The notes below the pieces were generated by a model. The model was not told the DNA's origin. It ran no database searches and saw only the letters and a list, made by a program, of their open reading frames with translations. A program made the position numbers and the translations under genes. From sequence record KP869112: a stretch of DNA of 64,000 nucleotides; one strand, given 5' to 3'. The stretch's first letter is position 1; each line of letters starts with the position of its first letter. The stretch comes from Escherichia coli O157 typing phage 14. Below are positions 1-64,000 of the stretch, piece by piece.

Positions 1-1
1 G

Positions 2-928
2 GCCGAGGCTAAGTATAATTATAAATATGATTACTCTAAGGTAGAGTATGTAAATGCTAAAACTAAAGTTGTGATTGTTTGTCCTGTTCACGGCGAGTTT
101 GAGCAAAAGCCTTATAACCATCTCCGCGAGGGGGGTTGCCGTAAGTGTGGAGGGACTGAGAGAAAGACTACTGAAGAGTGGATCGCTGAGGCAAAAGCGC
201 TTCATGGCGATAAGTATGATTACTCTCTTGTAAATTATAAAACCTGTAATGATAAAGTGGAGATAATCTGTAATACATGTGGTGCTCACTTCCCACAAAG
301 ACCTCATGACCATGCACCAAGTGGAAACGGTTGCCCCGAGTGCGGGAAGAAGAAGGTGGCCGAGGTTAGTAGGAAGACGCAGAGAAAGAAAGCATCTGAG
401 GTAGCTAAAAGGTTTGAGGCAAGAGCCAGAGCTATCCATAAAGATAAATACGATTATTCCAGGGTGGAATATGTTAATAGGGAGACAGAGGTCACTATCA
501 TCTGTCCGATTCACGGGGAGTTCACACAAAAACCGTTTGTCCACATCAACCAAAAAGCTGGCTGTCAAAAATGTGCTAAAGTCGGCTTCTTATCTCATGA
601 ACATGGTAGCCTTTATATCATGGTTGACGATCTGGAAGTACCAACTATGATGAAAATTGGTGTGAGTGTCCGGGTAGATGAACGAAGAAAAGATGTGTTA
701 AAAAGAGCTAAAAAAGCTGGTGCTAGATTCTCTGATCTACATGTTATAAAAACTTGGGAAGGAACAACAGACGACATGCAAACTTTAGAAAAAGCTATGC
801 ACCAAGCCTTGAGCCAATACAAAATCAACTTCACAGAGAAGTTTGATGGCTGTCGAGAGTTCTTCTACTACAGACCGGAGGTATTCGAGCTAGTAGAAGA
901 ACATTTGAAGAAATTTGCTAATAAATAA
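2..928 (+). CDS. T5orf172/GIY-YIG-like domain protein with tandem Cys/His zinc-binding repeats (homing-endonuclease-like), 5' partial
   Basis: Frame is open from window start; three repeats of KYDYS-V-Y...C-x-x-HGEF...GC-x-x-C; C-terminal LYIMV...KIGVS motif resembles T5orf172/GIY-YIG. Confidence 0.45.
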   Translation, partial: AEAKYNYKYDYSKVEYVNAKTKVVIVCPVHGEFEQKPYNHLREGGCRKCGGTERKTTEEWIAEAKALHGDKYDYSLVNYKTCNDKVEIICNTCGAHFPQRPHDHAPSGNGCPECGKKKVAEVSRKTQRKKASEVAKRFEARARAIHKDKYDYSRVEYVNRETEVTIICPIHGEFTQKPFVHINQKAGCQKCAKVGFLSHEHGSLYIMVDDLEVPTMMKIGVSVRVDERRKDVLKRAKKAGARFSDLHVIKTWEGTTDDMQTLEKAMHQALSQYKINFTEKFDGCREFFYYRPEVFELVEEHLKKFANK

Positions 929-989
929 TAACACACAAAGGGCCAGCTTTATTCTAGCCCTTCAGTCCGTTGTAAATTAAGGAGTTGTT

Positions 990-1115
990 ATGTCATCTGG
1001 TGGCTTTAAAGTAAAAATTTGTAAACACTGCGGTTGTAAGTGCAACCTTCGTTGGTGCAAGTCACTAGACGATTTTATTTGGCATTGCCCTAAATGTGAT
1101 GCGGAGTATCTATGA
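990..1115 (+). CDS. small zinc-ribbon protein (41 aa)
   Basis: AAGGAG 7 nt upstream of ATG; CxxC...CxxC cysteine pairs; stop overlaps nrdG start (ATGA); below the ORF-track size cutoff. Confidence 0.4.
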   Translation: MSSGGFKVKICKHCGCKCNLRWCKSLDDFIWHCPKCDAEYL

Positions 1116-1585
1116 ACATTGTCGGATACACAGAAATATCTTACACCGAAGGGCCAGGTATTAGAACTGCCTTGTGGGTATCTGGGTGCCCACACGCTTG
1201 CCCTGGTTGCTTTAATCAGGCATTTTGGTCAAAAGATAAGGGGAGGGAGTTCACTGAAGAAGATTTGCAAAAAATCTTGTCAGATTTAGATAACCCGTCT
1301 GTGTGCGGTATCTCTCTGCTGGGTGGAGAACCCTTAGCCTACTATAATGAGCCAGATATTATTAGCCTGATGGAGAAAATTAAGGAAAAATTTGGTGACA
1401 AGAAAACTATTCTTGTATATACTGGGTTCACATTTGATCATATCTCTAGTGATGTTCTTAAACTGGCTGATATCATCATTGACGGTAAGTATGTAAAAGA
1501 TTTACCAACCAAGAAACCGTTCCGAGGTAGCGATAACCAAAGAATGTTTAAAAAAGTAGCAGGCGGTTGGGTTCAGGTAGACTAG
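1112..1585 (+). CDS. nrdG: anaerobic ribonucleotide reductase activating protein (radical SAM)
   Basis: GPGIR motif and CPHACPGC radical-SAM cysteine cluster near N-terminus; size 157 aa typical of NrdG. Confidence 0.8.
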   Translation: MNIVGYTEISYTEGPGIRTALWVSGCPHACPGCFNQAFWSKDKGREFTEEDLQKILSDLDNPSVCGISLLGGEPLAYYNEPDIISLMEKIKEKFGDKKTILVYTGFTFDHISSDVLKLADIIIDGKYVKDLPTKKPFRGSDNQRMFKKVAGGWVQVD

Positions 1586-1588
1586 TTG

Positions 1589-1618
1589 TTGACAAAGCTT
1601 TGTTTAGATAGGTATAAT
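1589..1618 (+). promoter_or_regulatory. sigma70-like promoter (TTGACA-N18-TATAAT)
   Basis: Consensus -35 and -10 hexamers directly read downstream of nrdG. Confidence 0.6.
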
Positions 1619-1649
1619 TATCGTAAAATGAAAGCAGAGGAGGTGCCAA

Positions 1650-1763
1650 ATGGCTAAAAAAGCCTTGAAGAAGGCGTACAAAAAAGAGATTGCGCTTGAG
1701 CTTAAGAAAAAACACAAGCGTGAAAAGAAATATCATGAGGATGAAGAGGGGGTGCAACAGTGA
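1650..1763 (+). CDS. small basic protein (37 aa)
   Basis: GAGGAGGTG RBS upstream of ATG; Lys-rich; stop overlaps next start (GTGA). Confidence 0.3.
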   Translation: MAKKALKKAYKKEIALELKKKHKREKKYHEDEEGVQQ

Positions 1764-2110
1764 CACAAGAACGTATCGATTTGGCTAATAAGTTTGTAGA
1801 TCTCATTTTGCCACGGTTAGTTACTCAACATGCAGACGCTATTTCTACTAATCTTGATGGCTTACGCCTAATGCTGAATCGCACAGATGATCCTCGTATT
1901 CGAGCTGATTTAGAAGCCTCTGCCAACAAACTGGAAAAGTTCTTGCAAGTAGATACGCAAGAAGCCTTACACAAGATTATGGTGGAAGGTTTCTCTAAAG
2001 AATTTACCATTAAAGAGCTTAAGGAGCTGATCCACCAAGAAGAGATGAATATCCGAGTTCAGGCTGTTGCAAGCAGCATGGAAGCGGCTATTGAAAAACT
2101 GTTGCAGTAA
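1760..2110 (+). CDS. hypothetical protein (116 aa)
   Basis: GTG start preceded by GAGGGGGT; co-directional array. Confidence 0.5.
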   Translation: MTQERIDLANKFVDLILPRLVTQHADAISTNLDGLRLMLNRTDDPRIRADLEASANKLEKFLQVDTQEALHKIMVEGFSKEFTIKELKELIHQEEMNIRVQAVASSMEAAIEKLLQ

Positions 2111-2148
2111 AAGTACTTGGCACATCTCAATCTGAAAGGAGTCCCAAC

Positions 2149-2937
2149 ATGGGTCGAGCTAAAGAAACAAAACGCATGCGTGATGAAGCTAGAGAGGCTC
2201 GCAAATCTGATCGCCTGCGTAAGGCTGCTGAGAAATTTGCTGACGAACGAGAGCACACCGCTCCAGCTCTCCGACCAATGAATAAAAAGCAGCAAAAGTA
2301 TCTTGATTATCTAGGGTCACGTAAGATTATTATTGTAAACGGTGTGTTTGGATCCGGTAAGACATTCATGGCATCTGCATATGCAGGTGATCTTCTGCGT
2401 AAGAATGAGATTGATAAGATCATTGTTGCACGTCCTTATGTACAGACCGGAAAATCAAGCGGATACAAACCGGGAACGTCAATGCAGAAGCTTTGGCCTT
2501 ACCTTCGTAGTATGATGGACACTATTTGTCGTCGTGTTGGCAAAGGTGCTTTTGCCGCAATGCTGGGAGATGGTCAGAACAGCCGTATCGAGATTTGTGA
2601 AGTTGAAAGCATTCGTGGTCGTAGTTTCGATGAGCGATGCTTTGTCCTGATTGACGAGGCACAGCAAACTAACCCTGAAGAAATGTTGTCAATTATTACA
2701 AGGATCTCTGATCAGGCCACCCTTGTAATTATGGGTGATAATAGTCAACGTGACATCCCTGGTAAATCTGGCCTTGCATGGGTGACGGATTTCTTTACTC
2801 GTCATCCAGATCCTGAGGTTGGAATGATCAGCTTTGATAGTCCAGACGATGTCGTTCGTTCCGGGTTGGGCCGTCAGATTGCTCTCAATCTTATAGAGGA
2901 TCGTGCAAATCATATTTGGACCCCTGTTTCCGAGTAA
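2149..2937 (+). CDS. phoH: PhoH-like ATPase
   Basis: Walker A GVFGSGKT, Walker B VLIDEAQ, overall PhoH-like layout. Confidence 0.8.
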   Translation: MGRAKETKRMRDEAREARKSDRLRKAAEKFADEREHTAPALRPMNKKQQKYLDYLGSRKIIIVNGVFGSGKTFMASAYAGDLLRKNEIDKIIVARPYVQTGKSSGYKPGTSMQKLWPYLRSMMDTICRRVGKGAFAAMLGDGQNSRIEICEVESIRGRSFDERCFVLIDEAQQTNPEEMLSIITRISDQATLVIMGDNSQRDIPGKSGLAWVTDFFTRHPDPEVGMISFDSPDDVVRSGLGRQIALNLIEDRANHIWTPVSE

Positions 2938-2942
2938 TACAG

Positions 2943-2963
2943 AAGGGTGGTTATTCCACCCTT
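2943..2963 (+). terminator. possible hairpin terminator after phoH
   Basis: AGGGTGG-TTATT-CCACCCT stem-loop followed by weak T/A tract. Confidence 0.35.
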
Positions 2964-2981
2964 AAATATCTAAAACAGTTG

Positions 2982-3010
2982 TTGACAAACAGGTAAGCTT
3001 TAGATATTAT
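2982..3010 (+). promoter_or_regulatory. sigma70-like promoter (TTGACA-N17-TATTAT)
   Basis: Hexamers read directly; upstream of ORF 3041. Confidence 0.55.
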
Positions 3011-3040
3011 TATCGGACAAGACAAGTAGAAGGAGATAGT

Positions 3041-3352
3041 ATGGCTACAATACAAGAAAGACTGAATAAAATATACTGCCTGTTTGTCTATAAAGGCGAG
3101 ACAATTTTGGCAAATAAAGGATACAAGAATGTGTGGATCAAGGACAGTGGTGGTAATATAATCAACTTAGCGTTGCTACGTGAGCGCCGACACAGATTCT
3201 TTATCGAGTCTCGGATTATTGAAAGCAGCACCTGCTACAGAACCGGCGATAAAGTAATTGTTGACAATGATACGTGGTATGTGGTAGACTGGCAATCATT
3301 GAGCTGTGATGCTTCTGACAATCGTAAGTATTCCCTAGTGATTGCTAAATAA
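3041..3352 (+). CDS. hypothetical protein (103 aa)
   Basis: ORF with GGAGA RBS; downstream of promoter. Confidence 0.5.
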   Translation: MATIQERLNKIYCLFVYKGETILANKGYKNVWIKDSGGNIINLALLRERRHRFFIESRIIESSTCYRTGDKVIVDNDTWYVVDWQSLSCDASDNRKYSLVIAK

Positions 3353-3412
3353 AGGTAAATGTGAATCAGGTTTAAATAAATAGCTTTCAACTTCCAATAT
3401 TAAGGATTTCTC

Positions 3413-4462
3413 ATGAATTTAACACCTCGCAGCACCATGGTACACGGCATGAAAGAAAAACAGAACGGTTTCGAACCTATGAGTAATAAAATGTTTGGTA
3501 TGCCGGGTGGTATTATGGAAACATACAGCTACCCAACACCTGTTGTTGACCACGTTCTTTATATCGACGATTTGGAAGACTTACAAGATCATATGTCTCG
3601 TCTGCAGACGATCCGTATGGCTCAGCCGGAAGAAAGCATTCGGGTGATCATCAATAGCCCTGGGGGTTGCGTGCACATTGCAATGGCTTATCTGCAGGCA
3701 TTCCGCGAGTCTCAGGCAAGCGTTGTTGCACATGCTGAAGGGATGTGCTGCTCTGCTGGAACAATCTTATGGCTTGGTTGTAAAGAACGTACTGTGGCTC
3801 CGGACACAGAATTTATGTTCCACTACTATCAAGGTGGCACTTATGGTAACGGTGTGAACATGAATACTCAGGTCAGCTACTGGAAAAAACGTTTTGAACG
3901 CCTGATCGAAAAATACTACGGTGGGGTGCTGACAGAAGATGAGATCGCATCCATCACAGCTGGTGGCGAAGTGTGGTTGGACGGAGAAGAGCTGGCAGCA
4001 CGCACTGGAGCTATTATTCTGGATGAAGGCAACATACAACGCATCCAGAACGGACAAAAACCGAAAAAGCTTCTGGCAAAAGGTGATGAAGAGGGCGTGT
4101 TAGGTGAAGCAGGTCTTCCGGAGATTCACCAGTGCACATCTTTAGATGAGTTAGTTCATGCTGTTGAATCTGCAAAAGCGGGTGGTTCGAAAGGTGATGT
4201 TCACACTGTGTTCCTGAATCTGCAGATGGAAAGTGGCGAGACCGTCCGAATTGCCCTGGGTGAGATTACTTCAGAAGATCTGCAGAGATTCTCTGTCGTT
4301 GAACTTCAGGATATTCTGTCTCAATTGAAGACTACTCTGAACGGCGGTGAAGAGGTTAAGGTGAAAGATAAGACTCGCAAGCGTCTGGTGGATAATATTA
4401 TTAAAACAGCAAAAGAGCTCAATGAAAAAATCCTGGGCGCAGGAATTGTCGAAGAAGTTTAA
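3413..4462 (+). CDS. ClpP-like (S14 family) serine protease with C-terminal extension
   Basis: INSPGG motif, candidate active-site Ser in GMCCSAG and His in FMFHYYQGG, matching ClpP catalytic layout. Confidence 0.6.
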   Translation: MNLTPRSTMVHGMKEKQNGFEPMSNKMFGMPGGIMETYSYPTPVVDHVLYIDDLEDLQDHMSRLQTIRMAQPEESIRVIINSPGGCVHIAMAYLQAFRESQASVVAHAEGMCCSAGTILWLGCKERTVAPDTEFMFHYYQGGTYGNGVNMNTQVSYWKKRFERLIEKYYGGVLTEDEIASITAGGEVWLDGEELAARTGAIILDEGNIQRIQNGQKPKKLLAKGDEEGVLGEAGLPEIHQCTSLDELVHAVESAKAGGSKGDVHTVFLNLQMESGETVRIALGEITSEDLQRFSVVELQDILSQLKTTLNGGEEVKVKDKTRKRLVDNIIKTAKELNEKILGAGIVEEV

Positions 4463-4473
4463 ACATTAATTCT

Positions 4474-4497
4474 AAAGCCCTCTTCGGAGGGCTTTTA
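4474..4497 (+). terminator. rho-independent terminator
   Basis: AGCCCTC-TTCG-GAGGGCT hairpin followed by TTTTAT. Confidence 0.7.
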
Positions 4498-4513
4498 TGA
4501 TCTGGAGATTTGC

Positions 4514-5047
4514 ATGACTTGTGCTAGAAAACCTGATGAACAACGTAACGCCTACGATGAGTATGTGACACCGGAGTGGTGTGCAGAAGGGCTGTATGAC
4601 CTTATTCCGTTCCCAGAAGACTGGACCTACTTAGAGCCTTGCAGGAATAGTGCCTCAGGTGTGTTCTACTCCCGTATGCCGTTAGGATCTGCATGGGGAG
4701 AAATCCAAGAAGGTGTTGACTATCTGAATACAGAATACAACCATGTTGACTGTATTATCACCAACCCACCATACAGCTTGGCTCGTGAGTTTGTAGACAA
4801 GGCGTTGAAAGATGCTGACGTAGTTATTATGCTTTTACGTCTTAATTTTCTGGAAAGCAAAGCCAGATTTGAATGGTGGCTTGATAATGCACCTACCACT
4901 GTGATCACAATATCTAAGCGTCCGTCATTTCAATCAAATGGCAGAACTGACGGGCAAGCATATGCATATTTTGTGTGGGATAAGAAAAACCGTTTAGGCT
5001 TGCCGCCATTTATGTGGTTGGCACCCCCAGAGGTAGACCTGAAATGA
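4514..5047 (+). CDS. small phage Dam-like DNA N6-adenine methyltransferase
   Basis: YVTPEW and ITNPPY (NPPY catalytic motif) in a 177 aa protein. Confidence 0.55.
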   Translation: MTCARKPDEQRNAYDEYVTPEWCAEGLYDLIPFPEDWTYLEPCRNSASGVFYSRMPLGSAWGEIQEGVDYLNTEYNHVDCIITNPPYSLAREFVDKALKDADVVIMLLRLNFLESKARFEWWLDNAPTTVITISKRPSFQSNGRTDGQAYAYFVWDKKNRLGLPPFMWLAPPEVDLK

Positions 5048-5328
5048 AAATGAGTGCTAAGGACAAATTACACCAGTTAGCGCTAAAATGTCCTGTAACG
5101 CTCCCTGACGAGCTTAACTCCATTTATGATGCGATTGTAGGGGAGATACAAAATAAAGCGTTAGCAGGCTTTCTGGGATGCGGATTTTCGATAAATCTAC
5201 CCTCGCATCTCTCAGATTACTTCCCGCATATTGTTGGGGATTTGAGGGCAGGAGGTCTGCAGGTAGATGTTGTTGGCATCTCTCCAGAGAAAAATAATAC
5301 GGTTGCCTACTTGACAGTAACCTGGTAG
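5044..5328 (+). CDS. hypothetical protein
   Basis: Start chosen at internal ATG overlapping upstream stop (ATGA); ORF track 5014..5328. Confidence 0.45.
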   Translation: MKMSAKDKLHQLALKCPVTLPDELNSIYDAIVGEIQNKALAGFLGCGFSINLPSHLSDYFPHIVGDLRAGGLQVDVVGISPEKNNTVAYLTVTW

Positions 5329-5362
5329 TAGTGTATTGTTGTTCTCAACAAGGGGGTCATTT

Positions 5363-5602
5363 ATGTACAAGTCATTTTCAATTTACTCAAGACAGGCGAA
5401 ACACTACACAGAGATCCTGATTACTCAGAAAAAATCTGTAGAAGGTGAGTGGGAATATCACCATAAAATGTTGCGTCCAGATTGGGTTTTTGATAGACTT
5501 ATTGCCATGATCCCTCTTGGGGAAGTATACCCTCTGACAGGTGGGAGGGATGCTTGGGATTTAATTGATTACATAGATTCATTTAAGGAGCCCAGTGTAT
5601 GA
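5363..5602 (+). CDS. hypothetical protein
   Basis: Internal ATG with AAGGGGG RBS; ORF track 5336..5602. Confidence 0.4.
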   Translation: MYKSFSIYSRQAKHYTEILITQKKSVEGEWEYHHKMLRPDWVFDRLIAMIPLGEVYPLTGGRDAWDLIDYIDSFKEPSV

Positions 5603-5997
5603 AGATTGAGATCACTAAAGAAGGTAAGAAAGTGTCTGGAGACTATGCAACAGTAATTCGAGATTTAATGTTTGAAACCACCAAGTTCGGCACATCTAAA
5701 GTTGGTCAAACTGTTAGTGTGCAAGGCAATATCACCACAGGGGAGAAGATAATCATTGTAATCAAAGGGCAGGATCCTGTGGAAGGAACAGTGGGCCGAG
5801 GAGGATACCTGTGCATTTCTGAAGAGCCACGTATGCTGGTGGCTGACCACACTACAGGTGGGAAACGTGTGTGCGAGGCGAATGAGGTAATGATTATTCA
5901 ACCTGTTGATCCAGATGATCCAGCAACTTGGGTGGTAGGAAATGAAATCTTCTCCTTAGAAGAGTTATCCTTCCCAGCCCCACGCTCTGTTCAGTAA
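5599..5997 (+). CDS. hypothetical protein (132 aa)
   Basis: ORF overlapping upstream stop by 4 nt. Confidence 0.5.
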   Translation: MKIEITKEGKKVSGDYATVIRDLMFETTKFGTSKVGQTVSVQGNITTGEKIIIVIKGQDPVEGTVGRGGYLCISEEPRMLVADHTTGGKRVCEANEVMIIQPVDPDDPATWVVGNEIFSLEELSFPAPRSVQ

Positions 5998-6036
5998 TAA
6001 TTTATCTTACCATGGACGGTAGAAGCAGGAGGTAGC

Positions 6037-6270
6037 ATGAAAGTTAAATTTCTTACAGATTTAGGGTACCCTTCCTTGGTTGACTGCATTGGTAAAATTG
6101 TGGAAGCAAAACGGCTATCTGCAAACGATAATGTTGTCATGGTTAAGGGAAAAGATTTATTAGCTGCAGGTGCAGAGTCTGGCAGGATCTCTCCTGACTA
6201 TACATATTACTTATCTTTAAGTAATCTACCAGAACGAGGCGGCAAAGGCCTTGAAGTTGTGGAGGAGTGA
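6037..6270 (+). CDS. small acidic protein, MKVK-family paralog
   Basis: MKVKFL N-terminus, KGKDLLAAGA core, acidic EVVEE C-terminus shared with other family members. Confidence 0.5.
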   Translation: MKVKFLTDLGYPSLVDCIGKIVEAKRLSANDNVVMVKGKDLLAAGAESGRISPDYTYYLSLSNLPERGGKGLEVVEE

Positions 6271-6812
6271 CAGGTATGCTTCTGATTAACTGGGAAGACC
6301 TCTATGGGGACAAAGACCCTGTTGCGTTTGTTGATCGTAGATGGAGATACACTGAAGAACAACTGGCTGCAAAAAATTTAACTGCGAAACGCAGAAAGAT
6401 CATCCAGTGCAAGTACAAATACGCACAATTTGCTGCAAAAGTGTCTCCACAAATCGAGAGTTTTGTACTTAAATTGTATGACGAATACCTCAAGTTCAAA
6501 TTGGATTTTGTACAGGTGTACCGTGCACAGGTACGCCCAGATACCAACATATGTAGATGGAAGGTTGTTTGTGACGGTAAAGATTTGCCGCTCAGCTTGA
6601 CAATTGAGTGGCGTTATGGGTATCATGAGTGTGGTCTGTATGATATTTGGGATGTCATTGTAGATCCTGCTAAGTACCTGAACACAGAGGAGCTGGAATA
6701 TATCAATAAGGTTATTCTCGATATGTTTTTCAGATACACCCGTGAAAACTCTGAGAAAGAACGGGATGATTTTCTTGACACCATCAGCAACCATCTGCAG
6801 TATACAATTTAA
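6267..6812 (+). CDS. hypothetical protein (181 aa)
   Basis: ORF, 4-nt overlap with upstream gene. Confidence 0.5.
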   Translation: MTGMLLINWEDLYGDKDPVAFVDRRWRYTEEQLAAKNLTAKRRKIIQCKYKYAQFAAKVSPQIESFVLKLYDEYLKFKLDFVQVYRAQVRPDTNICRWKVVCDGKDLPLSLTIEWRYGYHECGLYDIWDVIVDPAKYLNTEELEYINKVILDMFFRYTRENSEKERDDFLDTISNHLQYTI

Positions 6813-6830
6813 CCTACAAAGGGAGGGCTA

Positions 6831-7067
6831 ATGAGTATAAATGTTGTGCTAATAGGCTACCTGGTAATAGCCGTTATAACAGCGGTATTCTTGACAGGTA
6901 TATGCATCGTGTCTAGACGAAAGGTGAAGTTTGATGATTTTATCACCATCATCACTGCTGCACCTTTTTGGCCTATTGTTATCTTCATCGTAATAATGTG
7001 CCTAGTTGATTACTACAAGAATATTCGTAAGGAGAAAAAGGAGAGTAGGGATGGAGACCGCACCTAA
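6831..7067 (+). CDS. small membrane protein (2 predicted TM helices)
   Basis: Hydrophobic stretches VVLIGYLVIAVITAVFL and FWPIVIFIVIMCL. Confidence 0.45.
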   Translation: MSINVVLIGYLVIAVITAVFLTGICIVSRRKVKFDDFITIITAAPFWPIVIFIVIMCLVDYYKNIRKEKKESRDGDRT

Positions 7068-7180
7068 AGCTGTTTATACTGTTCTTAAAGAGATTGCGTT
7101 CTACGCAGATCTTAGCCAGGCACCTTTATGGGAAAAGAGCATGTATTTAAAATGGTGCGTTAATTTAGGGAGACCTTCCA

Positions 7181-7669
7181 GTGTTTCAAGCCATGTTTAT
7201 TGAGATGCTATCTGGGGTATTGTTACTGGTAGCCATCTTAGGTGGTGCAGTTCTGATGTATAACTATCTTGAAAAAGGAGAAATTTTAACAAAATCTGGA
7301 AAGATAACTTTGATACCTCTTGATAGTAAAGGTAAAGACCCGTCACGACTTGTTATAGATGATTACGTTACAGGTGTGACGTTCGAGGTCTCTGTGGAGA
7401 GGTTAATACGCAGAGCTGGCGGCCCTTATGACCGAAGAGAGTATGTTTTCGATTCCGTTACAGAGATGGGGGAGCATCCGTCTTTAATGTTCAGGATGGT
7501 AATCAGGGATATGAGGTCATCTATAGATAGGATCGTAAAGGACATTAAGGAACCTTTTAGGGTAAAAGTTAAGAAGTTTTTTGATTCTAAGATTAACATA
7601 CTTGCTGTTGTGCTAGGCGTAATTCAACTTCTGTTAATTTTGCACTATTTTGAACTGTTGTTTAAGTAG
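7181..7669 (+). CDS. membrane protein (162 aa)
   Basis: N- and C-terminal hydrophobic helices. Confidence 0.45.
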   Translation: MFQAMFIEMLSGVLLLVAILGGAVLMYNYLEKGEILTKSGKITLIPLDSKGKDPSRLVIDDYVTGVTFEVSVERLIRRAGGPYDRREYVFDSVTEMGEHPSLMFRMVIRDMRSSIDRIVKDIKEPFRVKVKKFFDSKINILAVVLGVIQLLLILHYFELLFK

Positions 7670-7729
7670 TGTGCAACAAGGCACAAAGGATGTGCCATAA
7701 TTAAACAAATTAAGAAAGAGGTAGAGAGA

Positions 7730-8077
7730 ATGTCAAAGATTAAATCGATATTAATGTGGGTAGCTGTTGTGGCTTTTGTAGGATACTGGACTTGGGAAAC
7801 TGAATTAAAAGATATCGGATATACCAGTCTTGAGAGCAAGGCATGCATTGGCATAACCGATGCATTCAGGCAAAATGCTATGGATCACGAATGTGTCGAT
7901 GCAGATATAGATGAGAAACTATCTAAGGACAAGGATTTTTACCATGGTCATGCCTTGCTTGATAGTGGTGACACTGTAGAATTCTGGTCGTGGTTCCGTG
8001 AAGATGGAACAATAAAGACAGCAGTAAAGATTTCCAACAAAGAGTTAATGCTGTTGCAGCAGAAGGAGGCTCAATGA
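7730..8077 (+). CDS. hypothetical protein with N-terminal TM/signal anchor
   Basis: AAGAAAGAGG RBS; hydrophobic N-terminus. Confidence 0.5.
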   Translation: MSKIKSILMWVAVVAFVGYWTWETELKDIGYTSLESKACIGITDAFRQNAMDHECVDADIDEKLSKDKDFYHGHALLDSGDTVEFWSWFREDGTIKTAVKISNKELMLLQQKEAQ

Positions 8078-8361
8078 TCTGGATATCTTATACTGATGGC
8101 ACCATGCTGTATACTGCAGGTACCAGATATGAAGTTCAGGAGAACGATAAAAAATTTATCGTAAGAACATTTGACAAGGACGACAACCTTTTGCTAGAAT
8201 TGACTTACAAGGTTGGAGAGGTATCCAATATCCAATTGGATTGTGGTCATAAAGATAATCCACTCAAAAAACCTGGAATAGGCAAGGCTTCAGAAGAACG
8301 TTTGTCTCGTATTGCAGAAAGCGTTTCTCCCCAAAAATCCAAGAAGAGGATTAGAAAATGA
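8074..8361 (+). CDS. hypothetical protein (95 aa)
   Basis: ORF, 4-nt overlap junctions. Confidence 0.5.
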   Translation: MIWISYTDGTMLYTAGTRYEVQENDKKFIVRTFDKDDNLLLELTYKVGEVSNIQLDCGHKDNPLKKPGIGKASEERLSRIAESVSPQKSKKRIRK

Positions 8362-8558
8362 GTGACAAAATTCTTAAATTTAATACCTACTATGAGAATG
8401 ATTTGAACGATCTGTATTATATAGTGCGTAGCGAAAACCCAAATGTAGTTCTGTTTTGCCGAGAACCTTTCAAAAAAGAGGAGATTGAATCTACCATGAA
8501 TGTGGATCAGATTTCACACCTGCTGCTCCTTGGATCATTAAAAGAGGCAGTATTCTAA
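8358..8558 (+). CDS. hypothetical protein (66 aa)
   Basis: ORF, overlapping junction. Confidence 0.45.
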   Translation: MSDKILKFNTYYENDLNDLYYIVRSENPNVVLFCREPFKKEEIESTMNVDQISHLLLLGSLKEAVF

Positions 8559-8577
8559 ACCAGGGTGGAGGGTTTTT

Positions 8578-8763
8578 ATGAAGCATTATTGTCTGTCTGG
8601 TAGATTGGGTGCAGATTGTGATTGGGTTTTCTTAAAACTTGTCAGCATTCGAGAGTCCATCTCAGAAGAAGAGCAAGAAAGTGAGCTGATGTCATGGATC
8701 AACCATTACGGTAACACTTTTCGGCATGTTAAGGTAGAAGAGTTGCCAAGCGAGGCTGATTGA
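8578..8763 (+). CDS. hypothetical protein (61 aa)
   Basis: ORF with GGAGGG RBS. Confidence 0.4.
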   Translation: MKHYCLSGRLGADCDWVFLKLVSIRESISEEEQESELMSWINHYGNTFRHVKVEELPSEAD

Positions 8764-8858
8764 CTATGATTGCATCAATATTAACGTTTATGGGTGGCGT
8801 GGCATTCGGATTCATTGTTTGCCTGTTTATAGTGATTATGTCTATGCGAGGCTGAATT

Positions 8859-9155
8859 ATGAAACTTTTTGAGTGGTTTAAAAAGTTTAAATATAAAGCT
8901 GTAGCCATCGTGCCGTGGTCCATTCAGTGGGTTGATGAAGGTGGTCTACCAATACCTGGTGACAAAGATACTGGGTACTGGATTATGATGGAGAACGGGT
9001 TTGGAAAGCGAAAGTATACGTGCACAAACTCTACTCGATCTGCGCTTAATAGAGTGCCTGGTTACAAACTTATGGTTGTGTGGAAAATGTCAGGCGTGCC
9101 TCCAGCTAATGCTCAATTTCTTACTGACAATCCGACCACGGTAGAGGGAGATTGA
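8859..9155 (+). CDS. hypothetical protein (98 aa)
   Basis: ORF in co-directional array. Confidence 0.5.
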   Translation: MKLFEWFKKFKYKAVAIVPWSIQWVDEGGLPIPGDKDTGYWIMMENGFGKRKYTCTNSTRSALNRVPGYKLMVVWKMSGVPPANAQFLTDNPTTVEGD

Positions 9156-9439
9156 TAATGAAAAAGATTAACAGTGGTGAAGTTGAGTTTAAACTTGTCG
9201 GGAAAGGCACTTACTGGGAAGTTCGTCAAAAGGTATATTTGTTCGGTCTTATTCCCTATTGGTCTAAATTCTACTGGGGAGCTAACGAGTGGGGAAGATA
9301 CGCCACCAAATCAATGGCACTTATTGGTATAGCAGAGTACATTGCAGCCAGAGATAGGGTTGGAGACACTTATTACTATACTGCGGACGATATTCGTAAC
9401 AGTGTTTACGTCCCACAACCACCTGATGGAGACCGTTGA
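9152..9439 (+). CDS. hypothetical protein (95 aa)
   Basis: ORF, overlapping junctions. Confidence 0.5.
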   Translation: MIMKKINSGEVEFKLVGKGTYWEVRQKVYLFGLIPYWSKFYWGANEWGRYATKSMALIGIAEYIAARDRVGDTYYYTADDIRNSVYVPQPPDGDR

Positions 9440-9663
9440 TGAAAGTTAAAGTTTTAGATTCAAGCTTCTATATTGGTCAGGAGCCTTTAGTAGGAAAAGT
9501 GTTTACTGCTGTCCCTAACGAAGATTACCCTGACCTTTTAAAAATAAAAGGAGCAGATCTTATTGCCGCTGGTGCATCTCAGGAATGCTTTGACAGTCAG
9601 TGGACCTACAACTTTGCCCTAGGTGAGGATGTAGAGGTAGTGGAGGACGATCATGAAGGTTAA
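9436..9663 (+). CDS. small acidic protein, MKVK-family paralog
   Basis: MMKVKVLD...KGADLIAAGA...EVVEDD. Confidence 0.5.
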   Translation: MMKVKVLDSSFYIGQEPLVGKVFTAVPNEDYPDLLKIKGADLIAAGASQECFDSQWTYNFALGEDVEVVEDDHEG

Positions 9664-9907
9664 AATTCTTGATTCTAACGTCTACTTGGGACAATCCTTC
9701 CTGAATGGAAAGGTCGTTCCTGCGGTATACTTTGAAGGGTTGCCGTGGGATGATCCTGTGCGGCAACATCACAGTTATGTAGGCCACAACGTGGTGTTTA
9801 TCTTGGGATCAGACCTGATCACCGCTGGTGCACCTGAATATTATTTCGGGGAAGAGTCCTACTATGCCTTTGGGGTAGGGTCAGATGCAGATATTGTAGA
9901 GCTGTGA
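9653..9907 (+). CDS. small acidic protein, MKVK-family paralog
   Basis: MKVKILD...GSDLITAGA...DIVEL. Confidence 0.5.
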   Translation: MKVKILDSNVYLGQSFLNGKVVPAVYFEGLPWDDPVRQHHSYVGHNVVFILGSDLITAGAPEYYFGEESYYAFGVGSDADIVEL

Positions 9908-9919
9908 TGGGTAACCGTT

Positions 9920-10318
9920 GTGAAAAATAAACTGTTTAAAGTTACAATGAAAATTCGCGGGGCTTGGAGCGTAAAGCAAGGGCGTATTCCAGAATTTGAG
10001 AAAGACTTCTACGTAGTCTCCACCTCGGAGGAGGCTGCATGCTGGCAGGCTGGCTATGCCTATGCAAGAACCTGGTACGAAGGATACCAGACTGGGGGCT
10101 ATGACGGAGAAATTATCAGCAAGGGTGTAGAAGAAATTAATGTGTTGACAAGTGAAAAAGTTTTTGTTATAGTGCATCCAGATTCCAGAGTGAAGCATTA
10201 CTGGAATGCCAGAACAAAAACTTGGACACCGTTTGCAGATTCTGCTACGCCACTTTTAAACCAGAAAGCTCTTGACTCTGCCCCAAGTTATGGGGTTGTT
10301 GAAGAAAAGCTAAACTGA
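9920..10318 (+). CDS. hypothetical protein, paralog of 12125..12520
   Basis: Shared ...HYWNARTKTWTP... / ...YYWDVLNNEWTP... C-terminal region. Confidence 0.5.
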   Translation: MKNKLFKVTMKIRGAWSVKQGRIPEFEKDFYVVSTSEEAACWQAGYAYARTWYEGYQTGGYDGEIISKGVEEINVLTSEKVFVIVHPDSRVKHYWNARTKTWTPFADSATPLLNQKALDSAPSYGVVEEKLN

Positions 10319-10335
10319 AACAGTGAGGTGTCACC

Positions 10336-10626
10336 ATGATGGATTTAATTCTAAATATTGATAACGCAGGAGAGTTTAAAGACGAGGGTGTAACAAGCAT
10401 GGACAAACCCTGCTCTGCTAAGGTTGACTCAAAATGGACCTACAAGTTTGACGGAGAGATCTTCGCAAATGATGAGAAGGTTGTAGATGCTGCAGCCATT
10501 TTAAACGCTCTAGGGTACGACCCTGTGAATTCTTTGATCAAGGATCCTGTTGAGTTTGCAGAGTATGTTCGAAAAATGGCAGATCTTGCTGTGGATATTT
10601 TAAAAACTATCGACAACAAGCTGTAA
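10336..10626 (+). CDS. hypothetical protein (96 aa)
   Basis: ORF with GAGGTG RBS. Confidence 0.5.
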   Translation: MMDLILNIDNAGEFKDEGVTSMDKPCSAKVDSKWTYKFDGEIFANDEKVVDAAAILNALGYDPVNSLIKDPVEFAEYVRKMADLAVDILKTIDNKL

Positions 10627-10708
10627 AAACTGTTGACACAACGCTTCAGATTTAGTATCATTGTTTTCAAAGATGGTTTGGTTCCCTCTTCTTTAAAAGG
10701 AACACGTT

Positions 10709-11026
10709 ATGCAAATTGAAATCACTGGCAACGTAGAAATCACTGAAGGTATGGTGTCTTTCATTTCCCACAAAATGTCTAAGCTGGAGCGTTTGCACCC
10801 CTCTGCCAACTATGCACGTGTGAGTGTAAAAGTTGAAAATGATCACCAGGAAGTTATGGCGCTCATTTTTGACAATTCTGGAAAAGAAGTTATTGCCAAG
10901 GCTAAAGGTAGTGATGCTTACGAGGCAACTGACCGTATGGTAGATGTTGCAGCACGTCAGCTGGCTAAATGCGGTGGAAAGAAAGGTAAGGGGAAAGGCA
11001 AAGTAAAGATTGACTTTGGAGAATGA
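10709..11026 (+). CDS. hypothetical protein with Gly/Lys-rich C-terminus
   Basis: ORF preceded by promoter-like TTGACA-N17-TATCAT at about 10629-10657. Confidence 0.5.
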   Translation: MQIEITGNVEITEGMVSFISHKMSKLERLHPSANYARVSVKVENDHQEVMALIFDNSGKEVIAKAKGSDAYEATDRMVDVAARQLAKCGGKKGKGKGKVKIDFGE

Positions 11027-11163
11027 GGTGCTACAATGGGCGTGATTAAGAAACTAGTCCCAAATGTAGAGATTGCATGCTTTGAAATTATGTTTGCAAT
11101 CGCAGTTGTAGTTAATGTGTTAGGTTACGGCTATTAATATCAAATAATTGAGGAGACCTCTAA

Positions 11164-11433
11164 ATGAAAATTAAATTATTCAAAACTGAGCTGGCAGACA
11201 AAAACTGTGGACTGGTTGAAGGCATGATTGTCGAAGCACAACCAGTTGACTATATGAAGGTGGTTCGTGATGCCCTGGGTGAAGGTTTTGATCTGATGGA
11301 GCCAGCTCTGCGAGAAGATGTTATCGAGATGGCTAAAAAGCACACACCTGAAGGAATGGTGGTGTTTGTTGCACCAGGTAACGGAGAAGAGTTGATTGTA
11401 ACTCCGGATGTGTATGAGATTGTAGAGGAATAA
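11164..11433 (+). CDS. small acidic protein, MKVK-family paralog
   Basis: MKIKLF...EIVEE. Confidence 0.5.
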   Translation: MKIKLFKTELADKNCGLVEGMIVEAQPVDYMKVVRDALGEGFDLMEPALREDVIEMAKKHTPEGMVVFVAPGNGEELIVTPDVYEIVEE

Positions 11434-11524
11434 TCCTGCTTGGATTAGCATACTTCCTCGACAAGGAAGGTTTGTAATTATTTGTGGGAAAGGAATCCCA
11501 ATCTCTTACCATAGGTGATACTAT

Positions 11525-11788
11525 ATGATTGTTTATTTTAAAACTTCAGGTGGATACCCTGATTCTCAAAGCTTGATCGGAAAAACGTGCACAGCATACT
11601 CACCTCTTGATGAGGAGGTAGGCGATATTCTACGAAATATGTATCGGATTGATCCCCAAGAAGCCTTTGATCAAAACCTTGTATTTGTCAAGGGCTCAGA
11701 CATGAAGTCTTTGGGAGCATTCCCTGAAGCAGATGATGATGCCGTTTATTCGTTCATGACCCCTTTTGAAGCTATGGTTGTCGGGTGA
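11525..11788 (+). CDS. small acidic protein, MKVK-family-like
   Basis: VFVKGSDMKSLGAF core. Confidence 0.45.
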   Translation: MIVYFKTSGGYPDSQSLIGKTCTAYSPLDEEVGDILRNMYRIDPQEAFDQNLVFVKGSDMKSLGAFPEADDDAVYSFMTPFEAMVVG

Positions 11789-11792
11789 TAAT

Positions 11793-12125
11793 ATGAAAGT
11801 ACGCTTTATTGGTGAAACAATTCCTGTGCATCTCCGGTCGCCTGAGGATTCTGCAGATCTTGCATCTCAGAAAGCGAGAGGCTATGATAAGAAAGTAACC
11901 TCAACCGGTGTAGTGCTTGAGGCTACTAGTCTACCTGACCCTGCTGCATTCTTTAATCATTATGGGTACTATTTCAGCAATCTTATGAATATCGGTGAGC
12001 TTGTGTTTATTAGTGGTGGAGAGATTGTTAGCAAGCTTGGCGGCGATCCGGATGTCTTTCATGAAACCTGTCCTTTTGCATTTGTGGTAGGTTCAGATGT
12101 GGAAGTTATTGAGGAGGTGCGGTAA
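11793..12125 (+). CDS. small acidic protein, MKVK-family paralog
   Basis: Internal ATG (MKVRFIG) chosen; GSDVEVIEEV C-terminus; ORF track 11766..12125. Confidence 0.45.
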   Translation: MKVRFIGETIPVHLRSPEDSADLASQKARGYDKKVTSTGVVLEATSLPDPAAFFNHYGYYFSNLMNIGELVFISGGEIVSKLGGDPDVFHETCPFAFVVGSDVEVIEEVR

Positions 12126-12520
12126 TGGTAAGCCTATACCGTGTTGAGTATAGCTCAGATACTGTATACAACGTAAGAAGCAAAGATCGCAGCAACAGAG
12201 TGCAAGAAATGTATGTTCTTGCCGACAGTCCGTTATCTGCAGCGTTCAAGGCAGGGGCTCTTGCATCTCGTTGGAAATTTGAAGGCGGATCTTTCTATGA
12301 AGAAACCCTTGAAGATTCTGTTGTTATTTCTTCTGTAGAGGTTTCAGATGACTACGAAGGGAAAAAGTTCGTAATGCGGCACCCACACAGCAACATTGCG
12401 TACTACTGGGATGTTCTGAACAACGAGTGGACCCCAGATCTTCAGAAGGCCACTGTGCTAACACCGTTTTTGGCAGATAAGTTCCCACCAGAAGGTAATT
12501 TATCCGCACTGTTTCAGTAA
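12125..12520 (+). CDS. hypothetical protein, paralog of 9920..10318
   Basis: See 9920..10318. Confidence 0.5.
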   Translation: MVSLYRVEYSSDTVYNVRSKDRSNRVQEMYVLADSPLSAAFKAGALASRWKFEGGSFYEETLEDSVVISSVEVSDDYEGKKFVMRHPHSNIAYYWDVLNNEWTPDLQKATVLTPFLADKFPPEGNLSALFQ

Positions 12521-12596
12521 TTTTCTTGCACACAGGTGTTGACAACACCAACCCTGTGTGAAATAATACCTTCATCTTAACAAGACGGGAGACTGA

Positions 12597-12857
12597 TTGA
12601 TGAAGATTAAACTGAAAAACCTTGAAATGGCAGAGATTCAGGATGGTGTTGATTTCCGCTCTAAAGATGGTGACATCTTAGAGGTAAATCTTCCAACCTA
12701 CGAGCTGATTAAAGGTTTTGGCAACGTTCAGGAAGAGGATATTCCAGAAATTCTTATGATGTTGATTCTTGACGGAACTGTGTTTGTAGGTGAAGGTGAG
12801 AACGCTATTGCAATCCCAGGCCATTTTTATGAAGTAGTTGACGAAGAGGTGCTGTAA
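12597..12857 (+). CDS. small acidic protein, MKVK-family paralog
   Basis: MMKIKLKN...HFYEVVDEEVL; promoter-like TTGACA at about 12539. Confidence 0.5.
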   Translation: MMKIKLKNLEMAEIQDGVDFRSKDGDILEVNLPTYELIKGFGNVQEEDIPEILMMLILDGTVFVGEGENAIAIPGHFYEVVDEEVL

Positions 12858-13208
12858 ATGAAAGTAGAAATTACTGGTTTTGATGTTAGTGTGGTTCCGG
12901 AAGATATTTTAGCTAACTTACCGGAAGGTTTTGGTAACGGTGTTGTGGTGGATGCTGTTCCTCCTACCAAAGACATTCTGCTGCAGTATGGTGTAGCAGA
13001 GGAAGATGTCGATAAAGTTCTTACAATGATGGCAATCGATCGTGTTGTCGTTGTTAAAGGTCTCGATAATTTTGAGAGTGATCCTCTGATTATTCGCGGA
13101 GATGACTACAAAATCATCGATAATGAAGGCCAAGAGTTCTATGAGCCTTGTGCAGAAGATATTCTTAACTTATTACTGGAAGCAGGCACCGAAGAGGAGG
13201 ACGAATAA
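12858..13208 (+). CDS. small acidic protein (116 aa), MKV-type N-terminus
   Basis: MKVEITG...acidic C-terminus. Confidence 0.5.
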   Translation: MKVEITGFDVSVVPEDILANLPEGFGNGVVVDAVPPTKDILLQYGVAEEDVDKVLTMMAIDRVVVVKGLDNFESDPLIIRGDDYKIIDNEGQEFYEPCAEDILNLLLEAGTEEEDE

Positions 13209-13537
13209 TGAAGATTGACCAGTTACTGAAGGCTCGTGCAGAAAAAGCGTACACCATTAAGCTGACCAACCTGGTTCCTACTTGTCATCCGGATGTAGGT
13301 TGGCCCGAAGGTCTGGTAGAGGGAACTGTAACAGCTGCATACCTTCCTAACATCAAGTACCTTATGGAGATCTTAGAGATGGATGAGGAAACTGCAGAAC
13401 AGTTCCAGTTAGATATGAAACAGAGTGGGACTCTGGTTATTCACGGGTGGTATAATACTAAAGATGCAGAAGACCCTCTGGTAACTTCTAATCTGGCATA
13501 TGAAATCTTAGGGCCTTTGAACCTGGAGGAAGACTAA
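13208..13537 (+). CDS. small acidic protein (109 aa)
   Basis: ORF, overlapping junctions. Confidence 0.5.
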   Translation: MKIDQLLKARAEKAYTIKLTNLVPTCHPDVGWPEGLVEGTVTAAYLPNIKYLMEILEMDEETAEQFQLDMKQSGTLVIHGWYNTKDAEDPLVTSNLAYEILGPLNLEED

Positions 13538-13824
13538 TGAAAGATCTGGTTAAGATTAAGATTAAAGATACCAATGGAGAACTCAGCCATTTTGGAATTA
13601 ATGATGGTGACGAGCTGATCGCACACCTGCCTACTAAGGAGGTTGTAAGCAAAGCAGTTGCAGGAGAAGAAGCTGCAATGCAGGCTGCAGGTGTGGATGA
13701 AAACTATGTAGCTATGTGCATGTGCCGAGATCAGGTTGTTCTGTATAAAGCGTATCGACCAAACGGAGCCACGGAGTGGCTTGTATTCCGACCCGAAGGA
13801 TATGAAATCTTAGAGGCACTATGA
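13537..13824 (+). CDS. small acidic protein (95 aa)
   Basis: ORF, overlapping junctions. Confidence 0.5.
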   Translation: MKDLVKIKIKDTNGELSHFGINDGDELIAHLPTKEVVSKAVAGEEAAMQAAGVDENYVAMCMCRDQVVLYKAYRPNGATEWLVFRPEGYEILEAL

Positions 13825-13913
13825 TAAATCTTGCCAAGGTTGCAACGGCACTGCTAATTATTTGCTGGTCAGTAACCTTAACACTGTGTCTTGTATTTCA
13901 GTGAGGTGCTTGT

Positions 13914-14177
13914 ATGAACATCCTGATGTGGGTTATAGCAGTGGCGTTTGTTGCATGTTTTTGCTGCTGGGTTGCGGTGAGGATTTCTGTAGCTACCCTT
14001 CGGAAGTTGGGGTTCTCAGAATGGGATATTAATATCCTTTCTTTTCGCAATGAAACAATCTCAGCCGCCCTGCTTTGTAAGAAATTCAAGTGGGAACCTT
14101 GTGAGGTCATGAGCTATCTAAGAACAGGCGATATCCCTGAAAGATTTAAAAAAGTTCTTGACGGCAAGGATAAATGA
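13914..14177 (+). CDS. small membrane protein
   Basis: N-terminal hydrophobic helix ILMWVIAVAFVACFCCWVAV. Confidence 0.45.
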   Translation: MNILMWVIAVAFVACFCCWVAVRISVATLRKLGFSEWDINILSFRNETISAALLCKKFKWEPCEVMSYLRTGDIPERFKKVLDGKDK

Positions 14178-14332
14178 CAGTATAGTGACTAACAAGAGGT
14201 GAGGAGTGACTGATTTTACTGAAGCTTTAATGATGGCCTTGTCTGTTTTAGCGCTATCGGTGTGTTTTGGGGCGTTATTCACATCTCTGGTTAAAGTTTT
14301 ACATACAATATTATTACCCAAGGAGCGCAGTA

Positions 14333-14584
14333 ATGACGAAGATTGACTTGAATGCTGGCGATCATGTTGTTGTCAAATGCATTGGAGATTATCTTGGATT
14401 CACAATCGGCAATACTTACGAGGCGGTAGTGGCGAAGGTTTATCATGATAAAGTCCTCAGTCTTGTATTTGACTGCGATGATGATGGGGATGACCGATAC
14501 GTCTGTGAGGTGCTGGCACGAGACGATAGTGAAGACCAGAAATTTCTGGTTATTGAACTGAACGGTATTTTTGTAGAACGTTAA
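14333..14584 (+). CDS. hypothetical protein
   Basis: Internal ATG with AAGGAG RBS; ORF track 14267..14584. Confidence 0.45.
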   Translation: MTKIDLNAGDHVVVKCIGDYLGFTIGNTYEAVVAKVYHDKVLSLVFDCDDDGDDRYVCEVLARDDSEDQKFLVIELNGIFVER

Positions 14585-14612
14585 TTTAAAACAACATAAG
14601 GAGACTCTTACT

Positions 14613-14918
14613 ATGGCTAAATCTAAAGTTGAACTGTTCACCTCTCTTCCTTCTGACACTGCAGAGCGTGATCGCCTTCGCAAAACAATCGAAGAACTGG
14701 TGGAACTCCAACTTCAGATTAAAGATCTGAAAGATGCCATTAAGGATATCATTCTTGTTGAGAAGCAGGATCATTTGTATTCTCCTAAATTCATCAAATC
14801 TCTGGTGGCTACCGAGTTCGATATTCGATATGAGGCTGAAAAACGTCGAGCTAAAATCGAAGAAGAGGTTGAGCACATGTCTGAGGCAGACATTCTGTTC
14901 AAACGCTCTGTAGAATAA
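14613..14918 (+). CDS. hypothetical coiled-coil protein (101 aa)
   Basis: AAGGAGA RBS; charged heptad-like sequence. Confidence 0.5.
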   Translation: MAKSKVELFTSLPSDTAERDRLRKTIEELVELQLQIKDLKDAIKDIILVEKQDHLYSPKFIKSLVATEFDIRYEAEKRRAKIEEEVEHMSEADILFKRSVE

Positions 14919-14923
14919 TGACA

Positions 14924-14950
14924 AAGAGGGGGGGCTTAGGCCCCTCTTTT
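14924..14950 (+). terminator. rho-independent terminator
   Basis: AAGAGGGG...CCCCTCTT hairpin followed by T tract. Confidence 0.6.
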
Positions 14951-14974
14951 TACTATCTATGAAGGAGATTTGAG

Positions 14975-15307
14975 ATGGGCATGCCGATCACTGTAAAAGA
15001 ATTGAATGAACGTGATGCAGGTGGTCTATGGCCTGCACGAAAAATCCGTTGCATCCGTATGAAAGAGAACCTTGAACATCTTGAGCAACAGAAACGGATT
15101 GAGGTTGGTGATATTTTCGAAGTATTTTATTCTGATCGCCGTAACTGGGAAACCATTCAACCTTCCGGTCTTGTTCTTGCTAAGCTTGACACTGGAGAAG
15201 TGATTGTTCCTGGGTTGGATATTGTCTTCGAAATTATCCAGGAGTGGGATCCGGACAAGATTAGATACGAAGAGTTATTCGGTAAAGGTATTATCAAACC
15301 TGTGTGA
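14975..15307 (+). CDS. hypothetical protein (110 aa)
   Basis: AAGGAGA RBS. Confidence 0.5.
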   Translation: MGMPITVKELNERDAGGLWPARKIRCIRMKENLEHLEQQKRIEVGDIFEVFYSDRRNWETIQPSGLVLAKLDTGEVIVPGLDIVFEIIQEWDPDKIRYEELFGKGIIKPV

Positions 15308-15615
15308 GGTGGATTATGTCTACAAAGGCGGCTAAATACTCCTACATACCATCAACCTCTGCAGAGGTAGACTTTAGTTTCGATGTGTTTCCACTGTTTG
15401 AGGTGGTTCTGGCATACCCAACAATACTATCTACTCCTGAGTCACTTGTGCCTGTTAAGTTGCAGAACGCTATGCATTCTATGCACTACAACAATAAATG
15501 TAGGCACAGATGGTGTCAGGACGAGGAAAAAGATCTGGATAGTTTGAGAGATTTTGACAATCACCTTTTGACACCTTTCAGCTACTCCAACCTTGATAAG
15601 CCCTCATGGGTATAG
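15304..15615 (+). CDS. hypothetical protein (103 aa)
   Basis: 4-nt overlap with upstream gene. Confidence 0.5.
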   Translation: MRWIMSTKAAKYSYIPSTSAEVDFSFDVFPLFEVVLAYPTILSTPESLVPVKLQNAMHSMHYNNKCRHRWCQDEEKDLDSLRDFDNHLLTPFSYSNLDKPSWV

Positions 15616-15639
15616 CAAAATATCAAATTTAAGACACCT

Positions 15640-15668
15640 AGGACGCTCTGTGGCGTCCTTTTCTTTAT
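15640..15668 (+). terminator. rho-independent terminator
   Basis: AGGACGC-TCTGTG-GCGTCCT hairpin followed by TTTCTTT. Confidence 0.7.
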
Positions 15669-15828
15669 CTGGTGCACGATTGCATACCTTTGACAGATAA
15701 TCTCATTACAGAGCGTTTAAGAGCTTCCTACAAACAAATCTCTCTTTCGAGCGTAGCGAGAACGCACGTCCGTTTTGACCCAAATCACCATACGCTCGGA
15801 TTTTAACCAAACCCTCGCGGCGTTTCTA

Positions 15829-15857
15829 TTGACACATTACCGCTCCAGTGATAATAT
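15829..15857 (+). promoter_or_regulatory. sigma70-like promoter (TTGACA-N17-TAATAT)
   Basis: Hexamers read directly; a 29-codon hydrophobic ORF (15890..15979) and ORF 15976..16188 follow. Confidence 0.5.
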
Positions 15858-15975
15858 CCACACATAGTTTGTAGAATATGGGGTACACTATGAGAACATT
15901 GTCCGAAGTTTTGGTGGTGATCCTGATGATCATTACGTCCATAGCGGCTGTTGCCGGAATACTCACGGGTGGAAC

Positions 15976-16188
15976 ATGATAAACACACATGCATCTGAAG
16001 AGACATCCAAAGGAGTGACTATATGTCCCTTGGCTGAGCCAGTGAAAGAGGAAAACTTCGATTCTGAAGATTCTCCATCTTCGCTCCAGGTAGATCCTGA
16101 GGCTGATGACCTAACGTGGGAAGACATCGTAGATATCTGGTTCTCTATTATGCCTGAGCACGAAGAGTTCAGGGGTGGTAGACTATGA
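15976..16188 (+). CDS. small acidic protein (70 aa)
   Basis: ORF overlapping upstream mini-ORF stop (ATGA). Confidence 0.35.
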   Translation: MINTHASEETSKGVTICPLAEPVKEENFDSEDSPSSLQVDPEADDLTWEDIVDIWFSIMPEHEEFRGGRL

Positions 16189-16309
16189 AGCACCGAGCCC
16201 ACACAGGTTCCTCATGCTAAAGCATGGCCTGAAGAGGCAAACGTGCATAATTCCTGTACATTGGGACGTATAAAACCCTGTTCACATTCTCATTTCCAGA
16301 GGAGATTTC

Positions 16310-16525
16310 ATGAAGATAGAAATATTTGGTGGAGCTGACAATACTCGTGGCCTGATTTACCTTGAATTCGATGAATCATACCTGCCAGAGGTGTTAAATA
16401 TGGACTCTGTTGCTGATGCTTTGGGAGTAAGTCCTAAAGATCTCTACTCTGGTGCTGAGATTGATGGTTGGGAGGAGACCATGAACATTGATTTCAGTGA
16501 AGTAGGTGATGAACCACTGGACTGA
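16310..16525 (+). CDS. small acidic protein, MKVK-family-like
   Basis: MKIEIFGG...acidic C-terminus; GAGGAG RBS. Confidence 0.45.
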   Translation: MKIEIFGGADNTRGLIYLEFDESYLPEVLNMDSVADALGVSPKDLYSGAEIDGWEETMNIDFSEVGDEPLD

Positions 16526-18049
16526 CACACAATTAGCTACCCGGCTAAAGTGCTGGGAGCACCTATAACACATCTTTCAACTAAATTTCCTACCACCACA
16601 ATCACTTACCTCCCACACATGACTGTTTGCTTGTTTAGTGAGCAGTCATGCCTTGACATTCTTGCCTATCCTGATAAAATTAAGTTCTTCTCTTTTCTTT
16701 TACCGAGTAATTCGGGTTTTCTGTTCTCTTCGGTTTGAAGGGGTATGGAGATACACCTGAGTGAACAGGGTGAACAACCGAACCATTGGCTATGGCATTA
16801 GCATGGCGAAGCGGACGGGTGACGAAAGAGGGGCCGGAGGACACCAGTCACTGCCATATGATATATAGGTGATAACCTGAAGAGTCTGAATAAGTGTTTA
16901 AGTACCAGTCAGAGGAAAAGGTGAATGGTAGCCGAAGGGGGAGGGGGGTTTCTTGTATCTTTAATTTGTATATTATGTATACACTTGTAAACCAACACCA
17001 TCTGAATTTGCTTACCACACAAAGCGGATAGAGACAAATATTACCTATTAAACTTGAATTATTTATAGAAAATACCACAACACCACTTAAGTCTTTGATT
17101 TTACACATAAATCCTACAGATATTCACCCTCCATATTTAACATACTTGTAACATATCTATACCCAACCTGTCTGATCAACTCACCCAACTACATCCTCCA
17201 TATTTCCCCTGTCTGTACTACCCCTGCCCAGCCGGGAGTCCCGTCATATCTGGCTTTCCAGCAAATATCACACCCACAAATATCATTGCCTGAAGAGGGT
17301 TTCATCCCATAATACATGCCTTACCTGAAGAGCGCTTCATACACCACGTAAATTTTTTAATTGACCTGCAATTTTCCCGTCATGACCCCCTGCCCCGCCA
17401 GAGAGGTTGACTTTTCCCACACAGACCTGAAGAGCCAGCCAGAAATATCTGAACAGGTCCAGTTATACCACGATTTTGACCTGACCGACAGGAGTGCCTC
17501 CCTGTCAGGAGCCGGTAGCGACTGGAGTGCTGCCAGGCGGACGAAATGGGAATACTTCTCATTCTTATAATAATTCTCAAATATCGAGGCAGTGAGGCAA
17601 ATTAATAGGTGAGGCCGTTCACACAGTGGCACAACATTTGCAACCTATCTTGTGGGGTGAATGAGAATACCTATCATTGTGAGAATAGTTATCATTACGG
17701 GCAATTTAACATAATACCCATTATGCGCACCACTGGCGATACATACAGGGGTTGATAACATGAGTTACTGTTTACGCACATAACAATTATATTTCTTACT
17801 ATTTGTGTGGGATATAGTTAGCAGCCGATAGATTAGATATTGACCTGTAGACTTCCAACCGTCTAGACGTCTAAACGCCCACACAACAAGGCTTATACAT
17901 ACATCACTGAATGTAAACAGGACCGCAAAAATGCTACCATACAAGCTTGTAAATTTTTCATGCAGCACTTGACAAAGAGGAGGAAAACTTGTCTGACACA
18001 CTGGGCACAACATAACATACTGCAGCACAATATGACACAATAACGACTG

Positions 18050-18400
18050 TTATTATTTCATGTTTCACTGTTCACGTATAGATTGTTCCCGCATAGACTG
18101 TTTACGCCTGGATAGTTCACGCATAGATGATAAGCCATGCCATTCGTTTGCATGACAATAATTAACTTGTTTACAATAGATGACATAATATAAAAGCAGG
18201 GCAACTATTAGAAGATCATAGTTGCCTTGCTTGTTATGTCATGATTAACTAAATACAAGGCAACTATGATCTGATTAATAGATTGCAGACAAACTATCAC
18301 GGGGGTGATTGTTACTGCTTTTATATTATGTCGCGACTCCGTCGCGCCATGCCATTCGTTTGCATAGTTGCCTTATTGTTACAGATAAAATAATTGTATT
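18050..18400. repeat. cluster of direct and inverted short repeats in large non-coding region
   Basis: Four GTT(C/T)ACGCATAGA-like direct repeats at about 18060-18130; GGCAACTAT/ATAGTTGCC x4; CATGCCATTCGTTTGCAT x2; GACATAATATAAAAGCAG inverted pair. Confidence 0.6.
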
Positions 18401-18985
18401 GTTAATTATTTCTTATCTTTCTATTAGTCATCTAATGATTTCAGTTAGTATAGTAACGTACAGTAAACATTAGACGACTAAAGATTTCTCTGCTTATAAT
18501 AACCTAACGTGACAATTCCGGACTGTTTACGAAAAATGTTGACACCTGAGCTGATTTATGTTATGCAGTTTACACGAATAATTATTTTATGCAGGTATTG
18601 ACTATTCTGTTATTCTATGGTTGGAATAAATACTTAGCAGGCTATAGAATGGTGAGCGTACGTAAATTCTAAGATCTGGCGGCTATAGTTATGCCCGATT
18701 TTTCACGTAGAAAACGCTTTTATGAGTGTGTAAGTGTATGACTTATAAAGATTTTTAGTTGTTGACAAGATACTGAAGATGTGCATCAGGTTAAATTTTG
18801 TGCAATAGCGGCATTACGTGCAATTTTGGAAGGAAAAACGTGTAAAAAATGGCGCTGCTACCACACAATGAAAGATTATGCAATAGCTATTTTACATGTA
18901 TGTTTGTACAGTGGTGGTAATTGATGGCTTGTCGATTATTCCACTTGCCAGGCTGGGCCGTTTGTGGTAGGGGAAATACAGACAA

Positions 18986-19012
18986 AAAGAAAGGGGCCTT
19001 TTAAAGCCCCTG
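18986..19012 (-). terminator. rho-independent terminator (minus strand)
   Basis: GGGGC...GCCCC hairpin followed on minus strand by TTTCTTTTTG. Confidence 0.6.
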
Positions 19013-19029
19013 ATAGTTTAGTTAATAAA

Positions 19030-19449
19030 TTATAATGATTCGTATATTTCAAAAATCCGATTTGCCAGGTCGTTACGGTACCGGAATTTTTCTTCACGTT
19101 TGATCATTAGATCTTTGAAGCCGTATTCTTTAAGCACTTCATTAACTTTATAGCGGCATACCCTCATATTGTCTTGCGCGTCACCGATAAACTTGTTGCT
19201 ATGGTGCATGGCTTTAATTTCTTCTTCCAGGACCAGGGCAACTATGCGGACCGGATCAAGCTGATAGGCGGTAACATCCATGCGGCATTGTAAACGGCTT
19301 TTTACGTCTGCCACCGGGTATACTGCAACCTCTTCCCCGTCAACATTGACAATAATTAGTTTACCATCGATTTCGAATCCTTTCGCCGCCGGACCGTGAC
19401 AAAAAGCGTTATCAAAGCTATATGCCGGATTATTAGATTTGATGTTCAT
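19030..19449 (-). CDS. hypothetical protein (139 aa)
   Basis: ORF at distal end of minus-strand array; terminator downstream. Confidence 0.5.
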   Translation of the reverse strand: MNIKSNNPAYSFDNAFCHGPAAKGFEIDGKLIIVNVDGEEVAVYPVADVKSRLQCRMDVTAYQLDPVRIVALVLEEEIKAMHHSNKFIGDAQDNMRVCRYKVNEVLKEYGFKDLMIKREEKFRYRNDLANRIFEIYESL

Positions 19450-19596
19450 GGTGTTTTTACCTCTTAGTTAATTTTCTTACAACTTCCCTTCAAAAAAGAA
19501 TATAGCAAAACTGCCGATCCTTGTCAACCAAGGATAGCATAATTTTTATGTGATCAAGGGGCTTTATTGCCCCCTCTGATCGTGCAACTTGTTGTA

Positions 19597-19860
19597 TTAT
19601 TTGTTGCTCATCCAGTTTTCCCAGGCTGCCTGATAATCTGCCTCACTGCGGCGGATCTCTTCTTGCTCTTCAAGTCGGATCTCTTCTTCCAGGTACCCCA
19701 AGATGTCAGCCTTTTTGGTCTGGCGTAGCATCCAGTCATCTTTTTTGCGGGTAAAGATCTTATAAGCTTTCTCGCAAACCTCTTTTTTGCTACCTTTTTG
19801 GACTTCAAGAATTCTGTAGGCCATGTACTGAACTAATTTAAGCTGATCCAGACGTTTCAT
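19597..19860 (-). CDS. hypothetical charged protein (87 aa)
   Basis: Conserved leader (AGAGGAAACATC-ATG). Confidence 0.5.
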   Translation of the reverse strand: MKRLDQLKLVQYMAYRILEVQKGSKKEVCEKAYKIFTRKKDDWMLRQTKKADILGYLEEEIRLEEQEEIRRSEADYQAAWENWMSNK

Positions 19861-19937
19861 GATGTTTCCTCTTTATGTGGTTCGTTTTGATTAGTTGATA
19901 ATACAGCAGTTCGCAGATCAGTCTTTAGCAATTCATG

Positions 19938-20156
19938 CTATTTACTCACAAGGGTGTCGAAAACAAATTTTTCTTTATTGTCTAAACTCACGTATCCGAT
20001 TCGACCACGCAAGCCGCAAGTAGTGCCGTACTCGTAACCATTAAGGCCTTTAACCTTCCAATCCGTACCCATTAAAACCGCATTATATTCCTGACCAACT
20101 ACAAAAGCGCCCCCAGTCGATTCAATGCAAACAACTTTAATTTTACGGGTTGTCAT
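19938..20156 (-). CDS. hypothetical protein (72 aa)
   Basis: Conserved leader motif upstream. Confidence 0.5.
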   Translation of the reverse strand: MTTRKIKVVCIESTGGAFVVGQEYNAVLMGTDWKVKGLNGYEYGTTCGLRGRIGYVSLDNKEKFVFDTLVSK

Positions 20157-20216
20157 TTTCTTTCTCTCTTTGTGTGGTTCTGATTAGTGGGCCTTTTGGC
20201 CCGTGTCATTATCTTA

Positions 20217-20489
20217 TTACTTGCGGCGGCAGAATTCAAGCGTTTTTAATTGATAATCTTCCTCAGCCTGGAGTACGACCGCCTCGATCATTTCGTTGGC
20301 ATTGTTAAAGCCATAACCTTTAGCGAACTCATCCGCGCCACCTTCGTGATCATGTTCTGCGTTCATCGCTTCCACAAAATGGAATTCCAAATTGTTGAGG
20401 TAGGGGCTTGATGTTCCGTCCTCTTTTTCGATGAGATCCCAAATAGCATTAAAACGTGATTCGACTTCTTGATTAATCCAGCTTGACAT
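20217..20489 (-). CDS. hypothetical acidic protein (90 aa)
   Basis: Promoter, hairpin, CACACAACAACCAGAAGAGAGGAAAACATT leader, ATG. Confidence 0.5.
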   Translation of the reverse strand: MSSWINQEVESRFNAIWDLIEKEDGTSSPYLNNLEFHFVEAMNAEHDHEGGADEFAKGYGFNNANEMIEAVVLQAEEDYQLKTLEFCRRK

Positions 20490-20543
20490 AATGTTTTCCT
20501 CTCTTCTGGTTGTTGTGTGGGCACTTTTGCCCCTTCAAGATAA

Positions 20544-20572
20544 ATGTTACCCCACCCCCTGGCAGATGTCAA
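20544..20572 (-). promoter_or_regulatory. sigma70-like promoter on minus strand (TTGACA-N17-TAACAT)
   Basis: Hexamers read on reverse complement upstream of 20217..20489. Confidence 0.5.
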
Positions 20573-20700
20573 CGGTTTTTATAGTTCTTATATGACAGGC
20601 ACCCCCGGTGATTGTCTCCCCCCGTCGCCAGGTGCCTGCCGTGGAATAAGTATAACAAAAAACAGGACCATTGCAAGCCCTGTTTTGTAGTTTATAAATA

Positions 20701-20892
20701 TTATATTTTTTCGCCTATGTAGTCCGGTCGGTTTTTCTCTGTCATGCGCTTTAGCAATTCTTGAATAATCCATATTGCGGTCAATGTCTCATCTTCACGC
20801 TTTGAGTCAACATAATCAGGATCGTTTATAACCTTTGTTTGATTATGATATCTCAATACCGCCAACACTTTTACAGCTTCATCAGTGGTCAT
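20701..20892 (-). CDS. hypothetical protein (63 aa)
   Basis: ORF in minus array. Confidence 0.4.
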   Translation of the reverse strand: MTTDEAVKVLAVLRYHNQTKVINDPDYVDSKREDETLTAIWIIQELLKRMTEKNRPDYIGEKI

Positions 20893-21037
20893 TATCGCAC
20901 CTAAAACAATGAGTTAATATATAACACCAGATCGCTGACCACTAGAATAACACTGATCAGCACATACCTAACCATAAGGGGAAAGAGCGCCAATATTGCC
21001 ACCACAATCCCCAAGGTGATGATTATCTTTTTCATGG

Positions 21038-21322
21038 TTAACGGTTCACGTAAGTTTTCCCGTTCACGGTTATGGGCAGATCCTCCAGGTCTGGGTCTTC
21101 CTTAAGGTCGCGAGCAAGCTCACCGCACCGGATACCCTCGAATCCGTAGTACTCTGTTGTACCGTCATTAAAAGTTTTAGCGGCAAGGCATAAGCGATAA
21201 GTAACCCCGATTTGATTGACGGCATGGATATCCGTTAGATCAACCTCTTTTGCCAGCTCTTTAGCCATTACAGGCGCATTAAGTCCAACAACCAGGGCAA
21301 CCACTGCGATCATCTTTTTCAT
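21038..21322 (-). CDS. secreted/periplasmic small protein with signal peptide
   Basis: MKKMIAVVALVVGLNAPVMA N-terminus resembles Sec signal peptide. Confidence 0.5.
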   Translation of the reverse strand: MKKMIAVVALVVGLNAPVMAKELAKEVDLTDIHAVNQIGVTYRLCLAAKTFNDGTTEYYGFEGIRCGELARDLKEDPDLEDLPITVNGKTYVNR

Positions 21323-21413
21323 TGTGTCTATCCTCTTTCTGCTACGTTTAAGGCGGCGGTAACCGCCTGTTTATGCTTTGTTGGTTAATTTTCAGGTATC
21401 TGTATAAATTAAA

Positions 21414-21638
21414 CTATGCTGTACGCTCAACTATAACAACGGTTTGGGGGATCTCACCTTCCACCACTAGTAAGGCCTTTTTCTGCGTGATGGATATCTT
21501 TACCCGTTGCAGCGTGGCGGTGAAGTCTTTCATTTCGTCACGTGGTGTTTTAGTGCAATGCCAGATCTCAGGCTTACCTATTTGCAAGCCGCGTAAAAAT
21601 TCTGTTTTACCTGTCTTATTCGTGATCATTTTATTCAC
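21414..21638 (-). CDS. hypothetical protein (74 aa)
   Basis: ORF in minus array. Confidence 0.45.
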   Translation of the reverse strand: MNKMITNKTGKTEFLRGLQIGKPEIWHCTKTPRDEMKDFTATLQRVKISITQKKALLVVEGEIPQTVVIVERTA

Positions 21639-22086
21639 CTTAACCGATACCGTGGGAAGATAGGATCATGTTAGCCATAGTTGCAACCACTCCAACCGAT
21701 AATGCCAGGCCAACTACTACAACCGTGAAAATTTTCTCTAACATGATTCTACCCTCATTAATGGGCGTTGCCTTATTGCCCCGCCCTACGAAATACATTC
21801 TACCCGATTTGTAATTGTTGTCAAACTATTTTAACGATAATCATCATATGCTTTATTTACCTGGCGAATATAACATTCAAAAGCCAGATCAATAGATTTA
21901 TATTCACGAATATACTCACCATAGGAAACCACATACATTTCTATAGCTTCCTCATATGCGAGGAGAATAGAATCTAAGCCTACGATCTCAGTCTTTGCAA
22001 TAATAGCCATGATTTTTATCCTCTTTGTGGTTGGTGGGGCTTGTTGCCCCCCTTTGATTTATATATTACAGTCTTATATGGTCATG

Positions 22087-22320
22087 TCAACTATTTTCAA
22101 AAAATTTTTCTGCTGTGATATTTTTCCCGGTCGGATTCGCTACTTTCAAAATTTTATCATGTACTGGACGCCCAAAAGAATAAGATCCGTATACAGTAAA
22201 CCAATAATCGCCGTCAGGCTGTACTATTACCGCCGCATATGGTACGCCTTTTTCGTTTTTGCTGACAAAATAGATCACATTGCCATTAATAGCCTCAGCG
22301 CGTTTAATTTGTTCCATCAT
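22087..22320 (-). CDS. hypothetical protein (77 aa)
   Basis: Leader motif (AAAGAGAGGTAAATCATC-ATG). Confidence 0.5.
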   Translation of the reverse strand: MMEQIKRAEAINGNVIYFVSKNEKGVPYAAVIVQPDGDYWFTVYGSYSFGRPVHDKILKVANPTGKNITAEKFFENS

Positions 22321-22374
22321 GATGATTTACCTCTCTTTATTTTCATAATTGGGGCCTTTTCGGCCCCGCCAGGT

Positions 22375-22659
22375 TTATTTATTGATAGCGTGCAGCGGGA
22401 AAGGTACGCCAGGTTGATAGATAACTTTTACAACCTCATCAGGGCAAAAGAAATTGCAGAATTCCCCCTGATAAGCCTCATCCTCTTTCAATTCTTCATC
22501 AACATACTCAAAAAAGTAGTCAACACTTGGATAATCTTGCCCTGGGTTATAGTCAACCATTGTCAGGACCAGTTCAAGATCGTTGCGTAGGATATGCATA
22601 CCCGCTTTTAAGTATTTTGCTTCCATTTCTACTACATCGCCAGCGGTAACAATAGCCAT
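22375..22659 (-). CDS. hypothetical acidic protein (94 aa)
   Basis: Leader hairpin plus RBS upstream. Confidence 0.5.
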   Translation of the reverse strand: MAIVTAGDVVEMEAKYLKAGMHILRNDLELVLTMVDYNPGQDYPSVDYFFEYVDEELKEDEAYQGEFCNFFCPDEVVKVIYQPGVPFPLHAINK

Positions 22660-22861
22660 GGTTTTAACTCCTATCTATCCGGTTAATGATTGGGGGGCCT
22701 CCCCCCTGACACGTCCTATTATCCATATTGTAGGGCTTGATGCAAGTACTTCTTTAAAAAATTTTTAAGCGCCTTGGGGCCGCTGTAACGCTAAAATAAT
22801 AAAGGCCATGCAACCGCATAGCCTTTATGTGATTATATCACTGCAGGACCTGCTAGAGGCC

Positions 22862-23212
22862 TTATTTTGCATTCTTGCCTGTATTGCCGCCACGGTACCA
22901 GCGTTTGCGGTGAAAATGGTAATAATCACCCTCGGCATTAAACATCAGATGATTTTCAATAACCAGCTTACGAAGGTGGGCCGGATCTTGTTCCATTCTT
23001 GCCAGATTCCGGCGGCTGTTACGTAAGCGTATAAATTCCATATTCAGGCCGTTGATTGCAGCATGGATGTCAAAGTAACCACCTTTGAGACGTTCACGCA
23101 TGGCGTTAAGCTCAACACAATATACAGATTTCTCACAAATCAAGGTATTAGCTAGGGCGCGGACCTGGGCAAGGGGGTTAAGCTCATTAAGGTAATATAG
23201 TTTGACTTTCAT
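22862..23212 (-). CDS. hypothetical basic protein (116 aa)
   Basis: ORF in minus array. Confidence 0.5.
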   Translation of the reverse strand: MKVKLYYLNELNPLAQVRALANTLICEKSVYCVELNAMRERLKGGYFDIHAAINGLNMEFIRLRNSRRNLARMEQDPAHLRKLVIENHLMFNAEGDYYHFHRKRWYRGGNTGKNAK

Positions 23213-23229
23213 AAAATCGCCTGCTGAAA

Positions 23230-23538
23230 TTAGTTTGAGAAAACATCGTTCACAATAGCGATCACAATGCCGCCCACCTTGTCACGGTCAACAATGCACA
23301 AATCACCATGGATCATGCGGTAGTCTGGATGATCTTTCACAGAATAGTCAATAAGTGTTTTCTTGTCGTCCAGCTTCGTAACTTCCATTCTCATAACGAT
23401 ATGAGAATCATCAAAGGCATTATTCCGAAAAGTCATAGCCTGACCGCCAGGGCACCCGGTGATCTCCACTTCCACACCATCTACGATCTGACCATCAAAG
23501 AAATAAAGATTATTAGCCTGGATAAACATGTCTATCAC
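23230..23538 (-). CDS. hypothetical protein (102 aa)
   Basis: Downstream of conserved promoter-operator element. Confidence 0.5.
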   Translation of the reverse strand: MIDMFIQANNLYFFDGQIVDGVEVEITGCPGGQAMTFRNNAFDDSHIVMRMEVTKLDDKKTLIDYSVKDHPDYRMIHGDLCIVDRDKVGGIVIAIVNDVFSN

Positions 23539-23573
23539 TCCTTGTTAACTGCGTGGTATTTTAACAGGGTTTA

Positions 23574-23620
23574 AATTTACTTTATTGATGGCCCTGGAGT
23601 CAAGGCCATCTAAAAATAAA
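23574..23620 (-). promoter_or_regulatory. conserved promoter-operator element (copy 1 of 3)
   Basis: TTGACT-N18-TAAATT on minus strand with 24-bp hyphenated palindrome GATGGCCCTGGAGTCAAGGCCATC over the -35. Confidence 0.5.
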
Positions 23621-23622
23621 TT

Positions 23623-23823
23623 TTACAGGCCTACAATCTCTTTGATTCGTTTAACCGCTGCCTCAGCGCCTTGGGGGTAAAAATTATGGTAACCAATCAC
23701 GCGAGTGATACTAATCGCCGTTTGATGATCTTCATAGTCGCCCTTGAAGATTTCTTGACCGTCAATCAGCACGGCAATTTTTTCTTCTTTTTTGAAGTTA
23801 ATAACGCGGATATTGTTGCTCAT
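23623..23823 (-). CDS. hypothetical protein (66 aa)
   Basis: Leader motif AGGAGAAACAAA-ATG. Confidence 0.45.
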   Translation of the reverse strand: MSNNIRVINFKKEEKIAVLIDGQEIFKGDYEDHQTAISITRVIGYHNFYPQGAEAAVKRIKEIVGL

Positions 23824-24078
23824 TTTGTTTCTCCTTTCTGGTTTTTGTGTTGGTGGGGATGTTTCCCCGTTGATTGTTATTATCCATATTGCGGACCAGA
23901 TTGCAACACCCTGGAAGAAAAATTTTTTGAAAAAGTTAAGCCCCCCATGATCGGGGGCGTTATCAGTTACTTATAGCAATAAAGTACATTCCTACCCCTA
24001 ACAATATTTCAAGGGCGATGATCTCAAGCCATACCATAACCTGGCGCACCTTATCGGTGCGGGGCTTATCCTTGGTTG

Positions 24079-24324
24079 TCATCGTCTCCCCCTTTCCTCC
24101 TGGTAGTAGTGACGTAGTTTACAATGGCCCCCAGGAGTACCATCACCACGCACATCATAAGAAAAATTATCTCTGTCGTTGTTCGATCCATTGTTATAAA
24201 ATTCCTCAAGATCAGGCCTGAAAATAAAGCGTTCGTTATTGAATCCATCACGCCAGGCGGCTGGCTTCAAATCTTCATTAAAGGGATTAATTAACGTGGT
24301 ATTATTTAAACGGCTGGCCCACAT
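24079..24324 (-). CDS. hypothetical Asn/Asp-rich protein
   Basis: Internal ATG with GAGAGG RBS chosen; ORF track 24079..24342. Confidence 0.35.
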   Translation of the reverse strand: MWASRLNNTTLINPFNEDLKPAAWRDGFNNERFIFRPDLEEFYNNGSNNDRDNFSYDVRGDGTPGGHCKLRHYYQEERGRR

Positions 24325-24673
24325 ATTTTCTATTCCTCTCAAATAGGCGATCCGCCTCAGTTAAACATATCTCATGGGCTTGATCTCTGGTTTTAGCCTC
24401 ATCAAAAACTTGTTGTGCCAGGCTGCAGCGCAAGGAGACCGGAAGATCACTATAATAGGCGTTAACAAAAGTTTGGGCGTCATACAGGTCGGAAAATACT
24501 TTACCCTTCTTATTATTATCCTTGTCAACAATTGCAAGGATAACTAGTACAATGGTTGCAACCACCCCCAAGAAAATAGATATAATAAACCATAAAAAGG
24601 CGGATCTACCCATCTTGCCAGCTATCCAGGCGTTGAACAAGGCAACTACTACAGCCAAAATAATAAATTCCAT
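24302..24673 (-). CDS. small membrane protein (2 TM helices)
   Basis: Start at internal ATG (MEFIILAVV) with AAGAGG RBS; ORF track 24302..24811. Confidence 0.45.
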   Translation of the reverse strand: MEFIILAVVVALFNAWIAGKMGRSAFLWFIISIFLGVVATIVLVILAIVDKDNNKKGKVFSDLYDAQTFVNAYYSDLPVSLRCSLAQQVFDEAKTRDQAHEICLTEADRLFERNRKYVGQPFK

Positions 24674-24740
24674 TCTATGTACCTCTTTTGCAGTTCTGTT
24701 TAACAATAAGGCGGCAAATATGCCGCCGCCTGTTACCTGA

Positions 24741-25121
24741 TTAAAAACTATCGCCGTAAATCTTCCCGCTTTCTGCCCACACCACCACGCGGGGCATACT
24801 ATCCCACACATCTTGTTTTAGATTGAGCGCGTGCAATTCTTCGATGGTGCCCATACCGGGCACGGGCTGATTGTATACTGCAAAACGACCACCCGCATAA
24901 TCATAGGCTAGAATTAAATCACACTGGATCATCTTTTTGATCATGGCATTAAGCATGGCGTTAGCCGCATACTGATCACGTTTTAAAGGCAACTCTTTGA
25001 TTAGTTTGCGATAGTTTTCGATATGGTCGCACACTGTTTCACGCGGAAGATCTTTCATATCCTCGCGAAAGGTAACCAGGTTAAACATAACGGTGTAAAT
25101 AGCTTTGGTAGTGTTTTTCAT
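24741..25121 (-). CDS. hypothetical protein (126 aa)
   Basis: Leader motif upstream. Confidence 0.5.
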   Translation of the reverse strand: MKNTTKAIYTVMFNLVTFREDMKDLPRETVCDHIENYRKLIKELPLKRDQYAANAMLNAMIKKMIQCDLILAYDYAGGRFAVYNQPVPGMGTIEELHALNLKQDVWDSMPRVVVWAESGKIYGDSF

Positions 25122-25210
25122 GATGTTTTCCTCTTTGTTTTGTGTGGGGGCAAACGTCTTGCCCCTTGAGTTTTAATATAGCAGGTTTTTAGGTTATTGC
25201 AACACTTTAT

Positions 25211-25834
25211 TTATGAAAAAGTCATCTCGCCATATTCATCCACATCAAACCGCCAATCATTGGCCTCGATAAGGCCGATCAGGTTTTCGGTGGTGAATTG
25301 TTCAAGATAGGCTTGCTCCAGGTCTACGTAAACCTTGCGGGATAACTCCCGTACCGTCTCGGTGATCAGCTCTTCCAGCTCTTCAACTTTATCCTCTTGC
25401 TTGGTGGTCAGGTCTAGCCAATTGGTATCGATGCACCCGCCTATTGTGTTTTCGTGATGATAATGGCTAAACGGGATACGTTCAACGCTGGCTGACAGTT
25501 CGCCATCATGCATTGTGCCGAACAAGTGTCTAATTAAGCGGAATTTTGTAAGCGCTTTAACCTTACGCAAGAATTTTTCTAAGTTTACATTTTCAGCGCT
25601 AATTGATGCGCCGTCGCCTTGACACCAAAAGCCGGACCAATGTATTTCGGTATCTTCAAGGCCATACTCTGGAAAAACATATTCTTTATAGTACTCAATT
25701 ACACTTTCTGCAAAAAAGTTATCCCCGCTGTGTTCTTCTCTTTCGCGGACCATTTCAACAGCTTTTTCTTTTTGTTCGTCGGTCAGCACGTCGAAAGATA
25801 AATTGTAACCTGTAGTAATGTTAACGGTGGTCAT
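25211..25834 (-). CDS. hypothetical acidic protein (207 aa)
   Basis: ORF with leader motif; Glu/Asp-rich. Confidence 0.5.
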   Translation of the reverse strand: MTTVNITTGYNLSFDVLTDEQKEKAVEMVREREEHSGDNFFAESVIEYYKEYVFPEYGLEDTEIHWSGFWCQGDGASISAENVNLEKFLRKVKALTKFRLIRHLFGTMHDGELSASVERIPFSHYHHENTIGGCIDTNWLDLTTKQEDKVEELEELITETVRELSRKVYVDLEQAYLEQFTTENLIGLIEANDWRFDVDEYGEMTFS

Positions 25835-26142
25835 GATATTTTCTCCTATTTTCTTTGTTAGTGGCGGGNNNNNNNNNNNNNNNNNNNNNNNNNNNNNNNN
25901 NNNNNNNNNNNNNNNNNNNNNNNNNNNNNNNNNNNNNNNNNNNNNNNNNNNNNNNNNNNNNNNNNNNNNNNNNNNNNNNNNNNNNNNNNNNNNNNNNNNN
26001 NNNNNNNNNNNNNNNNNNNNNNNNNNNNNNNNNNNNNNNNNNNNNNNNNNNNNNNNNNNNNNNNNNNNNNNNNNNNNNNNNNNNNNNNNNNNNNNNNNNN
26101 NNNNNNNNNNNNNNNNNNNNNNNNNNNNNNNNNNNNNNNNNN

Positions 26143-26295
26143 TTTAATCACTGGACGGCCTTGCCAGTGCCCTTGGAGAAAGCGCGCTTTAACTTTATCG
26201 GTGGAACTATCACGCCACCAAACGGCTTTATTATTGCAGTAGTAAAAATTATTCAGGACAACATCGACTTTATCAAAATTTTTTAATTTACGCAT
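26143..26295 (-). CDS. hypothetical protein, 3' end lost in assembly gap
   Basis: ORF runs into N-run 25862-26142; leader motif upstream. Confidence 0.35.
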
Positions 26296-26506
26296 GGCGT
26301 TTACTCCTTCCTTCTTGCTTTGATGTGGTTAGTATATCCGGACTATCCCAAGGTGTCAAGCTTTAAATAGAATCACTGTCAATAATATTTTTAACGCCAT
26401 AAAACGGCCCTAGACGCTGTTTTCAGGTTAAGAAAGGGGATTGCATAGGTAGGGGCCTTTATGGCGCTTGTAGGGCCAACCAGGGGCGCTATCGGCGGGA
26501 TAGAAA

Positions 26507-26532
26507 TAAAAAGCCCCGCACAATGGCGGGGC
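26507..26532 (-). terminator. rho-independent terminator (minus strand)
   Basis: GCCCCGC-CATTGTG-GCGGGGC hairpin followed by TTTTTATTTC on minus strand. Confidence 0.7.
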
Positions 26533-26540
26533 GTTGGTTG

Positions 26541-26738
26541 CTATTTGTCTTTGTGGCGGTATCGTTCCGCCTGTCGTTCACGTTCCAAAAGCAGGCCCGG
26601 TAATTTGCGATCATAGTGATTTCTCCAGATCTTCCCGAACCTTTTCGGTTTATTCGGTTTATTGTTACGCTGGCGGCGTTCCGGCAGCTCTTCGGAATCG
26701 TGGGGGCGCTTTACAATTTTTTCGAAATTAATTTTCAT
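26541..26738 (-). CDS. small basic protein (65 aa)
   Basis: Internal ATG with AAGGGGGCG RBS; Arg/Lys-rich; ORF track 26541..26762. Confidence 0.45.
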   Translation of the reverse strand: MKINFEKIVKRPHDSEELPERRQRNNKPNKPKRFGKIWRNHYDRKLPGLLLERERQAERYRHKDK

Positions 26739-27081
26739 AAACGCCCCCTTTACTGATCTCAATATTTGCCTGAATCGCCCGGATACGACGTTTTATAGTC
26801 TCCTGATCCTTGCAATCATATCCCCAAAAGTCTACGATTTTTGCGCCGCCAGCCTTTAAGCGGTATAATGTTTCTTGCATCTTGTAAGCTGGGATCGGTC
26901 TCGGTGTTACCTGGTCCCCTTTCTCATCCTTGTACTTGATAATGTAGTCTTCATTGTCGTTGAATACCCAAAATGGGTATTCTGTAAGCGCGTTGCTCTC
27001 TTTTTCGTTTTTGGATTGGATCTTGTTTACAATTAAAGCCGTAGCAATAGCGCCAATAATAAAACTTGCCCCGCTGATCAT
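26728..27081 (-). CDS. hypothetical protein with N-terminal TM helix
   Basis: Internal ATG with AAGGAG RBS; ORF track 26728..27099. Confidence 0.45.
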   Translation of the reverse strand: MISGASFIIGAIATALIVNKIQSKNEKESNALTEYPFWVFNDNEDYIIKYKDEKGDQVTPRPIPAYKMQETLYRLKAGGAKIVDFWGYDCKDQETIKRRIRAIQANIEISKGGVYEN

Positions 27082-27157
27082 GTTACTTTCTCCTTTCATT
27101 GTGCTGATAAACTATCTTTATAGATGGCCCTGCTACCAGGACCACCGAAAAAACAGT

Positions 27158-27403
27158 TTATTTGACGATACCGACAAAACAGATCCCGCCTTCCCCTATA
27201 TAGGCAACATCGGTAATTTTATAATTTGTCAAGATCCGCGTGTTCAGATCATTAATAAAATCGGTCATCGCGTTGGTGTAGTTGTCTTCCGTGTCTAAGG
27301 CATAATCCCAGGTGTAAACCTTTTTACGTCCGAAGCCTTTTACCATGATACGGGCGCTTTTGGTGTTGGTAGGGGCATAATATTTGGTGATTAGTGCTGC
27401 CAT
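27158..27403 (-). CDS. hypothetical protein (81 aa)
   Basis: Downstream of conserved promoter-operator element. Confidence 0.5.
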   Translation of the reverse strand: MAALITKYYAPTNTKSARIMVKGFGRKKVYTWDYALDTEDNYTNAMTDFINDLNTRILTNYKITDVAYIGEGGICFVGIVK

Positions 27404-27444
27404 GGTTTTAACTCCTCTGAATTAGTTCAGTGTTAACAGTATAA

Positions 27445-27490
27445 AGTTTACTTTATTGATGGCCCTGAAGTCAAGGCCATCTAAAAATAA
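27445..27490 (-). promoter_or_regulatory. conserved promoter-operator element (copy 2 of 3)
   Basis: 46 bp identical to 28055-28100; TTGACT-N18-TAAACT with palindrome GATGGCCCTGAAGTCAAGGCCATC. Confidence 0.5.
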
Positions 27491-27492
27491 TC

Positions 27493-27834
27493 TTACTCGT
27501 TTTCTTCCAGCTCTGCAAGCTCTTCTTTTGCTTCTTCTAACTCTGTCTGTAGTTCCTGGTATTCTTCATCGTCCTCAATATCCAGGCTGTCGATGTAGTC
27601 GCTAAATCCGCAGCGGTAAGCGATAGGATCTAGCTCCTCGAGGATACGCGACGGAAGAAAAGAAATGTTTCCGATCATAATTTCGCCGTAGATCTCGTCT
27701 AACCATTCATCATAGTTTTCGTCGTACTTGTCCTCGTCGATTTCAAAGTTATCGATCTTATTCTCAAGGTCTGCGATCTGTTTTTTCAGCGCGGCGATCT
27801 GCATGGCTTTTTCTGCGGCGGTCATAGTAGTCAT
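27493..27834 (-). CDS. hypothetical acidic coiled-coil protein (113 aa)
   Basis: Leader motif upstream. Confidence 0.5.
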   Translation of the reverse strand: MTTMTAAEKAMQIAALKKQIADLENKIDNFEIDEDKYDENYDEWLDEIYGEIMIGNISFLPSRILEELDPIAYRCGFSDYIDSLDIEDDEEYQELQTELEEAKEELAELEENE

Positions 27835-28054
27835 GGTGTTTTTCTCCTTTTGTGTGTTCTGGGAAGTTTTCCCGTCTATGTGTTTAGTATACTGATCTAA
27901 GTTAGCTTGTCAATTAAAAGTTTAAGAAAAATTTTGCGATACCGTTGGCGCTACCCATCAACATTTGCGCCAGGATGTAACCAATGATGCAAACGATAAT
28001 AGTTACCTTTGTGTGCTGGCGTGTAGTACTCATCTTTAAGCCCCCTTTCCGCTC

Positions 28055-28100
28055 AACTGTGGTTAGTTTACTTTATTGATGGCCCTGAAGTCAAGGCCAT
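28055..28100 (-). promoter_or_regulatory. conserved promoter-operator element (copy 3 of 3)
   Basis: Identical to 27445-27490; a 36-codon hydrophobic ORF follows on minus strand (about 27925-28033). Confidence 0.5.
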
Positions 28101-28112
28101 CTAAAAATAAAC

Positions 28113-28517
28113 TCAGTAAGTTTTCAGTACTTTACCGTCCAACCTGTCAAGCTGGATCTCGATAGCTGCAGAAAACCTATTGTAAACCACATCGCCCATA
28201 GAATCCAACCAGTCTATGACATTATACACTTGCTCTTTGTTCTTGCAGGTCCGGATCCGTTTCATGATGTAAGCCGGATCAATATTGGTACTCTCGTTGG
28301 TGTTCCCCTGTACCTGGTTTGCCGTATTAGTTACATCTTTAATGGCCTTTACCACCACCTGGAATGGCTTTAAGGTGCCTTTTGCGTTCATCTCACGCGC
28401 TTTTGCGGCGCGGTTGTTATATGTTACACAACGGCGGCAAATGTTGACCAAATGCATATCAATAATTTTTTCATCGTTTGCCAGTTCGTTCATGATGCGG
28501 CGTACGTTCTTATTCAT
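28113..28517 (-). CDS. hypothetical protein (134 aa)
   Basis: Leader motif with hairpin GGCGGGAATGTTTCCCGCC. Confidence 0.5.
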   Translation of the reverse strand: MNKNVRRIMNELANDEKIIDMHLVNICRRCVTYNNRAAKAREMNAKGTLKPFQVVVKAIKDVTNTANQVQGNTNESTNIDPAYIMKRIRTCKNKEQVYNVIDWLDSMGDVVYNRFSAAIEIQLDRLDGKVLKTY

Positions 28518-28600
28518 GATCTTTTTCCTTTGTGTTGGCGGGAAACATTCCCGCCTTTTGTGCCTAGTTTACTTTAATTTTGCAGCGTGTCAATAATTTT

Positions 28601-28999
28601 TTATTCATGGGCGCATGTTACAATGTGCTTTTTATAGCCCAGGTGGTCAGCAAGTGCCGACAAAAACTCTTCTTCGTAGATCCAGCCGTCGGCAGTGATC
28701 CCCATAGCATTTAATGCGCTCTCAAGTGCTGCGTTAGCTTTATCATAACCGTGACCGCTCGCCTTGCCGCCAGTATAGCCGTACTTATTGTTCTTGTTGT
28801 CGTGTATCCAAAAAACGCAGTAGTAAGTGTTCCCGCTGGCGGCGGCATAATACCGGATCTCAGCTACTTCGTGCAAATTATTGTCATCGTCCAGGCCCAC
28901 CAGATTATAAGCCTTGTAAAATCCACGATCACGGCGGCAGTTCTTGACATCAGAAAAAGAAAAGTCTGCATTATCAAAATTAAAGGTAGTGGTTTTCAT
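28601..28999 (-). CDS. hypothetical protein (132 aa)
   Basis: Leader motif upstream. Confidence 0.5.
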   Translation of the reverse strand: MKTTTFNFDNADFSFSDVKNCRRDRGFYKAYNLVGLDDDNNLHEVAEIRYYAAASGNTYYCVFWIHDNKNNKYGYTGGKASGHGYDKANAALESALNAMGITADGWIYEEEFLSALADHLGYKKHIVTCAHE

Positions 29000-29063
29000 G
29001 ATTTTATCCTCTTAGTGTCTTTTGTGCTTTTAGTGTATTTGGTGTCGGACTATATGTCAATAC

Positions 29064-29261
29064 TTATTTTTTATTAAACCAGTGGTTGATCTGACCTTTT
29101 GTCAGGGCGCAACGATTAAGCTGTTGCAGGGTATAGCTATGACCGCGACGAAATTTATAAAGGCCTTGCCCGTTGTTGATGGTTACATCCACCCGGCAAA
29201 TCACTTGATTGGTGACCACCTGGCGAGTGTTGCGACGTACTTTGATCCCGTATGCGTTCAT
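29064..29261 (-). CDS. small basic protein (65 aa)
   Basis: Internal ATG preceded by AAGAGGATAAATTT leader; ORF track 29064..29339. Confidence 0.4.
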   Translation of the reverse strand: MNAYGIKVRRNTRQVVTNQVICRVDVTINNGQGLYKFRRGHSYTLQQLNRCALTKGQINHWFNKK

Positions 29262-29946
29262 AAATTTATCCTCTTTACTGGTTAGTGCGGTGTTGTTCAC
29301 CTTGTAGGGTAATAATACCATGATTAACCTTGTTGTCAACGACTATTTTAAATTATTTTTATGATAGAATCCACCTGCCGCCCCCGCCAGGTTAACCACC
29401 ATTTTTTCGTACTCTTCTTTATGTTCCAACGCTCCCGCCATAGCCTTTTCAACCAGGGCGATAGCCTCAGCGTCATTAATCGCTACATTTTCCAGGGGAT
29501 CATATTACCTTTCATTTTTGTACCTCCTCTCCAGTTGTTGCCTACCCTATAGCATAGCCCTACCAGGTTTGCAAGCTTTCACTCTCCCCTGCCAGGCTGG
29601 CCCCGCCAGGTCCTGGCAGTGGGCGCACCTGGTTATAATTTTTTTTTTGAAAGGTGTTGACAGCGGCCCCGCCAGGTGGCACAATATACCTATCGAAAGG
29701 ACGGCAGGCACCGGTGACGGGGGAGACAACCACCGGGGATGGGCGCTGCATAAAATGAGAACGGTTATCATTATCATTTAAAAATTTATGCAAAAAATCC
29801 TTGCTTTCTTTGTCCTGTGTGATACTATAATAACAAGCCGGGGCAACAGGGGCCGGGAGACAATCACCGGGCCTGCCCGTTATTCTGCAAACGAGAATGA
29901 TTATCATTCAAAATTCTAAATGAGAACTCCTCACATTTAATAAATT

Positions 29947-29964
29947 TAATTAGCATGCTAATTA
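29947..29964. repeat. 18-bp perfect palindrome TAATTAGCATGCTAATTA
   Basis: Read directly; lies in AT-rich intergenic region. Confidence 0.7.
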
Positions 29965-30019
29965 CCCTCCGTAACAATTTCCTATAAAACAGTATCCCAT
30001 AAAATATTCCCATATAGAA

Positions 30020-30480
30020 ATTTTAAAAATCCATTTCTGAAAACGAAAAATCGATTTCGTCCCCAAAAATTTCAGGTCGAGATCCGGAACGATTTCCAGA
30101 AAATCCGATTCAGAAAACGAAAAACAGATCGAGTACTGAGAAATTTATCGAGAAAAATTTTCAGAAAATCCAAGCCCTGAAATGAAAAGTAGATCGAGTA
30201 CCTGGAAAGCTGCACCGCAACTTCAAGATAGTGGTTAGATTGTTACCATAGAAGGTCAAGGGTAAGTGGAGGAAGTTCTGGTAGAGGGAGGTTAGCATGT
30301 GTGGGAAATCTATAATGGTGGCCTGGAATATGGTGCAAACGATAGGATGAGTTATTCAGCTTGTCGCGCCTACTCTGAAAAATCCATTTTAGTTTTCGAT
30401 CCATTTTCTGATTTTCTAAGAATTTTAAAATATCCAGCCTGGTGAAATATCAAAAGGAGGAAATCCATTTTAGAAATCCC
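30020..30480. repeat. cluster of degenerate direct repeats (GAAAATCC / CTGAAAACGAAAAA / AGATCGAGTAC)
   Basis: At least seven related copies in 460 bp of non-coding DNA. Confidence 0.55.
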
Positions 30481-30513
30481 CCTTATACTTGATATGCCAG
30501 GAATTTTCAAGTA

Positions 30514-30843
30514 TCAGTTGTCTTTGTTTTTAGGTTTGTACATGCGCAGAGGTATGGTCTTTGTAACATTCCATTTCCTCAACCCTTCCCAGCTCCAGTT
30601 GTGGGCGTGGTATCCGGTTATGCATGCACTACTGGGGTGATCGTAAGCATAAGAGAACGCTAAGCGCACCAGGTGGGGCCAGTCCTTCCATGGTTGTGGA
30701 CCGTAAGCTTTTCTCCAACACCGACACAAACTAAATGTCTCAAGGATAGGAAGGATAACAAACCCATACACTGTCACCAAAATAGCCAGCGCAATGATTG
30801 TCAGGAATACATACCCTGCAGTTGAAACGATGATCTCTGTCAT
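30514..30843 (-). CDS. membrane protein (109 aa)
   Basis: N-terminal TM helix VFLTIIALAILVTVYGFVILPIL. Confidence 0.5.
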   Translation of the reverse strand: MTEIIVSTAGYVFLTIIALAILVTVYGFVILPILETFSLCRCWRKAYGPQPWKDWPHLVRLAFSYAYDHPSSACITGYHAHNWSWEGLRKWNVTKTIPLRMYKPKNKDN

Positions 30844-31043
30844 TTGTCGTCCCCTTTCTTACGAATATAGATGTGAGAGCCTGCCTGTATATAAATTTCT
30901 CGACCATCCTCTGCAAAGATATGAAATACACGATCACCTTCGTACTCGATACGAGATATCTTCATAATGGTCTTTCCACCTGGGATACGGATCTCGTCTC
31001 CCACAGCGATGTTCCATGCAGATTTAAGCTTAAACATCTGCAC
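30840..31043 (-). CDS. hypothetical protein (67 aa)
   Basis: Overlapping-junction ORF. Confidence 0.45.
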   Translation of the reverse strand: MQMFKLKSAWNIAVGDEIRIPGGKTIMKISRIEYEGDRVFHIFAEDGREIYIQAGSHIYIRKKGDDK

Positions 31044-31275
31044 CCTCCTTTGGGAACTTAAACTCTGGCATAGCCATATACGCTACAACAGGGTTGTGAT
31101 CAAAGTAGAACTGACCGTTAATTATCCCGGTTTTGTCCACATAGTTACCAGATCCTGCAAGAACAACCTCGCAAGCTCCGAAATCCACCTTGCCATTCTC
31201 ATCTGCCATGGCTACAATATACTTTCCTAGAGGCATGTTTTTAACGCCGTCTACAAATGTCCACCCTTTGTTCAT
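31030..31275 (-). CDS. hypothetical protein (81 aa)
   Basis: ORF in minus array. Confidence 0.45.
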   Translation of the reverse strand: MNKGWTFVDGVKNMPLGKYIVAMADENGKVDFGACEVVLAGSGNYVDKTGIINGQFYFDHNPVVAYMAMPEFKFPKEGADV

Positions 31276-31296
31276 AACTTTATCTCCTGCATTCTC

Positions 31297-31629
31297 TTAA
31301 GGTAACCAGTAAACAATCTCACCTTTCAGCTTCATGTCGTTTCCAACATAAATTTGCCAGCCATCCATCTTAGCAACTGTAGGCCCAAAGTCATCCGCAC
31401 CTCTTACCTCTTTCCAGGCTCCGTAGTCAGGTTGCCAGATATAGAATCCACCTTCTTTGTCCCATGCTCCGTACACTACGTTTAACAGGTTTCCCATTGC
31501 AACAATGGTGGGCCGTGGGAATAATACATCTACAGATGCGCCACAATTTCGGGTATCTTTTAAGTTGCAATCCCAAAAGATGTCTGCCAGTGTGGCAGCG
31601 ATAGCTTTACGTCTTTCTAATGTTACCAT
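31297..31629 (-). CDS. hypothetical protein (110 aa)
   Basis: ORF in minus array. Confidence 0.5.
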   Translation of the reverse strand: MVTLERRKAIAATLADIFWDCNLKDTRNCGASVDVLFPRPTIVAMGNLLNVVYGAWDKEGGFYIWQPDYGAWKEVRGADDFGPTVAKMDGWQIYVGNDMKLKGEIVYWLP

Positions 31630-31638
31630 ATATCATAC

Positions 31639-31830
31639 TCACTTGTTGTTAATAAGTTCTAAAACTTTCTGTCTTACTTTGTCAAGGTCTGTTGATTCAA
31701 AAACTGTACGATATCCCCAACTTTGCCCATAGGAGTGACTGCAATCCCCGTAGCACCATTGCTCAATTTGATAGTATTCAAGGAACGGGTGCTGTCTAAC
31801 TATGATACCATCCCGGTTAAAAATTACCAT
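31639..31830 (-). CDS. hypothetical protein (63 aa)
   Basis: ORF in minus array. Confidence 0.4.
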   Translation of the reverse strand: MVIFNRDGIIVRQHPFLEYYQIEQWCYGDCSHSYGQSWGYRTVFESTDLDKVRQKVLELINNK

Positions 31831-31893
31831 AATACATCACTCTCTGTTAGTTTATGCGTATATTATACACTGCAGTTTTCAGATGTCAACCTC

Positions 31894-32145
31894 TTACAGA
31901 TTGCTCCAGTACAATCGGCATTTACATTTTGGGCAATGAGGTTCTTTTATGTAATAACCGTCAGTCTTTGGAACACTTTTTGGTGCAGTTTTAAGATTGT
32001 ACCTGGTAAAACATCGGAAGCAGGTTACCTCTCCCACCTGTTGATCGTTGATCCACTCACCGGAGTAAAGTTCTTTCTTGTTTCTCATAATTCTCTCCCA
32101 AATCCTCTGCAATCTTATACCAAAATCTCCAGCCAGAAAGCACAC
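31894..32145 (-). CDS. small zinc-ribbon-like protein
   Basis: CxxC...CxxC pairs (CFRCF...CPKCKC). Confidence 0.45.
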   Translation of the reverse strand: MCFLAGDFGIRLQRIWERIMRNKKELYSGEWINDQQVGEVTCFRCFTRYNLKTAPKSVPKTDGYYIKEPHCPKCKCRLYWSNL

Positions 32146-32339
32146 GGGAACACTTTGAGGATTGAATCTTTACCTGGTTCAGCAGTTCTTTTTCCGTAGG
32201 GTAGGTAGAAATACCCTCCTGCAGATTCGAACACAGCCCCTTCGGTTGTATCTATCACAGCTAGAATTAAGATTTTAGTCTCCACAGTGCTCTCCTCTCT
32301 TAGTTGTCGTGGAAACTATATCACCTCAGAAGATGGCCG

Positions 32340-32798
32340 TCAACACTTTTTGTACTCCACCACGACAATATCTATGTCGAAAGTGGCAAGGTTAATAACG
32401 TCCTCTACGTGTTCCCACTTCAAACCGCCTATGCCGCACCCGATCTTAGGGATGTAGAATGGTAAAGTCGATCCGCTGAATACTTCATTGACTAGCTCAA
32501 AGCCTTTCAGGATTGAGAAATACTCAGCATTAGGTCCTGGGTAGAACTGGGTATATAGATTGATTCCGTAGACAATACCTATCGGAGATAAGTGCTCCCA
32601 TCGGGAGAACGCACCCAGTTTACTTAGGCAACCGTATCTAGTCTCTTTGTCGGCTGACAGTGCTTGAGGAAACTCACGGGCAATCTGTTTTGCTATACCC
32701 TTGCCCATTGTGTGGAAGCAGTTACAACCGTGGATCAGGTGACCAGCACCGCTCTTAAAAAGGGAGATTAAATCTCCCTCTACAGTATCAATAATCAC
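32340..32798 (-). CDS. macro domain protein (ADP-ribose binding/processing)
   Basis: V-EGDL...HGCNCF...MGKGIA and C-terminal IPKIGCGIGG match macro-domain signatures; GTG start with GAGGAG RBS chosen (ORF track 32340..32879). Confidence 0.5.
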   Translation of the reverse strand: MIIDTVEGDLISLFKSGAGHLIHGCNCFHTMGKGIAKQIAREFPQALSADKETRYGCLSKLGAFSRWEHLSPIGIVYGINLYTQFYPGPNAEYFSILKGFELVNEVFSGSTLPFYIPKIGCGIGGLKWEHVEDVINLATFDIDIVVVEYKKC

Positions 32799-33213
32799 GG
32801 TAAGCCAGCTCCTCTTCCGCAATTTCAAAAAACTCAGTCCAGCACTGTGGCATATTGGAGTTACCGAAGTGGCTTTCATAGTAAAGGTTCTTACCGCTAG
32901 GAAGGTAGAAATCTGTTACCTCATAAAATCCACAATCGTCGCACTCACCTTCTTCAAACTTGGCCTTAACCTTAATACCGAGGAAGGTGAAAAGTTTATG
33001 GACATCTTCAGTTTCGAACTCCCAGGGAATGTTGTTTTCCGCATCGGTGTAGAACTGGATCAGCAGACCATTGTCCAGTTTACCAAAATACTCTGTGAAG
33101 TAACTTCCTTCCCAGAAATCTTTATGACAAATAATATCCATGCGTTTGCCCATAATAATGGTGTGAGCGTTTTGGGCATCGTCACGAATCAGTTTTGGCA
33201 TTTCATAGATCAT
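32788..33213 (-). CDS. hypothetical protein (141 aa)
   Basis: ORF in minus array. Confidence 0.5.
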   Translation of the reverse strand: MIYEMPKLIRDDAQNAHTIIMGKRMDIICHKDFWEGSYFTEYFGKLDNGLLIQFYTDAENNIPWEFETEDVHKLFTFLGIKVKAKFEEGECDDCGFYEVTDFYLPSGKNLYYESHFGNSNMPQCWTEFFEIAEEELAYRDY

Positions 33214-33281
33214 CTTAGTTCTCCGGGTTCAACAGGTGGTGGCGCTACAGGAAGATCATAAAACATAGCTATCACAGTCTC

Positions 33282-33479
33282 TTACACAGGAATTGCTTCA
33301 AACAGGCCGTTATCTATACCGTCCTTCAGATAGAGATTATATTCTATGTCGGTATCTGTGTAAAGGGCAGCATCCAGCATTCTATCTGTGAGTCCATCCA
33401 TTGGGTGGAGAAACCACCACCCACGCCAGTCAAAGTAACAGCCTGGTGCATCTTCTCTTACACGGATTCGATAAATCAT
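33282..33479 (-). CDS. hypothetical protein (65 aa)
   Basis: ORF in minus array. Confidence 0.4.
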   Translation of the reverse strand: MIYRIRVREDAPGCYFDWRGWWFLHPMDGLTDRMLDAALYTDTDIEYNLYLKDGIDNGLFEAIPV

Positions 33480-33575
33480 GGGCAGTGGCCTCCTGTCAGT
33501 TATACATCCCAGTTTTCTTCGTTCATCACGTCCTCCCGTTCTATGAAGTTATAATTGCACACCTTTCAACCTGTG

Positions 33576-33992
33576 TCAACAGAAAACTTCAACAAATTCT
33601 TCCACAGTTTTAATGTCGTGGGAAAAAGGTTTACGGCTATAACGGGCAATAGCACTATCAACCACCGCCCGGTACTCTAAATCTTCAGAGTATTTCATGA
33701 AGCATTGTAGCGTCTCTGGACAGATAGCTAAATAGCTCCACCACCCCTCTTCAGATTGGTAGTCGAATCCCATACTCTCCAACCATGAAGCGTACACACC
33801 TGCACCCTCTAGCCAGTGGGTATTTTCATCAAGAAATTTATTCACCGACATGTGTGCTTCCAGGCACTCGTCAAGCTCTTTTCCGTTAACCAGCCATGCA
33901 CTGACTGTGGCGCATCCGAGGTCTACAGATTGAGTTGACAGGTTATATTGGTCATAGTTCTCAGGTTTAACAATGATATCTTCTAATGTCAT
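33576..33992 (-). CDS. hypothetical protein (138 aa)
   Basis: ORF in minus array. Confidence 0.5.
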   Translation of the reverse strand: MTLEDIIVKPENYDQYNLSTQSVDLGCATVSAWLVNGKELDECLEAHMSVNKFLDENTHWLEGAGVYASWLESMGFDYQSEEGWWSYLAICPETLQCFMKYSEDLEYRAVVDSAIARYSRKPFSHDIKTVEEFVEVFC

Positions 33993-34054
33993 TTTTCAGA
34001 TCTCCTTATACAAAAATGCCCCACCCTTTCGGGCAGGGCTATGTTAACTAGATG

Positions 34055-35281
34055 TTAAAACGGTATGTCATCATCAAAGGCGTACTGTGCTGGATTCTGA
34101 TCCATCGGGTCATCTTCCTCATCATTTACAGGAGGAGCGTCTACAGTGTTTTGCTGTGGAGCTGCTTCCTGTTTGGCAGCCTGAGGTTCTTGATGGTCAG
34201 TTGACCCAGCACCGTTCTTGATCCAATCGTACAACGGCTCAGCCAGATTAGTCAAGACATCTTTTGCTTCTGCAGTAATTGCCACTGCAAAATCATCAAC
34301 TTTCGTTTTCTTGTCAATACGGCGACAAGCGTTCAACACCGCATTACCGACACTGGCACCTACTTCATCTTCAGTTCGGTTGGTGGCTTGAGCATACTCT
34401 TTCTTAAGCTCAATAGTGACTACGTGTAGTGTTTTAGCCACTCCTAGTGGGTCGTCTACCTTAAACCCGCGATCCAGGATGATTTGCAACGCATTGATGC
34501 TATGCCCCGTTTCCACACCGATAGGGTCGTAAGAGGATTTACGCTTGCCACCAGAGCCTTGAGTGCCGTTCTCTGCCTTAGGAGGATAGGCCTTGAAACC
34601 ACTGATAATGTTTCCGGTGTCTTTGTCAACAATGGCTGCAACACGACCACCTACCACCAGGTCTTTAAGCTGCTCATCAGTTACAACCATAGCACCTTCG
34701 CCAATCTTGTGGTCATTAACAGTAACCACGTTGCCAACAATCTGAGTCACATCACCATAGATGCGTAAAACGTCCTGATTGGCATTCTGCTGAGGTTTCT
34801 GCTTCTGGCCTTGTGATTGTGCACCTTGTTGCTGTTTTTGCTGCTGAGTCGCTGCTGGAGCCTCTCCTGCACCCAGCTTAACCATCTTAGCCAGTGAGCC
34901 CTTGTAATAGGTCTTACCGTTATGCTCGTTTGCCTTCAAAGGGATATTTACGATCCATCCTGGCGTTACGGTTTCCCACTTGTCATCAATCTTAACAGAG
35001 ACAGAGTCTTGATGACCTGGTTTAAGCAGCTTATCACCCATGCTGATCCAGACTTCTTCACCACCTTGAAGCAGGTTATCAGAGGAATCCAGTTCAGAAA
35101 TCAGTAAAGAGATGGTGTGGCTGGATTCAATTTTCTTACCTTGCCACACAGTGGTTTTAATACCTGTTGTAGGATCAGCACCTTTGATAGGCTTGATGCT
35201 AACACGTTTAATCATGCCGTGAGCCAGTAAAACAGTTTCACGCGGATTCATTGGGTTAGCGAATTGTTGAATAACGCTCAT
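34055..35281 (-). CDS. single-stranded DNA-binding protein-like, with SSB-type C-terminal tail
   Basis: Terminal DDDIPF hexapeptide identical to the bacterial SSB tip; Gln/Gly-rich linker; sits in replication block. Confidence 0.5.
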   Translation of the reverse strand: MSVIQQFANPMNPRETVLLAHGMIKRVSIKPIKGADPTTGIKTTVWQGKKIESSHTISLLISELDSSDNLLQGGEEVWISMGDKLLKPGHQDSVSVKIDDKWETVTPGWIVNIPLKANEHNGKTYYKGSLAKMVKLGAGEAPAATQQQKQQQGAQSQGQKQKPQQNANQDVLRIYGDVTQIVGNVVTVNDHKIGEGAMVVTDEQLKDLVVGGRVAAIVDKDTGNIISGFKAYPPKAENGTQGSGGKRKSSYDPIGVETGHSINALQIILDRGFKVDDPLGVAKTLHVVTIELKKEYAQATNRTEDEVGASVGNAVLNACRRIDKKTKVDDFAVAITAEAKDVLTNLAEPLYDWIKNGAGSTDHQEPQAAKQEAAPQQNTVDAPPVNDEEDDPMDQNPAQYAFDDDIPF

Positions 35282-35646
35282 TATTTGTCTCCTTGTTCTT
35301 CGTTAGTGCTTGCCGTGTGTGCGAACCCTGCTTGAATTAATTTGTCCTGAACTTGAGCCAACAGGCCCATTGCAAAACTTGTGGTCCCAGAGAGGGCCAT
35401 CAGCATATCCCGTTGTTGAGCTACCCAACCTAAGGCATAGTCCAAACGACGATATTTTTCTTCTTCACGCAAAGCTTGGAATAATTGTTCAGCCTCTGGC
35501 TGTTGTGTGAGCTCCTGAAGTCTTCCCATGAAAGAAGAAAGCACTAGCAGAAGAGACACTTGATCTTTACTTAACCCTAAGAAAAATTCTTGAGGTTGTT
35601 CTTGCTCGTTCATCGCAACCGACGCTTGATCGTTCATTTGTTCCAT
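35281..35646 (-). CDS. hypothetical protein (121 aa)
   Basis: Overlapping junction with SSB-like gene. Confidence 0.5.
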   Translation of the reverse strand: MEQMNDQASVAMNEQEQPQEFFLGLSKDQVSLLLVLSSFMGRLQELTQQPEAEQLFQALREEEKYRRLDYALGWVAQQRDMLMALSGTTSFAMGLLAQVQDKLIQAGFAHTASTNEEQGDK

Positions 35647-35729
35647 TATGGAATCTCCGATTTTATTTGAACAACATAGAAGGAGACACTATTTTAGCAT
35701 CCCCTTCTGTAAATTACAATAGGTATTTG

Positions 35730-35975
35730 TTAGCCAATCACTTCGAAAGTTCCCCAATTCCCGTCCAGCAGGCAGGTGATCGGATCTCCATCGTCGTCAA
35801 AGATTTCAAAGTTTTCAGCATCCAGGATGTGGCCCTCGAACACAATACTCTCGTCGCCACCACCAGAAATAACAGCGTATTCCTTACCTTGAGTCAAGTT
35901 TTGACACCCTTTGCCACCAAAACCTACTTCCACACAACGTACTTTCTGTCCTGCGCGAGCAACTACTTCAGCCAT
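35730..35975 (-). CDS. small acidic protein (81 aa)
   Basis: ORF in minus array. Confidence 0.45.
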   Translation of the reverse strand: MAEVVARAGQKVRCVEVGFGGKGCQNLTQGKEYAVISGGGDESIVFEGHILDAENFEIFDDDGDPITCLLDGNWGTFEVIG

Positions 35976-35992
35976 CTTAAGGTCTCCTGATA

Positions 35993-36313
35993 TTAATCGT
36001 CAAGTTCAAAATAGATTTTAACAGCTTCATCAAAGATTGGAATCCCGATGTTGTTGATAAGCTGCCAAACTACCATATCTTTACCTGGGTCTGGGAGAAT
36101 GTCAACCTTTCTCCATGCGCTGTATATCCAGTTCGGACCACCTTCTGCACTAACTGGCAGATTTTCACCAGCCTCCTGCAGATACTTATACAGCAAAAGA
36201 TATTCTGGATACTCTAGAACACTGTCCTCTGTAGTGTATAGCAGTTCACGGTATACTTTTAAGAACCCTGCGGGGGTGATGTTTTCAGTCTTCATTTGCT
36301 GCCTCTCCTGCAT
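35993..36313 (-). CDS. hypothetical protein (106 aa)
   Basis: ORF in minus array. Confidence 0.5.
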   Translation of the reverse strand: MQERQQMKTENITPAGFLKVYRELLYTTEDSVLEYPEYLLLYKYLQEAGENLPVSAEGGPNWIYSAWRKVDILPDPGKDMVVWQLINNIGIPIFDEAVKIYFELDD

Positions 36314-36677
36314 TCATCAGATCTGCCATAGCGTCACCAACGAAGAGAACAACCACATCGTTGACAGCGTCAGTATCATCTTTGTTGACGTTGCTGAATT
36401 TAGGACACACAGCAATGATCATATAGACACCGTTACCCACCTGAACTGTCCGTGTGGTGCACATCATGGCGGTATTTGTGCCTTCTTTGAAGGCGAAGCC
36501 TTGAAGACGCTCCTCTAAAGTGTTACCGGTAGATTTCAGAAGCGCCAGCTCGTCCAAGGCATAGATGATGTCTCCGGAAGTTAGTGTTGCCTTGCCATCA
36601 GACACCATAATCACTCCATCAGCACCGTCAAGCTTAGAGGCTTCAAAGATATCAATATCCCAAATATTTTTCATCAC
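36285..36677 (-). CDS. hypothetical protein (130 aa)
   Basis: ORF in minus array. Confidence 0.5.
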   Translation of the reverse strand: MMKNIWDIDIFEASKLDGADGVIMVSDGKATLTSGDIIYALDELALLKSTGNTLEERLQGFAFKEGTNTAMMCTTRTVQVGNGVYMIIAVCPKFSNVNKDDTDAVNDVVVLFVGDAMADLMNAGEAANED

Positions 36678-36994
36678 GCTTCCTCGTCGTCTAAGGAGTT
36701 GAAGATTTCACCGAAGTATTCTAAGACTTCTAGCTCCCGTGTGGTGCAGAAAACACAGTCACCGTTGTCATCCTCGATAACGGCCTCTTTACCCAGAATA
36801 TCTACTTCAAGTTCATCGTTCAACAGGACGGCCCCTGTGTAAACTTTGTCAGCTGTGCAGTCCCGAAAAGCAAAGTCCTTCTCCAGATAGTCTGGCTTAA
36901 CCTTGGCTTTAATTCGTTGGTATTGTTTGGTCATTGCTGTGGTCCCCTTTCGTTTTGATAGGGCCATTATATTAGGCCCTATCACTGTTGTCAA
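36674..36994 (-). CDS. small Cys-containing acidic protein, paralog of 36998..37252
   Basis: Shared AF(K/R)DCT...(D/G)D(C/S)V(F/W)CT motifs. Confidence 0.5.
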   Translation of the reverse strand: MTTVIGPNIMALSKRKGTTAMTKQYQRIKAKVKPDYLEKDFAFRDCTADKVYTGAVLLNDELEVDILGKEAVIEDDNGDCVFCTTRELEVLEYFGEIFNSLDDEEA

Positions 36995-36997
36995 GTA

Positions 36998-37252
36998 TTA
37001 ATGTTCAGGTTTTACAAAAACGACTTCATTAACAGTGCACCAGACAGAGTCTCCTTCATCATCTTTAAAGGTAAGGCACTGTGCCGAGTTTTCCAGCTCA
37101 TCGATCTCTTCTTGTGATAAAGGGGCCCCTTCTTCCAGAAGGGCTTTTACCAGAGGGTTCTCACAAAACTCTGCTTCATAAATTGCACCGACTGTGCAAT
37201 CTTTAAAAGCTCGGTCATTTGCAACGCATTCTGGCTTCAAAGTAATTTTCAT
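36998..37252 (-). CDS. small Cys-containing acidic protein, paralog of 36674..36994
   Basis: See 36674..36994. Confidence 0.5.
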   Translation of the reverse strand: MKITLKPECVANDRAFKDCTVGAIYEAEFCENPLVKALLEEGAPLSQEEIDELENSAQCLTFKDDEGDSVWCTVNEVVFVKPEH

Positions 37253-37328
37253 CTTGGCAGTCTCCTTAGTTATTTAAAAATCAACGCTCTGTTTGTGTGA
37301 AGCATCTTATATCTAATCTTACTTCTTG

Positions 37329-37727
37329 TCAATGGCTATTTTCAATCAGCCACACAGGGTCGAGGTAAATTTGTTGGCGTGTTGCCCAATGACAAACTTC
37401 ATTGTACATCTGAATCTCTTTGTCCGTCAGTTCACGAATAGGCTCATCTATACCCTCATTTTTGTGGTAATCCCAGTCGGCATCGATTTCCCACAACCAT
37501 GACTTGTTGTCACCACGCTTACGCACACAGAAGTCACCAGGACGGCCTGCCAGTGCATTTAAGAACTCGTTCTCCGCTCGCTCCTGGAGAATACTAAGGA
37601 GCAAAACGTTGGAGCATGACCGTAAAATATGCTTCAGCTCACAATCATCAATCTCAACTTCAATACGTTGTTTGACTGTGTGGGTACCTTTTACTAACAT
37701 CCTACCTCCTCTAAACGAACTCTGCAA
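37329..37727 (-). CDS. hypothetical protein (132 aa)
   Basis: ORF in minus array. Confidence 0.5.
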   Translation of the reverse strand: MQSSFRGGRMLVKGTHTVKQRIEVEIDDCELKHILRSCSNVLLLSILQERAENEFLNALAGRPGDFCVRKRGDNKSWLWEIDADWDYHKNEGIDEPIRELTDKEIQMYNEVCHWATRQQIYLDPVWLIENSH

Positions 37728-37905
37728 GAGTTGTGTTGTTCACTGCACCGCAGTAAATGGAATATCCCAGCCCATTATAGTGTAAAAACCACGGCGTGCC
37801 GAAATTATCTTTCACGTAGACATCGCCGTTGTTTGTAAAGGGCCAATATTCTTCACCAAGGGTAAAATACCTATTCATACCCTCAGCCAGATACTTTACT
37901 TTCAT
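37711..37905 (-). CDS. hypothetical protein (64 aa)
   Basis: ORF in minus array. Confidence 0.4.
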   Translation of the reverse strand: MKVKYLAEGMNRYFTLGEEYWPFTNNGDVYVKDNFGTPWFLHYNGLGYSIYCGAVNNTTLAEFV

Positions 37906-38129
37906 AGGCCCTCTTCAACAGCTACAAACTTGGCAAGCAGGCTGGTTCCGTAGATATGATACTCACCGTTTGCCAGATGGGAGATAAACCAGGCAATCCC
38001 TTCCTCGTCTTTAATCATCTTGTTTGCACGATTTTTATCGTAATAAACCTCGTAGGTCTCTCCTTCTTTAAAGAAGGACAGGTCTGTCATCTTTTCTTCT
38101 ACAAAAGTAGCTTTAACCAAAGTTGTCAT
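37902..38129 (-). CDS. hypothetical protein (75 aa)
   Basis: 4-nt overlap junctions. Confidence 0.45.
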   Translation of the reverse strand: MTTLVKATFVEEKMTDLSFFKEGETYEVYYDKNRANKMIKDEEGIAWFISHLANGEYHIYGTSLLAKFVAVEEGL

Positions 38130-38410
38130 TGATCGGTCTCCTTCTTGTTAAGTCTGAATACTGCAATAATAGCATTCCCAAGGTGCAGTGTCAAGTCATT
38201 TCCAAGATACCACAGCATCCCACGGTCATCTTTAATGAAAGGGTAACAATCTGGTGCCTTCCAGACATTGTACACTTTCCCAACCTGAAAGAAATCAGGA
38301 CCTGTTGGGATTTTGGTGCCAGGCCACACTTGAGATACCTGAACACACTCCACCTGCATAATAACAGGAATGGTCATGGATGTAAATGTTTTTGTTGGCT
38401 CTACTACCAT
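38126..38410 (-). CDS. hypothetical protein
   Basis: Internal ATG with AGAGGAG leader chosen to avoid overlap with polymerase 3' end; ORF track 38126..38500. Confidence 0.4.
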   Translation of the reverse strand: MVVEPTKTFTSMTIPVIMQVECVQVSQVWPGTKIPTGPDFFQVGKVYNVWKAPDCYPFIKDDRGMLWYLGNDLTLHLGNAIIAVFRLNKKETDQ

Positions 38411-38459
38411 AAAAGTCTCCTCTTTGCTCAACAGCACCTCCCTGTGCTGATAGTTTACA

Positions 38460-41237
38460 TTAGTGACAATCACCCCAGTTACGACCACACAAGTATTCAC
38501 CTGTGATCTGGAACGGGACTCCCATCATTTTAGAAGCTTGCCAGAAGCAATGCACCACCATTTCACCTACAGGGCTCCAGATAAGTTCAAGCTTTCCGTC
38601 ATCGTTCAGGATAGGATCGTACACCGTGTTTCCGTCTCTGTCAACCACTTCGTTTCCGTCCTCATCCTTGCGTGCCTTTTTGTACTTATGACCGTCGAAC
38701 ACATGAAGTTTGGCCTCCTGCTCTGCCTTAAATGCTTCCAGTTCTTCAATTGTGTCGAAGGTGTACACAGTCTTATACTTCGGTGTGTCAGGCACTTGAA
38801 GCTGATATTCGTCATGGTAATAGATAATACGACGGACACCTTCATCGTACCACCCACGCTTCACCATTTGGTGGTGCATGAGTATCCCAACTAAGTCACA
38901 CAGCGATGCACCACCATTCTGTTGGTATGCATTAAGTAAAGAGTGTTTAGATCGGGTCCAGATAGCATGACCATCAAAAGAGTAGATAAACTTCTTACCT
39001 GTTGCTTCCCAGAATTTCTCCAGATCCTCTTTGCGCCCCTTAAGACCAGGGTTGGCATCCCAGAGTGCATCGATTACCCTTTGTCCCAACTCTGGAGAGA
39101 TGTCCAGCATATCTGCAACTTTATCTTTTTGTGCCCCGTACATAACCCCATACGTGATAGGTTTACCGTCGTTACGAGACACCTCTCTGCCTGCTACTTT
39201 TGTATATGCCTCAGCATTGTTTTGGTGTGCGTCCCCGTTACTTACAACATCATAATACAAGCCGTTGTCGAACTCAAAGGCACCCCAAGCCCCGATAAGC
39301 TGCTCTAAGTTGGACCCGTCAATACCGATCTCAAAGTATCCAGGAGGAACACCCCACAAGCTACGCATCTCCTTACCCATAACCACTTTAGGAGAGGGTT
39401 TAGGCATGTTTGCACAAATGCTGTGTTTCTGTCTGGAAGTGTTTGTTAATCCGGAGCTTTTAGCAGGAAGCTTATGGTCAATCTTCAAGCGTGGGTGATT
39501 AAGAAGACCAGTATCAACCTTATCCTCCTTGATTGGATCAAGGACCGATCTGCGGTTTCGCAATGATAACCACAAGACGATATCCTTAGCCATCTCTCCG
39601 TTCAATTTTTCAAGATTCGGACATAGGTGTCCAAACGTATCTTTCAGTTGCGGAGAAGTAATAAGTGCCCTAGCTTTTCTACGTATTTTCCCGAATACTT
39701 CCTTTTTAATCCTTTCGGAGTTAGGAAAGCTTCGGAACTTGTGCACTGTTGTCTGAAACTTAGCATCAGTTTTGTTCCAGAAGTTGATAATTAGGTCACA
39801 ATACTCTGACTCTAAAAGCTCGTCCATGTATGCATATACTCGTGCATCAACATCTGCATCAGGTAGAGCTTTCTTCTTGCTGTCTTTAGTTACATCCTTA
39901 GTTCTCCACATTGTCGGAAGCCAACCAGCACTGATCAGGTATCGCTTAATGTCGTCCTGATTGCTGATTTTCATAGGTATCTTGCAGTCCGGCATTCGCT
40001 TCTGCTGTAGATCACTTATTGCCTGATCCATCAGCTCTTTAGGTAAAGGTTGTGGTGTGGAAGTGCCCTTAATATAGCCTCTCAAGAAATCAGCCATCTT
40101 ATCAGGGTCTTTGCAGCCCATCTCTTCACACCATTTTATCCCCATCTTACTGACATCTCCTGTGGAGGTAAATGCTCGCTTAGGCTGGGCTTTGAACTCT
40201 AAAGCGCTCATGTCTACAGGATAGCCAAGCTTATCTTTTAACCATTTCCAACCATTATTGGAGATTGTCCCATCTTGGTTAAACGGCTTTTCAGGGAACT
40301 TGGGCCGCTGAGACATTGACAGCTCTTTTAAAGGTAGTTGTGGTTCAACACGATCAGCTATTTCTTTCATCCACGCATCACAACGGTCACGTAAAGCAAT
40401 AGCTCCATCTATGTCAAAATACACACCCTGACGGGCCTGCAGCTCCATCAGGAAGTGCTGCAGCATGCCTCGGCGTAGTGCGTTCTTCCAGGTGATCTTC
40501 TTGAACCCTTTCGGCTTCTCTTTGGCAGGATCGTACATAAAGTTCTGCATGTCAGATTTGCCGTAGAATACACCTTTTGATTCCGCTACCAGCTCTTTCC
40601 AGAGCAGCTCCTGGATGATAACGTCCTCGAATACACGATCCACATACTTCCACAATGGAAGATCGCGCCAGTCATCAATTTGAACTTTCTGGTTACCAAG
40701 GGCGTAGCCCCATGCCATAAGGCCGTGAGGACCAACAGGCTGCATTTTCTTAGTAACCGGGTTGAATACGGAGTCCGGACAACCTTTTGGTAAAGGGCGA
40801 TCAGGCCACAAGATTCGGCTCATCGCCAACGTATCAAACAGGTTAACCTGGTGGTCGTTGATAGTCCCCATACATTTAGGATCACGGAACATATCAAAAT
40901 GAATACCGGATAATCTCTCCATCAGCATAAAGTCATAACTGTAGCAGTTATGGCAGTTCAAAGCTGTTGGTGACCAGTCGGAATTTCCTGTAAGCCAACC
41001 TTCCAACTCCGAAAAATCTGCTATGCGAACTTCAAAATCCTTATAAAGAGTTTTCTTTGCCAGAATAAAGTTCTTGGCCTTCTCTATATCCTCCTCGGAG
41101 TAGTGTGTGCGGTCATTCAGAGGAAGGAACAGCATAAAACGGTTCTTATTCAGCTCTTTAAACAGGCCGCAGTGATAATAAAGATCTGGGTCTTCCAGCA
41201 AACCGGATGACTCAAAATCGAACGACCACATGCTCAT
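38460..41237 (-). CDS. family A DNA polymerase with 3'-5' exonuclease domain
   Basis: N-terminal FDFE (Exo I DxE), KPITYGVMYGAQ (motif B YG) and YYHDEYQ (motif C HDE) characteristic of Pol I family. Confidence 0.85.
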   Translation of the reverse strand: MSMWSFDFESSGLLEDPDLYYHCGLFKELNKNRFMLFLPLNDRTHYSEEDIEKAKNFILAKKTLYKDFEVRIADFSELEGWLTGNSDWSPTALNCHNCYSYDFMLMERLSGIHFDMFRDPKCMGTINDHQVNLFDTLAMSRILWPDRPLPKGCPDSVFNPVTKKMQPVGPHGLMAWGYALGNQKVQIDDWRDLPLWKYVDRVFEDVIIQELLWKELVAESKGVFYGKSDMQNFMYDPAKEKPKGFKKITWKNALRRGMLQHFLMELQARQGVYFDIDGAIALRDRCDAWMKEIADRVEPQLPLKELSMSQRPKFPEKPFNQDGTISNNGWKWLKDKLGYPVDMSALEFKAQPKRAFTSTGDVSKMGIKWCEEMGCKDPDKMADFLRGYIKGTSTPQPLPKELMDQAISDLQQKRMPDCKIPMKISNQDDIKRYLISAGWLPTMWRTKDVTKDSKKKALPDADVDARVYAYMDELLESEYCDLIINFWNKTDAKFQTTVHKFRSFPNSERIKKEVFGKIRRKARALITSPQLKDTFGHLCPNLEKLNGEMAKDIVLWLSLRNRRSVLDPIKEDKVDTGLLNHPRLKIDHKLPAKSSGLTNTSRQKHSICANMPKPSPKVVMGKEMRSLWGVPPGYFEIGIDGSNLEQLIGAWGAFEFDNGLYYDVVSNGDAHQNNAEAYTKVAGREVSRNDGKPITYGVMYGAQKDKVADMLDISPELGQRVIDALWDANPGLKGRKEDLEKFWEATGKKFIYSFDGHAIWTRSKHSLLNAYQQNGGASLCDLVGILMHHQMVKRGWYDEGVRRIIYYHDEYQLQVPDTPKYKTVYTFDTIEELEAFKAEQEAKLHVFDGHKYKKARKDEDGNEVVDRDGNTVYDPILNDDGKLELIWSPVGEMVVHCFWQASKMMGVPFQITGEYLCGRNWGDCH

Positions 41238-41295
41238 ATACAGTTCTCCTTAAAGGGGAGGCAGTTGTACTACCCCTCCCACTCTTTGTTAAACA

Positions 41296-43374
41296 TTAAA
41301 AAGGTGTTTCATCATCCTCAAAACCAGGAACATGGTCAGAGGACGGATCATCGTACTGGAGGTCTTCCTGCGTGTCAACAGGCTTAACAGTAGGAGTTAC
41401 AACCTTATCAGCCACAACCTTGCCCATAGGTGTTTCTACAACTGCATGCTCCTGATCCTCAAACATAGCCTGAGGTCTCCAAACAACCTCCCCACCTTCT
41501 CCATCTGTAAACATTTGCATTTCTTTGTCCCAGTACCAATTACTGGCATCATGGAACTTACCTGTATGTGGGTCCATAACCAAAGTGTCTGCAATACCCA
41601 ATGTTTTTGCTGGACGGTTTTTAAGACCTACTAAACGGACACGCCCACGAGAACGATCCACCATTTCTTCGGCCTCGACACCTATGACTACCCAACTCAA
41701 CTGTTCAAGCCCAGCCGATCCTCGCAAATTCTCTTTTCGCACAGGATACCAGAAAGGTAACGGGTTACCATCCTTGTCTTTAGGAGGCACAATCTCTGTA
41801 CGTTTGAGGTGAGCGATCACCAAGATAAACACATTAAACTGCTTACAAAACGCAGCCAGTTGGGTCATAGCTATGTCCAGTTCTTTTCGCTCATCCTTAA
41901 CATTAAGACCTGAAATTACCATGGACAGGTGATCCAGCACAATATAACGACAATGGTACAGGCAAACCATTTGCTTAAGCTTGGTAATCAACTCGTCCAC
42001 CGGAATAGATCCGAAATGTTTGAACACTTTGATTTTTCCAGCTTTTGCCCATGATTGGTGAATCTCTGCGTGTTCTTGATCAGTTAAAAACTGGCTAGGA
42101 TCTTCAACAAACTCTTTAACATCAAACCCTAACTGGTTTGCATACAAGGAGTTAATTGCTTCCTCTGGGTCCTCCTCAAGATGGATCATGCATAGACGAT
42201 CATCCTCTTCGTAGTCATCGGCCTTCGGGCATGTCGGGTCCATCAAGTATCTTGCAATACAATGTTCCAGTTTTTTAGCTACAGTTGTTTTACCGCCCCC
42301 TGATGGCCCTGTAAGCATTACGAGTGTCCCTTTGTGCAAGCCTTTTAGCATTTTTTGCAGTTTTGGGAACTCTGCACTGATATCTACCCCGTTGGAAGTC
42401 TTTTTCCGCAAAGACTCGATAGAGAAGTCTTCTAAATCCGACACAGCATCAGGCACATATTTAACAGGGTGCCGGAACATGTTGACAATATCTTCCAGCT
42501 TTTTAGCCTTCAGCATGTCTCGGATATCTTTTACACCGTCAGGGTCATTTACTTCACCAGGGTATTCTACGTGGTAAACGTTATCAGCCATCAAAAATGC
42601 TGCGATATTGTGCGTGGCCTCAACACCTTTAATGACGTGTTTTTGCTTCTCTACCTCGTTAGCTGCATCGTTATCCATTGCCAGCACAACTGTTCCATAG
42701 CTACGGATAAACTTCTCATTGTTTGCAAAAGTATCTACTGCGTTTGCACATCCACAGTTAATTCCAACAAAAGGCAGGCAGGGTTTTCCTGCCAGATCAC
42801 CACCGTTGATAACTGCGTCGATCCCGTCCTGGACCTCTTTAGCCCACTGCTTCACCTTTGCCGGGGCTTTAGCGTTGGTGAGAATCCCTTTTACTTGTAT
42901 CTGATATGCAGCCTGCCATGCTGCAATAACATCACCTTCTCCCTCACAAACGTTAATCTGCTTACGGTTGTTGGAAGATGCACACAGCTTTTGACCAAAC
43001 ATCTGGGAGTTGGCCTTTACGATGCCAACAACGGAGAAATGGCCCCTTTGCTCTTTAGGAATAGTCCAGTCACGCTTTTTGAAACCAGACAGATTTCCAT
43101 AGCGGTCGTAATATGGGAAATATGTTGCAGTGACTGTCACACCGTCTTCTTGGGACAATGCTGATCGCACACCAAAATATTGTGCAGCCATAAGACCGAT
43201 ATTTTGTTGTGGGACAGGGACAATTTTAGTATTTTCTAAAACAGTCTCTACAGTTTCAACTTCTTTTTCATCACGATAGTCTCGTTTCACACTTCCCCCA
43301 CTTTTATACTTAGTTGCTTTCGGGTTTGGCTCACCGAAACGGTTGTATGCAGATGCCATAAATTTACTTCCCAT
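41296..43374 (-). CDS. bifunctional primase-helicase (Toprim plus DnaB-like helicase)
   Basis: Walker A LTGPSGGGKTT, Walker B-like, N-terminal EGEGD Toprim-like motif; immediately upstream of the polymerase gene. Confidence 0.75.
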   Translation of the reverse strand: MGSKFMASAYNRFGEPNPKATKYKSGGSVKRDYRDEKEVETVETVLENTKIVPVPQQNIGLMAAQYFGVRSALSQEDGVTVTATYFPYYDRYGNLSGFKKRDWTIPKEQRGHFSVVGIVKANSQMFGQKLCASSNNRKQINVCEGEGDVIAAWQAAYQIQVKGILTNAKAPAKVKQWAKEVQDGIDAVINGGDLAGKPCLPFVGINCGCANAVDTFANNEKFIRSYGTVVLAMDNDAANEVEKQKHVIKGVEATHNIAAFLMADNVYHVEYPGEVNDPDGVKDIRDMLKAKKLEDIVNMFRHPVKYVPDAVSDLEDFSIESLRKKTSNGVDISAEFPKLQKMLKGLHKGTLVMLTGPSGGGKTTVAKKLEHCIARYLMDPTCPKADDYEEDDRLCMIHLEEDPEEAINSLYANQLGFDVKEFVEDPSQFLTDQEHAEIHQSWAKAGKIKVFKHFGSIPVDELITKLKQMVCLYHCRYIVLDHLSMVISGLNVKDERKELDIAMTQLAAFCKQFNVFILVIAHLKRTEIVPPKDKDGNPLPFWYPVRKENLRGSAGLEQLSWVVIGVEAEEMVDRSRGRVRLVGLKNRPAKTLGIADTLVMDPHTGKFHDASNWYWDKEMQMFTDGEGGEVVWRPQAMFEDQEHAVVETPMGKVVADKVVTPTVKPVDTQEDLQYDDPSSDHVPGFEDDETPF

Positions 43375-44158
43375 TAATTCTGCTCCTTACTACAGGCTCG
43401 TTTGCTAAGAATACGGCTTTTGCCCAGCCACGTGGTGTGAGGCTTCGGATCATCTTCGTTCTTGCACTCTTTCCACCCAGCTTGGCGTGTTGCATGGAAT
43501 ACCCGCTAACCGCGTCAACTATTTGCGGGACAGGTTTTGTGGCCGGGATTATAAATCCATTACCTATCCAGCCGCAAGTTATTTTTGGATAGGCATCACG
43601 TGGAGCTATAAATTCAGGAAACCAAGGGTTTACATCATCCTCCGGTAAATACCCGCCATAGTCAGAAGGATGAAAACGGTAATCAGGTTTGCGCCACAGT
43701 GTGGACATAACACCAACAGGATTCTCTACATGCCACGGGCAATCGTAAATCTCTCCCAGCTCTTCCGCAACCCGAGCATCCTTTACAGCATTAATTTGGA
43801 TCATGGGGTCCTTAGCCAGCTTTTTCTTAAAATGTGCAGCACCTGATACCGCTAAATGCGTGCACGGAGGAAATGCAAGAATAAAGTCTGGGGCTGGGTA
43901 CATGCAAAAAGTTTCCTGAGGGAACCATGGGTCAATCCAATAATCCACATAGTGGATGTTGGGATGATCGGTTATCACCTCTGCATAACTGCCGTGATCA
44001 GCACCTTCTGCATTGAAGCATAGGCACAGGTACCCAGCTTTTGCCCAGTCAATGACTGCACCACCAGACCCGTCAAATAGACTCCACACAACACCTTTGT
44101 GGTGGTGTTCTTTGTAGATAAATTTCAATTTGCTGTCTCCTAATGCAAAAAGCCCCAC
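43364..44158 (-). CDS. DNA cytosine-5 methyltransferase-like protein (divergent)
   Basis: LFDGSGG (motif I-like), FPPCTHLAVSG (PC catalytic motif IV-like), VENPVG (ENV motif VI). Confidence 0.5.
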   Translation of the reverse strand: MGLFALGDSKLKFIYKEHHHKGVVWSLFDGSGGAVIDWAKAGYLCLCFNAEGADHGSYAEVITDHPNIHYVDYWIDPWFPQETFCMYPAPDFILAFPPCTHLAVSGAAHFKKKLAKDPMIQINAVKDARVAEELGEIYDCPWHVENPVGVMSTLWRKPDYRFHPSDYGGYLPEDDVNPWFPEFIAPRDAYPKITCGWIGNGFIIPATKPVPQIVDAVSGYSMQHAKLGGKSARTKMIRSLTPRGWAKAVFLANEPVVRSRINGK

Positions 44159-44179
44159 CCTTTCGGGCAGGGCCTAGTG

Positions 44180-44662
44180 TTAAACCCGGATACCTATTGT
44201 ATACTCGGTGGATACCAATGTCAAATCTAAATTTAAAATTTCTTGCATCTCATAGTATGCGTCCAGGGTGAGATACATTTCCCCATCCTTTTCTACATAC
44301 TTGTCCAAGTGCTTGAGGCATTTCGGATAACTATCGAGTGCAGCTTTCAGACACTCAAACTCTGTGCTGTTGATGAGTCCTTCCATCTTGGCTACCCGTT
44401 CTGGGGTAACGATAGCACTGTAGTGAGATTTAGCTTCCTGAATGCAATGGGTCCAAGCATCAACTTTCTCTTCGAAAAGTCCGAAGAATTTCTTTTTGGT
44501 GAGCTTCAGATTCTTTAAGTGCTTAAGCACTCGGTTGCCGATCACAGCCACATCACGAAACTTAAGGATCACTTTGTCGATATCCTCGCGGCCTATTTTC
44601 ACAAAGCAAGCCTCACACATTTCAGGAGCTGCGTAACCTACTTTCCACATAAAATCTGACAT
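44180..44662 (-). CDS. hypothetical protein (160 aa)
   Basis: ORF in minus array. Confidence 0.5.
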   Translation of the reverse strand: MSDFMWKVGYAAPEMCEACFVKIGREDIDKVILKFRDVAVIGNRVLKHLKNLKLTKKKFFGLFEEKVDAWTHCIQEAKSHYSAIVTPERVAKMEGLINSTEFECLKAALDSYPKCLKHLDKYVEKDGEMYLTLDAYYEMQEILNLDLTLVSTEYTIGIRV

Positions 44663-44674
44663 AACACTATCTCC

Positions 44675-45073
44675 TTATTCTTCCTGAAAAGCAACGATAT
44701 CATATGAACTTGCAGACGATCCTGGTGAAGAATGACTCCAGTCTAGGTCATCAGAGTAGTCAGCGTACTGTGCACCACTACGTAGTTTATATTTTACCCA
44801 CTTACCTGGTGCAGGGTTTTCACCACCTTCCCATACTTCCCAGCCTTCTGGCAGGCCGTCCTGGGGATAGTCATCCACCTCACTAATAATCTTAGGGTTT
44901 GGCACCAAGATCCCTGCAGGCTCTTCCTTACGGATAAGTGTCCACACAACGTAGGTGTCTGAGCAGGCGCATGATAGCAAAGTATATCCACTATTCAGAA
45001 CTTCTGCAAGCTCTTTTTCAGCATCTTCCAATTTGGTTAAGTGGTATTGGATAACCTTCACACCTGTAATCAT
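44675..45073 (-). CDS. hypothetical protein (132 aa)
   Basis: ORF in minus array. Confidence 0.5.
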   Translation of the reverse strand: MITGVKVIQYHLTKLEDAEKELAEVLNSGYTLLSCACSDTYVVWTLIRKEEPAGILVPNPKIISEVDDYPQDGLPEGWEVWEGGENPAPGKWVKYKLRSGAQYADYSDDLDWSHSSPGSSASSYDIVAFQEE

Positions 45074-45378
45074 CAGAAACCTCCCACTTCTTCAGCAAAT
45101 GCAGCTGCTGTCGTCGCTGCATCCAGATAGGACTCTAGTTCACGGGCTGCACGTTTGTAAATTGAGTGTCGCAAATCGTTTGGCAGTTGGTGGAAGTCCA
45201 CCTCTTCACCGTTGTGGTAAACATGCACATCGGTGATTTGTCTAAATCCGTAACAGTCAACATCAGAATCCCGGCACTCCGGATCTGGCAACTGAACAAC
45301 TGCCTGAGCTTCCACAGTAAACATATCGTCAAGTTCGAAATCGATTTCAAAAGTGTATGGTTTATAACGTTTCATCAT
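45073..45378 (-). CDS. hypothetical protein (101 aa)
   Basis: ORF overlapping junction. Confidence 0.5.
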   Translation of the reverse strand: MMKRYKPYTFEIDFELDDMFTVEAQAVVQLPDPECRDSDVDCYGFRQITDVHVYHNGEEVDFHQLPNDLRHSIYKRAARELESYLDAATTAAAFAEEVGGF

Positions 45379-45391
45379 TTGATTGTACTCT

Positions 45392-45676
45392 TTATTGATC
45401 AGAATTATCTTTCGTAATTAAGGTCTGGGTAAGTTTGTAATAGCGGAAGCCACCGCCACCTTGCCAGCTTGCAGACTTAGAAATACCACCTTGATCTTCA
45501 CCATCAATCACTTTTTGCAAGCGAGGGATAATATGGGTATGACAATGATCACCCAGTTCGATCAAGATCCAACGTCTTTTCATCTTGTGGGCTACAGCAG
45601 CAGTAGTTCCCGAACCGCCGAATGAATCCAATACCAAATCACCTTCTCGCGTACACATTTCGAGAATCCGCTTCAA
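45392..45676 (-). CDS. C-terminal segment of split N6-adenine/N4-cytosine DNA methyltransferase (SAM-binding motif I)
   Basis: Frame contains WKKPEALLKRILEMCTREGDLVLDSFGGSGTT (FxGxG SAM-binding motif); no plausible independent start. Confidence 0.5.
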   Translation of the reverse strand: MKRILEMCTREGDLVLDSFGGSGTTAAVAHKMKRRWILIELGDHCHTHIIPRLQKVIDGEDQGGISKSASWQGGGGFRYYKLTQTLITKDNSDQ

Positions 45677-46716
45677 AAGCGCTTCTGGTTTTTTCCATTT
45701 TTGAAACTAACGCCGCCTTCATTTGCTATTCCATTCCAACTAATGTCTGTCCAAACATCAGTTATTAGTTCCGCAGGTCGCATCTCACCGTCAATTTCCA
45801 AAAGCCTGTTGGAGTAAAAGACCATTTGCCTACCATTTGCGATATAAAATCCTTCAACATCCTCATTCGGATGTACATAAACCTTATCCCTATCTTTCTT
45901 TGACTTCTCGATAGTTTCTTTTCTCTTTATTTTAGCGCCACCACCAATTGCAACAGATTGAAATACACGTTCTGCATTATCAATTGCGAATTGTGCTAAT
46001 TCATCATCGAATGTGTCAGGCAGTTTTTTCTTAGCTTCTTTTGCATCTTTATAGCCATTGGCCTTTGCAAACGCATCGGCAATACCGCACCACGTCCAAT
46101 TTTTATAATGGTCATCCGGGTTTAATAGGTATTTGTTATATCCTGTATCATACCCTTTAGGTATATAGATTTTGTTAAGCGGTTTCTGGGTGCGATCTTT
46201 TGCATATACAAGCAAAAAGTTTGCTGTGGAGAAAACTGTGGCTCCTGTTGCCTTAAATCCCGAAGGGAAATTTGTGGTCATCGATATGGTATTTAACTGA
46301 TTTGCACGACCAAAAATCTCGTCCATCAAAACTTTTAAATACGCCATTTCGCAATCATCTAAGTGAACGAATATTACCCCATCATCACTTAGAAGATTAC
46401 GAATTATTTCTAACCTATCCCTCATTAAGCCCAGCCAAACGGAATGCTCCAGGCTATCATCGTAGTGCTCAAAAGCCCTCCCGGTATTGAATGGTGGGTC
46501 TATGTAAACACACTTCACTTTGCCTGCATACTCTTGCTCTAGCGCCTTCAATGCTAATAAGTTATCTCCAAAAATCAGTTTATTATCAAAAATATCGTTT
46601 TCGGTCACTTTCTGGCTGTGGTAAGACTTGCTAGAATCTTCTAACAAAATGTGCTGCTCTAACTTTTTGCGCTCGTTTTTACCTATCCAGGTAAGTTCTA
46701 ATTTGGTTTTACTCAT
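45673..46716 (-). CDS. N-terminal segment of split beta-class DNA methyltransferase (DPPF catalytic motif)
   Basis: VYIDPPFNTG motif IV; ends 4 nt into the downstream frame carrying motif I. Confidence 0.6.
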   Translation of the reverse strand: MSKTKLELTWIGKNERKKLEQHILLEDSSKSYHSQKVTENDIFDNKLIFGDNLLALKALEQEYAGKVKCVYIDPPFNTGRAFEHYDDSLEHSVWLGLMRDRLEIIRNLLSDDGVIFVHLDDCEMAYLKVLMDEIFGRANQLNTISMTTNFPSGFKATGATVFSTANFLLVYAKDRTQKPLNKIYIPKGYDTGYNKYLLNPDDHYKNWTWCGIADAFAKANGYKDAKEAKKKLPDTFDDELAQFAIDNAERVFQSVAIGGGAKIKRKETIEKSKKDRDKVYVHPNEDVEGFYIANGRQMVFYSNRLLEIDGEMRPAELITDVWTDISWNGIANEGGVSFKNGKNQKRF

Positions 46717-46774
46717 CGTTTGGTGCTCTCCTTAGTTTTTGTGGGGAGGAGTGCCTCCCCTTTATACTCACATC

Positions 46775-47119
46775 TTACTGCTCAAGGTCTTCAGAGTCAA
46801 GCTCAAAAAGAATCAAACTGTGCATGCCTGCAGAGAGATCAACACACCCTGCAACAATAAGGGTTTGATAGTAAGGTTCAGCACCCTCAATGTCTTCGTT
46901 AAAATCCACAACAAGGTAGTCACCTTTGTTAAAGGTGTATTTGTCCGATGTAAACGCAAAACCTGCCCAGTCCCCTACTGCAGGATCTTTATCAGTCACC
47001 TTTGTTAGCAGTAGATCTTTTTCACGAGATCTTTTAGTAAAATCGTGAATCACAACATCCTTCTCTTCAGGAGTTGGATTGCCGCACACGTAGTTAACGA
47101 TATTTCTCCACAAACTCAT
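46775..47119 (-). CDS. hypothetical protein (114 aa)
   Basis: 4-nt overlap with helicase gene. Confidence 0.5.
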   Translation of the reverse strand: MSLWRNIVNYVCGNPTPEEKDVVIHDFTKRSREKDLLLTKVTDKDPAVGDWAGFAFTSDKYTFNKGDYLVVDFNEDIEGAEPYYQTLIVAGCVDLSAGMHSLILFELDSEDLEQ

Positions 47120-48486
47120 ACGTCCCCCTCTTCTGCTCTGGTTTCAAAATCTTTCCTGACAATTTTGTCTAAGTCAGGGAATGTTGTATTGTAAAACTCT
47201 ACGACTCGCGGGTCAACAATAATGTCAACCTCTCTTAGTGGACGCAACAAGTTTATTCCTTGTATTGTCTTAACTCTACTCAAAGCGACATACGTCATCC
47301 CAGGAGAGAAAGCTCCGTTCTTTCCAAGGTCTAGGTTGTAACAATCTAGTGTAAGTCCTTGACTTTTATGAGATGTTACGGCGTACCCAGATTTCAGAGG
47401 AAGTTGCTTGTATGACCCAATCACTACCCTCTCTATAAACTTCTCCATCTTCCTTTCTGCAATGTTGTATCTCTGAGATGGCTTATACTCGTTATTCTCC
47501 CACAACCTCTGCTCTATGTCAACCTGTGTTCCATCTTCAAGCTCTACCACCACCGCCTTGTTCTTAAATTTAACAATTGTAGCACGTGTTCCGTTAACAT
47601 AATAAGGTACTTTGTGCGTCGGGTCAACATCGTTGGCGGTTATCATAACTTTCATGCCAATTTTCAACTTCATCTCCTGCTCAACTGGCAGGGTGGAGGG
47701 AAACTTACCCTTCATTTCACCAGTGTATACCTTCTCTGGGGCGTTGATGGCATCATAGAACCTTCTGTTCACTTCCTCTGCTTGTTTGTTGGTGGCGCAA
47801 ATTGTGAGAGCGTCTGTTGGTACACCTCCTTTGTAACAGCGAGCATTAAGTTCTGCTACAACCTCTTTTATGCGACGACCCTCACGAACACAGTTGAGCA
47901 TTGTAGCAAATCGAACAGACTCCTGTCGGAACTGATCTATTAGGGCTATGTTGTGGAGGTCAAGCTCTTTCCAAGATTCGGTATAGCAACACAGGTCCGT
48001 ATGGTAGAAGTTGAAGTAGGCTTCCTTCTCCATAGAAGAGACAACAGGAGGTGCCTGGTAAAAATCGCCAAACAATATGACCTGTATGCCTCCGAAAGGT
48101 TTGTCATTTTTTCGAAGGAAGCGGAGTTTCCTATCCATCTCTATAAACTTATCAGCACGGATCATAGAGATTTCATCGATAATTAGGATGGTAAATGCCT
48201 TGCTTTTCAAAGGCTTTGCTGTTTTTGCCCTTATTGCGGTCCAGTCCGACTCCATGCTCACACCTGCTGCAAGATCGAAGGTTCGGTGTGCTGTTGCTCC
48301 ATTAACGTTTAAAGCGGCTACCCCTGTCGGGGCAACCGTTATGCAAGAGTCTCCATACATTGACTGGATCATGTTGATGAGGTACGTCTTCCCACAACCT
48401 GCGGGTCCTGAAACGAAGACATTCTCACCGCTCATGATTGCAACGAGGGCAGCATCTGTGCCTACATCATACTGCCCTTTTTCCAT
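47116..48486 (-). CDS. SF1 DNA helicase (Dda/RecD/PIF1-like)
   Basis: Walker A SGPAGCGKTY, Walker B ILIIDEISM, C-terminal SH3-like region typical of Dda-type helicases. Confidence 0.7.
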   Translation of the reverse strand: MEKGQYDVGTDAALVAIMSGENVFVSGPAGCGKTYLINMIQSMYGDSCITVAPTGVAALNVNGATAHRTFDLAAGVSMESDWTAIRAKTAKPLKSKAFTILIIDEISMIRADKFIEMDRKLRFLRKNDKPFGGIQVILFGDFYQAPPVVSSMEKEAYFNFYHTDLCCYTESWKELDLHNIALIDQFRQESVRFATMLNCVREGRRIKEVVAELNARCYKGGVPTDALTICATNKQAEEVNRRFYDAINAPEKVYTGEMKGKFPSTLPVEQEMKLKIGMKVMITANDVDPTHKVPYYVNGTRATIVKFKNKAVVVELEDGTQVDIEQRLWENNEYKPSQRYNIAERKMEKFIERVVIGSYKQLPLKSGYAVTSHKSQGLTLDCYNLDLGKNGAFSPGMTYVALSRVKTIQGINLLRPLREVDIIVDPRVVEFYNTTFPDLDKIVRKDFETRAEEGDV

Positions 48487-49691
48487 TACGCCTCCTCGTA
48501 AAGAATGTCGATAGTGTTACCGTCACGATCAACTACATATTCAATAGGGTCTCCATCTTTGCGTGCTTCCGGAGCTACCACAATCTCATAGCGGCATGCA
48601 CGGCACTTAGCGCTATTGTGTTGGTATGGCACACTAACCACATCTGCAGGATCAACCATAACAGTCATTACAGTGCCGTAGCTCTTTGCATACTCTTTGC
48701 TGGCGCAGTGTAAGCCATAGGAGCACGCAGCTTCCGGATCATCCTCTACAAAGTTACGAGGCATGGATACAAAAGCACCCTGGTATTGTGGAACTTTACC
48801 ACTGTGCCAATCCACCCACTTGCTGCCGTTAAACTGAACCCCTTTGTAGCAAATTATTCGACCATCTTCTGCAATCTGGATATCGTTGGCCTGCATAAAA
48901 TCGTAGAGCATGTTTACAGATTTTGCAGAAGGATTGCGTAGCAGGCGAACGAGGAATTTCACATAGCGGTCATCCAGCGTTCCGTCTGCATAATCTTTCT
49001 CAATTTTCTTTGCAATGGTGGATCGCATCTCTACACCGTAGTAGTAGAGCTTACCATCTTTCATGATCAGGTTGTCTGCAAGTGTGGTGAACTCATTCTT
49101 GCGTTCCAGCCAGACAAGGATTTCACCAATTGCCTCATCATATTCCTGAACAGAGATATGGTCGAAGACTTTCTGGTAAACTTCCTCACTTTCGCTGCGG
49201 CGAATTTCAAAAATGCCTTCGTTGCAGGTGATCTGGAGGAGTTCCCCACAAATAACTACCAAAGGCTCGATGCTTCGAGTCTGTTGCTGAGACACACTGC
49301 TCACCACCTCCAGCACCGGATCTTTGACTTCTACTAAAGGTTCTTCTGACTTGATTGCTACCCCAGTGAACCCCACACCGTGAACAACACACAGTGGGTA
49401 TACCACGCCCCAACGTTTAACGGAACCTTCGCCTAAATCTAAGATCATAGCGTACTTACCGTTATCTTCCAGACCGTATCGAAATAAACGGGCCTCTTCG
49501 CGGGTTTCAAAATCCTCACGGGTGTAGCAGACGCTGTCACGGTCAGGATCGAACAACTCTGGGGCACCAACTGCCAGTGTCCAGGTTGTGTCGCCTTTCT
49601 CAATGGCACATGTGAAACCCTTCTTCTCAAGTTCTGCACGGCGGTCTCGTGCTTCTTTACGGGTTTTGAAATGTTCGTAGATGAAAATCAT
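48486..49691 (-). CDS. hypothetical protein, possible rIIB-like by position
   Basis: Directly downstream of the rIIA-like GHKL ATPase gene in the same orientation, as in rIIA-rIIB pairs; no motif evidence. Confidence 0.3.
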   Translation of the reverse strand: MIFIYEHFKTRKEARDRRAELEKKGFTCAIEKGDTTWTLAVGAPELFDPDRDSVCYTREDFETREEARLFRYGLEDNGKYAMILDLGEGSVKRWGVVYPLCVVHGVGFTGVAIKSEEPLVEVKDPVLEVVSSVSQQQTRSIEPLVVICGELLQITCNEGIFEIRRSESEEVYQKVFDHISVQEYDEAIGEILVWLERKNEFTTLADNLIMKDGKLYYYGVEMRSTIAKKIEKDYADGTLDDRYVKFLVRLLRNPSAKSVNMLYDFMQANDIQIAEDGRIICYKGVQFNGSKWVDWHSGKVPQYQGAFVSMPRNFVEDDPEAACSYGLHCASKEYAKSYGTVMTVMVDPADVVSVPYQHNSAKCRACRYEIVVAPEARKDGDPIEYVVDRDGNTIDILYEEA

Positions 49692-49701
49692 CTTGGTCTC
49701 C

Positions 49702-51684
49702 TTATTTGATGTTATTCTTTGTATCGATCAGTTCACGGTATTCAATCATAGCAGGAGTGTCCCAATATTTCAAGCCCACATGCTTCAAAAGTGGATATTT
49801 CTTTTCCAATCTTGCAATATAGGCCTTCCCGCACTTAACCCGGTTGGCGATTAAGATTTTGGCACGATGATTTAGCTCACTGTGCTTCCACGCGGTGTTA
49901 CCTTCCCACTTGTGGAAATGTGGCCGATAATTTCCAAAATCCTGCATGGGGATAATTTTCCCTAATTGTCTATACAGGCTGTCATATGAAGTTTCATTTG
50001 CTGCGCGAGTCAGTAAGAATTTCCAAGCATCCTCTTTCAACAAATGTTCCACATTCTTCTCTGTAACATACTGGCAATCAGGATCAGTCCAAAGCAGACG
50101 AGATTCTGATACCAGGTACAGATCTTCACCTTCAGGAATCTGGAGTGCAGCACGCACACGGTCATAATTTTGCTGGTAGATGTTACTCATCTGGCCCAGC
50201 CAGCAGCTTCCCCGTTGGATATCCCCCTCATAAGGGATGCAATGCTTAATCTTCTTGAACTCTGCCTTCGTGAGGCGCTCACGATGGAAGTAGCCATCCT
50301 CTCTAAGCTTCTTAACCCAGTAGCCTGGCTCGTAACGAGTTTTGGTTTCACCTTTCTTCGCAGGTCGGCGTGGAAGCTCCGATAACAATTTGACCGTATC
50401 TGCAAAGAACGGATGGTGTGCCGCCTCTTTAAACTCTTTCACCAGATCCTTGTTCCGGCAATAGAAAACGTTGCGTCCGGTGATCTCGCTTAAGTAGTTA
50501 CACTTATTCCGGTTATATTTGCCGTCTCCGTCGTTAAATACAAGGTATACACCTCGTAAGAACTCCGACTTTCCGTAACGAGCATAGCCTATGCGGCCTT
50601 TATTTAAGCCGCCAGCGAAAATTTCACAATCGCCTAAGTCGCCAAGCCCTGTTTCTTCCCAACGGTTCCACATAAAGTTTTTGCCGAAGATGTGTCCGAA
50701 CACTCCACTGTTCTTCATCATCTCACGTGCTTCTGAGGATGTTTTTGCTGTCTCCAATTCCGCAACAACTTCTGCCCCACGAAGACGTATACCTTCTTTG
50801 ACAAAGGCCTCCAGGCGATCCTGGAATCCACCATCGTCGTGCCCCTCTATGGTCCATTCGCGCCCAGGGTTAATATTGCAATCCCCGATAGGGATCTCTA
50901 CACAGATTGCAGGGTAGTCTGTCAATGTTTCCAGAAACTTAGAGCGGTAAGGTTGGTGTCCCATCACCACACGGCTCTCATCAGAGCTGGTATAACCTTT
51001 CAGGATGGTCATTTTCCAACCATCTTTCTCGTAGTGATACTGCGCCTCAACCTTGTCACCTTCCAGCATCTTACTGGTCATAGGGTCGGTAACGGTAAAC
51101 GGAAACTTTGCATAGCGTAGGCATGACGCAATAGCAGTGCGATATTTCAGAACATGCTCTTTCTTAACATGGAACTGAACTTTTACCCCGTTGTGCTCTT
51201 CAGTCTTCCGCTCGCGGATCTTGGTAACGTTTGGGATACCCTGATCCAAGAACAACAGATATGTGCTTTCAACACCGTTGTGCACACTGATCACATCGAA
51301 AGTGTCCACCATGCTGAACGGGGCCTTTGAACCTACACCTTTATTACCTACCAGAGCGTTGCTGTTGCGCTTGGTTGACTCCCCGAGGTTCATGAAAGTG
51401 TTGCGGACCATCTCTTCCGACATGCCCAATCCAACGTCCTGCACAAAGAAGTATGGTTCAAGGTCTGTAGGAGAGTGAATGATGATCGGTACATCACCCC
51501 GTCCAGACTCAACATGGGAGTCCACAGCATTGAAGATTGGTTCACGGCAGCTTGCCAGCACCTTATCTTCGTAAATCCCTTTAATGATTAGCCCAAAAGT
51601 CTCTTTGTTCAGAGAAATTGAGCCCCTGGTGACCTCCATATTTCCGGTTAGTACTGCTTTAGTTTCATTACTGTTTACAATCAT
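49702..51684 (-). CDS. rIIA: GHKL-family ATPase, rIIA-like
   Basis: Bergerat-fold motifs EPIFNAVD (N box), DVGLGM (G1), GNKGVGSKAPF (G2) in N-terminal third of a 660 aa protein. Confidence 0.5.
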   Translation of the reverse strand: MIVNSNETKAVLTGNMEVTRGSISLNKETFGLIIKGIYEDKVLASCREPIFNAVDSHVESGRGDVPIIIHSPTDLEPYFFVQDVGLGMSEEMVRNTFMNLGESTKRNSNALVGNKGVGSKAPFSMVDTFDVISVHNGVESTYLLFLDQGIPNVTKIRERKTEEHNGVKVQFHVKKEHVLKYRTAIASCLRYAKFPFTVTDPMTSKMLEGDKVEAQYHYEKDGWKMTILKGYTSSDESRVVMGHQPYRSKFLETLTDYPAICVEIPIGDCNINPGREWTIEGHDDGGFQDRLEAFVKEGIRLRGAEVVAELETAKTSSEAREMMKNSGVFGHIFGKNFMWNRWEETGLGDLGDCEIFAGGLNKGRIGYARYGKSEFLRGVYLVFNDGDGKYNRNKCNYLSEITGRNVFYCRNKDLVKEFKEAAHHPFFADTVKLLSELPRRPAKKGETKTRYEPGYWVKKLREDGYFHRERLTKAEFKKIKHCIPYEGDIQRGSCWLGQMSNIYQQNYDRVRAALQIPEGEDLYLVSESRLLWTDPDCQYVTEKNVEHLLKEDAWKFLLTRAANETSYDSLYRQLGKIIPMQDFGNYRPHFHKWEGNTAWKHSELNHRAKILIANRVKCGKAYIARLEKKYPLLKHVGLKYWDTPAMIEYRELIDTKNNIK

Positions 51685-52181
51685 TTATTGCGCTCCTTGT
51701 AGTAGATATGACTCCCGAATTGAGCTGTCCTCTGCATCTTTTTTGCCCATTTCGGTCGTACTTTGGTTGTATGGTAGTGTGTTGCTCCACCTGTTATGTC
51801 CATAGCCATGTATGCAACATGGTTGTTATTATAGACCTTTAGAAGCATCTTTGCAAGACTTTTAGCGTGATCCCATGAATCTTTTTCTGTCACCTTAAAA
51901 GTTTTGCCGTGGTTTGTCCACGAAAACTGGTTAGGTTGGTAGACAATCTTTCTTATAGTGTCTGGGTATTTGGGGTGAGATTTCCTGTTTAGTGTGGCAA
52001 ACCCTGATGCCAGCATACCCATCGTGCCATCCCCTCTAGCCTCCCTGTAGATATTGCATGCCAGAATGTTTTCCTTAGTAGCTGAGGGCTTGCAAGTATG
52101 ATATACTTTTTGTTTTGGTGCTGCAACAACAGGCAGCGATAAAAATGCGCTCAAAATAATAGCAAAGATCTTAATTTTCAC
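51681..52181 (-). CDS. SleB/CwlJ-like cell wall hydrolase with signal peptide
   Basis: N-terminal signal sequence MKIKIFAIILSAFLSLPVVAA; NIYREARGDG motif typical of the family. Confidence 0.55.
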   Translation of the reverse strand: MKIKIFAIILSAFLSLPVVAAPKQKVYHTCKPSATKENILACNIYREARGDGTMGMLASGFATLNRKSHPKYPDTIRKIVYQPNQFSWTNHGKTFKVTEKDSWDHAKSLAKMLLKVYNNNHVAYMAMDITGGATHYHTTKVRPKWAKKMQRTAQFGSHIYYKERNK

Positions 52182-52230
52182 AATAACTCCAAATAGAAAA
52201 TCCCCGCCGAAGCGGGGGAGGTCTTAGAAA

Positions 52231-52611
52231 TTAATCGTAGTGTGCCAAAATCTCTCCATCGTTGCAAGTTCCCTCTACAAAGTTATGAAGATTCATGCAC
52301 TCATCTTGATAGAAGAATTTACCGCTTTTCAGCCGTAAGCCAAACAACTCCGCATCTCCACGATGGCAAGCCTCTACAAGTTCATAGATTTCATACGGCA
52401 ACTCTCCGTCGTCATGGAAGAACCCAGCCTTATCGTTGACATAGATGAAGAAATAATCACTGCTGTCGCAAGCGTCCAATATTTTAAACCAGATTTCATC
52501 TACATCTTTTTCTCGGATATCGATCACGCAAGTGGAGCTGCATTCGTACTCCTTCTCCGGCTCCTCGGTCAATACCACCAGGTAGTTTCCCCGCTTACCT
52601 ACTTTAGCCAT
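52231..52611 (-). CDS. hypothetical acidic protein (126 aa)
   Basis: ORF in minus array. Confidence 0.5.
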   Translation of the reverse strand: MAKVGKRGNYLVVLTEEPEKEYECSSTCVIDIREKDVDEIWFKILDACDSSDYFFIYVNDKAGFFHDDGELPYEIYELVEACHRGDAELFGLRLKSGKFFYQDECMNLHNFVEGTCNDGEILAHYD

Positions 52612-52620
52612 ACAACCTCC

Positions 52621-53805
52621 TTAAGCTTTAGCCAAAATGGCGCTAAACTCTTCACCAAACTCTTTTACAATCTTCATCAGGTTTGGGTATGCTTTGATCA
52701 GCTGAGCAACGATCTTGTCACGACCTTTACCGATAAGCAAGGCATTTCCTAAGGCATTAGGTTTCATCATCGCCATAAAGACTGAAAATACAAAATCTCG
52801 GTTCTCGTCCTTGAAGTTTTCCCAAAGGAAATCGAGAAAGTTTGCCACACAGCTAACAAGATCTTCGTCGGAGATACTTGCATTTTCCATCATATTACGA
52901 ATAGCGATGCAACCTTCAGATCCAAGAATCCACAAGATGTCTGGCTGTTTAGGACCTACGTATTCTTTGCAACCTCCTGCCATAATCCGACCGATTTCCG
53001 GTAAGTTGCGTTTCTTGGTGTGGTAAGTCCAGATCTCTACCGCTGCAGTGTGACCAATAGCACCTTGCAGAAGAACACGGGCCATAGCGTCAGAAATAAT
53101 ACCGCTGTCAAAATCGTGCAAGATATCAGATGCAGCAACCCAAGATCGCGGTGTGGCAAAAGATGGACAATTAATCTCAGCCATGGCCTCATAATTATCG
53201 ATAGCTGATGGAACTCTTTTCAGATATCCAATTACAGAGGAGTGCACCCCATTAAGGAATGCGTAGTCCTCAATAAACACCTCTGCATTGCTTGTAACCT
53301 CTACAATGATAAAACGGTTAGCCAGAGGGGCTTCGAGCGCCGAAAGAACCGCACCATCTGTAGAACGGTTACCAGCAGCCACAAAAACAGAACCCTTAGG
53401 GAATGCATAGGTACCGCACTTGTGGTCAAGCATAATTTGCATTGCAACCTTTTGCAGGTAGTTATCTGCATGAGTGAGCTCATCCAGAAAGATAATTCCG
53501 CTCCAGTCAGGATCCGCAGGCCAAAATTCTGGAATTGCAAACACTGTACGTGTAGTTCCATCCGCTTCTACAGGGATAGGTAGCCCAGATAAGTCGGCAG
53601 GATCTTTATCTGACAGTCGCACGTCAACAAGGTTGTCATCTCGCTCACCGAACATATTATCAGCGATCTGCTTCATCACCTGGCTTTTACCCACACCCAT
53701 TGGTCCCAAAATTAGGACAGATCGGCTATGACGTTGGGCAAACTGAATAATAGCTGGCAACTCACGGACAGTGATTTGACCACTTTCGAATACGTTTCTT
53801 GACAT
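52621..53805 (-). CDS. MoxR/AAA_5-type AAA+ ATPase
   Basis: Walker A LILGPMGVGKSQ, Walker B IIFLDELTHA. Confidence 0.65.
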   Translation of the reverse strand: MSRNVFESGQITVRELPAIIQFAQRHSRSVLILGPMGVGKSQVMKQIADNMFGERDDNLVDVRLSDKDPADLSGLPIPVEADGTTRTVFAIPEFWPADPDWSGIIFLDELTHADNYLQKVAMQIMLDHKCGTYAFPKGSVFVAAGNRSTDGAVLSALEAPLANRFIIVEVTSNAEVFIEDYAFLNGVHSSVIGYLKRVPSAIDNYEAMAEINCPSFATPRSWVAASDILHDFDSGIISDAMARVLLQGAIGHTAAVEIWTYHTKKRNLPEIGRIMAGGCKEYVGPKQPDILWILGSEGCIAIRNMMENASISDEDLVSCVANFLDFLWENFKDENRDFVFSVFMAMMKPNALGNALLIGKGRDKIVAQLIKAYPNLMKIVKEFGEEFSAILAKA

Positions 53806-54074
53806 TAGTAAAAGTCCTCTACTTGTGTGTAAGTGTTTTCAAAGTTTTCCAAAACAGATATCACATCGGATCTGTCAATATCATACGTGACTCTCCAGTT
53901 GTACGCAACCCTTTCTGCTGTTGCCTCTTCTGGCGCTAGTCGTCTGCTGGCATAAAAGAGTGTTGGAGTACACTTTCTTGCTTGCCCTCTAACTTTCCCA
54001 TAATAATATCTGTGAATATCTTTGTCAAAATTTAACTCTTTTTCTGCACGAAGTTCATATTGCTGGTATAACAT
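53805..54074 (-). CDS. hypothetical protein (89 aa)
   Basis: ORF in minus array. Confidence 0.45.
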   Translation of the reverse strand: MLYQQYELRAEKELNFDKDIHRYYYGKVRGQARKCTPTLFYASRRLAPEEATAERVAYNWRVTYDIDRSDVISVLENFENTYTQVEDFY

Positions 54075-54118
54075 CTCTACTACTCCTTAAGCAGCATCCT
54101 TGCCGCCATTCCTGCCCA

Positions 54119-54499
54119 CTAAAATGCAGTCCGAATCCAGACAAGGTTCTTATCTGCCCAATCATAGAGGCAAGTCATTGCACTATTGAATTGCTCACAC
54201 GGAGGATAATCTTCTTCCATCTGACGCATAGCAGAGCCTTGTGGGTAAAGCTCCCGTGCTGCAAACCACGCGTCGTAGTCATCAACGGTGTCGAAGTAGT
54301 ATACAACATCCTCCAACTCAGGATCGAACTTTGAACTATCAGGATCCAGTTGTTCAGGGAACTTGGAGCGTAACTTGCCAGCCACAATACTTGCCAACTC
54401 GCTAACATGCTTATTGTCCCACTCCACTAGCTTCCCGTCTTCAGTGATGCGTCCTAACCACTGATCATGAAGGTCAACTGTTGTCTTCCACAGGGCCAT
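54119..54499 (-). CDS. hypothetical acidic protein (126 aa)
   Basis: ORF in minus array. Confidence 0.5.
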   Translation of the reverse strand: MALWKTTVDLHDQWLGRITEDGKLVEWDNKHVSELASIVAGKLRSKFPEQLDPDSSKFDPELEDVVYYFDTVDDYDAWFAARELYPQGSAMRQMEEDYPPCEQFNSAMTCLYDWADKNLVWIRTAF

Positions 54500-54501
54500 T
54501 A

Positions 54502-54759
54502 TCAGTCCACCTCTTCTTCTCGTTGTAGTTCAAGATACCCGTAGGTCTGGACATCTTCAAGGGTGTGGAACTCCCCATCTGCCGCTAATGCACGAACAAC
54601 TTGGCACAAAACCTTATGAGGAACTTCATCCAGACCAAGATTCAGTGCAGGGAACACCTTATCTAAGTCAACAAAATAAATGAACTGTAGCTCACCAGCT
54701 TCAAAAGGTGTATCTTCAATAAACATCTTCTCGGCATTAGTCAAGATCTGCACTTTCAT
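54502..54759 (-). CDS. small acidic protein, MKV-type N-terminus
   Basis: MKVQIL...REEEVD resembles the MKVK family. Confidence 0.45.
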   Translation of the reverse strand: MKVQILTNAEKMFIEDTPFEAGELQFIYFVDLDKVFPALNLGLDEVPHKVLCQVVRALAADGEFHTLEDVQTYGYLELQREEEVD

Positions 54760-55136
54760 TATTCTACCTCCTCTTCTTTTTCTTCGGCATTAGTTTCATG
54801 GCTACCCCACTCTGGAGTTTCCACCTCGATAGTAAACTCACGCACTACACGGTAATTGCCCATGAAGCGCTCCACTTCGTCAAGGCTTATGGAGAAGCCA
54901 TTGGCAACCAGGTCTGCAGCACCCTCTTCTACCAGGTAGTCCAGATTGGCTTCCAGAGCTTCAGGTTCAAACCCTGTCAATGCAATCAGATAACCTTTCC
55001 CTTCATCAGGGAGGACAATACAGCCCAACTGATTTTCTTTAAAAAGGCAGTGACCATCATTATTGATTGGGTGTTCATTGCAGTAAATAGCTGCACGATA
55101 AGTAACTTTAGACATCGGTAAGGTCTCCTTAGGCAA
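54759..55136 (-). CDS. hypothetical acidic protein (125 aa)
   Basis: ORF in minus array. Confidence 0.5.
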   Translation of the reverse strand: MPKETLPMSKVTYRAAIYCNEHPINNDGHCLFKENQLGCIVLPDEGKGYLIALTGFEPEALEANLDYLVEEGAADLVANGFSISLDEVERFMGNYRVVREFTIEVETPEWGSHETNAEEKEEEVE

Positions 55137-55407
55137 TTGTCATTTTACATTCTTGAAATTTTAACACAAGACGGTGATTGTGTCTAGTGTCTAAAAAGAT
55201 TTTTTCAACCATCAGGTACACGGTATAACCGTCCATCTTGTTGACAACAAAATCTCCAGGGTAAGGGAGAGTGTCCCCTGGGCTGGGAAAACATAACCCG
55301 CTCAGAAAGGCATCGTCAGTGGTGGACTTAATAGATTTCCACACACTGTCTGCCTGAACATGCTCACCGACGTAATATACATTACCACATGCCTTCATCA
55401 TAGTCAA
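55129..55407 (-). CDS. hypothetical protein (92 aa)
   Basis: ORF overlapping junctions. Confidence 0.45.
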   Translation of the reverse strand: MTMMKACGNVYYVGEHVQADSVWKSIKSTTDDAFLSGLCFPSPGDTLPYPGDFVVNKMDGYTVYLMVEKIFLDTRHNHRLVLKFQECKMTIA

Positions 55408-56303
55408 ATCCCCGCATAAATTAAACTTGTATCAGTATACTTCTTTAACGGGTAAATATCCTGTCCGTAAATGTAGTCATTAAACACCTCATCTACCCAA
55501 AGACTGCATTTATACCCCATCATTTCTAAAACGCCCATCTCTTCATCAGTGAATTTATCACCACTCTTGCAGGATGTCAATACCTCATTTTGTACTCTTG
55601 CCAGTTCAAAAATGTTGTTAGCAATGTCACTATTAACGATCAGGTATTCACCCAAAGGGTGTGCGGCATTAAAGATGCACAGTGGGAGGTTGACGTAATA
55701 GTCCCCAGGTGTATAGAAATTGTTGAGGTCCTTCACCAGAACATTCTTATCAGTCACTTCATTTATAACATCGTGCATATCGCACATCTTTATATGCTTG
55801 AGGATTCCATCTCCCATCACAAAATAAAAACTTGCTGAGATACTCTCGGCATAGATCTTACTGGACCCGTTGTAGTTGTATTTTACGCGAATACTCACGG
55901 GAGTTTTTCCTGTCGCGTTAGCCATCATCCAAAGGAACGGAAGTTCAAACTTCTCTTCTGAGGAAACAAAAGGTGAAGTTGCCAGAGATCGGAAACCTCC
56001 AGAAAAGTTGAAAGTCACAGAACCGCTCCGGCGGTATGATACCGCGTATTCTACTTTTATATCGACATACCCGTTGGAATAGGTGTGTCCTTCATTATCT
56101 AAATATGTCCACTTATCAGACCCAGATACCAATCTACGCTCAATAACCTTCATCACTATAGGAATTAGTGGGTTGGTACAAACCGCTTTTGAAGTAGCTT
56201 TAGCATCTAAAGCCTCGTAAATTGCAGAAAGGATGTCTCCAGCTGAGAGATTGGTTGTTATATCCTGTTGCCACCGAGTACTAAAACTGTTAAGATTTGC
56301 CAT
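55404..56303 (-). CDS. hypothetical protein (299 aa)
   Basis: First gene of minus array; promoter upstream. Confidence 0.55.
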   Translation of the reverse strand: MANLNSFSTRWQQDITTNLSAGDILSAIYEALDAKATSKAVCTNPLIPIVMKVIERRLVSGSDKWTYLDNEGHTYSNGYVDIKVEYAVSYRRSGSVTFNFSGGFRSLATSPFVSSEEKFELPFLWMMANATGKTPVSIRVKYNYNGSSKIYAESISASFYFVMGDGILKHIKMCDMHDVINEVTDKNVLVKDLNNFYTPGDYYVNLPLCIFNAAHPLGEYLIVNSDIANNIFELARVQNEVLTSCKSGDKFTDEEMGVLEMMGYKCSLWVDEVFNDYIYGQDIYPLKKYTDTSLIYAGI

Positions 56304-56343
56304 GAGTGAGTGCTCCTATGTTGGTTTTCTTTTGAATGGGTGC

Positions 56344-56372
56344 ACTATATCGGAGATTTAGAGTAAAGTCAA
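56344..56372 (-). promoter_or_regulatory. sigma70-like promoter on minus strand (TTGACT-N17-TATAGT)
   Basis: Read on reverse complement upstream of 55404..56303. Confidence 0.5.
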
Positions 56373-56385
56373 CACGTTTTTGATG

Positions 56386-56414
56386 TTGACATCTGTTGAG
56401 ACAATTGATACGAT
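56386..56414 (+). promoter_or_regulatory. sigma70-like promoter on plus strand (TTGACA-N17-TACGAT)
   Basis: Divergent from the minus promoter; upstream of 56446 start. Confidence 0.45.
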
Positions 56415-56445
56415 TTCTTCACTTACAGAGCACGAGAGACAACTC

Positions 56446-57423
56446 ATGAATCTTGAAAAATATTATACACCAGAAGAGTTAGAGCGCTTGCTCAAAAAAT
56501 ATAGACGCAAACAGAATAACGCACGGAAACGAGATATAGAGTTCGACCTGTCGTGGGAAGAATACCTCCTATTTGGTAAAAAACTTTTAGGGGAGGGGGT
56601 ATGCGACTACACCCTTATACCTTTCGACATGCACACAGATGAGAACGGACTGGGAAATCCTTTCTACCCATCTTTGGAGCGTATAGATGATGAAGGTCCT
56701 TACGCAATTGACAATTGTTGTGTGGTAGGGTTGAGGTGCAATGCTCTGAAAGACTGTCTGGTAGATAAAAAGACTGCAATCCTGATTAAAGACAAAACTG
56801 ATCGAAAAATTGTCCAGCAGATGATGCTCCACCTGAGCGAAGAGCGTATGGAGAAATTGAAAGGTGATTATACTTTTGAAGATTTCATCTTGCAATACGG
56901 GACAGAAGAAGATAAACTAGCACTATTTGACGAAGAGGAAGAAGATATGTCACCGATGCAGGATTTTAAAAATTTCATGGCTGATCGTGCAGCCAACAAA
57001 CACATTTCAGACATCGTAAACGAGACTGTGACAGAAGAAATTGAAGAACAGACCTCTGAAGAAGAAAAAGAGCCTCAGGAGGTTGAAGAGGAGATTGCAG
57101 AAGAGGTTCCTGCACTGCCTGATGATGTTGAGATTGCTAAGGCTTACACTTTCTATTGTCAAACGTTCTACGATGCAGGTATGAAAGTTGATCTGTCGTT
57201 CAGCCAATTTAAGAGTTCGTATATTCGCAAATGCTGTGCTTTAACTGGTGAACGTCTCGGAGCTGGACTTAAACCACTGTTGGTGACCGACTGGAATAAA
57301 GGTTTCACTAAAGGAAACTTTATGGTAGTATCTCCAATTATGGAGAAAGCTATGACAGATCTTATGAAGACCACCCGCATGACAATGACCGAGTTGGCAG
57401 GTATTTTCAAACACGTTAAATAA
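56446..57423 (+). CDS. HNH-type (HNH_3-like) endonuclease domain protein, possible free-standing homing endonuclease
   Basis: PSLERIDDEGPYAIDNCCVVGLRCNALK resembles SLDRIDxxKGY...N HNH_3 motif, a second degenerate copy near C-terminus; start at internal ATG downstream of promoter (ORF track 56380..57423). Confidence 0.4.
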   Translation: MNLEKYYTPEELERLLKKYRRKQNNARKRDIEFDLSWEEYLLFGKKLLGEGVCDYTLIPFDMHTDENGLGNPFYPSLERIDDEGPYAIDNCCVVGLRCNALKDCLVDKKTAILIKDKTDRKIVQQMMLHLSEERMEKLKGDYTFEDFILQYGTEEDKLALFDEEEEDMSPMQDFKNFMADRAANKHISDIVNETVTEEIEEQTSEEEKEPQEVEEEIAEEVPALPDDVEIAKAYTFYCQTFYDAGMKVDLSFSQFKSSYIRKCCALTGERLGAGLKPLLVTDWNKGFTKGNFMVVSPIMEKAMTDLMKTTRMTMTELAGIFKHVK

Positions 57424-57435
57424 TGACAGGGGCCA

Positions 57436-58917
57436 ATGGCCCCTTCTGGAGTTTTAATGGATAGCAGAAGTTCAGAAATCATTGCCTCACAGAAAGATGA
57501 TGCCCTGAGAATGTTGCAGGCTGCACGTATGTATCTCCTTGAAAAGCTGCCGTTTTATGGCACACTACTGTCAGGGTTGCAGTTCGTAGAAAACCACACA
57601 TGGTGCTCCACCATGGCAACCGACCATAAACGCATCTATTACAGTCCTGAGTTCATTATGGGATTGGCTGATGAACGCAAGGCTATTCTTAAGGCTTCTC
57701 TAACTGACGAGCAGTTTGAGATGGCTGAAGTTTTCTATTCCCCAAAATCTGTGAAAGAGGTGGCCTTCCTTCTGTCACATGAGGTGGGACATATTATCTG
57801 TGATCACCTGGTCCGTGGTAAAAGCTTTGAGCCGGAACTGTTCAATATTGCTTGTGATCACGTTATCAACACAGGTCTTGTGGTTGACTTTAGCAAGCCC
57901 CCTTGTGTTTTCTTCCCGAAGGGGAAAAGCACTACGTTCGTGAAAGGTAAGCCTTTTGGATTCTTAGCCAGCTGCTACTGCGACATGAAGTTTCATGGAT
58001 GGATTGCTGAGAACGTCTATGCAGTTCTTGATAAGCAAAGAGATCAGAATAACGGTAAAAGTAAGAGCGGTAAAGGTGAGAACTCTCAAGGAGATAAGCG
58101 ACAAACCGATGATCACATGAGTGGTAACGGTGGCACCAGTGATGATCTTGGAAAGGCTATGGGGTATGATCAGCCACAACCTGTAATCAGTCAATCTGAT
58201 AAAGATCAGGCCATGCAGGACTCTGGCGATATGCTGGAGGCAGCAATGCAAGCTTCCGGAGGCCGTTGCCCTGAGGCGGTTCGTGAGTTTGTCAAGAATA
58301 GAGGTAAGCCTGTAATCAATTATATAGACATCATCAAGCAACGCATGTTGTCTAAACGAAAGGCTGAACTGACCTACAGAAAACCTGGTCGCCGATCTGG
58401 GTCTTTGACCAGCACAATGCGAAAAGTTGGGGCTATAAACAAGAACCAGCACGTTATTGTTCCTGGTCGTAATCCGGAAAACACCATAGATATTGTGGTA
58501 GCTTTAGACGTTTCTGGCTCGATCTCTCAAAGAACTTTAAAGAAAATGTTCAATGAAATCACCGGATTGTGCAATCTGTATAAAGAGTTTAAGGTTACAA
58601 TGTTCTGTTGGTCAACCGAGATTGGAGAGGTCAAAGTATACACTCGCGGCAACATAGACGAGATGATCAACTATGAGGTCCACTCAACATGGGGCACAAC
58701 AGCTGCTTGCGTGTTCGAGTATCTGGATGCCAACATACCAAATGCAAAAGATGTCATCGTCCTGACCGACCTATACTTTGAGCATAACTTTGAACAAAAG
58801 GCTGTTGACAACAAGTGGAAAAAGTACGATACTTTATGGGTTCTCACCGAAGGGTATAATAAAAATTATATCCCGAGCTTTGGGAAAACTGTGGAATTAA
58901 TCGAGTACGCCAAGTAA
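57436..58917 (+). CDS. metallopeptidase-like (HExxH) plus von Willebrand factor A domain protein
   Basis: SHEVGHIICDH zinc-binding HExxH motif; C-terminal LDVSGS MIDAS motif of VWA domains. Confidence 0.6.
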   Translation: MAPSGVLMDSRSSEIIASQKDDALRMLQAARMYLLEKLPFYGTLLSGLQFVENHTWCSTMATDHKRIYYSPEFIMGLADERKAILKASLTDEQFEMAEVFYSPKSVKEVAFLLSHEVGHIICDHLVRGKSFEPELFNIACDHVINTGLVVDFSKPPCVFFPKGKSTTFVKGKPFGFLASCYCDMKFHGWIAENVYAVLDKQRDQNNGKSKSGKGENSQGDKRQTDDHMSGNGGTSDDLGKAMGYDQPQPVISQSDKDQAMQDSGDMLEAAMQASGGRCPEAVREFVKNRGKPVINYIDIIKQRMLSKRKAELTYRKPGRRSGSLTSTMRKVGAINKNQHVIVPGRNPENTIDIVVALDVSGSISQRTLKKMFNEITGLCNLYKEFKVTMFCWSTEIGEVKVYTRGNIDEMINYEVHSTWGTTAACVFEYLDANIPNAKDVIVLTDLYFEHNFEQKAVDNKWKKYDTLWVLTEGYNKNYIPSFGKTVELIEYAK

Positions 58918-58923
58918 GAGAGG

Positions 58924-59190
58924 ATGTTATTTATGGCAACAGAGGTAGTAATCAAAGCTGAACGCCCAGTTAAAAAAGCTATCAACACGTTCCCTGTAGG
59001 AACAATTGTGAGCATGATCACAGAGTCAGGCCGTATATCTACACTGCTGATTGTGAAATCTGCATGTTCTTCTTGTGTGTGGGCTTACGATCTGGACGAG
59101 AAAGAACTAAAAGATTTTGTTGGGGAGCTGAAAGCAACCGAGCTCGATGCTCGTATCGAAGTATTTGGTGAAACTATGGAGGAGGAGTAA
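58924..59190 (+). CDS. hypothetical protein (88 aa)
   Basis: ORF in plus array. Confidence 0.5.
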   Translation: MLFMATEVVIKAERPVKKAINTFPVGTIVSMITESGRISTLLIVKSACSSCVWAYDLDEKELKDFVGELKATELDARIEVFGETMEEE

Positions 59191-59453
59191 TGACCACGAA
59201 AATCACTATTGCAGAACCGAAAGCTAACACGCAACCTATCGAAAAATTTAAATGTGGTGAGGTGGTAACATTTACACCAGACAATGAAGATGCTAAGATT
59301 TTCGCCATGGTCACAGCTGAGTGGATGTGCGACAATACCACACAGGTTCTGCGTTTTGACACCTATCTTACCGATGAAATCAGGAACGACAAGATCGTGA
59401 CTGGTGTTGATACTGAGATTGTTTTCTACAAGAGCTTTTTAGAGGGTTTCTAA
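59190..59453 (+). CDS. hypothetical protein (87 aa)
   Basis: ORF overlapping junction. Confidence 0.5.
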   Translation: MTTKITIAEPKANTQPIEKFKCGEVVTFTPDNEDAKIFAMVTAEWMCDNTTQVLRFDTYLTDEIRNDKIVTGVDTEIVFYKSFLEGF

Positions 59454-59454
59454 T

Positions 59455-59688
59455 ATGGCGAAAATTCGTAAATTATCCAACAATCAGGTTGTGAAAGACT
59501 TTGAATCTGGAGAGATTCTATATGTTCGTGATGCAGATGACGAAGGTGAAGATCTTGTTATGTTGGTGGGGCACGCTGAGGACGGATGCATCCAAGCTGT
59601 TTTTCTTGAAACAGCTATGGTGCACTGGATAGAGCTGGACTTGAAAGCACGAAAACCTAAAGCAGAAATCCTGATTTACGAAGATTAA
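59455..59688 (+). CDS. small acidic protein (77 aa), duplicated in inverted repeat
   Basis: Near-identical copy encoded on minus strand at 63792..64000. Confidence 0.5.
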   Translation: MAKIRKLSNNQVVKDFESGEILYVRDADDEGEDLVMLVGHAEDGCIQAVFLETAMVHWIELDLKARKPKAEILIYED

Positions 59689-59768
59689 CAAAAAGGAGAT
59701 AGCCGTGTTGAGCAAGCGTGAATGCGACAGCATTAGCCTGAATTCTTATAAGAAACAATGGTTTGGGG
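59480..59768. repeat. inverted repeat, copy A
   Basis: Reverse complement matches 63712-64000 with one mismatch (59624 vs 63856); repeat runs beyond window end and into the N-gap. Confidence 0.85.
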
Positions 59769-60154
59769 TAGAAGTTTGCCGACTGCGGCTAGGCTCCTAC
59801 CTGAACTTCGTTTATTATGAGAGCGATAGTCGTATCGTTTCTTATGAAGTGTTCTACACTAAGAACACCTTCGAACTGCGCCGTAAAGTGGAGGGTGGGA
59901 GAACTACCCCCCAGAATAATTGGGAAACTATCCTACCTACAGATGTTATAGGAAGTCCCCTGAATGTATCTGAAGATGAAAATCTTATGGTTCATGCTAT
60001 GATGGGACTTGACAGCTTAGAGCTGGCGATCTATGATATGTCCATCGAAGCAGTTAAGCTGGACTACATCGAAAACACTTTAGAGGAAGGTATCAAGAGG
60101 TTTCTCAGTGAGAAATTAAAAGACCACTTTCATAAGGAGCTATACCTGTTATGA
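59705..60154 (+). CDS. hypothetical protein (149 aa)
   Basis: GTG start with AAGGAGA RBS; partly inside inverted repeat. Confidence 0.45.
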   Translation: MLSKRECDSISLNSYKKQWFGVEVCRLRLGSYLNFVYYESDSRIVSYEVFYTKNTFELRRKVEGGRTTPQNNWETILPTDVIGSPLNVSEDENLMVHAMMGLDSLELAIYDMSIEAVKLDYIENTLEEGIKRFLSEKLKDHFHKELYLL

Positions 60155-60396
60155 AGACCCGTAAAGAACGTAACAAAATTTTACCTGGAGCTCTAGAACA
60201 CCTGATGAAGTGCAGATCTATCTGGCACTCTGCCAAGGAAGGGCAGAAGGTGGTTGTGGTTAGTGACAATACCAACCCGTTTGGAGATTATACCACCATG
60301 ATGGCCCCATATGTCCGTGATGGAGTTGTGGAAGTGGTCCCTTACAACGGTCTGCATGAACGGCACTTTGAAAGCACTTTGCTAGTGGAGCTATAG
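60151..60396 (+). CDS. hypothetical protein (81 aa)
   Basis: 4-nt overlap. Confidence 0.45.
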   Translation: MKTRKERNKILPGALEHLMKCRSIWHSAKEGQKVVVVSDNTNPFGDYTTMMAPYVRDGVVEVVPYNGLHERHFESTLLVEL

Positions 60397-60398
60397 TC

Positions 60399-60965
60399 AT
60401 GGCGGTCAATGTGGCTTACAACACAGGAAAGCTTGACAGAGACATTGGGTGTCTTGTCCTTTCAGATACAGAAGAGTATTGGGGTTATGGGTTGCTGTCA
60501 GACCCACACCCGAGCAACCTTGTATCAACAGTGCTATACCGCTACGACCCTGTGCCAACGGTACACGACAAAGACATTCACGACCTTCGGATCAAGTGTC
60601 TGGAAGATCTGCTGAACAATGGTTGCAACGATCTGCGGGTAGCCAAAGAGAAGCTTACAAACATTCACAAAGAGGAAGTGATGAGCACTCTCAGTAAGAG
60701 ATCAGTGCACAAAAAGATGATGCTGAACTTTGCAATGGGTATCTACATGGACGGGTATAAGGGCGGGGACCCGATTCTCAAGCTTCGCTGCCCAACACTA
60801 TGGGAAAGAGTGGTTGACAGTAAGGACGGTACTGCCCTGCTCGAACTCCACACTGCAGGTTGGATTTGGCGGTACGTAGACGGATACCCTCTGTGGGCAT
60901 GTGGACCTGGGGAATTTGTTGACAGACCTAGCGCGGTGGTGGACTTACTATTGCAGTTTGAATAA
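60399..60965 (+). CDS. hypothetical protein (188 aa)
   Basis: ORF in plus array. Confidence 0.5.
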   Translation: MAVNVAYNTGKLDRDIGCLVLSDTEEYWGYGLLSDPHPSNLVSTVLYRYDPVPTVHDKDIHDLRIKCLEDLLNNGCNDLRVAKEKLTNIHKEEVMSTLSKRSVHKKMMLNFAMGIYMDGYKGGDPILKLRCPTLWERVVDSKDGTALLELHTAGWIWRYVDGYPLWACGPGEFVDRPSAVVDLLLQFE

Positions 60966-61022
60966 AAAGGTGGGTTATAAGGTATTCATACACCTACCAA
61001 CAATACAACAGGAGAGACTGAG

Positions 61023-61298
61023 ATGACGAAAGAAGAGGCCGACGTATTAGATTTTGCACTAGAGGCTACGCAGGAGGCTTTGGTGTTAGCTTGGAAAATG
61101 AACCAGCGTGCTGCAGAATGCAACCGCCGCATCAATGAGATTCTAGGCATGTCTATGTATGATTTCACTATGCATGCCGGGGAGATTCCTGAATTAACTG
61201 CAGAGATGAATGATCTTGACAATAAAATTAATATCATTCTGAAGACGGCAGAAACAACTCACCAAACCGCCCGTAAATTTATCAACGAGAAGGTGTGA
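61023..61298 (+). CDS. hypothetical protein (91 aa)
   Basis: GGAGAGA RBS. Confidence 0.5.
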   Translation: MTKEEADVLDFALEATQEALVLAWKMNQRAAECNRRINEILGMSMYDFTMHAGEIPELTAEMNDLDNKINIILKTAETTHQTARKFINEKV

Positions 61299-61765
61299 AT
61301 ATGGACTACAGCTACTGCGGGGAAGAAGTTCCTTTTAACTACAGCAATCTTACCACAAGCAATCCGTATGAGACTCGCCACGGCACGCACATCATTGCCA
61401 TTGACTTTGATGGAACGTTTAATGCGAGCCCTTTCATCTTCTCCCGCCTGATCAGGGATCTGAAGAAGGAGGGGTGGACAGTCTACCTTGTGACTTTCCG
61501 ATTCATCACTCAAGACAACGTAGACATTGAGTATTGGCGCAAGGAGTTGGACGTAGGTGTGTTCTACACAGGCGGTGTGCAGAAGGCAGCCTACTTGGCG
61601 CAGTTTGATATCTACCCAGATATCTGGATTGATGATTCTCCGGCATGTATTCCGGCTAAGAATCAGTTAGAGTTTGCAATGAAGGAGATCGAGTATAAGT
61701 CTGCGGCTAAGCGGAACGGATGGCCCTTTATTATTGAAGATTACCCAGATCCTGAACCGGAGTAA
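61295..61765 (+). CDS. HAD-superfamily hydrolase, 5'(3')-deoxyribonucleotidase-like
   Basis: IIAIDFDGTF (HAD motif I DxDGT) and IWIDDSP (motif IV DD). Confidence 0.55.
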   Translation: MNMDYSYCGEEVPFNYSNLTTSNPYETRHGTHIIAIDFDGTFNASPFIFSRLIRDLKKEGWTVYLVTFRFITQDNVDIEYWRKELDVGVFYTGGVQKAAYLAQFDIYPDIWIDDSPACIPAKNQLEFAMKEIEYKSAAKRNGWPFIIEDYPDPEPE

Positions 61766-62010
61766 GAGCCATGAGGCGAAGATATCATTACCTGATGTGG
61801 AAGTTATATCAAAATGCTGCCAAAGCCTATCATATCATGTTTGGCAATGACGATCACCACATCATGTTACATCTCACCGCTATTGAGCATCACAATGAGT
61901 GGATTCATGCAATCGTGGCAGGTGATAAAGACTTTAAGTAAAATATACCTCAAAAACGTATAGTGCGGCTTTCTCTAGACGGAGACTGATTAAATGTGCA
62001 AGTGTAAATC

Positions 62011-63258
62011 TTATAATTGGAAAGTTAAAGGTGCCAAGCGCCCAAATGTTGTCGTTGATGTGCCTAAGAAACCTTCCCTGTGGATCCCTTGAAAATAAAC
62101 GCTTTCTGTCCAGCTTACTGGCTCTGTCTGTTCAACAAACTTAGCTGTTGCCAGCGCTCTGTAATGAATAAAATTGGCCCTAGGACTATTATTAGCAGAT
62201 TGAGCACCAATATCGTTACACAGGTTTCTGGAGAAACCACGGTACTGTTTTGTACCATTATTGAAGAAAATTCCACTAGTCCCGTACCCGCGAGCCATAA
62301 TTACTTCATGGGTATAGGTGATGTTAAGGCTTCTCCACGTGTCGTCACCCCAAACATCCTGACCATAAAACACATTAACAAGCTGTTGGTCATCAGGTTT
62401 GTGCATCCTTTCTGTGGCTATAATTGCACCATTAGGTCCACACATGAACCCTTTCCATGTCTCGCCCACCGGGATGCCTTTAAACTGGTCAAGAGTCACA
62501 TGCTCGGCTGGATAAACTAGTGTGTTTTTGCTGTTATTTCTTAAGAAATCGTAACCTGCAATCCAGAATCCGTTAGGACCACCAAAAATAACCGAGTTGT
62601 CATGAACTTCACAATTAATTCTTGGATTTTTCCAAGGACCTGTCTCTGGACTTTCAGATGTTTCACCGATCTTAACTGGAGTAGCGTGTTGACTTTTGTC
62701 AACATGAAGAGAGCCGTAAGTATTATTGCCAGAGCCGTACAGGTGAAGCATACCATCAGCCTCTGGTGCAGCAATTACCCACACTGTATTGTTTACGCCA
62801 CCCATTACTTCAACAAGTCTCTCAGGATGGGTGTCCAAATGCAACCCTGTTACGATCTGTTCCGGCAAAGGTGTCCACTCTCTGACACAAACATCGTTTC
62901 CACCTGCTGCCTCCGATCCGATAAGACCAGCTGTGCAACCAATATAGAAAAATTTATTATCGAATGTGCGGATTACAAATGCACGGTCAGCTCTCCAAAC
63001 ATGGTCTACGTTCCAAGCTGCCTCATTAGGATAGTTTATTGTATCAAGATCTCCAGTCCGACACTCTCCGAACCTATTATAGCCAGTAATATTAAGCTGA
63101 CCATCATCAAAAAGTATAGCTAAGCTATTTACATAGGATACTGTGTTGCTTGTACCATCACTGTTGTCTATTGGGTATGACAGAACAGCAAGTTCCTTAA
63201 TTCCACCCCTCTTATCGAGGAAATGACGACCAAGTTTTAGCAAAGGGATTGGAAGCAT
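62011..63258 (-). CDS. hypothetical Gly/Asn-rich protein (415 aa)
   Basis: Long ORF; composition reminiscent of beta-rich structural or carbohydrate-binding proteins but no diagnostic motif. Confidence 0.5.
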   Translation of the reverse strand: MLPIPLLKLGRHFLDKRGGIKELAVLSYPIDNSDGTSNTVSYVNSLAILFDDGQLNITGYNRFGECRTGDLDTINYPNEAAWNVDHVWRADRAFVIRTFDNKFFYIGCTAGLIGSEAAGGNDVCVREWTPLPEQIVTGLHLDTHPERLVEVMGGVNNTVWVIAAPEADGMLHLYGSGNNTYGSLHVDKSQHATPVKIGETSESPETGPWKNPRINCEVHDNSVIFGGPNGFWIAGYDFLRNNSKNTLVYPAEHVTLDQFKGIPVGETWKGFMCGPNGAIIATERMHKPDDQQLVNVFYGQDVWGDDTWRSLNITYTHEVIMARGYGTSGIFFNNGTKQYRGFSRNLCNDIGAQSANNSPRANFIHYRALATAKFVEQTEPVSWTESVYFQGIHREGFLGTSTTTFGRLAPLTFQL

Positions 63259-63306
63259 TGTGTTCTCCAGATAAGAAAACCGCCCCGTCAGGAGCGGTTA
63301 GATATA

Positions 63307-63611
63307 TTAACGTTGTGCAATTACTACGTCTACAATATCACCAACACCACAATACGTTAATTGCAGCAAGGTAACACTGTTAGCCTTGTTGTTAATAACA
63401 GGTGTTGCCGACAGGATAGCATACTTATCGTGCAAAGTCACGTTGTGACCTACAGCATCCTGAATGACATAGATAACTGCAGTGAATGGATAAGGTTTAT
63501 CTTCCGCTGATGTCCCAGGCCACTGTCCTATTGTAAAATCCCCTTTCGCGTGGACAACATACATGCTGGCCTGCCCGTTAGGTGTCCATGTCCCACTGGA
63601 CGCGTCAACCT
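63307..63611 (-). CDS. hypothetical protein, 5' end lost in assembly gap
   Basis: ORF runs into N-run 63612-63711. Confidence 0.4.
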
Positions 63612-63711
63612 NNNNNNNNNNNNNNNNNNNNNNNNNNNNNNNNNNNNNNNNNNNNNNNNNNNNNNNNNNNNNNNNNNNNNNNNNNNNNNNNNNNNNNNNN
63701 NNNNNNNNNNN

Positions 63712-64000
63712 CCCCAAACCATTGTTTCTTATAAGAATTCAGGCTAATGCTGTCGCATTCACGCTTGCTCAACACGGCTATCTCCTTTTTGTTAATCTTC
63801 GTAAATCAGGATTTCTGCTTTAGGTTTTCGTGCTTTCAAGTCCAGCTCTATCCAGCGCACCATAGCTGTTTCAAGAAAAACAGCTTGGATGCATCCGTCC
63901 TCAGCGTGCCCCACCAACATAACAAGATCTTCACCTTCGTCATCTGCATCACGAACATATAGAATCTCTCCAGATTCAAAGTCTTTCACAACCTGATTGT
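63712..64000. repeat. inverted repeat, copy B
   Basis: Reverse complement of 59480-59768; starts immediately after N-gap. Confidence 0.85.
63792..64000 (-). CDS. small acidic protein, duplicate of 59455..59688 (5' partial at window end)
   Basis: Translation identical to copy A except His to Arg at one position. Confidence 0.45.
   Translation of the reverse strand, partial: NQVVKDFESGEILYVRDADDEGEDLVMLVGHAEDGCIQAVFLETAMVRWIELDLKARKPKAEILIYED

What the first reader, a model, noticed from the sequence alone, without database searches (positions are those of the whole stretch)
32340..32798. Phage-encoded macro domain protein
Motifs V-EGDL...HGCNCF-TMGKGIA and IPKIGCGIGG match the ADP-ribose-binding macro fold. 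A macro domain in a lytic phage could reverse ADP-ribosylation of DNA or proteins, such as that imposed by DarT-type or other ADP-ribosyltransferase defenses, or process NAD-derived signals. Neighbouring genes are uncharacterised and may form a module with it.
Basis: partly seen in the sequence, partly recalled or inferred. Interest (0 to 1): 0.6.

Follow-up and report, generated by a model that had tools for sequence, protein, structure and literature searches.

The report
Phage macrodomain, likely anti-DarT enzyme
This is a real 152-residue ADP-ribose-handling (macro domain) gene of an rV5-like E. coli phage, already annotated in public genomes, and it is a close relative of the phage T4 protein Tk.4/AdfM that lets T4 escape the DNA-ADP-ribosylating DarTG2 defence, so it is an expected new member of a known counter-defence family.

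Summary

The window comes from a Vequintavirus (rV5-like E. coli phage). The same CDS is already annotated there as 'macro domain protein' or 'phosphatase'.

The protein is 39% identical (E 3e-41) to T4 Tk.4 and 69% identical to the Krischvirus protein at the tk.4 position. A 2025 preprint named Tk.4 AdfM and showed genetically that T4 needs it to resist DarTG2. The catalytic lysine of DarG/TARG1 is replaced by a nearly invariant glutamine (Q84), as in SCO6735, where that Gln is essential for removing ADP-ribose from thymidine in DNA.

A sister branch of the same phage family is Adpp, an ADPR-1''-phosphate phosphatase inside NARP1 operons. This phage has no NARP1 genes and lacks the Adpp-type sequence signature.

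The neighbouring genes are not a conserved module.

Best reading: an orphan, antitoxin-like DNA de-ADP-ribosylase. This rests on homology and has not been tested for this phage. It is a new member of a known kind, of modest interest.

The parts
32340..32798 (-). CDS of the 152-aa stand-alone macrodomain protein (GTG start 32796-32798, TGA stop 32340-32342)
   Evidence: Translation. An identical 459-nt CDS is annotated in HdK5, rV5_ev168 and FFH2. The AF2 model has pLDDT 96.9.
32809..32814 (-). GAGGAG Shine-Dalgarno-like sequence 10 nt upstream of the GTG start, inside the end of the upstream gene
   Evidence: Read directly from the sequence.
32718..32732 (-). Codons for H23-G24-C25-N26-C27. 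N26 is invariant and lies 58 residues before Q84, the same spacing as the reported active-site pair N22/K80 of Taq DarG. H23 aligns with Poa1p H23.
   Evidence: Conservation 223/226 for N26 and 219/226 for H23. Alignments to DarG and Poa1p. N22/K80 of DarG from PMC13309987.
32691..32708 (-). Codons for M31-G-K-G-I-A36, the first glycine-rich loop (counterpart of the phosphate-binding loop described for SCO6735)
   Evidence: G34 and A36 are invariant. The loop aligns with MGKGIA of DarG and MGAGIA of TARG1. Loop naming from PMC9411070.
32547..32561 (-). Codons for N80-L-Y-T-Q84. Q84 takes the place of the catalytic Lys of DarG (K80) and TARG1 (K84).
   Evidence: Q occurs in 224/226 homologues. 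Alignment to 5m3i and 4j5r. SCO6735 Gln85 is the equivalent residue and is essential (PMC9411070).
32424..32450 (-). Codons for P117-K-I-G-C-G-I-G-G125, the second glycine-rich loop. It has G124 where TARG1 has the catalytic D125.
   Evidence: P117 and G120 are invariant. Alignment.
32788..33213 (-). Upstream 141-aa gene of unknown function (PHROG 8157). Its stop overlaps the macro start by 11 nt. It is adjacent to the macro gene but not a conserved partner.
   Evidence: In Krischvirus RB49 its homologue lies about 9 kb from the macro gene.
32115..32285 (-). Downstream 56-aa gene of unknown function (PHROG 15268), in the same transcription direction
34018..34039 (-). Terminator-like hairpin (9-bp stem, 7 GC pairs, T run) that closes the preceding unit. 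The macro gene lies in the next group of small genes.
   Evidence: A terminator is annotated at the same place in HdK5.
31862..31889 (-). Perfect sigma-70 consensus promoter (TTGACA-16-TATAAT) that begins the next downstream unit. It indicates a region read by host RNA polymerase.
   Evidence: consensus match only.

Best explanation
The gene encodes an orphan, antitoxin-like ADP-ribosylglycohydrolase of the T4 Tk.4/AdfM type, a single macrodomain of the ALC1-like (TARG1/DarG/SCO6735/Poa1p) class.

Proposed mechanism:
- When a host DarTG2-type system releases DarT2, that toxin attaches ADP-ribose to N3 of thymidine in single-stranded phage DNA and blocks replication.
- The phage enzyme binds the ADP-ribose between its two glycine-rich loops (31-MGKGIA-36 and 117-PKIGCGIGG-125).
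- N26 and Q84 position the distal ribose. A water molecule then cleaves the ribose C1''-thymine bond, restoring unmodified DNA.
- Q84 replaces the catalytic lysine of DarG, as Gln85 does in SCO6735.
- The protein has no DarT-binding C-terminal domain, so it should act purely as an eraser.

Shown here: the gene, the fold, the class, the conserved residues, the close relationship to Tk.4, and the absence of NARP1 partner genes.

Inferred: the substrate (thymidine-linked ADP-ribose on DNA), the water-mediated chemistry, and the counter-defence role in this phage.
For: (1) Fold and class.
- The AF2 model has pLDDT 96.9 and pTM 0.91.
- Foldseek agrees.
- The family profile hits 5m3i at 1.7e-17 and TARG1, SCO6735 and BT1257 at about 1e-16.

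(2) Relationship to T4 Tk.4/AdfM.
- The protein is 39% identical to Tk.4 over its full length, E 3e-41, with a shared NLYTQF-PGPN-EY signature.
- It is 69% identical to the GEC-3S protein lying between vs and tk, the tk.4 position.
- A 59%-identical metagenomic homologue also sits between ValRS_modifier and TK.

(3) Function of the T4 relative. T4 tk.4 was the single HIDEN-SEQ hit under DarTG2, and a clean knock-out sensitised T4 to DarTG2 (bioRxiv 10.1101/2025.11.20.689424).

(4) Chemistry of the class.
- DarG, TARG1 and SCO6735 all hydrolyse DarT-made thymidine-ADP-ribose on DNA.
- SCO6735 has Gln85 at the catalytic-lysine position, and Q85A abolishes activity (PMC9411070).
- Q84 is present in 224/226 homologues here.

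(5) Genomic contexts of close homologues.
- One sits three genes upstream of a NADAR gene, the known anti-DarT1 domain.
- Two lie inside DnaB/AAA_24/primase replication modules.
- None of seven is next to NARP1 genes.

(6) No NARP1 partner. No Adps or Namat homologue was found in the window or in the whole FFH2 genome.

(7) Sequence signature. None of about 129 NARP1-associated macro proteins has 'YTQF' or 'PGPN'.

(8) Purifying selection. There are 14 synonymous and 5 non-synonymous codon differences against FFH2.
Against: - No experiment exists for any rV5-like phage. The Bas54 (Vequintavirinae) transposon library is not reported as having been run against DarTG2.
- The T4 evidence is genetic only and comes from a preprint. 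De-ADP-ribosylation by a Tk.4-type protein has not been shown in vitro.
- The same phage family contains Adpp, a proven ADPR-1''-phosphate phosphatase, which shares the H-x-C-N-C, MG-x-GIA, A-D, Y-x-Q and IGCG-x-GG motifs. Catalytic residues therefore do not separate the two activities.
- The best PDB hit does not discriminate either: Gary Adpp hits TARG1 and SCO6735 best.
- The NJ grouping with T4 Tk.4 has weak support (45%), and one NARP1-associated macro protein falls in the wider Tk.4-containing clade.
- The protein is mildly acidic (pI 5.9), whereas DarG, TARG1 and BT1257 are basic (pI 8.6-8.9). T4 Tk.4 is equally acidic, however.
Confidence: 0.6

Rival explanations
1. It is an Adpp-like ADP-ribose-1''-phosphate phosphatase. 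It would convert ADPR-1''-P, the product of RES-domain NAD+ phosphorylases such as the aRES defence, into ADP-ribose. This could be its main job or a second activity of the same active site.
For: - Adpp of Vibrio phage Gary is a homologue from the same phage macro family. The near-identical Ceto protein is 34% identical to the window protein (73 bits) and carries the same conserved motifs.
- H23 matches Poa1p H23 and T30 aligns with Poa1p S30. The entries 6lfs and 6lft are H23A and S30A mutants of Poa1p.
- RefSeq and PHROG label the family 'phosphatase'.
- E. coli strains carry aRES.
Against: - ADPR-1P dephosphorylation helps a phage only if NARP1 (Adps plus Namat) then rebuilds NAD+. Neither gene is present in the window or in the complete FFH2 genome.
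- The Adpp-type signature YGQY (103 of about 129 NARP1-linked proteins) and its longer loop are absent here. 'YTQF' and 'PGPN' never occur among the NARP1-linked proteins.
- The nearest characterised relative is Tk.4 (122 bits), not Adpp (73 bits).
Confidence: 0.17
2. It is a general de-ADP-ribosylase or O-acetyl-ADP-ribose deacetylase acting on proteins, RNA or small molecules. Examples would be reversing host ART toxins other than DarT2, or working with the phage's own Sir2-like enzyme.
For: - TARG1 and SCO6735 also remove ADP-ribose from Glu/Asp of proteins.
- TARG1 is deposited in the PDB as O-acetyl-ADP-ribose deacetylase 1.
- rV5-like FFH2 encodes a Sir2-like protein (ORF77) and a nucleotide pyrophosphohydrolase (ORF78) elsewhere in the genome.
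- The protein is acidic rather than basic.
Against: - The Sir2-like gene lies about 52 kb away in FFH2.
- No ADP-ribosyltransferase is annotated in the FFH2 genome.
- The only phenotype reported for a Tk.4-type protein is DarTG2 sensitivity.
- SCO6735 prefers DNA over protein substrates.
Confidence: 0.13
3. It is a non-catalytic ADP-ribose binder: a reader or sponge for ADP-ribose-derived signals, or a shield for modified DNA. The catalytic lysine is missing.
For: - Q84 replaces the DarG/TARG1 lysine.
- Catalytically dead SCO6735 Q85A still inhibits DarT.
Against: - Gln at this position is catalytically essential in SCO6735, not inactivating.
- Adpp, which has the same Gln, is an active enzyme.
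- N26, Q84, H23 and D50 are nearly invariant, as expected for an active site.
Confidence: 0.04

Closest known systems
T4 Tk.4 = AdfM (anti-DarT factor, macrodomain), Tevenvirinae (bioRxiv 10.1101/2025.11.20.689424)
   Same: - Stand-alone macrodomain of about 150 aa.
- 39% identity over the full length (E 3e-41).
- Identical HGCNCFHTMG and NLYTQF-PGPN-EY motifs, and Gln at the catalytic-lysine position.
- Encoded by a lytic E. coli myovirus without NARP1.
- The Krischvirus protein at the tk.4 position is 69% identical.
   Different: - The genomic position differs: here it lies in an array of small genes of unknown function downstream of the replication genes, not between vs and tk.
- It has not been tested against DarTG2.
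Adpp, the macrodomain ADPR-1''-phosphate phosphatase of NARP1-AP operons (Vibrio phage Gary; bioRxiv 10.64898/2026.01.28.702374)
   Same: Same phage macro family and the same conserved residues (H, N, D, Q and the glycine-rich loops). About 34% identity to the near-identical Ceto protein.
   Different: - Adpp sits between or beside Adps and Namat. This phage has neither gene.
- Adpp-type proteins carry 'YGQY' and a loop 3-8 residues longer after the Gln.
- They form separate clades in the NJ tree.
SCO6735 / BT1257 subgroup of ALC1-like macrodomains (PMC9411070)
   Different: - Only 21-23% identity.
- These are cellular proteins.
- They have the longer 'mobile loop' with extra lysines, which the window protein lacks.
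- They are basic, whereas this protein is acidic.
DarG antitoxin of DarTG2 (Taq and Mtb DarG; PDB 5M31, 5M3E, 5M3I)
   Same: Best sequence hit in the PDB (5m3i). The NCBIfam and PADLOC DarG models match residues 5-144/148. GG follows IG-x-G, as in DarG.
   Different: - No C-terminal DarT-binding domain.
- No adjacent darT gene.
- Gln instead of Lys80.
- 46.8 bits against the 250-bit equivalog cut-off.
Chimallivirus AdfM (PhiKZ gp104; PMC13309987)
   Same: A phage-encoded orphan macrodomain that counters DarTG2 by removing ADP-ribose from DNA. It carries the same name, AdfM.
   Different: - It is described as DarG2-like, with a catalytic Lys (N23/K78), and is imported into the phage nucleus.
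- The window protein is the Gln type.
- No direct sequence comparison with PhiKZ gp104 was made here.
Yeast Poa1p (PDB 6LFQ-6LFU)
   Different: Eukaryotic tRNA-splicing by-product phosphatase. About 25% identity, with larger insertions (180 aa).

Membership tests
Macro domain superfamily (Pfam PF01661) | Score above the Pfam gathering threshold | tested here: met
   28 bits against a cut-off of 22, E 2.2e-6. Only residues 22-52 are matched.
Macro domain superfamily (Pfam PF01661) | Three-layer alpha/beta/alpha macro fold | tested here: met
Macro domain superfamily (Pfam PF01661) | Two glycine-rich loops that hold the diphosphate and distal ribose of ADP-ribose | tested here: met
   31-MGKGIA-36 and 119-IGCGIGG-125. 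G34, A36 and G120 are invariant, and G122 and G125 nearly so.
ALC1-like (TARG1/DarG/SCO6735/Poa1p) macrodomain class | Closest structural and sequence neighbours are members of this class rather than MacroD, viral or PARG types | tested here: met
DarG antitoxin (NCBIfam NF048014 equivalog) | Whole-protein score above the equivalog cut-off, i.e. macrodomain plus C-terminal DarT-binding domain | tested here: not met
   46.8 bits against 250. Only profile positions 3-141 of 338 are matched, and the protein ends at residue 152.
DarG antitoxin (NCBIfam NF048014 equivalog) | Catalytic lysine (Taq DarG K80) | tested here: not met
   Q84 aligns with that Lys. Q occurs in 224/226 family members.
DarG antitoxin (NCBIfam NF048014 equivalog) | Encoded next to a darT toxin gene | tested here: not met
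   No DarT-like product is annotated in the complete FFH2 genome or in the related records. The three flanking genes that were scanned have no PADLOC or NCBIfam hit. No profile-level search for DarT was run over all genes.
AdfM, T4 Tk.4 type | Full-length homology to T4 Tk.4, including its signature motifs | tested here: met
   39% identity, E 3e-41, residues 1-150 against 1-152, with NLYTQF-PGPN-EY shared. 69% and 59% identity to proteins at the tk.4 position.
AdfM, T4 Tk.4 type | Loss of the gene sensitises the phage to DarTG2 | not testable with these tools
   Shown for T4 only. No data exist for Vequintavirus.
AdfM, T4 Tk.4 type | Hydrolysis of thymidine-linked ADP-ribose on ssDNA | not testable with these tools
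   Not yet shown in vitro even for T4 Tk.4. Shown for PhiKZ AdfM, DarG, TARG1 and SCO6735.
Adpp (NARP1-AP phosphatase) | Gene lies within or beside an Adps-Namat (NARP1) operon | tested here: not met
   tblastn with Ceto Adps and Namat finds nothing in the window or in the whole FFH2 genome at E<=1. None is annotated.
Adpp (NARP1-AP phosphatase) | Sequence signature of NARP1-associated macro proteins (YGQY or YTQY followed by a long loop) | tested here: not met
   The window has YTQF-PGPN with an 8-residue loop. 'YTQF' and 'PGPN' occur 0 times among about 129 NARP1-linked proteins.
Adpp (NARP1-AP phosphatase) | ADPR-1''-phosphate phosphatase activity | not testable with these tools
   The conserved residues are shared with Adpp, so the activity cannot be excluded.
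SCO6735/BT1257 subgroup | Gln at the position of the catalytic Lys | tested here: met
   Q84 aligns with the Q of BT1257 'MIGQHG'. SCO6735 Gln85 is stated to be equivalent to K80/K84.
SCO6735/BT1257 subgroup | Mobile loop about 5 residues longer than in DarG and TARG1 | tested here: not met
   Q84..Y93 spans 8 residues, whereas BT1257 needs an insertion in the alignment.

The most novel reading that the evidence does not exclude
The Gln-type phage macrodomains (Tk.4/AdfM and Adpp) may be one promiscuous enzyme family whose single active site cleaves any 1''-linked leaving group on ADP-ribose. On that reading this protein would disarm two mechanistically different NAD+-consuming defences at once. 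It would erase DarT2's thymidine-ADP-ribose from DNA and also dephosphorylate ADPR-1''-P made by RES-type systems. It would use a lysine-free, water-mediated mechanism marked by the family-specific invariant residues D50, Y82 and Q84.
Probability: 0.2. Interest if true: 0.55.

Novelty: new member of a known kind. Interest (0 to 1): 0.3.

Why it matters
- rV5-like phages (Vequintavirus) are broad-host-range E. coli phages used in therapy and biocontrol work. Knowing that they probably carry an anti-DarTG2 eraser helps predict which host defences they can tolerate.
- The analysis places the Vequintavirus gene in the Tk.4/AdfM branch rather than the Adpp branch of a very large phage macrodomain family, which matches 2771 of 50,697 phage records.
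- It provides a simple sequence and context rule that separates the two branches: YTQF-PGPN without NARP1 genes, against YGQY with a long loop beside NARP1 genes.
- It points out that the T4-type AdfM lacks the DarG lysine and resembles SCO6735, which is a testable mechanistic point.
- None of this changes the general picture, because the family, its fold and both counter-defence roles are already published.

Tried and rejected
- **Longer 179-aa ORF from the ATG at 32879.** Rejected, because homologues and the public annotations start at the GTG.
- **Conserved module with the neighbours.** Rejected. The 141-aa neighbour has a narrow distribution and is unlinked in Krischvirus. The neighbours have only unknown-function PHROGs and no Pfam, NCBIfam or PADLOC hits, apart from an 83-aa Zn-binding protein.
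- **True DarG.** Rejected. The score is below the cut-off, there is no C-terminal domain, no Lys and no darT.
- **Best PDB hit (Mtb DarG) as evidence of function.** Rejected as non-discriminating, because the proven phosphatase Adpp hits TARG1 and SCO6735 best.
- **NARP1 partner genes.** Searched for in the window and in a complete related genome; none found.
- **NADAR (AdfN) in rV5-like phages.** The literature reports NADARs only in Bas60-62 among the BASEL Vequintavirinae. I did not scan all window ORFs.
- **Apparent truncation of the gene in phage 241Ecol014PP.** This is an annotation choice only; the DNA is 100% identical over 459 nt.
- **Rfam scan of the window.** No hits.
- **Literature search for 'AdfM' alone.** Swamped by unrelated 'adfm' strings. 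Two searches failed on term syntax.
- **JACS 2026 paper on ADP-ribosylated oligonucleotides.** Contains nothing on phage macrodomains.
- **Active-site geometry in the AF2 model.** Could not be inspected, because coordinates are not exposed. The Poa1p residue equivalent to Q84 could not be read either.

Full report
**1. What is in the sequence**

The minus strand of window 32340..32798 is an open frame of 152 codons plus a stop. It begins with GTG and translates to MIIDTVEGDLISLFKSGAGHLIHGCNCFHTMGKGIAKQIAREFPQALSADKETRYGCLSKLGAFSRWEHLSPIGIVYGINLYTQFYPGPNAEYFSILKGFELVNEVFSGSTLPFYIPKIGCGIGGLKWEHVEDVINLATFDIDIVVVEYKKC.

The mechanical ORF runs further upstream, to an ATG at 32879. The GTG is the real start for three reasons:
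- Homologues align from residue 1.
- A GAGGAG sequence lies 10 nt upstream.
- GenBank and RefSeq records of related phages annotate exactly this 459-nt CDS.

Compared with the FFH2 orthologue there are 14 synonymous and 5 non-synonymous codon differences, which indicates purifying selection.

**2. Where the window comes from**

The surrounding 4 kb is 95-99% identical to more than 100 Vequintavirus genomes (rV5-like E. coli myoviruses). In those records the gene is already named 'macro domain protein', 'phosphatase', or 'T4-like protein ... with Macro domain, Poa1p_like family, T4 GC 1557'. The bare observation 'phage-encoded macro domain' is therefore already in the databases.

**3. Fold and class**

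- Pfam Macro is above threshold (28 bits against 22) but covers only residues 22-52. PHROG 335 ('phosphatase') matches at 2e-59.
- An AlphaFold2 model built on 63 homologues is very confident: pLDDT 96.9, pTM 0.91.
- A family profile hits the same solved proteins at 1e-17 to 3e-13.

The protein is therefore a single-domain member of the ALC1-like (TARG1/DarG/SCO6735/Poa1p) class.

**4. Active site**

Conservation across 226 homologues:

| Residue(s) | Count out of 226 |
|---|---|
| G24 | 221 |
| N26 | 223 |
| G34, N80, Q84, P117, G120, D50, Y82 | 224 each |
| A36 | 222 |
| H23 | 219 |

In the alignments to DarG and TARG1, Q84 occupies the position of the catalytic lysine: DarG 'PTK', TARG1 'ITK' K84. 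G124 stands where TARG1 has D125, as in DarG.

BT1257 also has Gln at that position. The SCO6735 paper states that Gln85 is the structural equivalent of K80/K84 and that Q85A abolishes hydrolysis of thymidine-linked ADP-ribose on DNA. It also reports that SCO6735 protects cells from DarT and proposes a water-mediated mechanism (PMC9411070).

N26 lies 58 residues before Q84, the same spacing as N22 and K80 in Taq DarG.

**5. Closest characterised relatives**

(a) T4 Tk.4.
- Identity is 39% over the full length, E 3e-41, with identical HGCNCFHTMG and NLYTQF-PGPN-EY segments.
- A preprint from November 2025 found tk.4 to be the single conditionally essential T4 gene in the presence of DarTG2. A clean knock-out became DarTG2-sensitive. 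The authors named the gene adfM.
- The Krischvirus GEC-3S protein lying between vs and tk, the tk.4 position, is 69% identical to the window protein.
- A 59%-identical metagenomic protein sits between ValRS_modifier and TK.
- The Vequintavirus gene therefore belongs to the tk.4 lineage and appears to have been exchanged between Krischvirus and Vequintavirus.

(b) Adpp.
- A January 2026 preprint showed that macro proteins embedded in NARP1 operons (Vibrio phage Gary) dephosphorylate ADPR-1''-phosphate. That molecule is the product of the RES-domain defence aRES, and its dephosphorylation lets NARP1 rebuild NAD+.
- I had noticed the same arrangement independently in Vibrio phage Ceto and Pseudomonas phage PA10. 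Both are listed in that paper's Table S1.
- These proteins are 34% identical to the window protein (73-79 bits) and share its conserved residues.

(c) Chimallivirus AdfM (PhiKZ gp104) removes DarT2 marks from DNA in vitro, but it is described as DarG2-like with a catalytic lysine.

**6. Which branch does the window protein belong to?**

- Pairwise scores: 214 bits to GEC-3S, 122 to Tk.4 and 70-79 to the NARP1-linked proteins.
- In an NJ tree it groups with the tk.4-position proteins. The inner clade has 100% support, but the link to T4 Tk.4 has only 45%. The Gary/Ceto and Pakpunavirus proteins form separate clades. One NARP1-linked Acinetobacter phage protein falls in the wider Tk.4-containing clade.
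- Among about 129 NARP1-linked macro proteins, 103 contain 'YGQY' and 13 contain 'YTQY'. None contains 'YTQF' or 'PGPN'.
- Among the 226 closest homologues of the window protein, 192 have YTQ[FY] and one has YGQY. The short 8-residue loop after the Gln is the commonest form, in 128 of 226.
- Neither the window nor the complete genome of the related phage FFH2 encodes an Adps or Namat homologue. An Adpp activity would therefore have no pathway to feed.
- Contexts of seven close homologues: one at the tk.4 position; one three genes upstream of a NADAR gene (NADAR is the anti-DarT1 eraser domain); two inside DnaB/AAA_24/primase replication modules; one beside a second macro gene; one near an RNA ligase; and one in a bacterial contig. 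None is next to NARP1 genes.

**7. Surroundings**

The gene lies in a long minus-strand array of small genes downstream of the replication genes. A strong terminator-like hairpin at 34039-34018 precedes the group that contains it. A perfect sigma-70 consensus promoter at 31889-31862 follows.

The upstream 141-aa gene overlaps the macro start by 11 nt but is not a conserved partner. It occurs in 176 phage records, against 2771 for the macro gene. In Krischvirus RB49 it lies about 9 kb from the macro gene. All the neighbours have unknown-function PHROGs. Only the 83-aa gene at 31894..32145 has a Pfam hit, a phage zinc-binding domain.

In other phages the macro gene has quite different neighbours. 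The 'module' suggestion is not supported. The gene behaves as a mobile accessory gene.

**8. Mechanism and confidence**

The most likely function (0.6) is an orphan, antitoxin-like eraser that removes DarT2-installed ADP-ribose from thymidine in single-stranded phage DNA. It would use the Gln-type, lysine-free chemistry described for SCO6735, and it has no DarT-binding domain.

The gene, fold, class, residues, relationship to Tk.4 and lack of NARP1 are shown here. The substrate and the biological role are inferred.

Points against:
- No rV5-like phage has been tested.
- The T4 evidence is genetic only and comes from a preprint.
- Adpp shares the catalytic residues.
- The best PDB hit does not discriminate, because Gary Adpp hits TARG1 and SCO6735 best.
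- The protein is acidic (pI 5.9), unlike the basic DarG, TARG1 and BT1257, although T4 Tk.4 is equally acidic.

Rival explanations:
- ADPR-1''-P phosphatase, as the main or a second activity (0.17).
- A general protein, RNA or OAADPr hydrolase, perhaps linked to the phage Sir2-like gene seen in FFH2 (0.13).
- A non-catalytic binder (0.04).

**9. Verdict**

The finding is not new in kind:
- The gene is annotated in public records.
- The family is very large, with 4381 cluster representatives at E<=1e-3.
- Both counter-defence roles of phage macrodomains of this family were published in 2025-2026.

This is a new, untested member of a known kind, and interest is modest (0.3). The most novel reading still open is that the Gln-type phage macrodomains are bifunctional erasers that defeat both DarT2 and RES-type defences.

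Noticed in passing
window 16700-19000, especially 18130-18385: An ORF-poor region of about 2 kb lies where plus-strand genes end and minus-strand genes begin. It contains an AT-rich patch (GC 0.35) packed with repeats. A 20-nt direct repeat, GCCATGCCATTCGTTTGCAT, occurs twice, 212 nt apart. Several perfect 15-18-nt inverted repeats are built on CAAGGCAACTAT. [quoted passage not shown] It may be an origin or a regulatory hub. Rfam finds nothing there.
   Followed up: partly
L006 (Vibrio phage Ceto) 3135-6149; L012 (Pseudomonas phage PA10) 469-3980: Homologues of the macro protein sit between or just after the ribose-phosphate pyrophosphokinase-like (Adps) and nicotinamide phosphoribosyltransferase-like (Namat) genes. 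This turned out to be the published NARP1-AP arrangement, in which the macro protein is the ADPR-1''-P phosphatase Adpp.
   Followed up: yes
L016 4001-5737 (metagenomic phage contig, homologue P0018): A 45%-identical macro gene lies three genes upstream of a NADAR-domain gene, next to Thg1 and RNA ligase 2. This may be an island combining anti-DarT2 (macro) and anti-DarT1 (NADAR) erasers.
   Followed up: no
L019 4001-5391 (metagenomic phage contig, homologue P0029): Two different macro-domain genes lie two genes apart in one phage, which suggests they have different substrate specificities.
   Followed up: no
L005 (Krischvirus GEC-3S) 3001-3456; window 32340-33213: The Vequintavirus macro protein is 69% identical to the Krischvirus protein at the tk.4 position but only 39% identical to T4 Tk.4. 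The adjacent 141-aa gene also has its only non-Vequintavirus homologues (about 40% identity) in Krischvirus, where it is unlinked to the macro gene. This points to gene exchange between these two groups of E. coli phages.
   Followed up: partly
window 33993-34054: In several close relatives (rV5_ev168, 241Ecol014PP, CM1, I29) an endonuclease gene of about 0.6 kb, annotated as endonuclease or endonuclease VII, is inserted between the 138-aa gene and the 408-aa gene. The window lacks it and has only the terminator hairpin there. This is a presence/absence polymorphism, possibly of a mobile endonuclease gene.
   Followed up: partly
whole window (best DNA match): The best match (99.0%) is a record named 'Campylobacter phage C12'. 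Sixteen 'Campylobacter phage' records are essentially rV5-like E. coli phage genomes, so host mislabelling or contamination of those entries seems likely.
   Followed up: no
window 31894-32145 (minus strand): The 83-aa protein two genes downstream of the macro gene matches Pfam PF23903, phage zinc-binding domain (1.6e-22). Its function is unknown.
   Followed up: no
L008 (FFH2) 15646-19498, outside the window: rV5-like genomes encode a cluster of phosphoesterase, ATPase, RNA ligase-like, Sir2-like (ORF77) and nucleotide pyrophosphohydrolase (ORF78) genes. The phage Sir2-like enzyme is another NAD+-using protein whose relation to the macro gene is unknown.
   Followed up: no
L010 (Felixounavirus FM4b) 3495-4280: The Felix O1-like homologue is 261 aa. 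It is a macrodomain with an extra C-terminal region of about 100 residues of unknown function, unlike the stand-alone domain here.
   Followed up: no

Follow-up and report, generated by a model that had tools for sequence, protein, structure and literature searches.

Bacterial Type III mod genes are classical phase-variable genes. In Haemophilus, Neisseria and Helicobacter phasevarions, a gene of the Type III Mod family is silenced when an intragenic repeat changes length, and longer and shorter tracts both occur. E. coli encodes a chromosomal Type III restriction-modification (R-M) system (for example in strains LS45 and APEC E16002; locus L012) with a 567-aa Mod and a 912-aa Res. Programmed −1 frameshift sites, including those of E. 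coli dnaX (A_AAA_AAG), IS transposases and phage tail-chaperone genes, carry an X_XXY_YYZ heptamer at a frame overlap and yield a sensible fusion. In E. coli, heptamers that end in AAC are only weakly prone to shifting, relative to those ending in AAG. Naturally split methyltransferases are also known. In phage rV5, ORF235 is annotated as a putative adenine methyltransferase (ABI79300.1) and has orthologs in other Vequintavirus phages. The methyltransferase goes unmentioned in the rV5 genome paper, and literature searches for a Vequintavirus methyltransferase frameshift or for phase-variable methyltransferases encoded by phages gave no hits.

E. coli O157 typing phage 14 (TP14) belongs among the rV5-like Vequintavirus. 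The window, which is the whole 64-kb stretch of TP14 DNA that was analysed, contains two adjoining minus-strand ORFs, ORF1 and ORF2 (Table 1). Both align with successive stretches of Pfam PF01555 (N6_N4_Mtase), which makes them the two halves of a single methyltransferase gene and excludes a chance pairing. ORF1 matches profile positions 1–176 (E 6.7e-21, 75.7 bits) and ORF2 matches positions 171–217 (E 7.2e-15, 56 bits), with a match cut-off of 26.7 bits. Joined by a −1 shift they form a 441-aa sequence with one match to positions 1–216 of 221 (146 bits). The joined protein fits the profile of beta-class N6-adenine/N4-cytosine DNA methyltransferases, with DPPF N-terminal to motif I. ORF1 holds motif IV and the target-recognition region; the frameshift at 45689–45694 places motif I in a different frame. 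DPPF and FGGSGTT lie on a single polypeptide in rV5 and about 85 relatives. The original prediction of one methyltransferase split with a 1-nt offset at a homopolymer was correct, both ORFs existing as described, and so was its estimate that an enzyme of about 440 aa is recovered by a −1 shift or by one added A. GenBank labels ORF1 “putative methyltransferase” (AKE47181.1), and ORF2 is uncalled in the TP14 annotation. AKE47181.1 and this 94-aa ORF are best annotated together as a single frameshifted gene rather than a recoding site.

Table 1. Features of the split methyltransferase gene, in window coordinates
Feature	Position	Strand	Description
Entire frameshifted gene of a putative orphan N6-adenine methyltransferase, Type III Mod-like	45392..46716	-	1325 nt
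ORF1	45673..46716	-	347 aa; native residues 1-342, then out-of-frame NQKRF and TGA
ORF2	45392..45676	-	94 aa, TTG start; native residues 348-441; bears motif I
Catalytic motif IV DPPF	46489..46500	-	ORF1 codons 73-76 (D73-P-P-F76)
AdoMet-binding motif I FGGSGTT	45602..45622	-	Frame -1 relative to ORF1; residues 366-372 of joined protein
Shine-Dalgarno AAGGAG	46728..46733	-	11 nt before ATG at 46716; read directly from sequence
A6 homopolymer (T6 on plus strand)	45689..45694	-	Site of 1-nt deletion; relatives have GG-A7-CC or GGG-A6-CC
A_AAA_AAC heptamer, ORF1 frame	45688..45694	-	Candidate slippery site of the original prediction
Second A6 run	46024..46029	-	Codons ~229-231, KKK; A5 and A8 frameshift alleles in other assemblies (P0008, P0015)
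Imperfect 11-nt tandem repeat GCAAATGGTAG / GCAAATGGTC	45820..45840	-	3-copy allele elsewhere (P0012, 320 aa)
Codon 150 TTC (Phe)	46267..46269	-	Window-specific nonsynonymous change, S150F
Codon 313 CGA (Arg)	45778..45780	-	Window-specific nonsynonymous change; Gln in relatives (Q313R)

The ancestral state of the gene is in frame. At the junction, about 85 GenBank relatives carry an additional base, and their gene is intact at 1326 nt and 441 aa. A 90-nt junction query matched 74 phage records, none of them exactly (0/74), and all 60 of the junction matches listed span 91 nt against the 90-nt query. A tblastn search returned ~85 Vequintavirus records; among the matches listed, 54/54 are single-piece and in frame and 53/54 are full length, the exception being EmilHeitz, which starts at residue 42. 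The two-frame layout is therefore not conserved in related genomes. rV5 ORF235 is the same gene at the same position, between a PIF1-like helicase/114-aa ORF and a 101-aa ORF, and rV5 and window DNA are 99.7% identical across a 1.5-kb region. Unlike the intact 441-aa CDS of rV5, which is separated from it by two substitutions and one extra A, the window copy lacks one A of A7, is broken into 347-aa and 94-aa ORFs, and carries S150F and Q313R. Codon 150 is Ser in rV5 and in every other phage allele read, broken ones included, and Asp in the host copy. That both substitutions relative to rV5 are nonsynonymous fits relaxed constraint.

By homology, the intact gene derives from the Mod of an E. 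coli Type III R-M system, of which it is an orphan copy with a shortened C-terminus. Its closest PDB relatives are Type III Mods (6k0w and EcoP15I Mod 4zcf). The intact rV5 version matches the PADLOC MTase_III model PDLC03636 with 665 bits over profile positions 2–443 of 575, whereas the host Mod, detected by the same model, spans positions 2–572. The E. coli chromosomal 567-aa Mod shares 95% protein and 93.5% DNA identity with the phage gene over phage residues 1–438, where BLASTP identity stops. The phage protein therefore lacks the C-terminal ~130 aa of the full-length Mod architecture. It also has no adjacent res gene, its neighbors being the PIF1-like helicase and the 114-aa and 101-aa ORFs, whereas the E. 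coli homolog has the 912-aa Res directly downstream (REase_III, 634 bits). The cognate mod-res system was found in 29 of 5,426 complete E. coli genomes (0.5%). The host Mod carries a GG-A7-CC tract at the same codons as the phage gene. All 24 close host copies are intact, exactly 1,704 nt long and invariant at the tract, as expected where Res counter-selects loss of Mod.

Broken alleles recur in other assemblies. Searching with the 94-aa ORF2 identified two further GG-A6 assemblies, SRR053014 and ERR11477985, which are 16–17 substitutions from the window (in-frame rV5: 2). SRR24140670 has GGG-A5, on a G3A6 background 39 substitutions from the window, and SRR33769039 has GG-A8. Tract states A7 and G3A6 are thus ON, and A6, G3A5 and A8 are OFF on differing backgrounds, so that a length-varying intragenic simple repeat sets ON or OFF among close relatives. 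The tract is at most 7 bases, and many relatives break the run with GGG-A6. Other lesions include an A3→A2 allele near the 11-nt tandem repeat (316 aa, 12 contigs), whose lineage has since diversified, and an in-frame loss of 297 nt that takes DPPF with it. Broken alleles make up ~13 of ~430 distinct sequences, a few percent. Proteins of 111–113 aa and 66 aa in the helicase cluster were considered as helicase truncations for a control, but they are actually a neighboring small ORF and serve as none. No match to the A6 junction was returned by exact-pattern scans of IMG/VR, GTDB genomes and JGI metagenomes. The in-frame pattern is likewise absent from IMG/VR, so that scan is uninformative either way because the collection contains no close relatives. 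The A tract therefore mutates repeatedly, and the gene that contains it is dispensable.

The window most probably carries a loss-of-function allele of this dispensable phage methyltransferase, produced by a genuine A7→A6 deletion through ordinary slippage. Replication slippage in the TP14 stock would have removed one A. Translation would then end after residue 342 and 5 aberrant residues, which would separate motif IV and the target-recognition region from motif I and remove K343–L347 of the conserved GKKPEALL. The GKKPEAL motif is kept in an Acinetobacter homolog of 71% identity, and in motif-level alignment with solved Type III Mods the break falls just upstream of motif I. Because the motifs are separated and K343–L347 are lost, the enzyme should be inactive or nearly so. 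Some full-length enzyme might still be made if ribosomes or RNA polymerase slip at a low rate on the A run. A minority A7 sub-population, by heterogeneity or switching, may also accompany A6, which is known here from assemblies. The intact enzyme would methylate phage DNA at the recognition site of the cognate Type III system, and phage so methylated could multiply in the few hosts encoding the corresponding Res nuclease; homology is what suggests this protective role. Since few hosts encode the cognate system, the gene would be only weakly maintained by selection, which may be the cause of its recurrent loss. Slippage at the tract and other lesions would then recur across independent rV5-like lineages. 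The frequency of broken alleles is compatible with either weak selection for the gene or positive selection for OFF.

The minus-strand junction reads GGA AAA AAC CAG AAG CGC TTT TGA. The original prediction of an A_AAA_AAC heptamer within a homopolymer holds, with its coordinates corrected from 45687–45693 to 45688–45694. The suggestion of programmed −1 frameshifting, in which the heptamer would normally direct synthesis of the full-length enzyme and the 347-aa product would be a second functional form, is highly improbable. The heptamer is formally canonical in the ORF1 frame, the −1 frame runs into the rest of the enzyme, and a 5-bp hairpin (CGCUU-UUG-AAGCG) starts 6 nt past the heptamer. 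That hairpin is the sole one downstream, and no stimulatory RNA structure was detected in the 67 downstream nt, which fold worse than shuffled sequences (MFE −11.3 vs shuffle mean −13.6 kcal/mol, z = +0.99). Sequence inspection found no Shine-Dalgarno-like element 10–14 nt upstream of the heptamer, which also ends in the weakly shifty AAC. Programmed sites have such a heptamer at the overlap too, but here the layout is not conserved: about 85 relatives and the host gene lack it, and in the relatives the fused protein is read from a single frame. Slippage of the ribosome by −1 would yield not the ...GK-K-PEALL that had been proposed but ...GK-N-PEALL, in which Asn replaces the conserved Lys343 of GKKPEAL; Lys343 is restored only by an extra A in DNA or mRNA. 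The heptamer is no independent signal but the automatic by-product of losing one A from GGA AAA AAA CCA; arising by one-base loss in a Lys-Lys codon run, it is no evidence of programmed frameshifting. Least probable is a split enzyme, in which the 347-aa and 94-aa products would both be translated, ORF2 through termination-reinitiation, and would associate to form an active methyltransferase. The ORF2 TTG and ORF1 TGA share bases (TTGA), a geometry that could allow translational coupling, and methyltransferases split by nature do exist. The arrangement is nevertheless derived and rare, the TTG start is weak with no Shine-Dalgarno upstream by sequence inspection, and K343–L347 of the conserved segment before motif I are in neither product. 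ORF2 is itself unconserved, since the called ORF of the G3A5 allele differs (88 aa). A sequencing or assembly fault, with a true TP14 genome of A7 and an intact gene, is very unlikely. A single homopolymer base differs, which is the commonest type of consensus error. TP14, TP4 and TP5 were sequenced together in one high-depth Illumina MiSeq 150-bp paired-end run (PMC4429339), and TP4 and TP5 are in frame at the junction. The Logan re-assembly of SRR1391173 is 100% identical through 6,065 nt, A6 included, so two different assemblers concur. We infer that SRR1391173 is the TP14 run from the 100% identity and accession period only; a full-text search found no paper citing it. If it is that run, the GenBank and Logan assemblies use the same reads and would have any read-level bias in common. 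When 31.6–59 kb of the window was aligned to phage nomo, the junction was the only uncompensated 1-nt indel in a CDS. Generic homopolymer error was dropped as an explanation after this indel census found no other frameshifted conserved gene in 27 kb. Similar alleles occur in unrelated runs, apparently submitted years apart to judge from their accession series, and the deletion is accompanied by the two window-specific nonsynonymous changes. On these grounds the sequencing indel that had been raised as an option is unlikely.

Phase variation came closest of the three explanations originally offered, since tract length does vary recurrently (A5, A6, A7, A8). On this account, the A tract inherited with the host Type III mod gene would be a phase-variable ON/OFF switch of phage self-methylation. 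Both states would be present in each lysate, with ON favored on hosts carrying the cognate Res and OFF favored where the enzyme is costly or methylation-dependent restriction attacks methylated DNA. We regard this as unlikely. The same tract contracts and expands, in at least four independent events (A7→A6 twice, G3A6→G3A5 and A7→A8), and the gene derives from a family that is classically phase variable in bacteria. In the 64-kb window, A6 occurs 28 times and T6 22 times, neither A7 nor T7 is present, and there is a single T10, which is intergenic; an rV5-type A7 would be the window's only intragenic A/T run of ≥7. Seven bases are nevertheless short for a phase-variable homopolymer, and GGG-A6 in many relatives shortens the run further, so that a long tract is not maintained. 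The GenBank isolates are ON (~85 tblastn records; 54/54 among the matches listed), and the identical tract is invariant in 24/24 host copies. Irreversible lesions occur too, namely the 297-nt deletion and the diversified A3→A2 lineage, and resemble decay more than switching. The locus differs from phasevarions in its tract of 6–7 bases, its rare OFF alleles, its virulent phage carrier and the invariant tract of its host homologs. The invariant host tract and the ON state of the GenBank isolates speak indirectly against frequent, reversible switching within a population. Given the short tract, the rarity of broken alleles and the host invariance, recurrent loss of function in a dispensable gene is the simpler explanation. 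It is correspondingly doubtful that this is a contingency switch by which virulent phage populations hedge between a self-methylating and a non-methylating state, with the OFF state of TP14 contributing to a lytic spectrum unlike that of TP4 and TP5. If true, the non-methylating phage would be cheaper or invisible to methylation-dependent restriction.

The methyltransferase gene of the rV5-like phages is a recent capture, a Mod from an E. coli Type III R-M system with its C-terminus shortened, and the cognate system is thus a concrete candidate for what this orphan methyltransferase protects against. Its repeated loss in independent lineages, mostly via slippage, is consistent with the rarity of the cognate host system. 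In the typing-phage paper the methyltransferase is unmentioned and is not considered as an explanation for lysis patterns (PMC4429339). The OFF allele distinguishes TP14 from the near-identical TP5 and rV5, and is one candidate cause of the contrast between their lysis patterns.

The split methyltransferase gene in the window is best read as a genuine slippage knockout, of a recurrent kind, in a Mod gene captured from a host. The window encodes the proteins of Escherichia coli O157 typing phage 14 (TP14), such as AKE47181.1, a 347-aa "putative methyltransferase". TP14 is an rV5-like Vequintavirus; in this region its DNA is 99.7% identical to that of rV5 and typing phage 5, and many others share about 97% identity with it. 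Typing phages 4, 5, and 14 were sequenced together on an Illumina MiSeq with 150-bp paired ends and assembled with Velvet; the methyltransferase is unmentioned in that study (Cowley et al. 2015, PMC4429339).

The split observation was correct overall. Both open reading frames were found where originally predicted, with DPPF in ORF1 and FGGSGTT in ORF2. ORF1 matches positions 1–176 and ORF2 positions 171–217 of the 221-position Pfam profile PF01555 (N6_N4_Mtase), and the −1-joined sequence matches positions 1–216 with 146 bits. The ORFs thus cover consecutive parts of the profile and together make up one gene that has been split. The minus-strand junction reads GGA AAA AAC CAG AAG CGC TTT TGA. 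The predicted slippery heptamer is present, one base from the position first assigned. ORF1 comprises native residues 1–342 followed by NQKRF, and ORF2 begins at native residue 348, so K343–L347 of the conserved GKKPEALL are in neither product.

Features of the split methyltransferase gene in the window
Feature	Coordinates	Strand	Details
ORF1	45673..46716	-	347 aa; ATG start preceded by AAGGAG; contains YIDPPFNTG
ORF2	45392..45676	-	94 aa; TTG start; contains DSFGGSGTT
A6 run	45689-45694	-	junction sequence
Heptamer A_AAA_AAC	45688-45694	-	junction sequence
Imperfect 11-nt tandem repeat GCAAATGGTAG/GCAAATGGTC	45820-45840	-	A3->A2 and three-copy alleles elsewhere
Second A6 run	46024-46029	-	A5 and A8 alleles in other assemblies (90% cluster)

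Among solved structures, the nearest relatives are Mod subunits of Type III systems (Helicobacter pylori Mod, 6k0w; EcoP15I Mod, 4zcf), and among PADLOC models MTase_III PDLC03636 fits best (665 bits, positions 2–443 of 575). The majority of homologs in a large protein collection are about 570–600 aa. One of these homologs, a 567-aa E. coli chromosomal Mod, shares 95% identity with residues 1–438 of the phage protein and continues for ~130 more residues. Its gene has 93.5% DNA identity to the phage gene, shares the GG-A7-CC tract, and is directly followed by a 912-aa gene matching REase_III (634 bits). The phage gene is thus an orphan, C-terminally shortened copy of an E. coli Type III Mod, whereas the host Mod is longer and paired with Res. 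The host pair lies in a defence island (GCA_026236215.1, contig JAMTDA010000002.1; positions 1–12464 of the extracted locus) in the order AlpA-like regulator, 964-aa SNF2/ResIII helicase, Abi_2, AIPR, Mod, Res, and IS66 genes. The cognate system was found in 29 of 5,426 complete E. coli genomes. Each of the 24 close host mod copies measures 1,704 nt exactly, and the tract is therefore invariant in host mod. In five other E. coli genomes the mod allele is just 88–89% identical across 61% of its length and may differ in specificity.

Judged from related sequences, the ancestral state of the gene is in frame. ORF235 of rV5 is an uninterrupted 1326-nt CDS encoding 441 aa. The junction is GG-A7-CC in rV5 and phage ime, GGG-A6-CC in nomo and ECO111 5-P, and GG-A6-CC in the window. 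A 90-nt junction query matched 74 phage records; every match listed spans 91 nt, and no exact copy of the window junction was present among the 74. In tblastn, the joined protein matched ~85 Vequintavirus records. All 54 matches listed cover it in one piece, 53 at full length and EmilHeitz only from residue 42. No broken gene was found among these GenBank relatives in the phage collection searched, which does not include the TP14 record itself. Relative to rV5, the window gene lacks one A and has two window-specific substitutions, S150F and Q313R, both nonsynonymous.

Broken alleles do occur in other assemblies. The 94-aa ORF is also encoded on contigs from SRR053014 and ERR11477985, whose GG-A6 genes are one substitution apart and 16–17 from the window, compared with two for in-frame rV5. 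SRR24140670 carries GGG-A5, a deletion on the other background (39 substitutions from the window), and SRR33769039 carries GG-A8 with a 389-aa product. A6 on distinct backgrounds, GGG-A5, and A8 indicate at least four independent events at the A tract. In an rV5-like phage contig of 138.9 kb (ENA ERZ26728922; positions 2001–3029 of the extracted locus), DPPF is lost through a 297-nt in-frame deletion; the remaining ORF encodes 342 aa, and its GGG-A6 tract is in frame. Further broken alleles came from a 90% cluster around the truncated protein: an A3->A2 deletion in three diverged 316-aa variants on 12 contigs, and a third copy of GCAAATGGTAG in another assembly. The gene has therefore also been destroyed by other, irreversible routes. 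Broken alleles are a minority: ~13 distinct sequences, compared with two clusters of 334 and 64 members, full-length where inspected. The 11-nt repeat and the second A6 run are two further mutation hotspots in this gene.

Two of the three explanations originally offered fit poorly. A sequencing indel is unlikely. The Logan assembly of SRR1391173, which we infer to be the TP14 run from identity and accession date, contains exactly the 347-aa ORF and is 100% identical to window 43652–49716, A6 included, so two assemblers agree. The gene is in frame in typing phages 4 and 5, which shared the MiSeq run. Across the conserved 31.6–59 kb aligned with nomo, which takes in polymerase, primase-helicase, helicase, and rIIA/B, position 45695 is the sole uncompensated 1-nt indel within an annotated CDS; the assembly is thus without general homopolymer errors. 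Programmed −1 frameshifting at A_AAA_AAC is not supported, despite the heptamer. The signal is not conserved: in relatives and in the host homolog, one continuous frame already encodes the fused protein. The 67 nt 3′ of the heptamer fold at −11.3 kcal/mol against an average of −13.6 ± 2.3 for shuffled sequences (z = +0.99), the sole structure nearby is a 5-bp hairpin 6 nt downstream, and no Shine-Dalgarno-like element was found upstream. A ribosomal slip would also replace Lys343 with Asn, and an Acinetobacter homolog of only 71% identity still has Lys343 (FKNGKKPEAL). A low level of unprogrammed slippage may occur at the run, which would leave the knockout slightly leaky.

With recurrent expansions and contractions at one site, the tract resembles a contingency locus in a Type III mod-family gene, and an rV5-type A7 would be the only intragenic A/T run of ≥7 in the window. 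However, the run is short, interrupted in many relatives, and invariant in host genomes, and irreversible lesions also occur in the gene. The window has 28 A6, 22 T6, one G7 (14928–14934), and one T10 (29639–29648, intergenic in a divergent stretch), with no A7 or T7. Simple extrapolation from 5-mer and 6-mer counts predicts ~10 A/T runs of ≥7; their marked scarcity suggests that selection disfavours slippery runs in this phage. The T10 adjoins a locally hypervariable segment (29380–29600) around a small hypothetical gene (nomo_61 ortholog), which differs from nomo by C6 versus C5 and by 24-, 9-, and 17-nt insertions/deletions.

A slippage knockout is an ordinary kind of event, and its evolutionary context is modestly interesting. 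The intact enzyme would methylate phage DNA at the cognate Type III site, protecting phage on rare carrier hosts. In TP14, the 1-nt slippage deletion leaves motif I cut off from the target-recognition region and motif IV, which probably inactivates the enzyme. Because the cognate system is rare, selection on the phage gene would be weak, and the gene may be lost repeatedly, most easily at its longest homopolymer. Consistent with this, the BASEL study described Vequintavirinae as "exceptionally susceptible" to the R-M systems it tested (PMC8594841). Evidently, the methyltransferases of these phages do not confer broad protection.

The same strand carries, 1.2 kb downstream, a second orphan methyltransferase-like gene (43364–44158, minus strand, 264 aa), whose nomo ortholog is annotated "Dcm". 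Relatives have another "putative N6 adenine methyltransferase" annotated in the part matching window 1–25000, so this phage carries several methyltransferases. At least 16 "Campylobacter phage" records (MG065635–MG065690, listed host Campylobacter jejuni) are ~97% identical to E. coli rV5-like phages over the methyltransferase region; the host label looks doubtful, and these may be contaminating coliphages. A true Campylobacter phage, CPt10, encodes a distant homolog (FN667789.1, 8028–9008, 40% identity) annotated "Type III Restriction Modification Methylase (pseudogene)", and is another phage with a Mod-like gene recorded as broken.

Follow-up and report, generated by a model that had tools for sequence, protein, structure and literature searches.

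In the NorQ/NorD and CbbQ/CbbO systems, a hexameric ATPase acts together with a single MIDAS-bearing adaptor, which engages the target (PMC13036017, PMC9976466). A related combination, a MoxR ATPase together with a metallopeptidase-vWA protein, was noted in 2021 in group 2.2 jumbo phages, and a role in virion assembly was proposed for it (Iyer et al., PMC7824862). Phage N4 contains the two-gene pair gp24/gp25 of unknown function, which is reported to give rise to middle transcripts (PMC4193335, PMC2784036). The two genes described here, from phage KP869112, represent an ordinary member of this known kind; the module has already been recognised, is widespread in phages and bacteria, and is functionally uncharacterised.

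KP869112 is an rV5/JES2013-like coliphage (Vequintavirus). The window, i.e., the whole stretch of 64,000 nucleotides that was analysed, had before been interpreted in a sequence-only reading as containing an AAA_5/MoxR-like ATPase gene and an HExxH-VWA gene about 3.6 kb apart, with a divergent promoter region and an HNH-like gene between them. Both ORFs are indeed present on opposite strands, separated by 3630 bp, and the features of the locus are summarized in Table 1. No second gene for a MoxR-like ATPase or a VWA protein was found elsewhere in the 64-kb window, and in tblastn searches of isolate genomes both genes were found in one place per genome. The stop codon of ORF5 overlaps the start codon of the ATPase gene (TAATG), and the conservation of ORF5 is limited to the closest relatives. 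Those of the genes ORF6-ORF10 that were scanned yielded no Pfam match.

Table 1. Features of the ATPase-partner locus of KP869112 (positions counted from the first nucleotide of the window).
Feature	Position	Strand	Remarks
MoxR-class ATPase gene	52621..53805	-	394 aa; rV5 ORF4
Small ORF5	53805..54074	-	89 aa; PHROG 13164
Sigma70-like promoter, strong match	54000..54028	-	TTGACA-17-TATTAT, 11/12; consensus match only
Five leftward early genes, rV5 ORF6-ORF10	54119..56303	-	between promoter region and ATPase gene
Divergent promoter region	56344..56414	.	leftward and rightward sigma70-like sites; consensus matches only
Sigma70-like site, leftward	56372..56344	-	consensus match only
Sigma70-like site, rightward	56386..56414	+	coincides with promoter P11 of the rV5 record
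Srd-like early gene	56446..57423	+	325 aa from ATG 56446
GC-rich palindrome AGGGGCCAATGGCCCCT	57428..57444	.	between the stop codon of the Srd-like gene and the partner gene
Putative metallopeptidase-VWA partner gene	57436..58917	+	493 aa; rV5 ORF12

The postulated divergent promoter region is plausible, and the GC skew changes its sign at this position. The strong leftward promoter match lies within ORF5 upstream of the ATPase gene, and promoter P4 is annotated in the same ORF in the rV5 record. Two start codons deserve a comment. The mechanical ORF of the Srd-like gene begins at TTG 56380, inside the promoter, and its true start is likely ATG 56446. The partner gene may start at ATG 57457 instead of 57436, because the latter ATG lies in the loop of the palindrome and because a product of 486 aa, the length that results from the start at 57457, is annotated in other records.

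The assignment of the leftward gene product to the MoxR-class AAA+ ATPases, as a divergent member, is supported indirectly. All Pfam matches of the protein itself are sub-threshold, with 16.7 bits for AAA_5 at a cut-off of 22. The evidence comes from its family and its predicted fold. AAA_5 and AAA_3 are matched by 23 of 47 aligned homologues (E<=0.001) and bpMoxR by eight, the precomputed Pfam assignments of homologues with about 35% identity concur, the family profile matches Midasin (1e-11), and the protein belongs to PHROG 1297, labelled "ATPase" (2.2e-110). The AF2 model (pLDDT 85.6) fits the fold of the helix-2-insert/pre-sensor-1 hairpin clade, with a beta-hairpin at residues 75-90 and a short pre-sensor-1 hairpin (short strands before beta-4), and it contains an additional helical C-terminal region (residues about 270-394). 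Its best Foldseek matches in the PDB are NorQ (E 3e-8, TM target 0.67) and the MoxR ATPase CbbQ2. The Walker A motif (GPMGVGKS, with K40), the Walker B motif (D108-E109), the sensor-1 residue, and the arginine residues are all intact, and G37, G39, K40, S41, D108, E109, N146, R147, R164, and R220 are invariant across the 47 homologues.

The product of the rightward gene combines a putative zincin-like metallopeptidase with a VWA domain that has a full MIDAS, as judged from its motifs and profile matches. From the N- to the C-terminus, Pfam DUF2201_N (3.5e-28; 99.4 bits, cut-off 23.2) is followed by DUF2201 (VWA-like; 4e-11; 43.5 bits, cut-off 26.4). Together the two define the DUF2201 metallopeptidase-VWA family (PF13203 and PF09967), and each of the 48 aligned homologues has a match to both. 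The HExxH motif (HEVGH, residues 115-119) and the complete MIDAS set (D358, S360, and S362 of the DVSGS motif at 358-362, T421, and D445) are invariant in the 48 homologues. Besides H115, E116, and H119 of the HExxH motif, H124 and D141 are invariant in the family, and both are candidates for the third zinc ligand. Profile comparisons link the peptidase region weakly to the M48, minigluzincin, and SprT-like families. In searches with the AF2 model (pLDDT 83.6), which were dominated by the VWA domain, the fold matches included the VWA domain of NorD, and the peptidase domain yielded no match.

The sequence-only reading had proposed that ATPase and VWA protein may form one system, and had named beforehand co-occurrence of the two families across relatives as one of the tests. 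This co-occurrence was found nearly without exception. An ATPase gene lies within 10 kb of the partner gene in 76 of 80 partner loci in IMG/VR; two of the four exceptions end at a contig edge, and the other two (L063 and L083) are devoid of an ATPase gene within 10 kb. The ATPase gene is located upstream and is co-directional in 64 of these loci, and in 26 of the 64 the two genes are no more than 132 bp apart. The reverse search gave the same picture: the partner was present in all 70 untruncated ATPase loci, i.e., those with enough downstream DNA, and 68 of the 70 pairs were co-directional, with gaps of 13-547 bp. In bacteria, the ATPase gene is found immediately upstream on the same strand in 72/72 untruncated loci, e.g., in L003, L004, and L005. 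Isolate-genome records per genus were also similar for ATPase and partner (Escherichia 211 versus 213, Pseudomonas 104 versus 108, Pectobacterium 26 versus 26, Cronobacter 17 versus 17). Because of this near-universal co-occurrence, the adjacent co-directional arrangement elsewhere, and the intact motifs in KP869112, the pairing of the two families is strongly supported at the sequence level, and the two genes very probably encode a single conserved module, made up of a MoxR-class ATPase and its metallopeptidase/VWA adaptor.

Taking the results together, the pair is likely to be an ATP-driven, MIDAS-targeted remodelling and proteolysis machine that is expressed early or in the middle phase. 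The mechanism was modelled on NorQ/NorD, CbbQ/CbbO, and RavA/ViaA, with the cryo-EM structures of NorQ-NorD as template (PMC13036017). The hexameric ring of the ATPase would dock the VWA domain of the partner, the MIDAS site would bind a specific target protein through one of its acidic residues, and ATP hydrolysis would then remodel the adaptor-target complex. The likely outcome would be an ATP-dependent, target-specific cleavage or processing, because the adaptor bears a HExxH domain of its own. From the gene position and the neighbours we infer an early or middle, non-structural role, which would be exerted on a host protein or on a phage protein of the replication phase. Alternatively, the pair could be a chaperone and co-chaperone of virion assembly, which also processes structural proteins. 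This has been published as a proposal for the homologous jumbo-phage pair, citing the precedent of a MoxR-VWA pair in the tail assembly of the Acidianus two-tailed virus (ATV) (PMC7824862, PMC7159879), and assembly or maturation is in general the task of MoxR-VWA chaperones (PMC13036017). However, the two genes of KP869112 lie in the early region, next to rIIA/rIIB and the Srd-like gene and behind sigma70-like promoters, and gp24/gp25 of N4 are middle genes. In addition, in 18 diverse phage clusters the pair is surrounded by annotated genes of nucleotide or DNA metabolism, e.g., for a 5'-3' exonuclease, ThyX, DHFR, DNA ligase, and MazG, and not by structural genes. Virion assembly also cannot be the task of the bacterial chromosomal homologues with their 72 loci, and we thus regard it as an unlikely, though still serious, alternative to a non-structural remodelling and proteolysis machine.

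The locus of KP869112 deviates from the common arrangement, in which, outside of the Vequintavirus-like lineage, the ATPase gene is almost always found just upstream of the partner gene on the same strand. All 12 split-lineage loci, in which the partner has 39-98% identity, are divergent, with 3.5-5.1 kb between the two genes, and ORF6 and ORF10 are retained in ten of them. The co-directional pair has been kept in Certrevirus CB7, in phage A5-4, and in locus L171. Therefore, the divergent arrangement is an old, stable, and derived state of the Vequintavirus-like lineage, and not a recent disruption. An old rearrangement would have shifted the ATPase gene to the leftward early operon, while the partner gene would have remained in the rightward early operon behind the Srd-like gene. 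Both operons would fire from one divergent sigma70-like promoter region, and because this one region would start both of them, a joint early expression of ATPase and partner has probably been retained.

The location in different operons, 3.6 kb apart and on opposite strands, and the two metagenomic loci that contain the partner without a nearby ATPase gene could also be taken to mean that the two proteins have become functionally independent in Vequintavirus-like phages after the split. This is very improbable, given that both genes have been kept in 114 of 121 Vequintavirus records (with full synteny) and in 12/12 split-lineage loci down to an identity of 39%, that none of the Walker, sensor, HExxH, and MIDAS residues has been lost, and that the common promoter region permits co-expression. 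The similar divergence of the two proteins from their relatives, e.g., 36.7% versus 36.9% against A5-4, points in the same direction, but it is non-discriminating, because it is expected of any two co-inherited genes.

A gene immediately upstream of the VWA gene, which the sequence-only reading had called HNH-like, does exist, but its identity is a different one. Its product is, on the basis of sequence comparisons, a T4 Srd-like early protein and not a demonstrable HNH endonuclease. The N-terminal 140 or so residues (143 aligned) are 24% identical to T4 Srd (BLASTP 4e-7), and the protein matches PHROG 1400 "Srd" (3.2e-9) and PHROG 4592 (2.4e-14). Both proteins share the motif C-x-Y-[ST]...[ST]-[LIV]-[ED]-R-[IF]-[DN]...G-Y..G-N, and both are encoded by early-region genes. 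With 325 aa the Srd-like protein is longer than T4 Srd (248 aa), and, unlike the latter, it contains an acidic linker and repeats the motif once in degenerate form. In the statement on T4 Srd in PMC4980113, citing Qi et al. (2015), it is reported to be an activator of RNase E, which it binds and stimulates, and not a nuclease; this activity is known for T4 Srd only. R29, C53, R79, Y86, N90, and N99 are invariant in the Srd-like family, while the family alignment contains no invariant or near-invariant histidine. Full-length homologues were found in 204 records, and the gene diverges roughly in step with its neighbours.

The HNH label stems solely from the name of PHROG 3118 ("HNH endonuclease"), and weaker PHROG matches carry the labels endonuclease and endonuclease VII. 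A genuine HNH_3 endonuclease gene is present between the two genes in CB7 and A5-4, which represent the sister group, and is absent from L171, so that this site is prone to such insertions in the relatives. However, the insertion has added only about 0.5 kb, and the pair is still co-directional. The Srd-like protein has no Pfam HNH match, its N-terminal half has no match to any Pfam family at E<=10, it has no detectable profile similarity to the HNH_3 genes of Certrevirus (hhalign probability 0.1%), and the location of its gene is unchanged across the 12 split-lineage loci as well as 249 phage records. These results, together with the absence of a conserved histidine and the homology to Srd, led us to reject it as an HNH homing endonuclease. 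Since an insertion alone would not change the orientation of the ATPase gene, and since conserved leftward genes (ORF6, ORF10) intervene, the split is not a simple insertion, and the suggested disruption or rearrangement of an ancestral operon by a homing endonuclease upstream of the VWA gene is hardly credible.

The old split aside, the pair of KP869112 can be compared with four known groups. The AAA ATPase gp24 and the vWFA protein gp25 of N4, encoded by core genes of the N4-like Schitoviridae, are distantly homologous; with both proteins, tblastn finds N4-like phages, and one match is annotated as "N4 gp24-like protein". However, the identity is only about 21-28%, and in N4-like phages the two genes are co-directional, with either nothing or one small ORF between them, in contrast to the divergent operons of KP869112. 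The jumbo-phage pair has the same architecture, a MoxR ATPase and a vWA protein whose N-terminal domain is a metallopeptidase, and PA5oct, phAPEC6, MIJ3, Atu_ph07, and Serratia BF are among the tblastn matches. The description by Iyer et al. was confined to jumbo phages, whereas KP869112 is a myovirus of 137 kb, with split genes in an early-gene region. Among solved structures, NorQ and CbbQ of the MoxR CGN subfamily come closest to the ATPase in fold, and the C-terminal helical region is extra in the phage protein. NorD and CbbO, unlike the phage partner, are devoid of a HExxH peptidase domain. The sequence identity to the NorQ/NorD and CbbQ/CbbO systems is 15-21%, and they act on metabolic enzymes, inserting metal into cNOR and reactivating Rubisco, respectively. 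The likewise uncharacterised bacterial chromosomal AAA_5-DUF2201 operons, e.g., in Sulfurivermis fontis and Sedimenticola, share the Pfam architectures and the invariant motifs with the phage pair, with an identity of 21-25% for the DUF2201 proteins; their genes are always adjacent and co-directional, and their context is non-viral.

The ATPase, a MoxR-class AAA+ protein, and its partner, an HExxH metallopeptidase-VWA protein, are encoded by the open reading frames that the sequence-only reading had named, and its suggestion that the two form a pair is borne out by their distribution. Starting from the partner, an ATPase homologue was found at most 10 kb away in 76 of 80 IMG/VR loci. It lies upstream on the same strand in 64 loci; 26 of these have a gap no larger than 132 bp, and in most of the others one small ORF intervenes. 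Two of the four loci lacking an ATPase end at a contig edge. The other two, the IMG/VR phage contigs L063 and L083, contain a DUF2201-type gene, and the 10 kb on each flank include neither a MoxR-like ATPase nor any P-loop ORF of 80 aa or longer, which represents either another split arrangement or loss of the ATPase. Starting from the ATPase, no locus with sufficient downstream sequence lacked the partner (70 of 70); it is co-directional in 68 of them, with gaps of 13-547 bp. The bacterial genomes, e.g. Sulfurivermis fontis, have the ATPase gene immediately upstream on the same strand in 72/72 untruncated loci; these were retrieved with one alignment (A4) and belong only to a narrow clade of sulfur-oxidising Gammaproteobacteria, so that bacterial diversity is under-sampled. 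For isolate phages the record numbers per genus are similar for both families, and sequenced phages account for 671 and 812 records of the two. The window itself contains exactly one homologue of each, its remaining P-loop proteins being a PIF1/Dda-like helicase, a DnaB-like helicase and PhoH. Taken together, the IMG/VR, bacterial and isolate phage genomes and the single homologues of the window clearly speak against two genes that never co-occur, or a VWA protein that works with a different ATPase; seen from either gene, co-occurrence is essentially obligate. The two proteins also diverge in parallel (Pearson 0.97, Spearman 0.43), which we reject as evidence for an interaction, since the same is expected of any two genes inherited together.

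The partner matches the Pfam families DUF2201_N ("putative metallopeptidase domain", 3.5e-28) and DUF2201 ("VWA-like domain", 4e-11), both well over the gathering score. In 48 homologues, the most distant about 20% identical, the HExxH columns H115, E116 and H119 are invariant, as are H124, D141 and the full MIDAS set (D358, S360, G361, S362, T421, D445). Links of the peptidase domain to other zincins are weak and point to the M48, minigluzincin and SprT-like families. The ATPase is divergent, and every Pfam match of the window protein itself is below threshold, yet its MoxR membership is supported by several observations. AAA_3, AAA_5 and bpMoxR domains occur in homologues about 35% identical to it, the family profile matches Midasin AAA domains at 1e-11, the predicted AF2 model (pLDDT 85.6) has the hairpin inserts of this AAA+ clade, and among solved structures it comes closest to NorQ, as seen in complexes with NorD, and to the MoxR ATPase CbbQ2. 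The family shows no variation in its Walker A, Walker B, sensor-1 and arginine residues. A search against NCBIfam gave no informative matches.

The opposite orientation of the two genes arose long ago in the Vequintavirus-like lineage, as a derived state that has remained stable. In all 12 IMG/VR loci whose partner is 39-98% identical to that of the window, the ATPase is on the opposite strand and 3.5-5.1 kb distant, and ORF6 and ORF10, located between the split genes, are kept in 10 of the 12. That the split is derived follows from the outgroups: the more distant Certrevirus CB7 and phage A5-4, of the same subfamily, have the co-directional order MoxR gene, 164-170 aa gene, partner gene, and the metagenomic relative L171 has ATPase and partner co-directional and only 39 nt apart. 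The split rV5 genes thus show that the pair persists without gene adjacency. CB7 and A5-4 have a genuine HNH_3 endonuclease gene (Pfam 1e-24) inserted between the MoxR gene and the VWA gene, and L171 lacks it; a homing endonuclease would be expected to be distributed in this sporadic way. Many IMG/VR loci (L018-L085) have a single small ORF of about 95-145 aa between the two genes. The small intervening ORFs of metagenomic phages can be grouped by sequence into two clusters, of 16 and 13 loci, and could be lineage-specific third components. The clusters do not match the small ORFs near the window genes, and the flanking ORF5 and ORF3 are kept only in the closest relatives (ORF5 in loci L006-L009), so a third conserved component was rejected for the window. 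The TAATG overlap of ORF5 and the ATPase gene suggests translational coupling. The gene at 55404-56303 (-), "putative alpha 1-3 fucosyltransferase" in many records, is kept in 10 of the 12 split-lineage loci and has no Pfam match at E<=0.01.

The gene directly upstream of the partner gene had been read as a putative HNH endonuclease whose insertion might have disrupted the pair, and neither the label nor the disruption is supported. The gene matches PHROG 3118, which is labelled "HNH endonuclease", and also PHROGs labelled "decoy of host sigma70" and "Srd anti-sigma factor". Pfam gave no HNH match at E<=10, a PDB sequence search gave no match, no histidine is conserved in the family, and the protein matches T4 Srd at E=4e-7. 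All 12 split-lineage loci and 249 phage records have the gene, whose product is 37-40% identical in phages with a partner protein 43-47% identical. The Srd match, the missing HNH signature, the fixed presence and identities close to those of the partner all point to a vertically inherited early gene and not to a mobile endonuclease. Descent from the Certrevirus HNH_3 gene was rejected, since profile comparison with the CB7 and A5-4 endonucleases revealed no similarity. The true start is probably ATG 56446, because a promoter overlaps TTG 56380. Residues of about 249-295 (57195-57330) match, at E=0.001, the T4 Srd segment already matched by the N-terminal domain, so the protein seems to contain a second, degenerate domain copy after an acidic linker. 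T4 Srd is reported, in a paper citing Qi et al. 2015, to bind RNase E and to stimulate host mRNA decay (PMC4980113).

Features of the region and of related loci (window coordinates unless a locus is named)
Feature	Position	Strand	Remark
PIF1/Dda-like helicase	47119-48516	-	
rIIB	48486-49691	-	
rIIA	49702-51684	-	
SleB-type cell-wall hydrolase	51681-52181	-	
ATPase (rV5 ORF4), 394 aa	52621-53805	-	"MoxR ATPase" in rV5 record
ORF5, 89 aa	53805-54074	-	stop codon overlaps ATPase start codon (TAATG)
Srd-like gene (rV5 ORF11)	56446-57423	+	"anti-sigma factor; Srd-like" in rV5 record
Partner (rV5 ORF12), 493 aa	57436-58917	+	"hypothetical protein" in rV5 record
HNH_3 endonuclease CB7_109	L167 4475-4987		Certrevirus CB7
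HNH_3 endonuclease A54_50	L168 6285-6779		phage A5-4

Over the 7.2 kb around the pair, identity is 99.7% to Escherichia phage JES2013 and 99.2% to the Vequintavirus rV5; the region is matched by 121 phage records, 114 of which cover at least 80% of it in a single collinear piece. Sixteen "Campylobacter phage" records (MG0656xx) are 96-99% identical to rV5-like coliphages here, and their stated host, Campylobacter jejuni, looks doubtful. In the rV5 deposit (L001, DQ832317, 7756-9217) the partner gene is cut into ORF12 (7756-9081) and an overlapping ORF13 (8972-9217), probably by a frameshift or sequencing error; the window and most relatives have a single, intact ORF of 486-493 aa. Newer records call ORF12 a "putative metallopeptidase" or "VWA-like domain containing protein". 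RefSeq-style records (H2, H5, H26) have "HNH endonuclease" on both the Srd-like and the metallopeptidase-VWA genes, and PHROG 1314, the metallopeptidase-VWA family, bears the same label. This name appears to be a propagated misannotation, which is corrected when the split rV5 genes are seen as one module.

The proposed divergent promoter region between the two genes is plausible. Sigma70-like sites are found, as consensus matches, at 56372..56344 and 56386..56414, the latter being P11 of rV5, and the GC skew changes sign there. A single divergent promoter region is predicted to start both halves of the split pair. The rV5 record annotates P4 and P11 as sigma70-type promoters, and a further strong promoter match, the best of the region, lies upstream of the ATPase gene inside ORF5. 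The minus-strand block 47119-52181 is reminiscent of the T4 early region, in which dda lies next to srd.

The couples CbbQ/CbbO and RavA/ViaA work along lines similar to NorQ/NorD. In the latter, the VWA domain inserts a finger into the pore of the hexameric ATPase, and the adaptor is remodelled through ATP hydrolysis (PMC13036017). With NorQ/NorD as template, we infer for the phage pair that the ATPase ring would dock the VWA domain, the MIDAS site would bind an acidic residue of the target, ATP hydrolysis would drive remodelling, and the fused HExxH domain would then cleave or process the target. For the jumbo-phage pair (group 2.2), a function in virion assembly with proteolytic processing has been proposed (Iyer et al., PMC7824862). 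We consider such a role unlikely for the present pair, which lies in the early region beside rIIA/rIIB and has sigma70-like promoters. Furthermore, N4 gp24 (AAA ATPase) and gp25 (vWFA), conserved in N4-like phages, are middle-class genes according to reported transcripts (PMC2784036, PMC4193335), in other phages the neighbouring genes serve nucleotide and DNA metabolism, and chromosomal bacterial homologues exist. On these grounds an early or middle, non-structural role is favoured, no point being decisive. A more specific version, to which we give quite a low probability, is an ATP-driven, MIDAS-targeted zincin protease, expressed early or in the middle phase, that would recognise and cleave a specific host protein instead of aiding virion assembly, in Vequintavirus maybe together with the co-transcribed Srd-like protein. 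The host protein would be, e.g., a defence or RNA/DNA-metabolism factor, and the activity would span three large phage lineages, Schitoviridae, Vequintavirinae with relatives, and group 2.2 jumbo phages; if true, it would define a new class of host-takeover or counter-defence protease on a MoxR-VWA chassis. A link to a defence system was rejected, as the PADLOC search gave only insignificant P-loop matches.

Literature searches for COG3864, for rV5 or PA5oct with MoxR, and for Vequintavirus essentiality yielded nothing useful. As a core module, the pair is strongly conserved in hundreds of sequenced phages and many bacteria, and rV5 and the Vequintaviruses of the BASEL collection offer a tractable E. 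coli phage system for its role. The pairing is predictable from MoxR biology, was already noted for jumbo and N4-like phages, and will not surprise the specialist. Because members of both groups are direct matches of the window proteins, the module is already known at the level of prediction. New are the membership of the rV5-type genes in spite of their split and the essentially obligate co-occurrence both ways; the pair of the window is an ordinary, split member of this known module.
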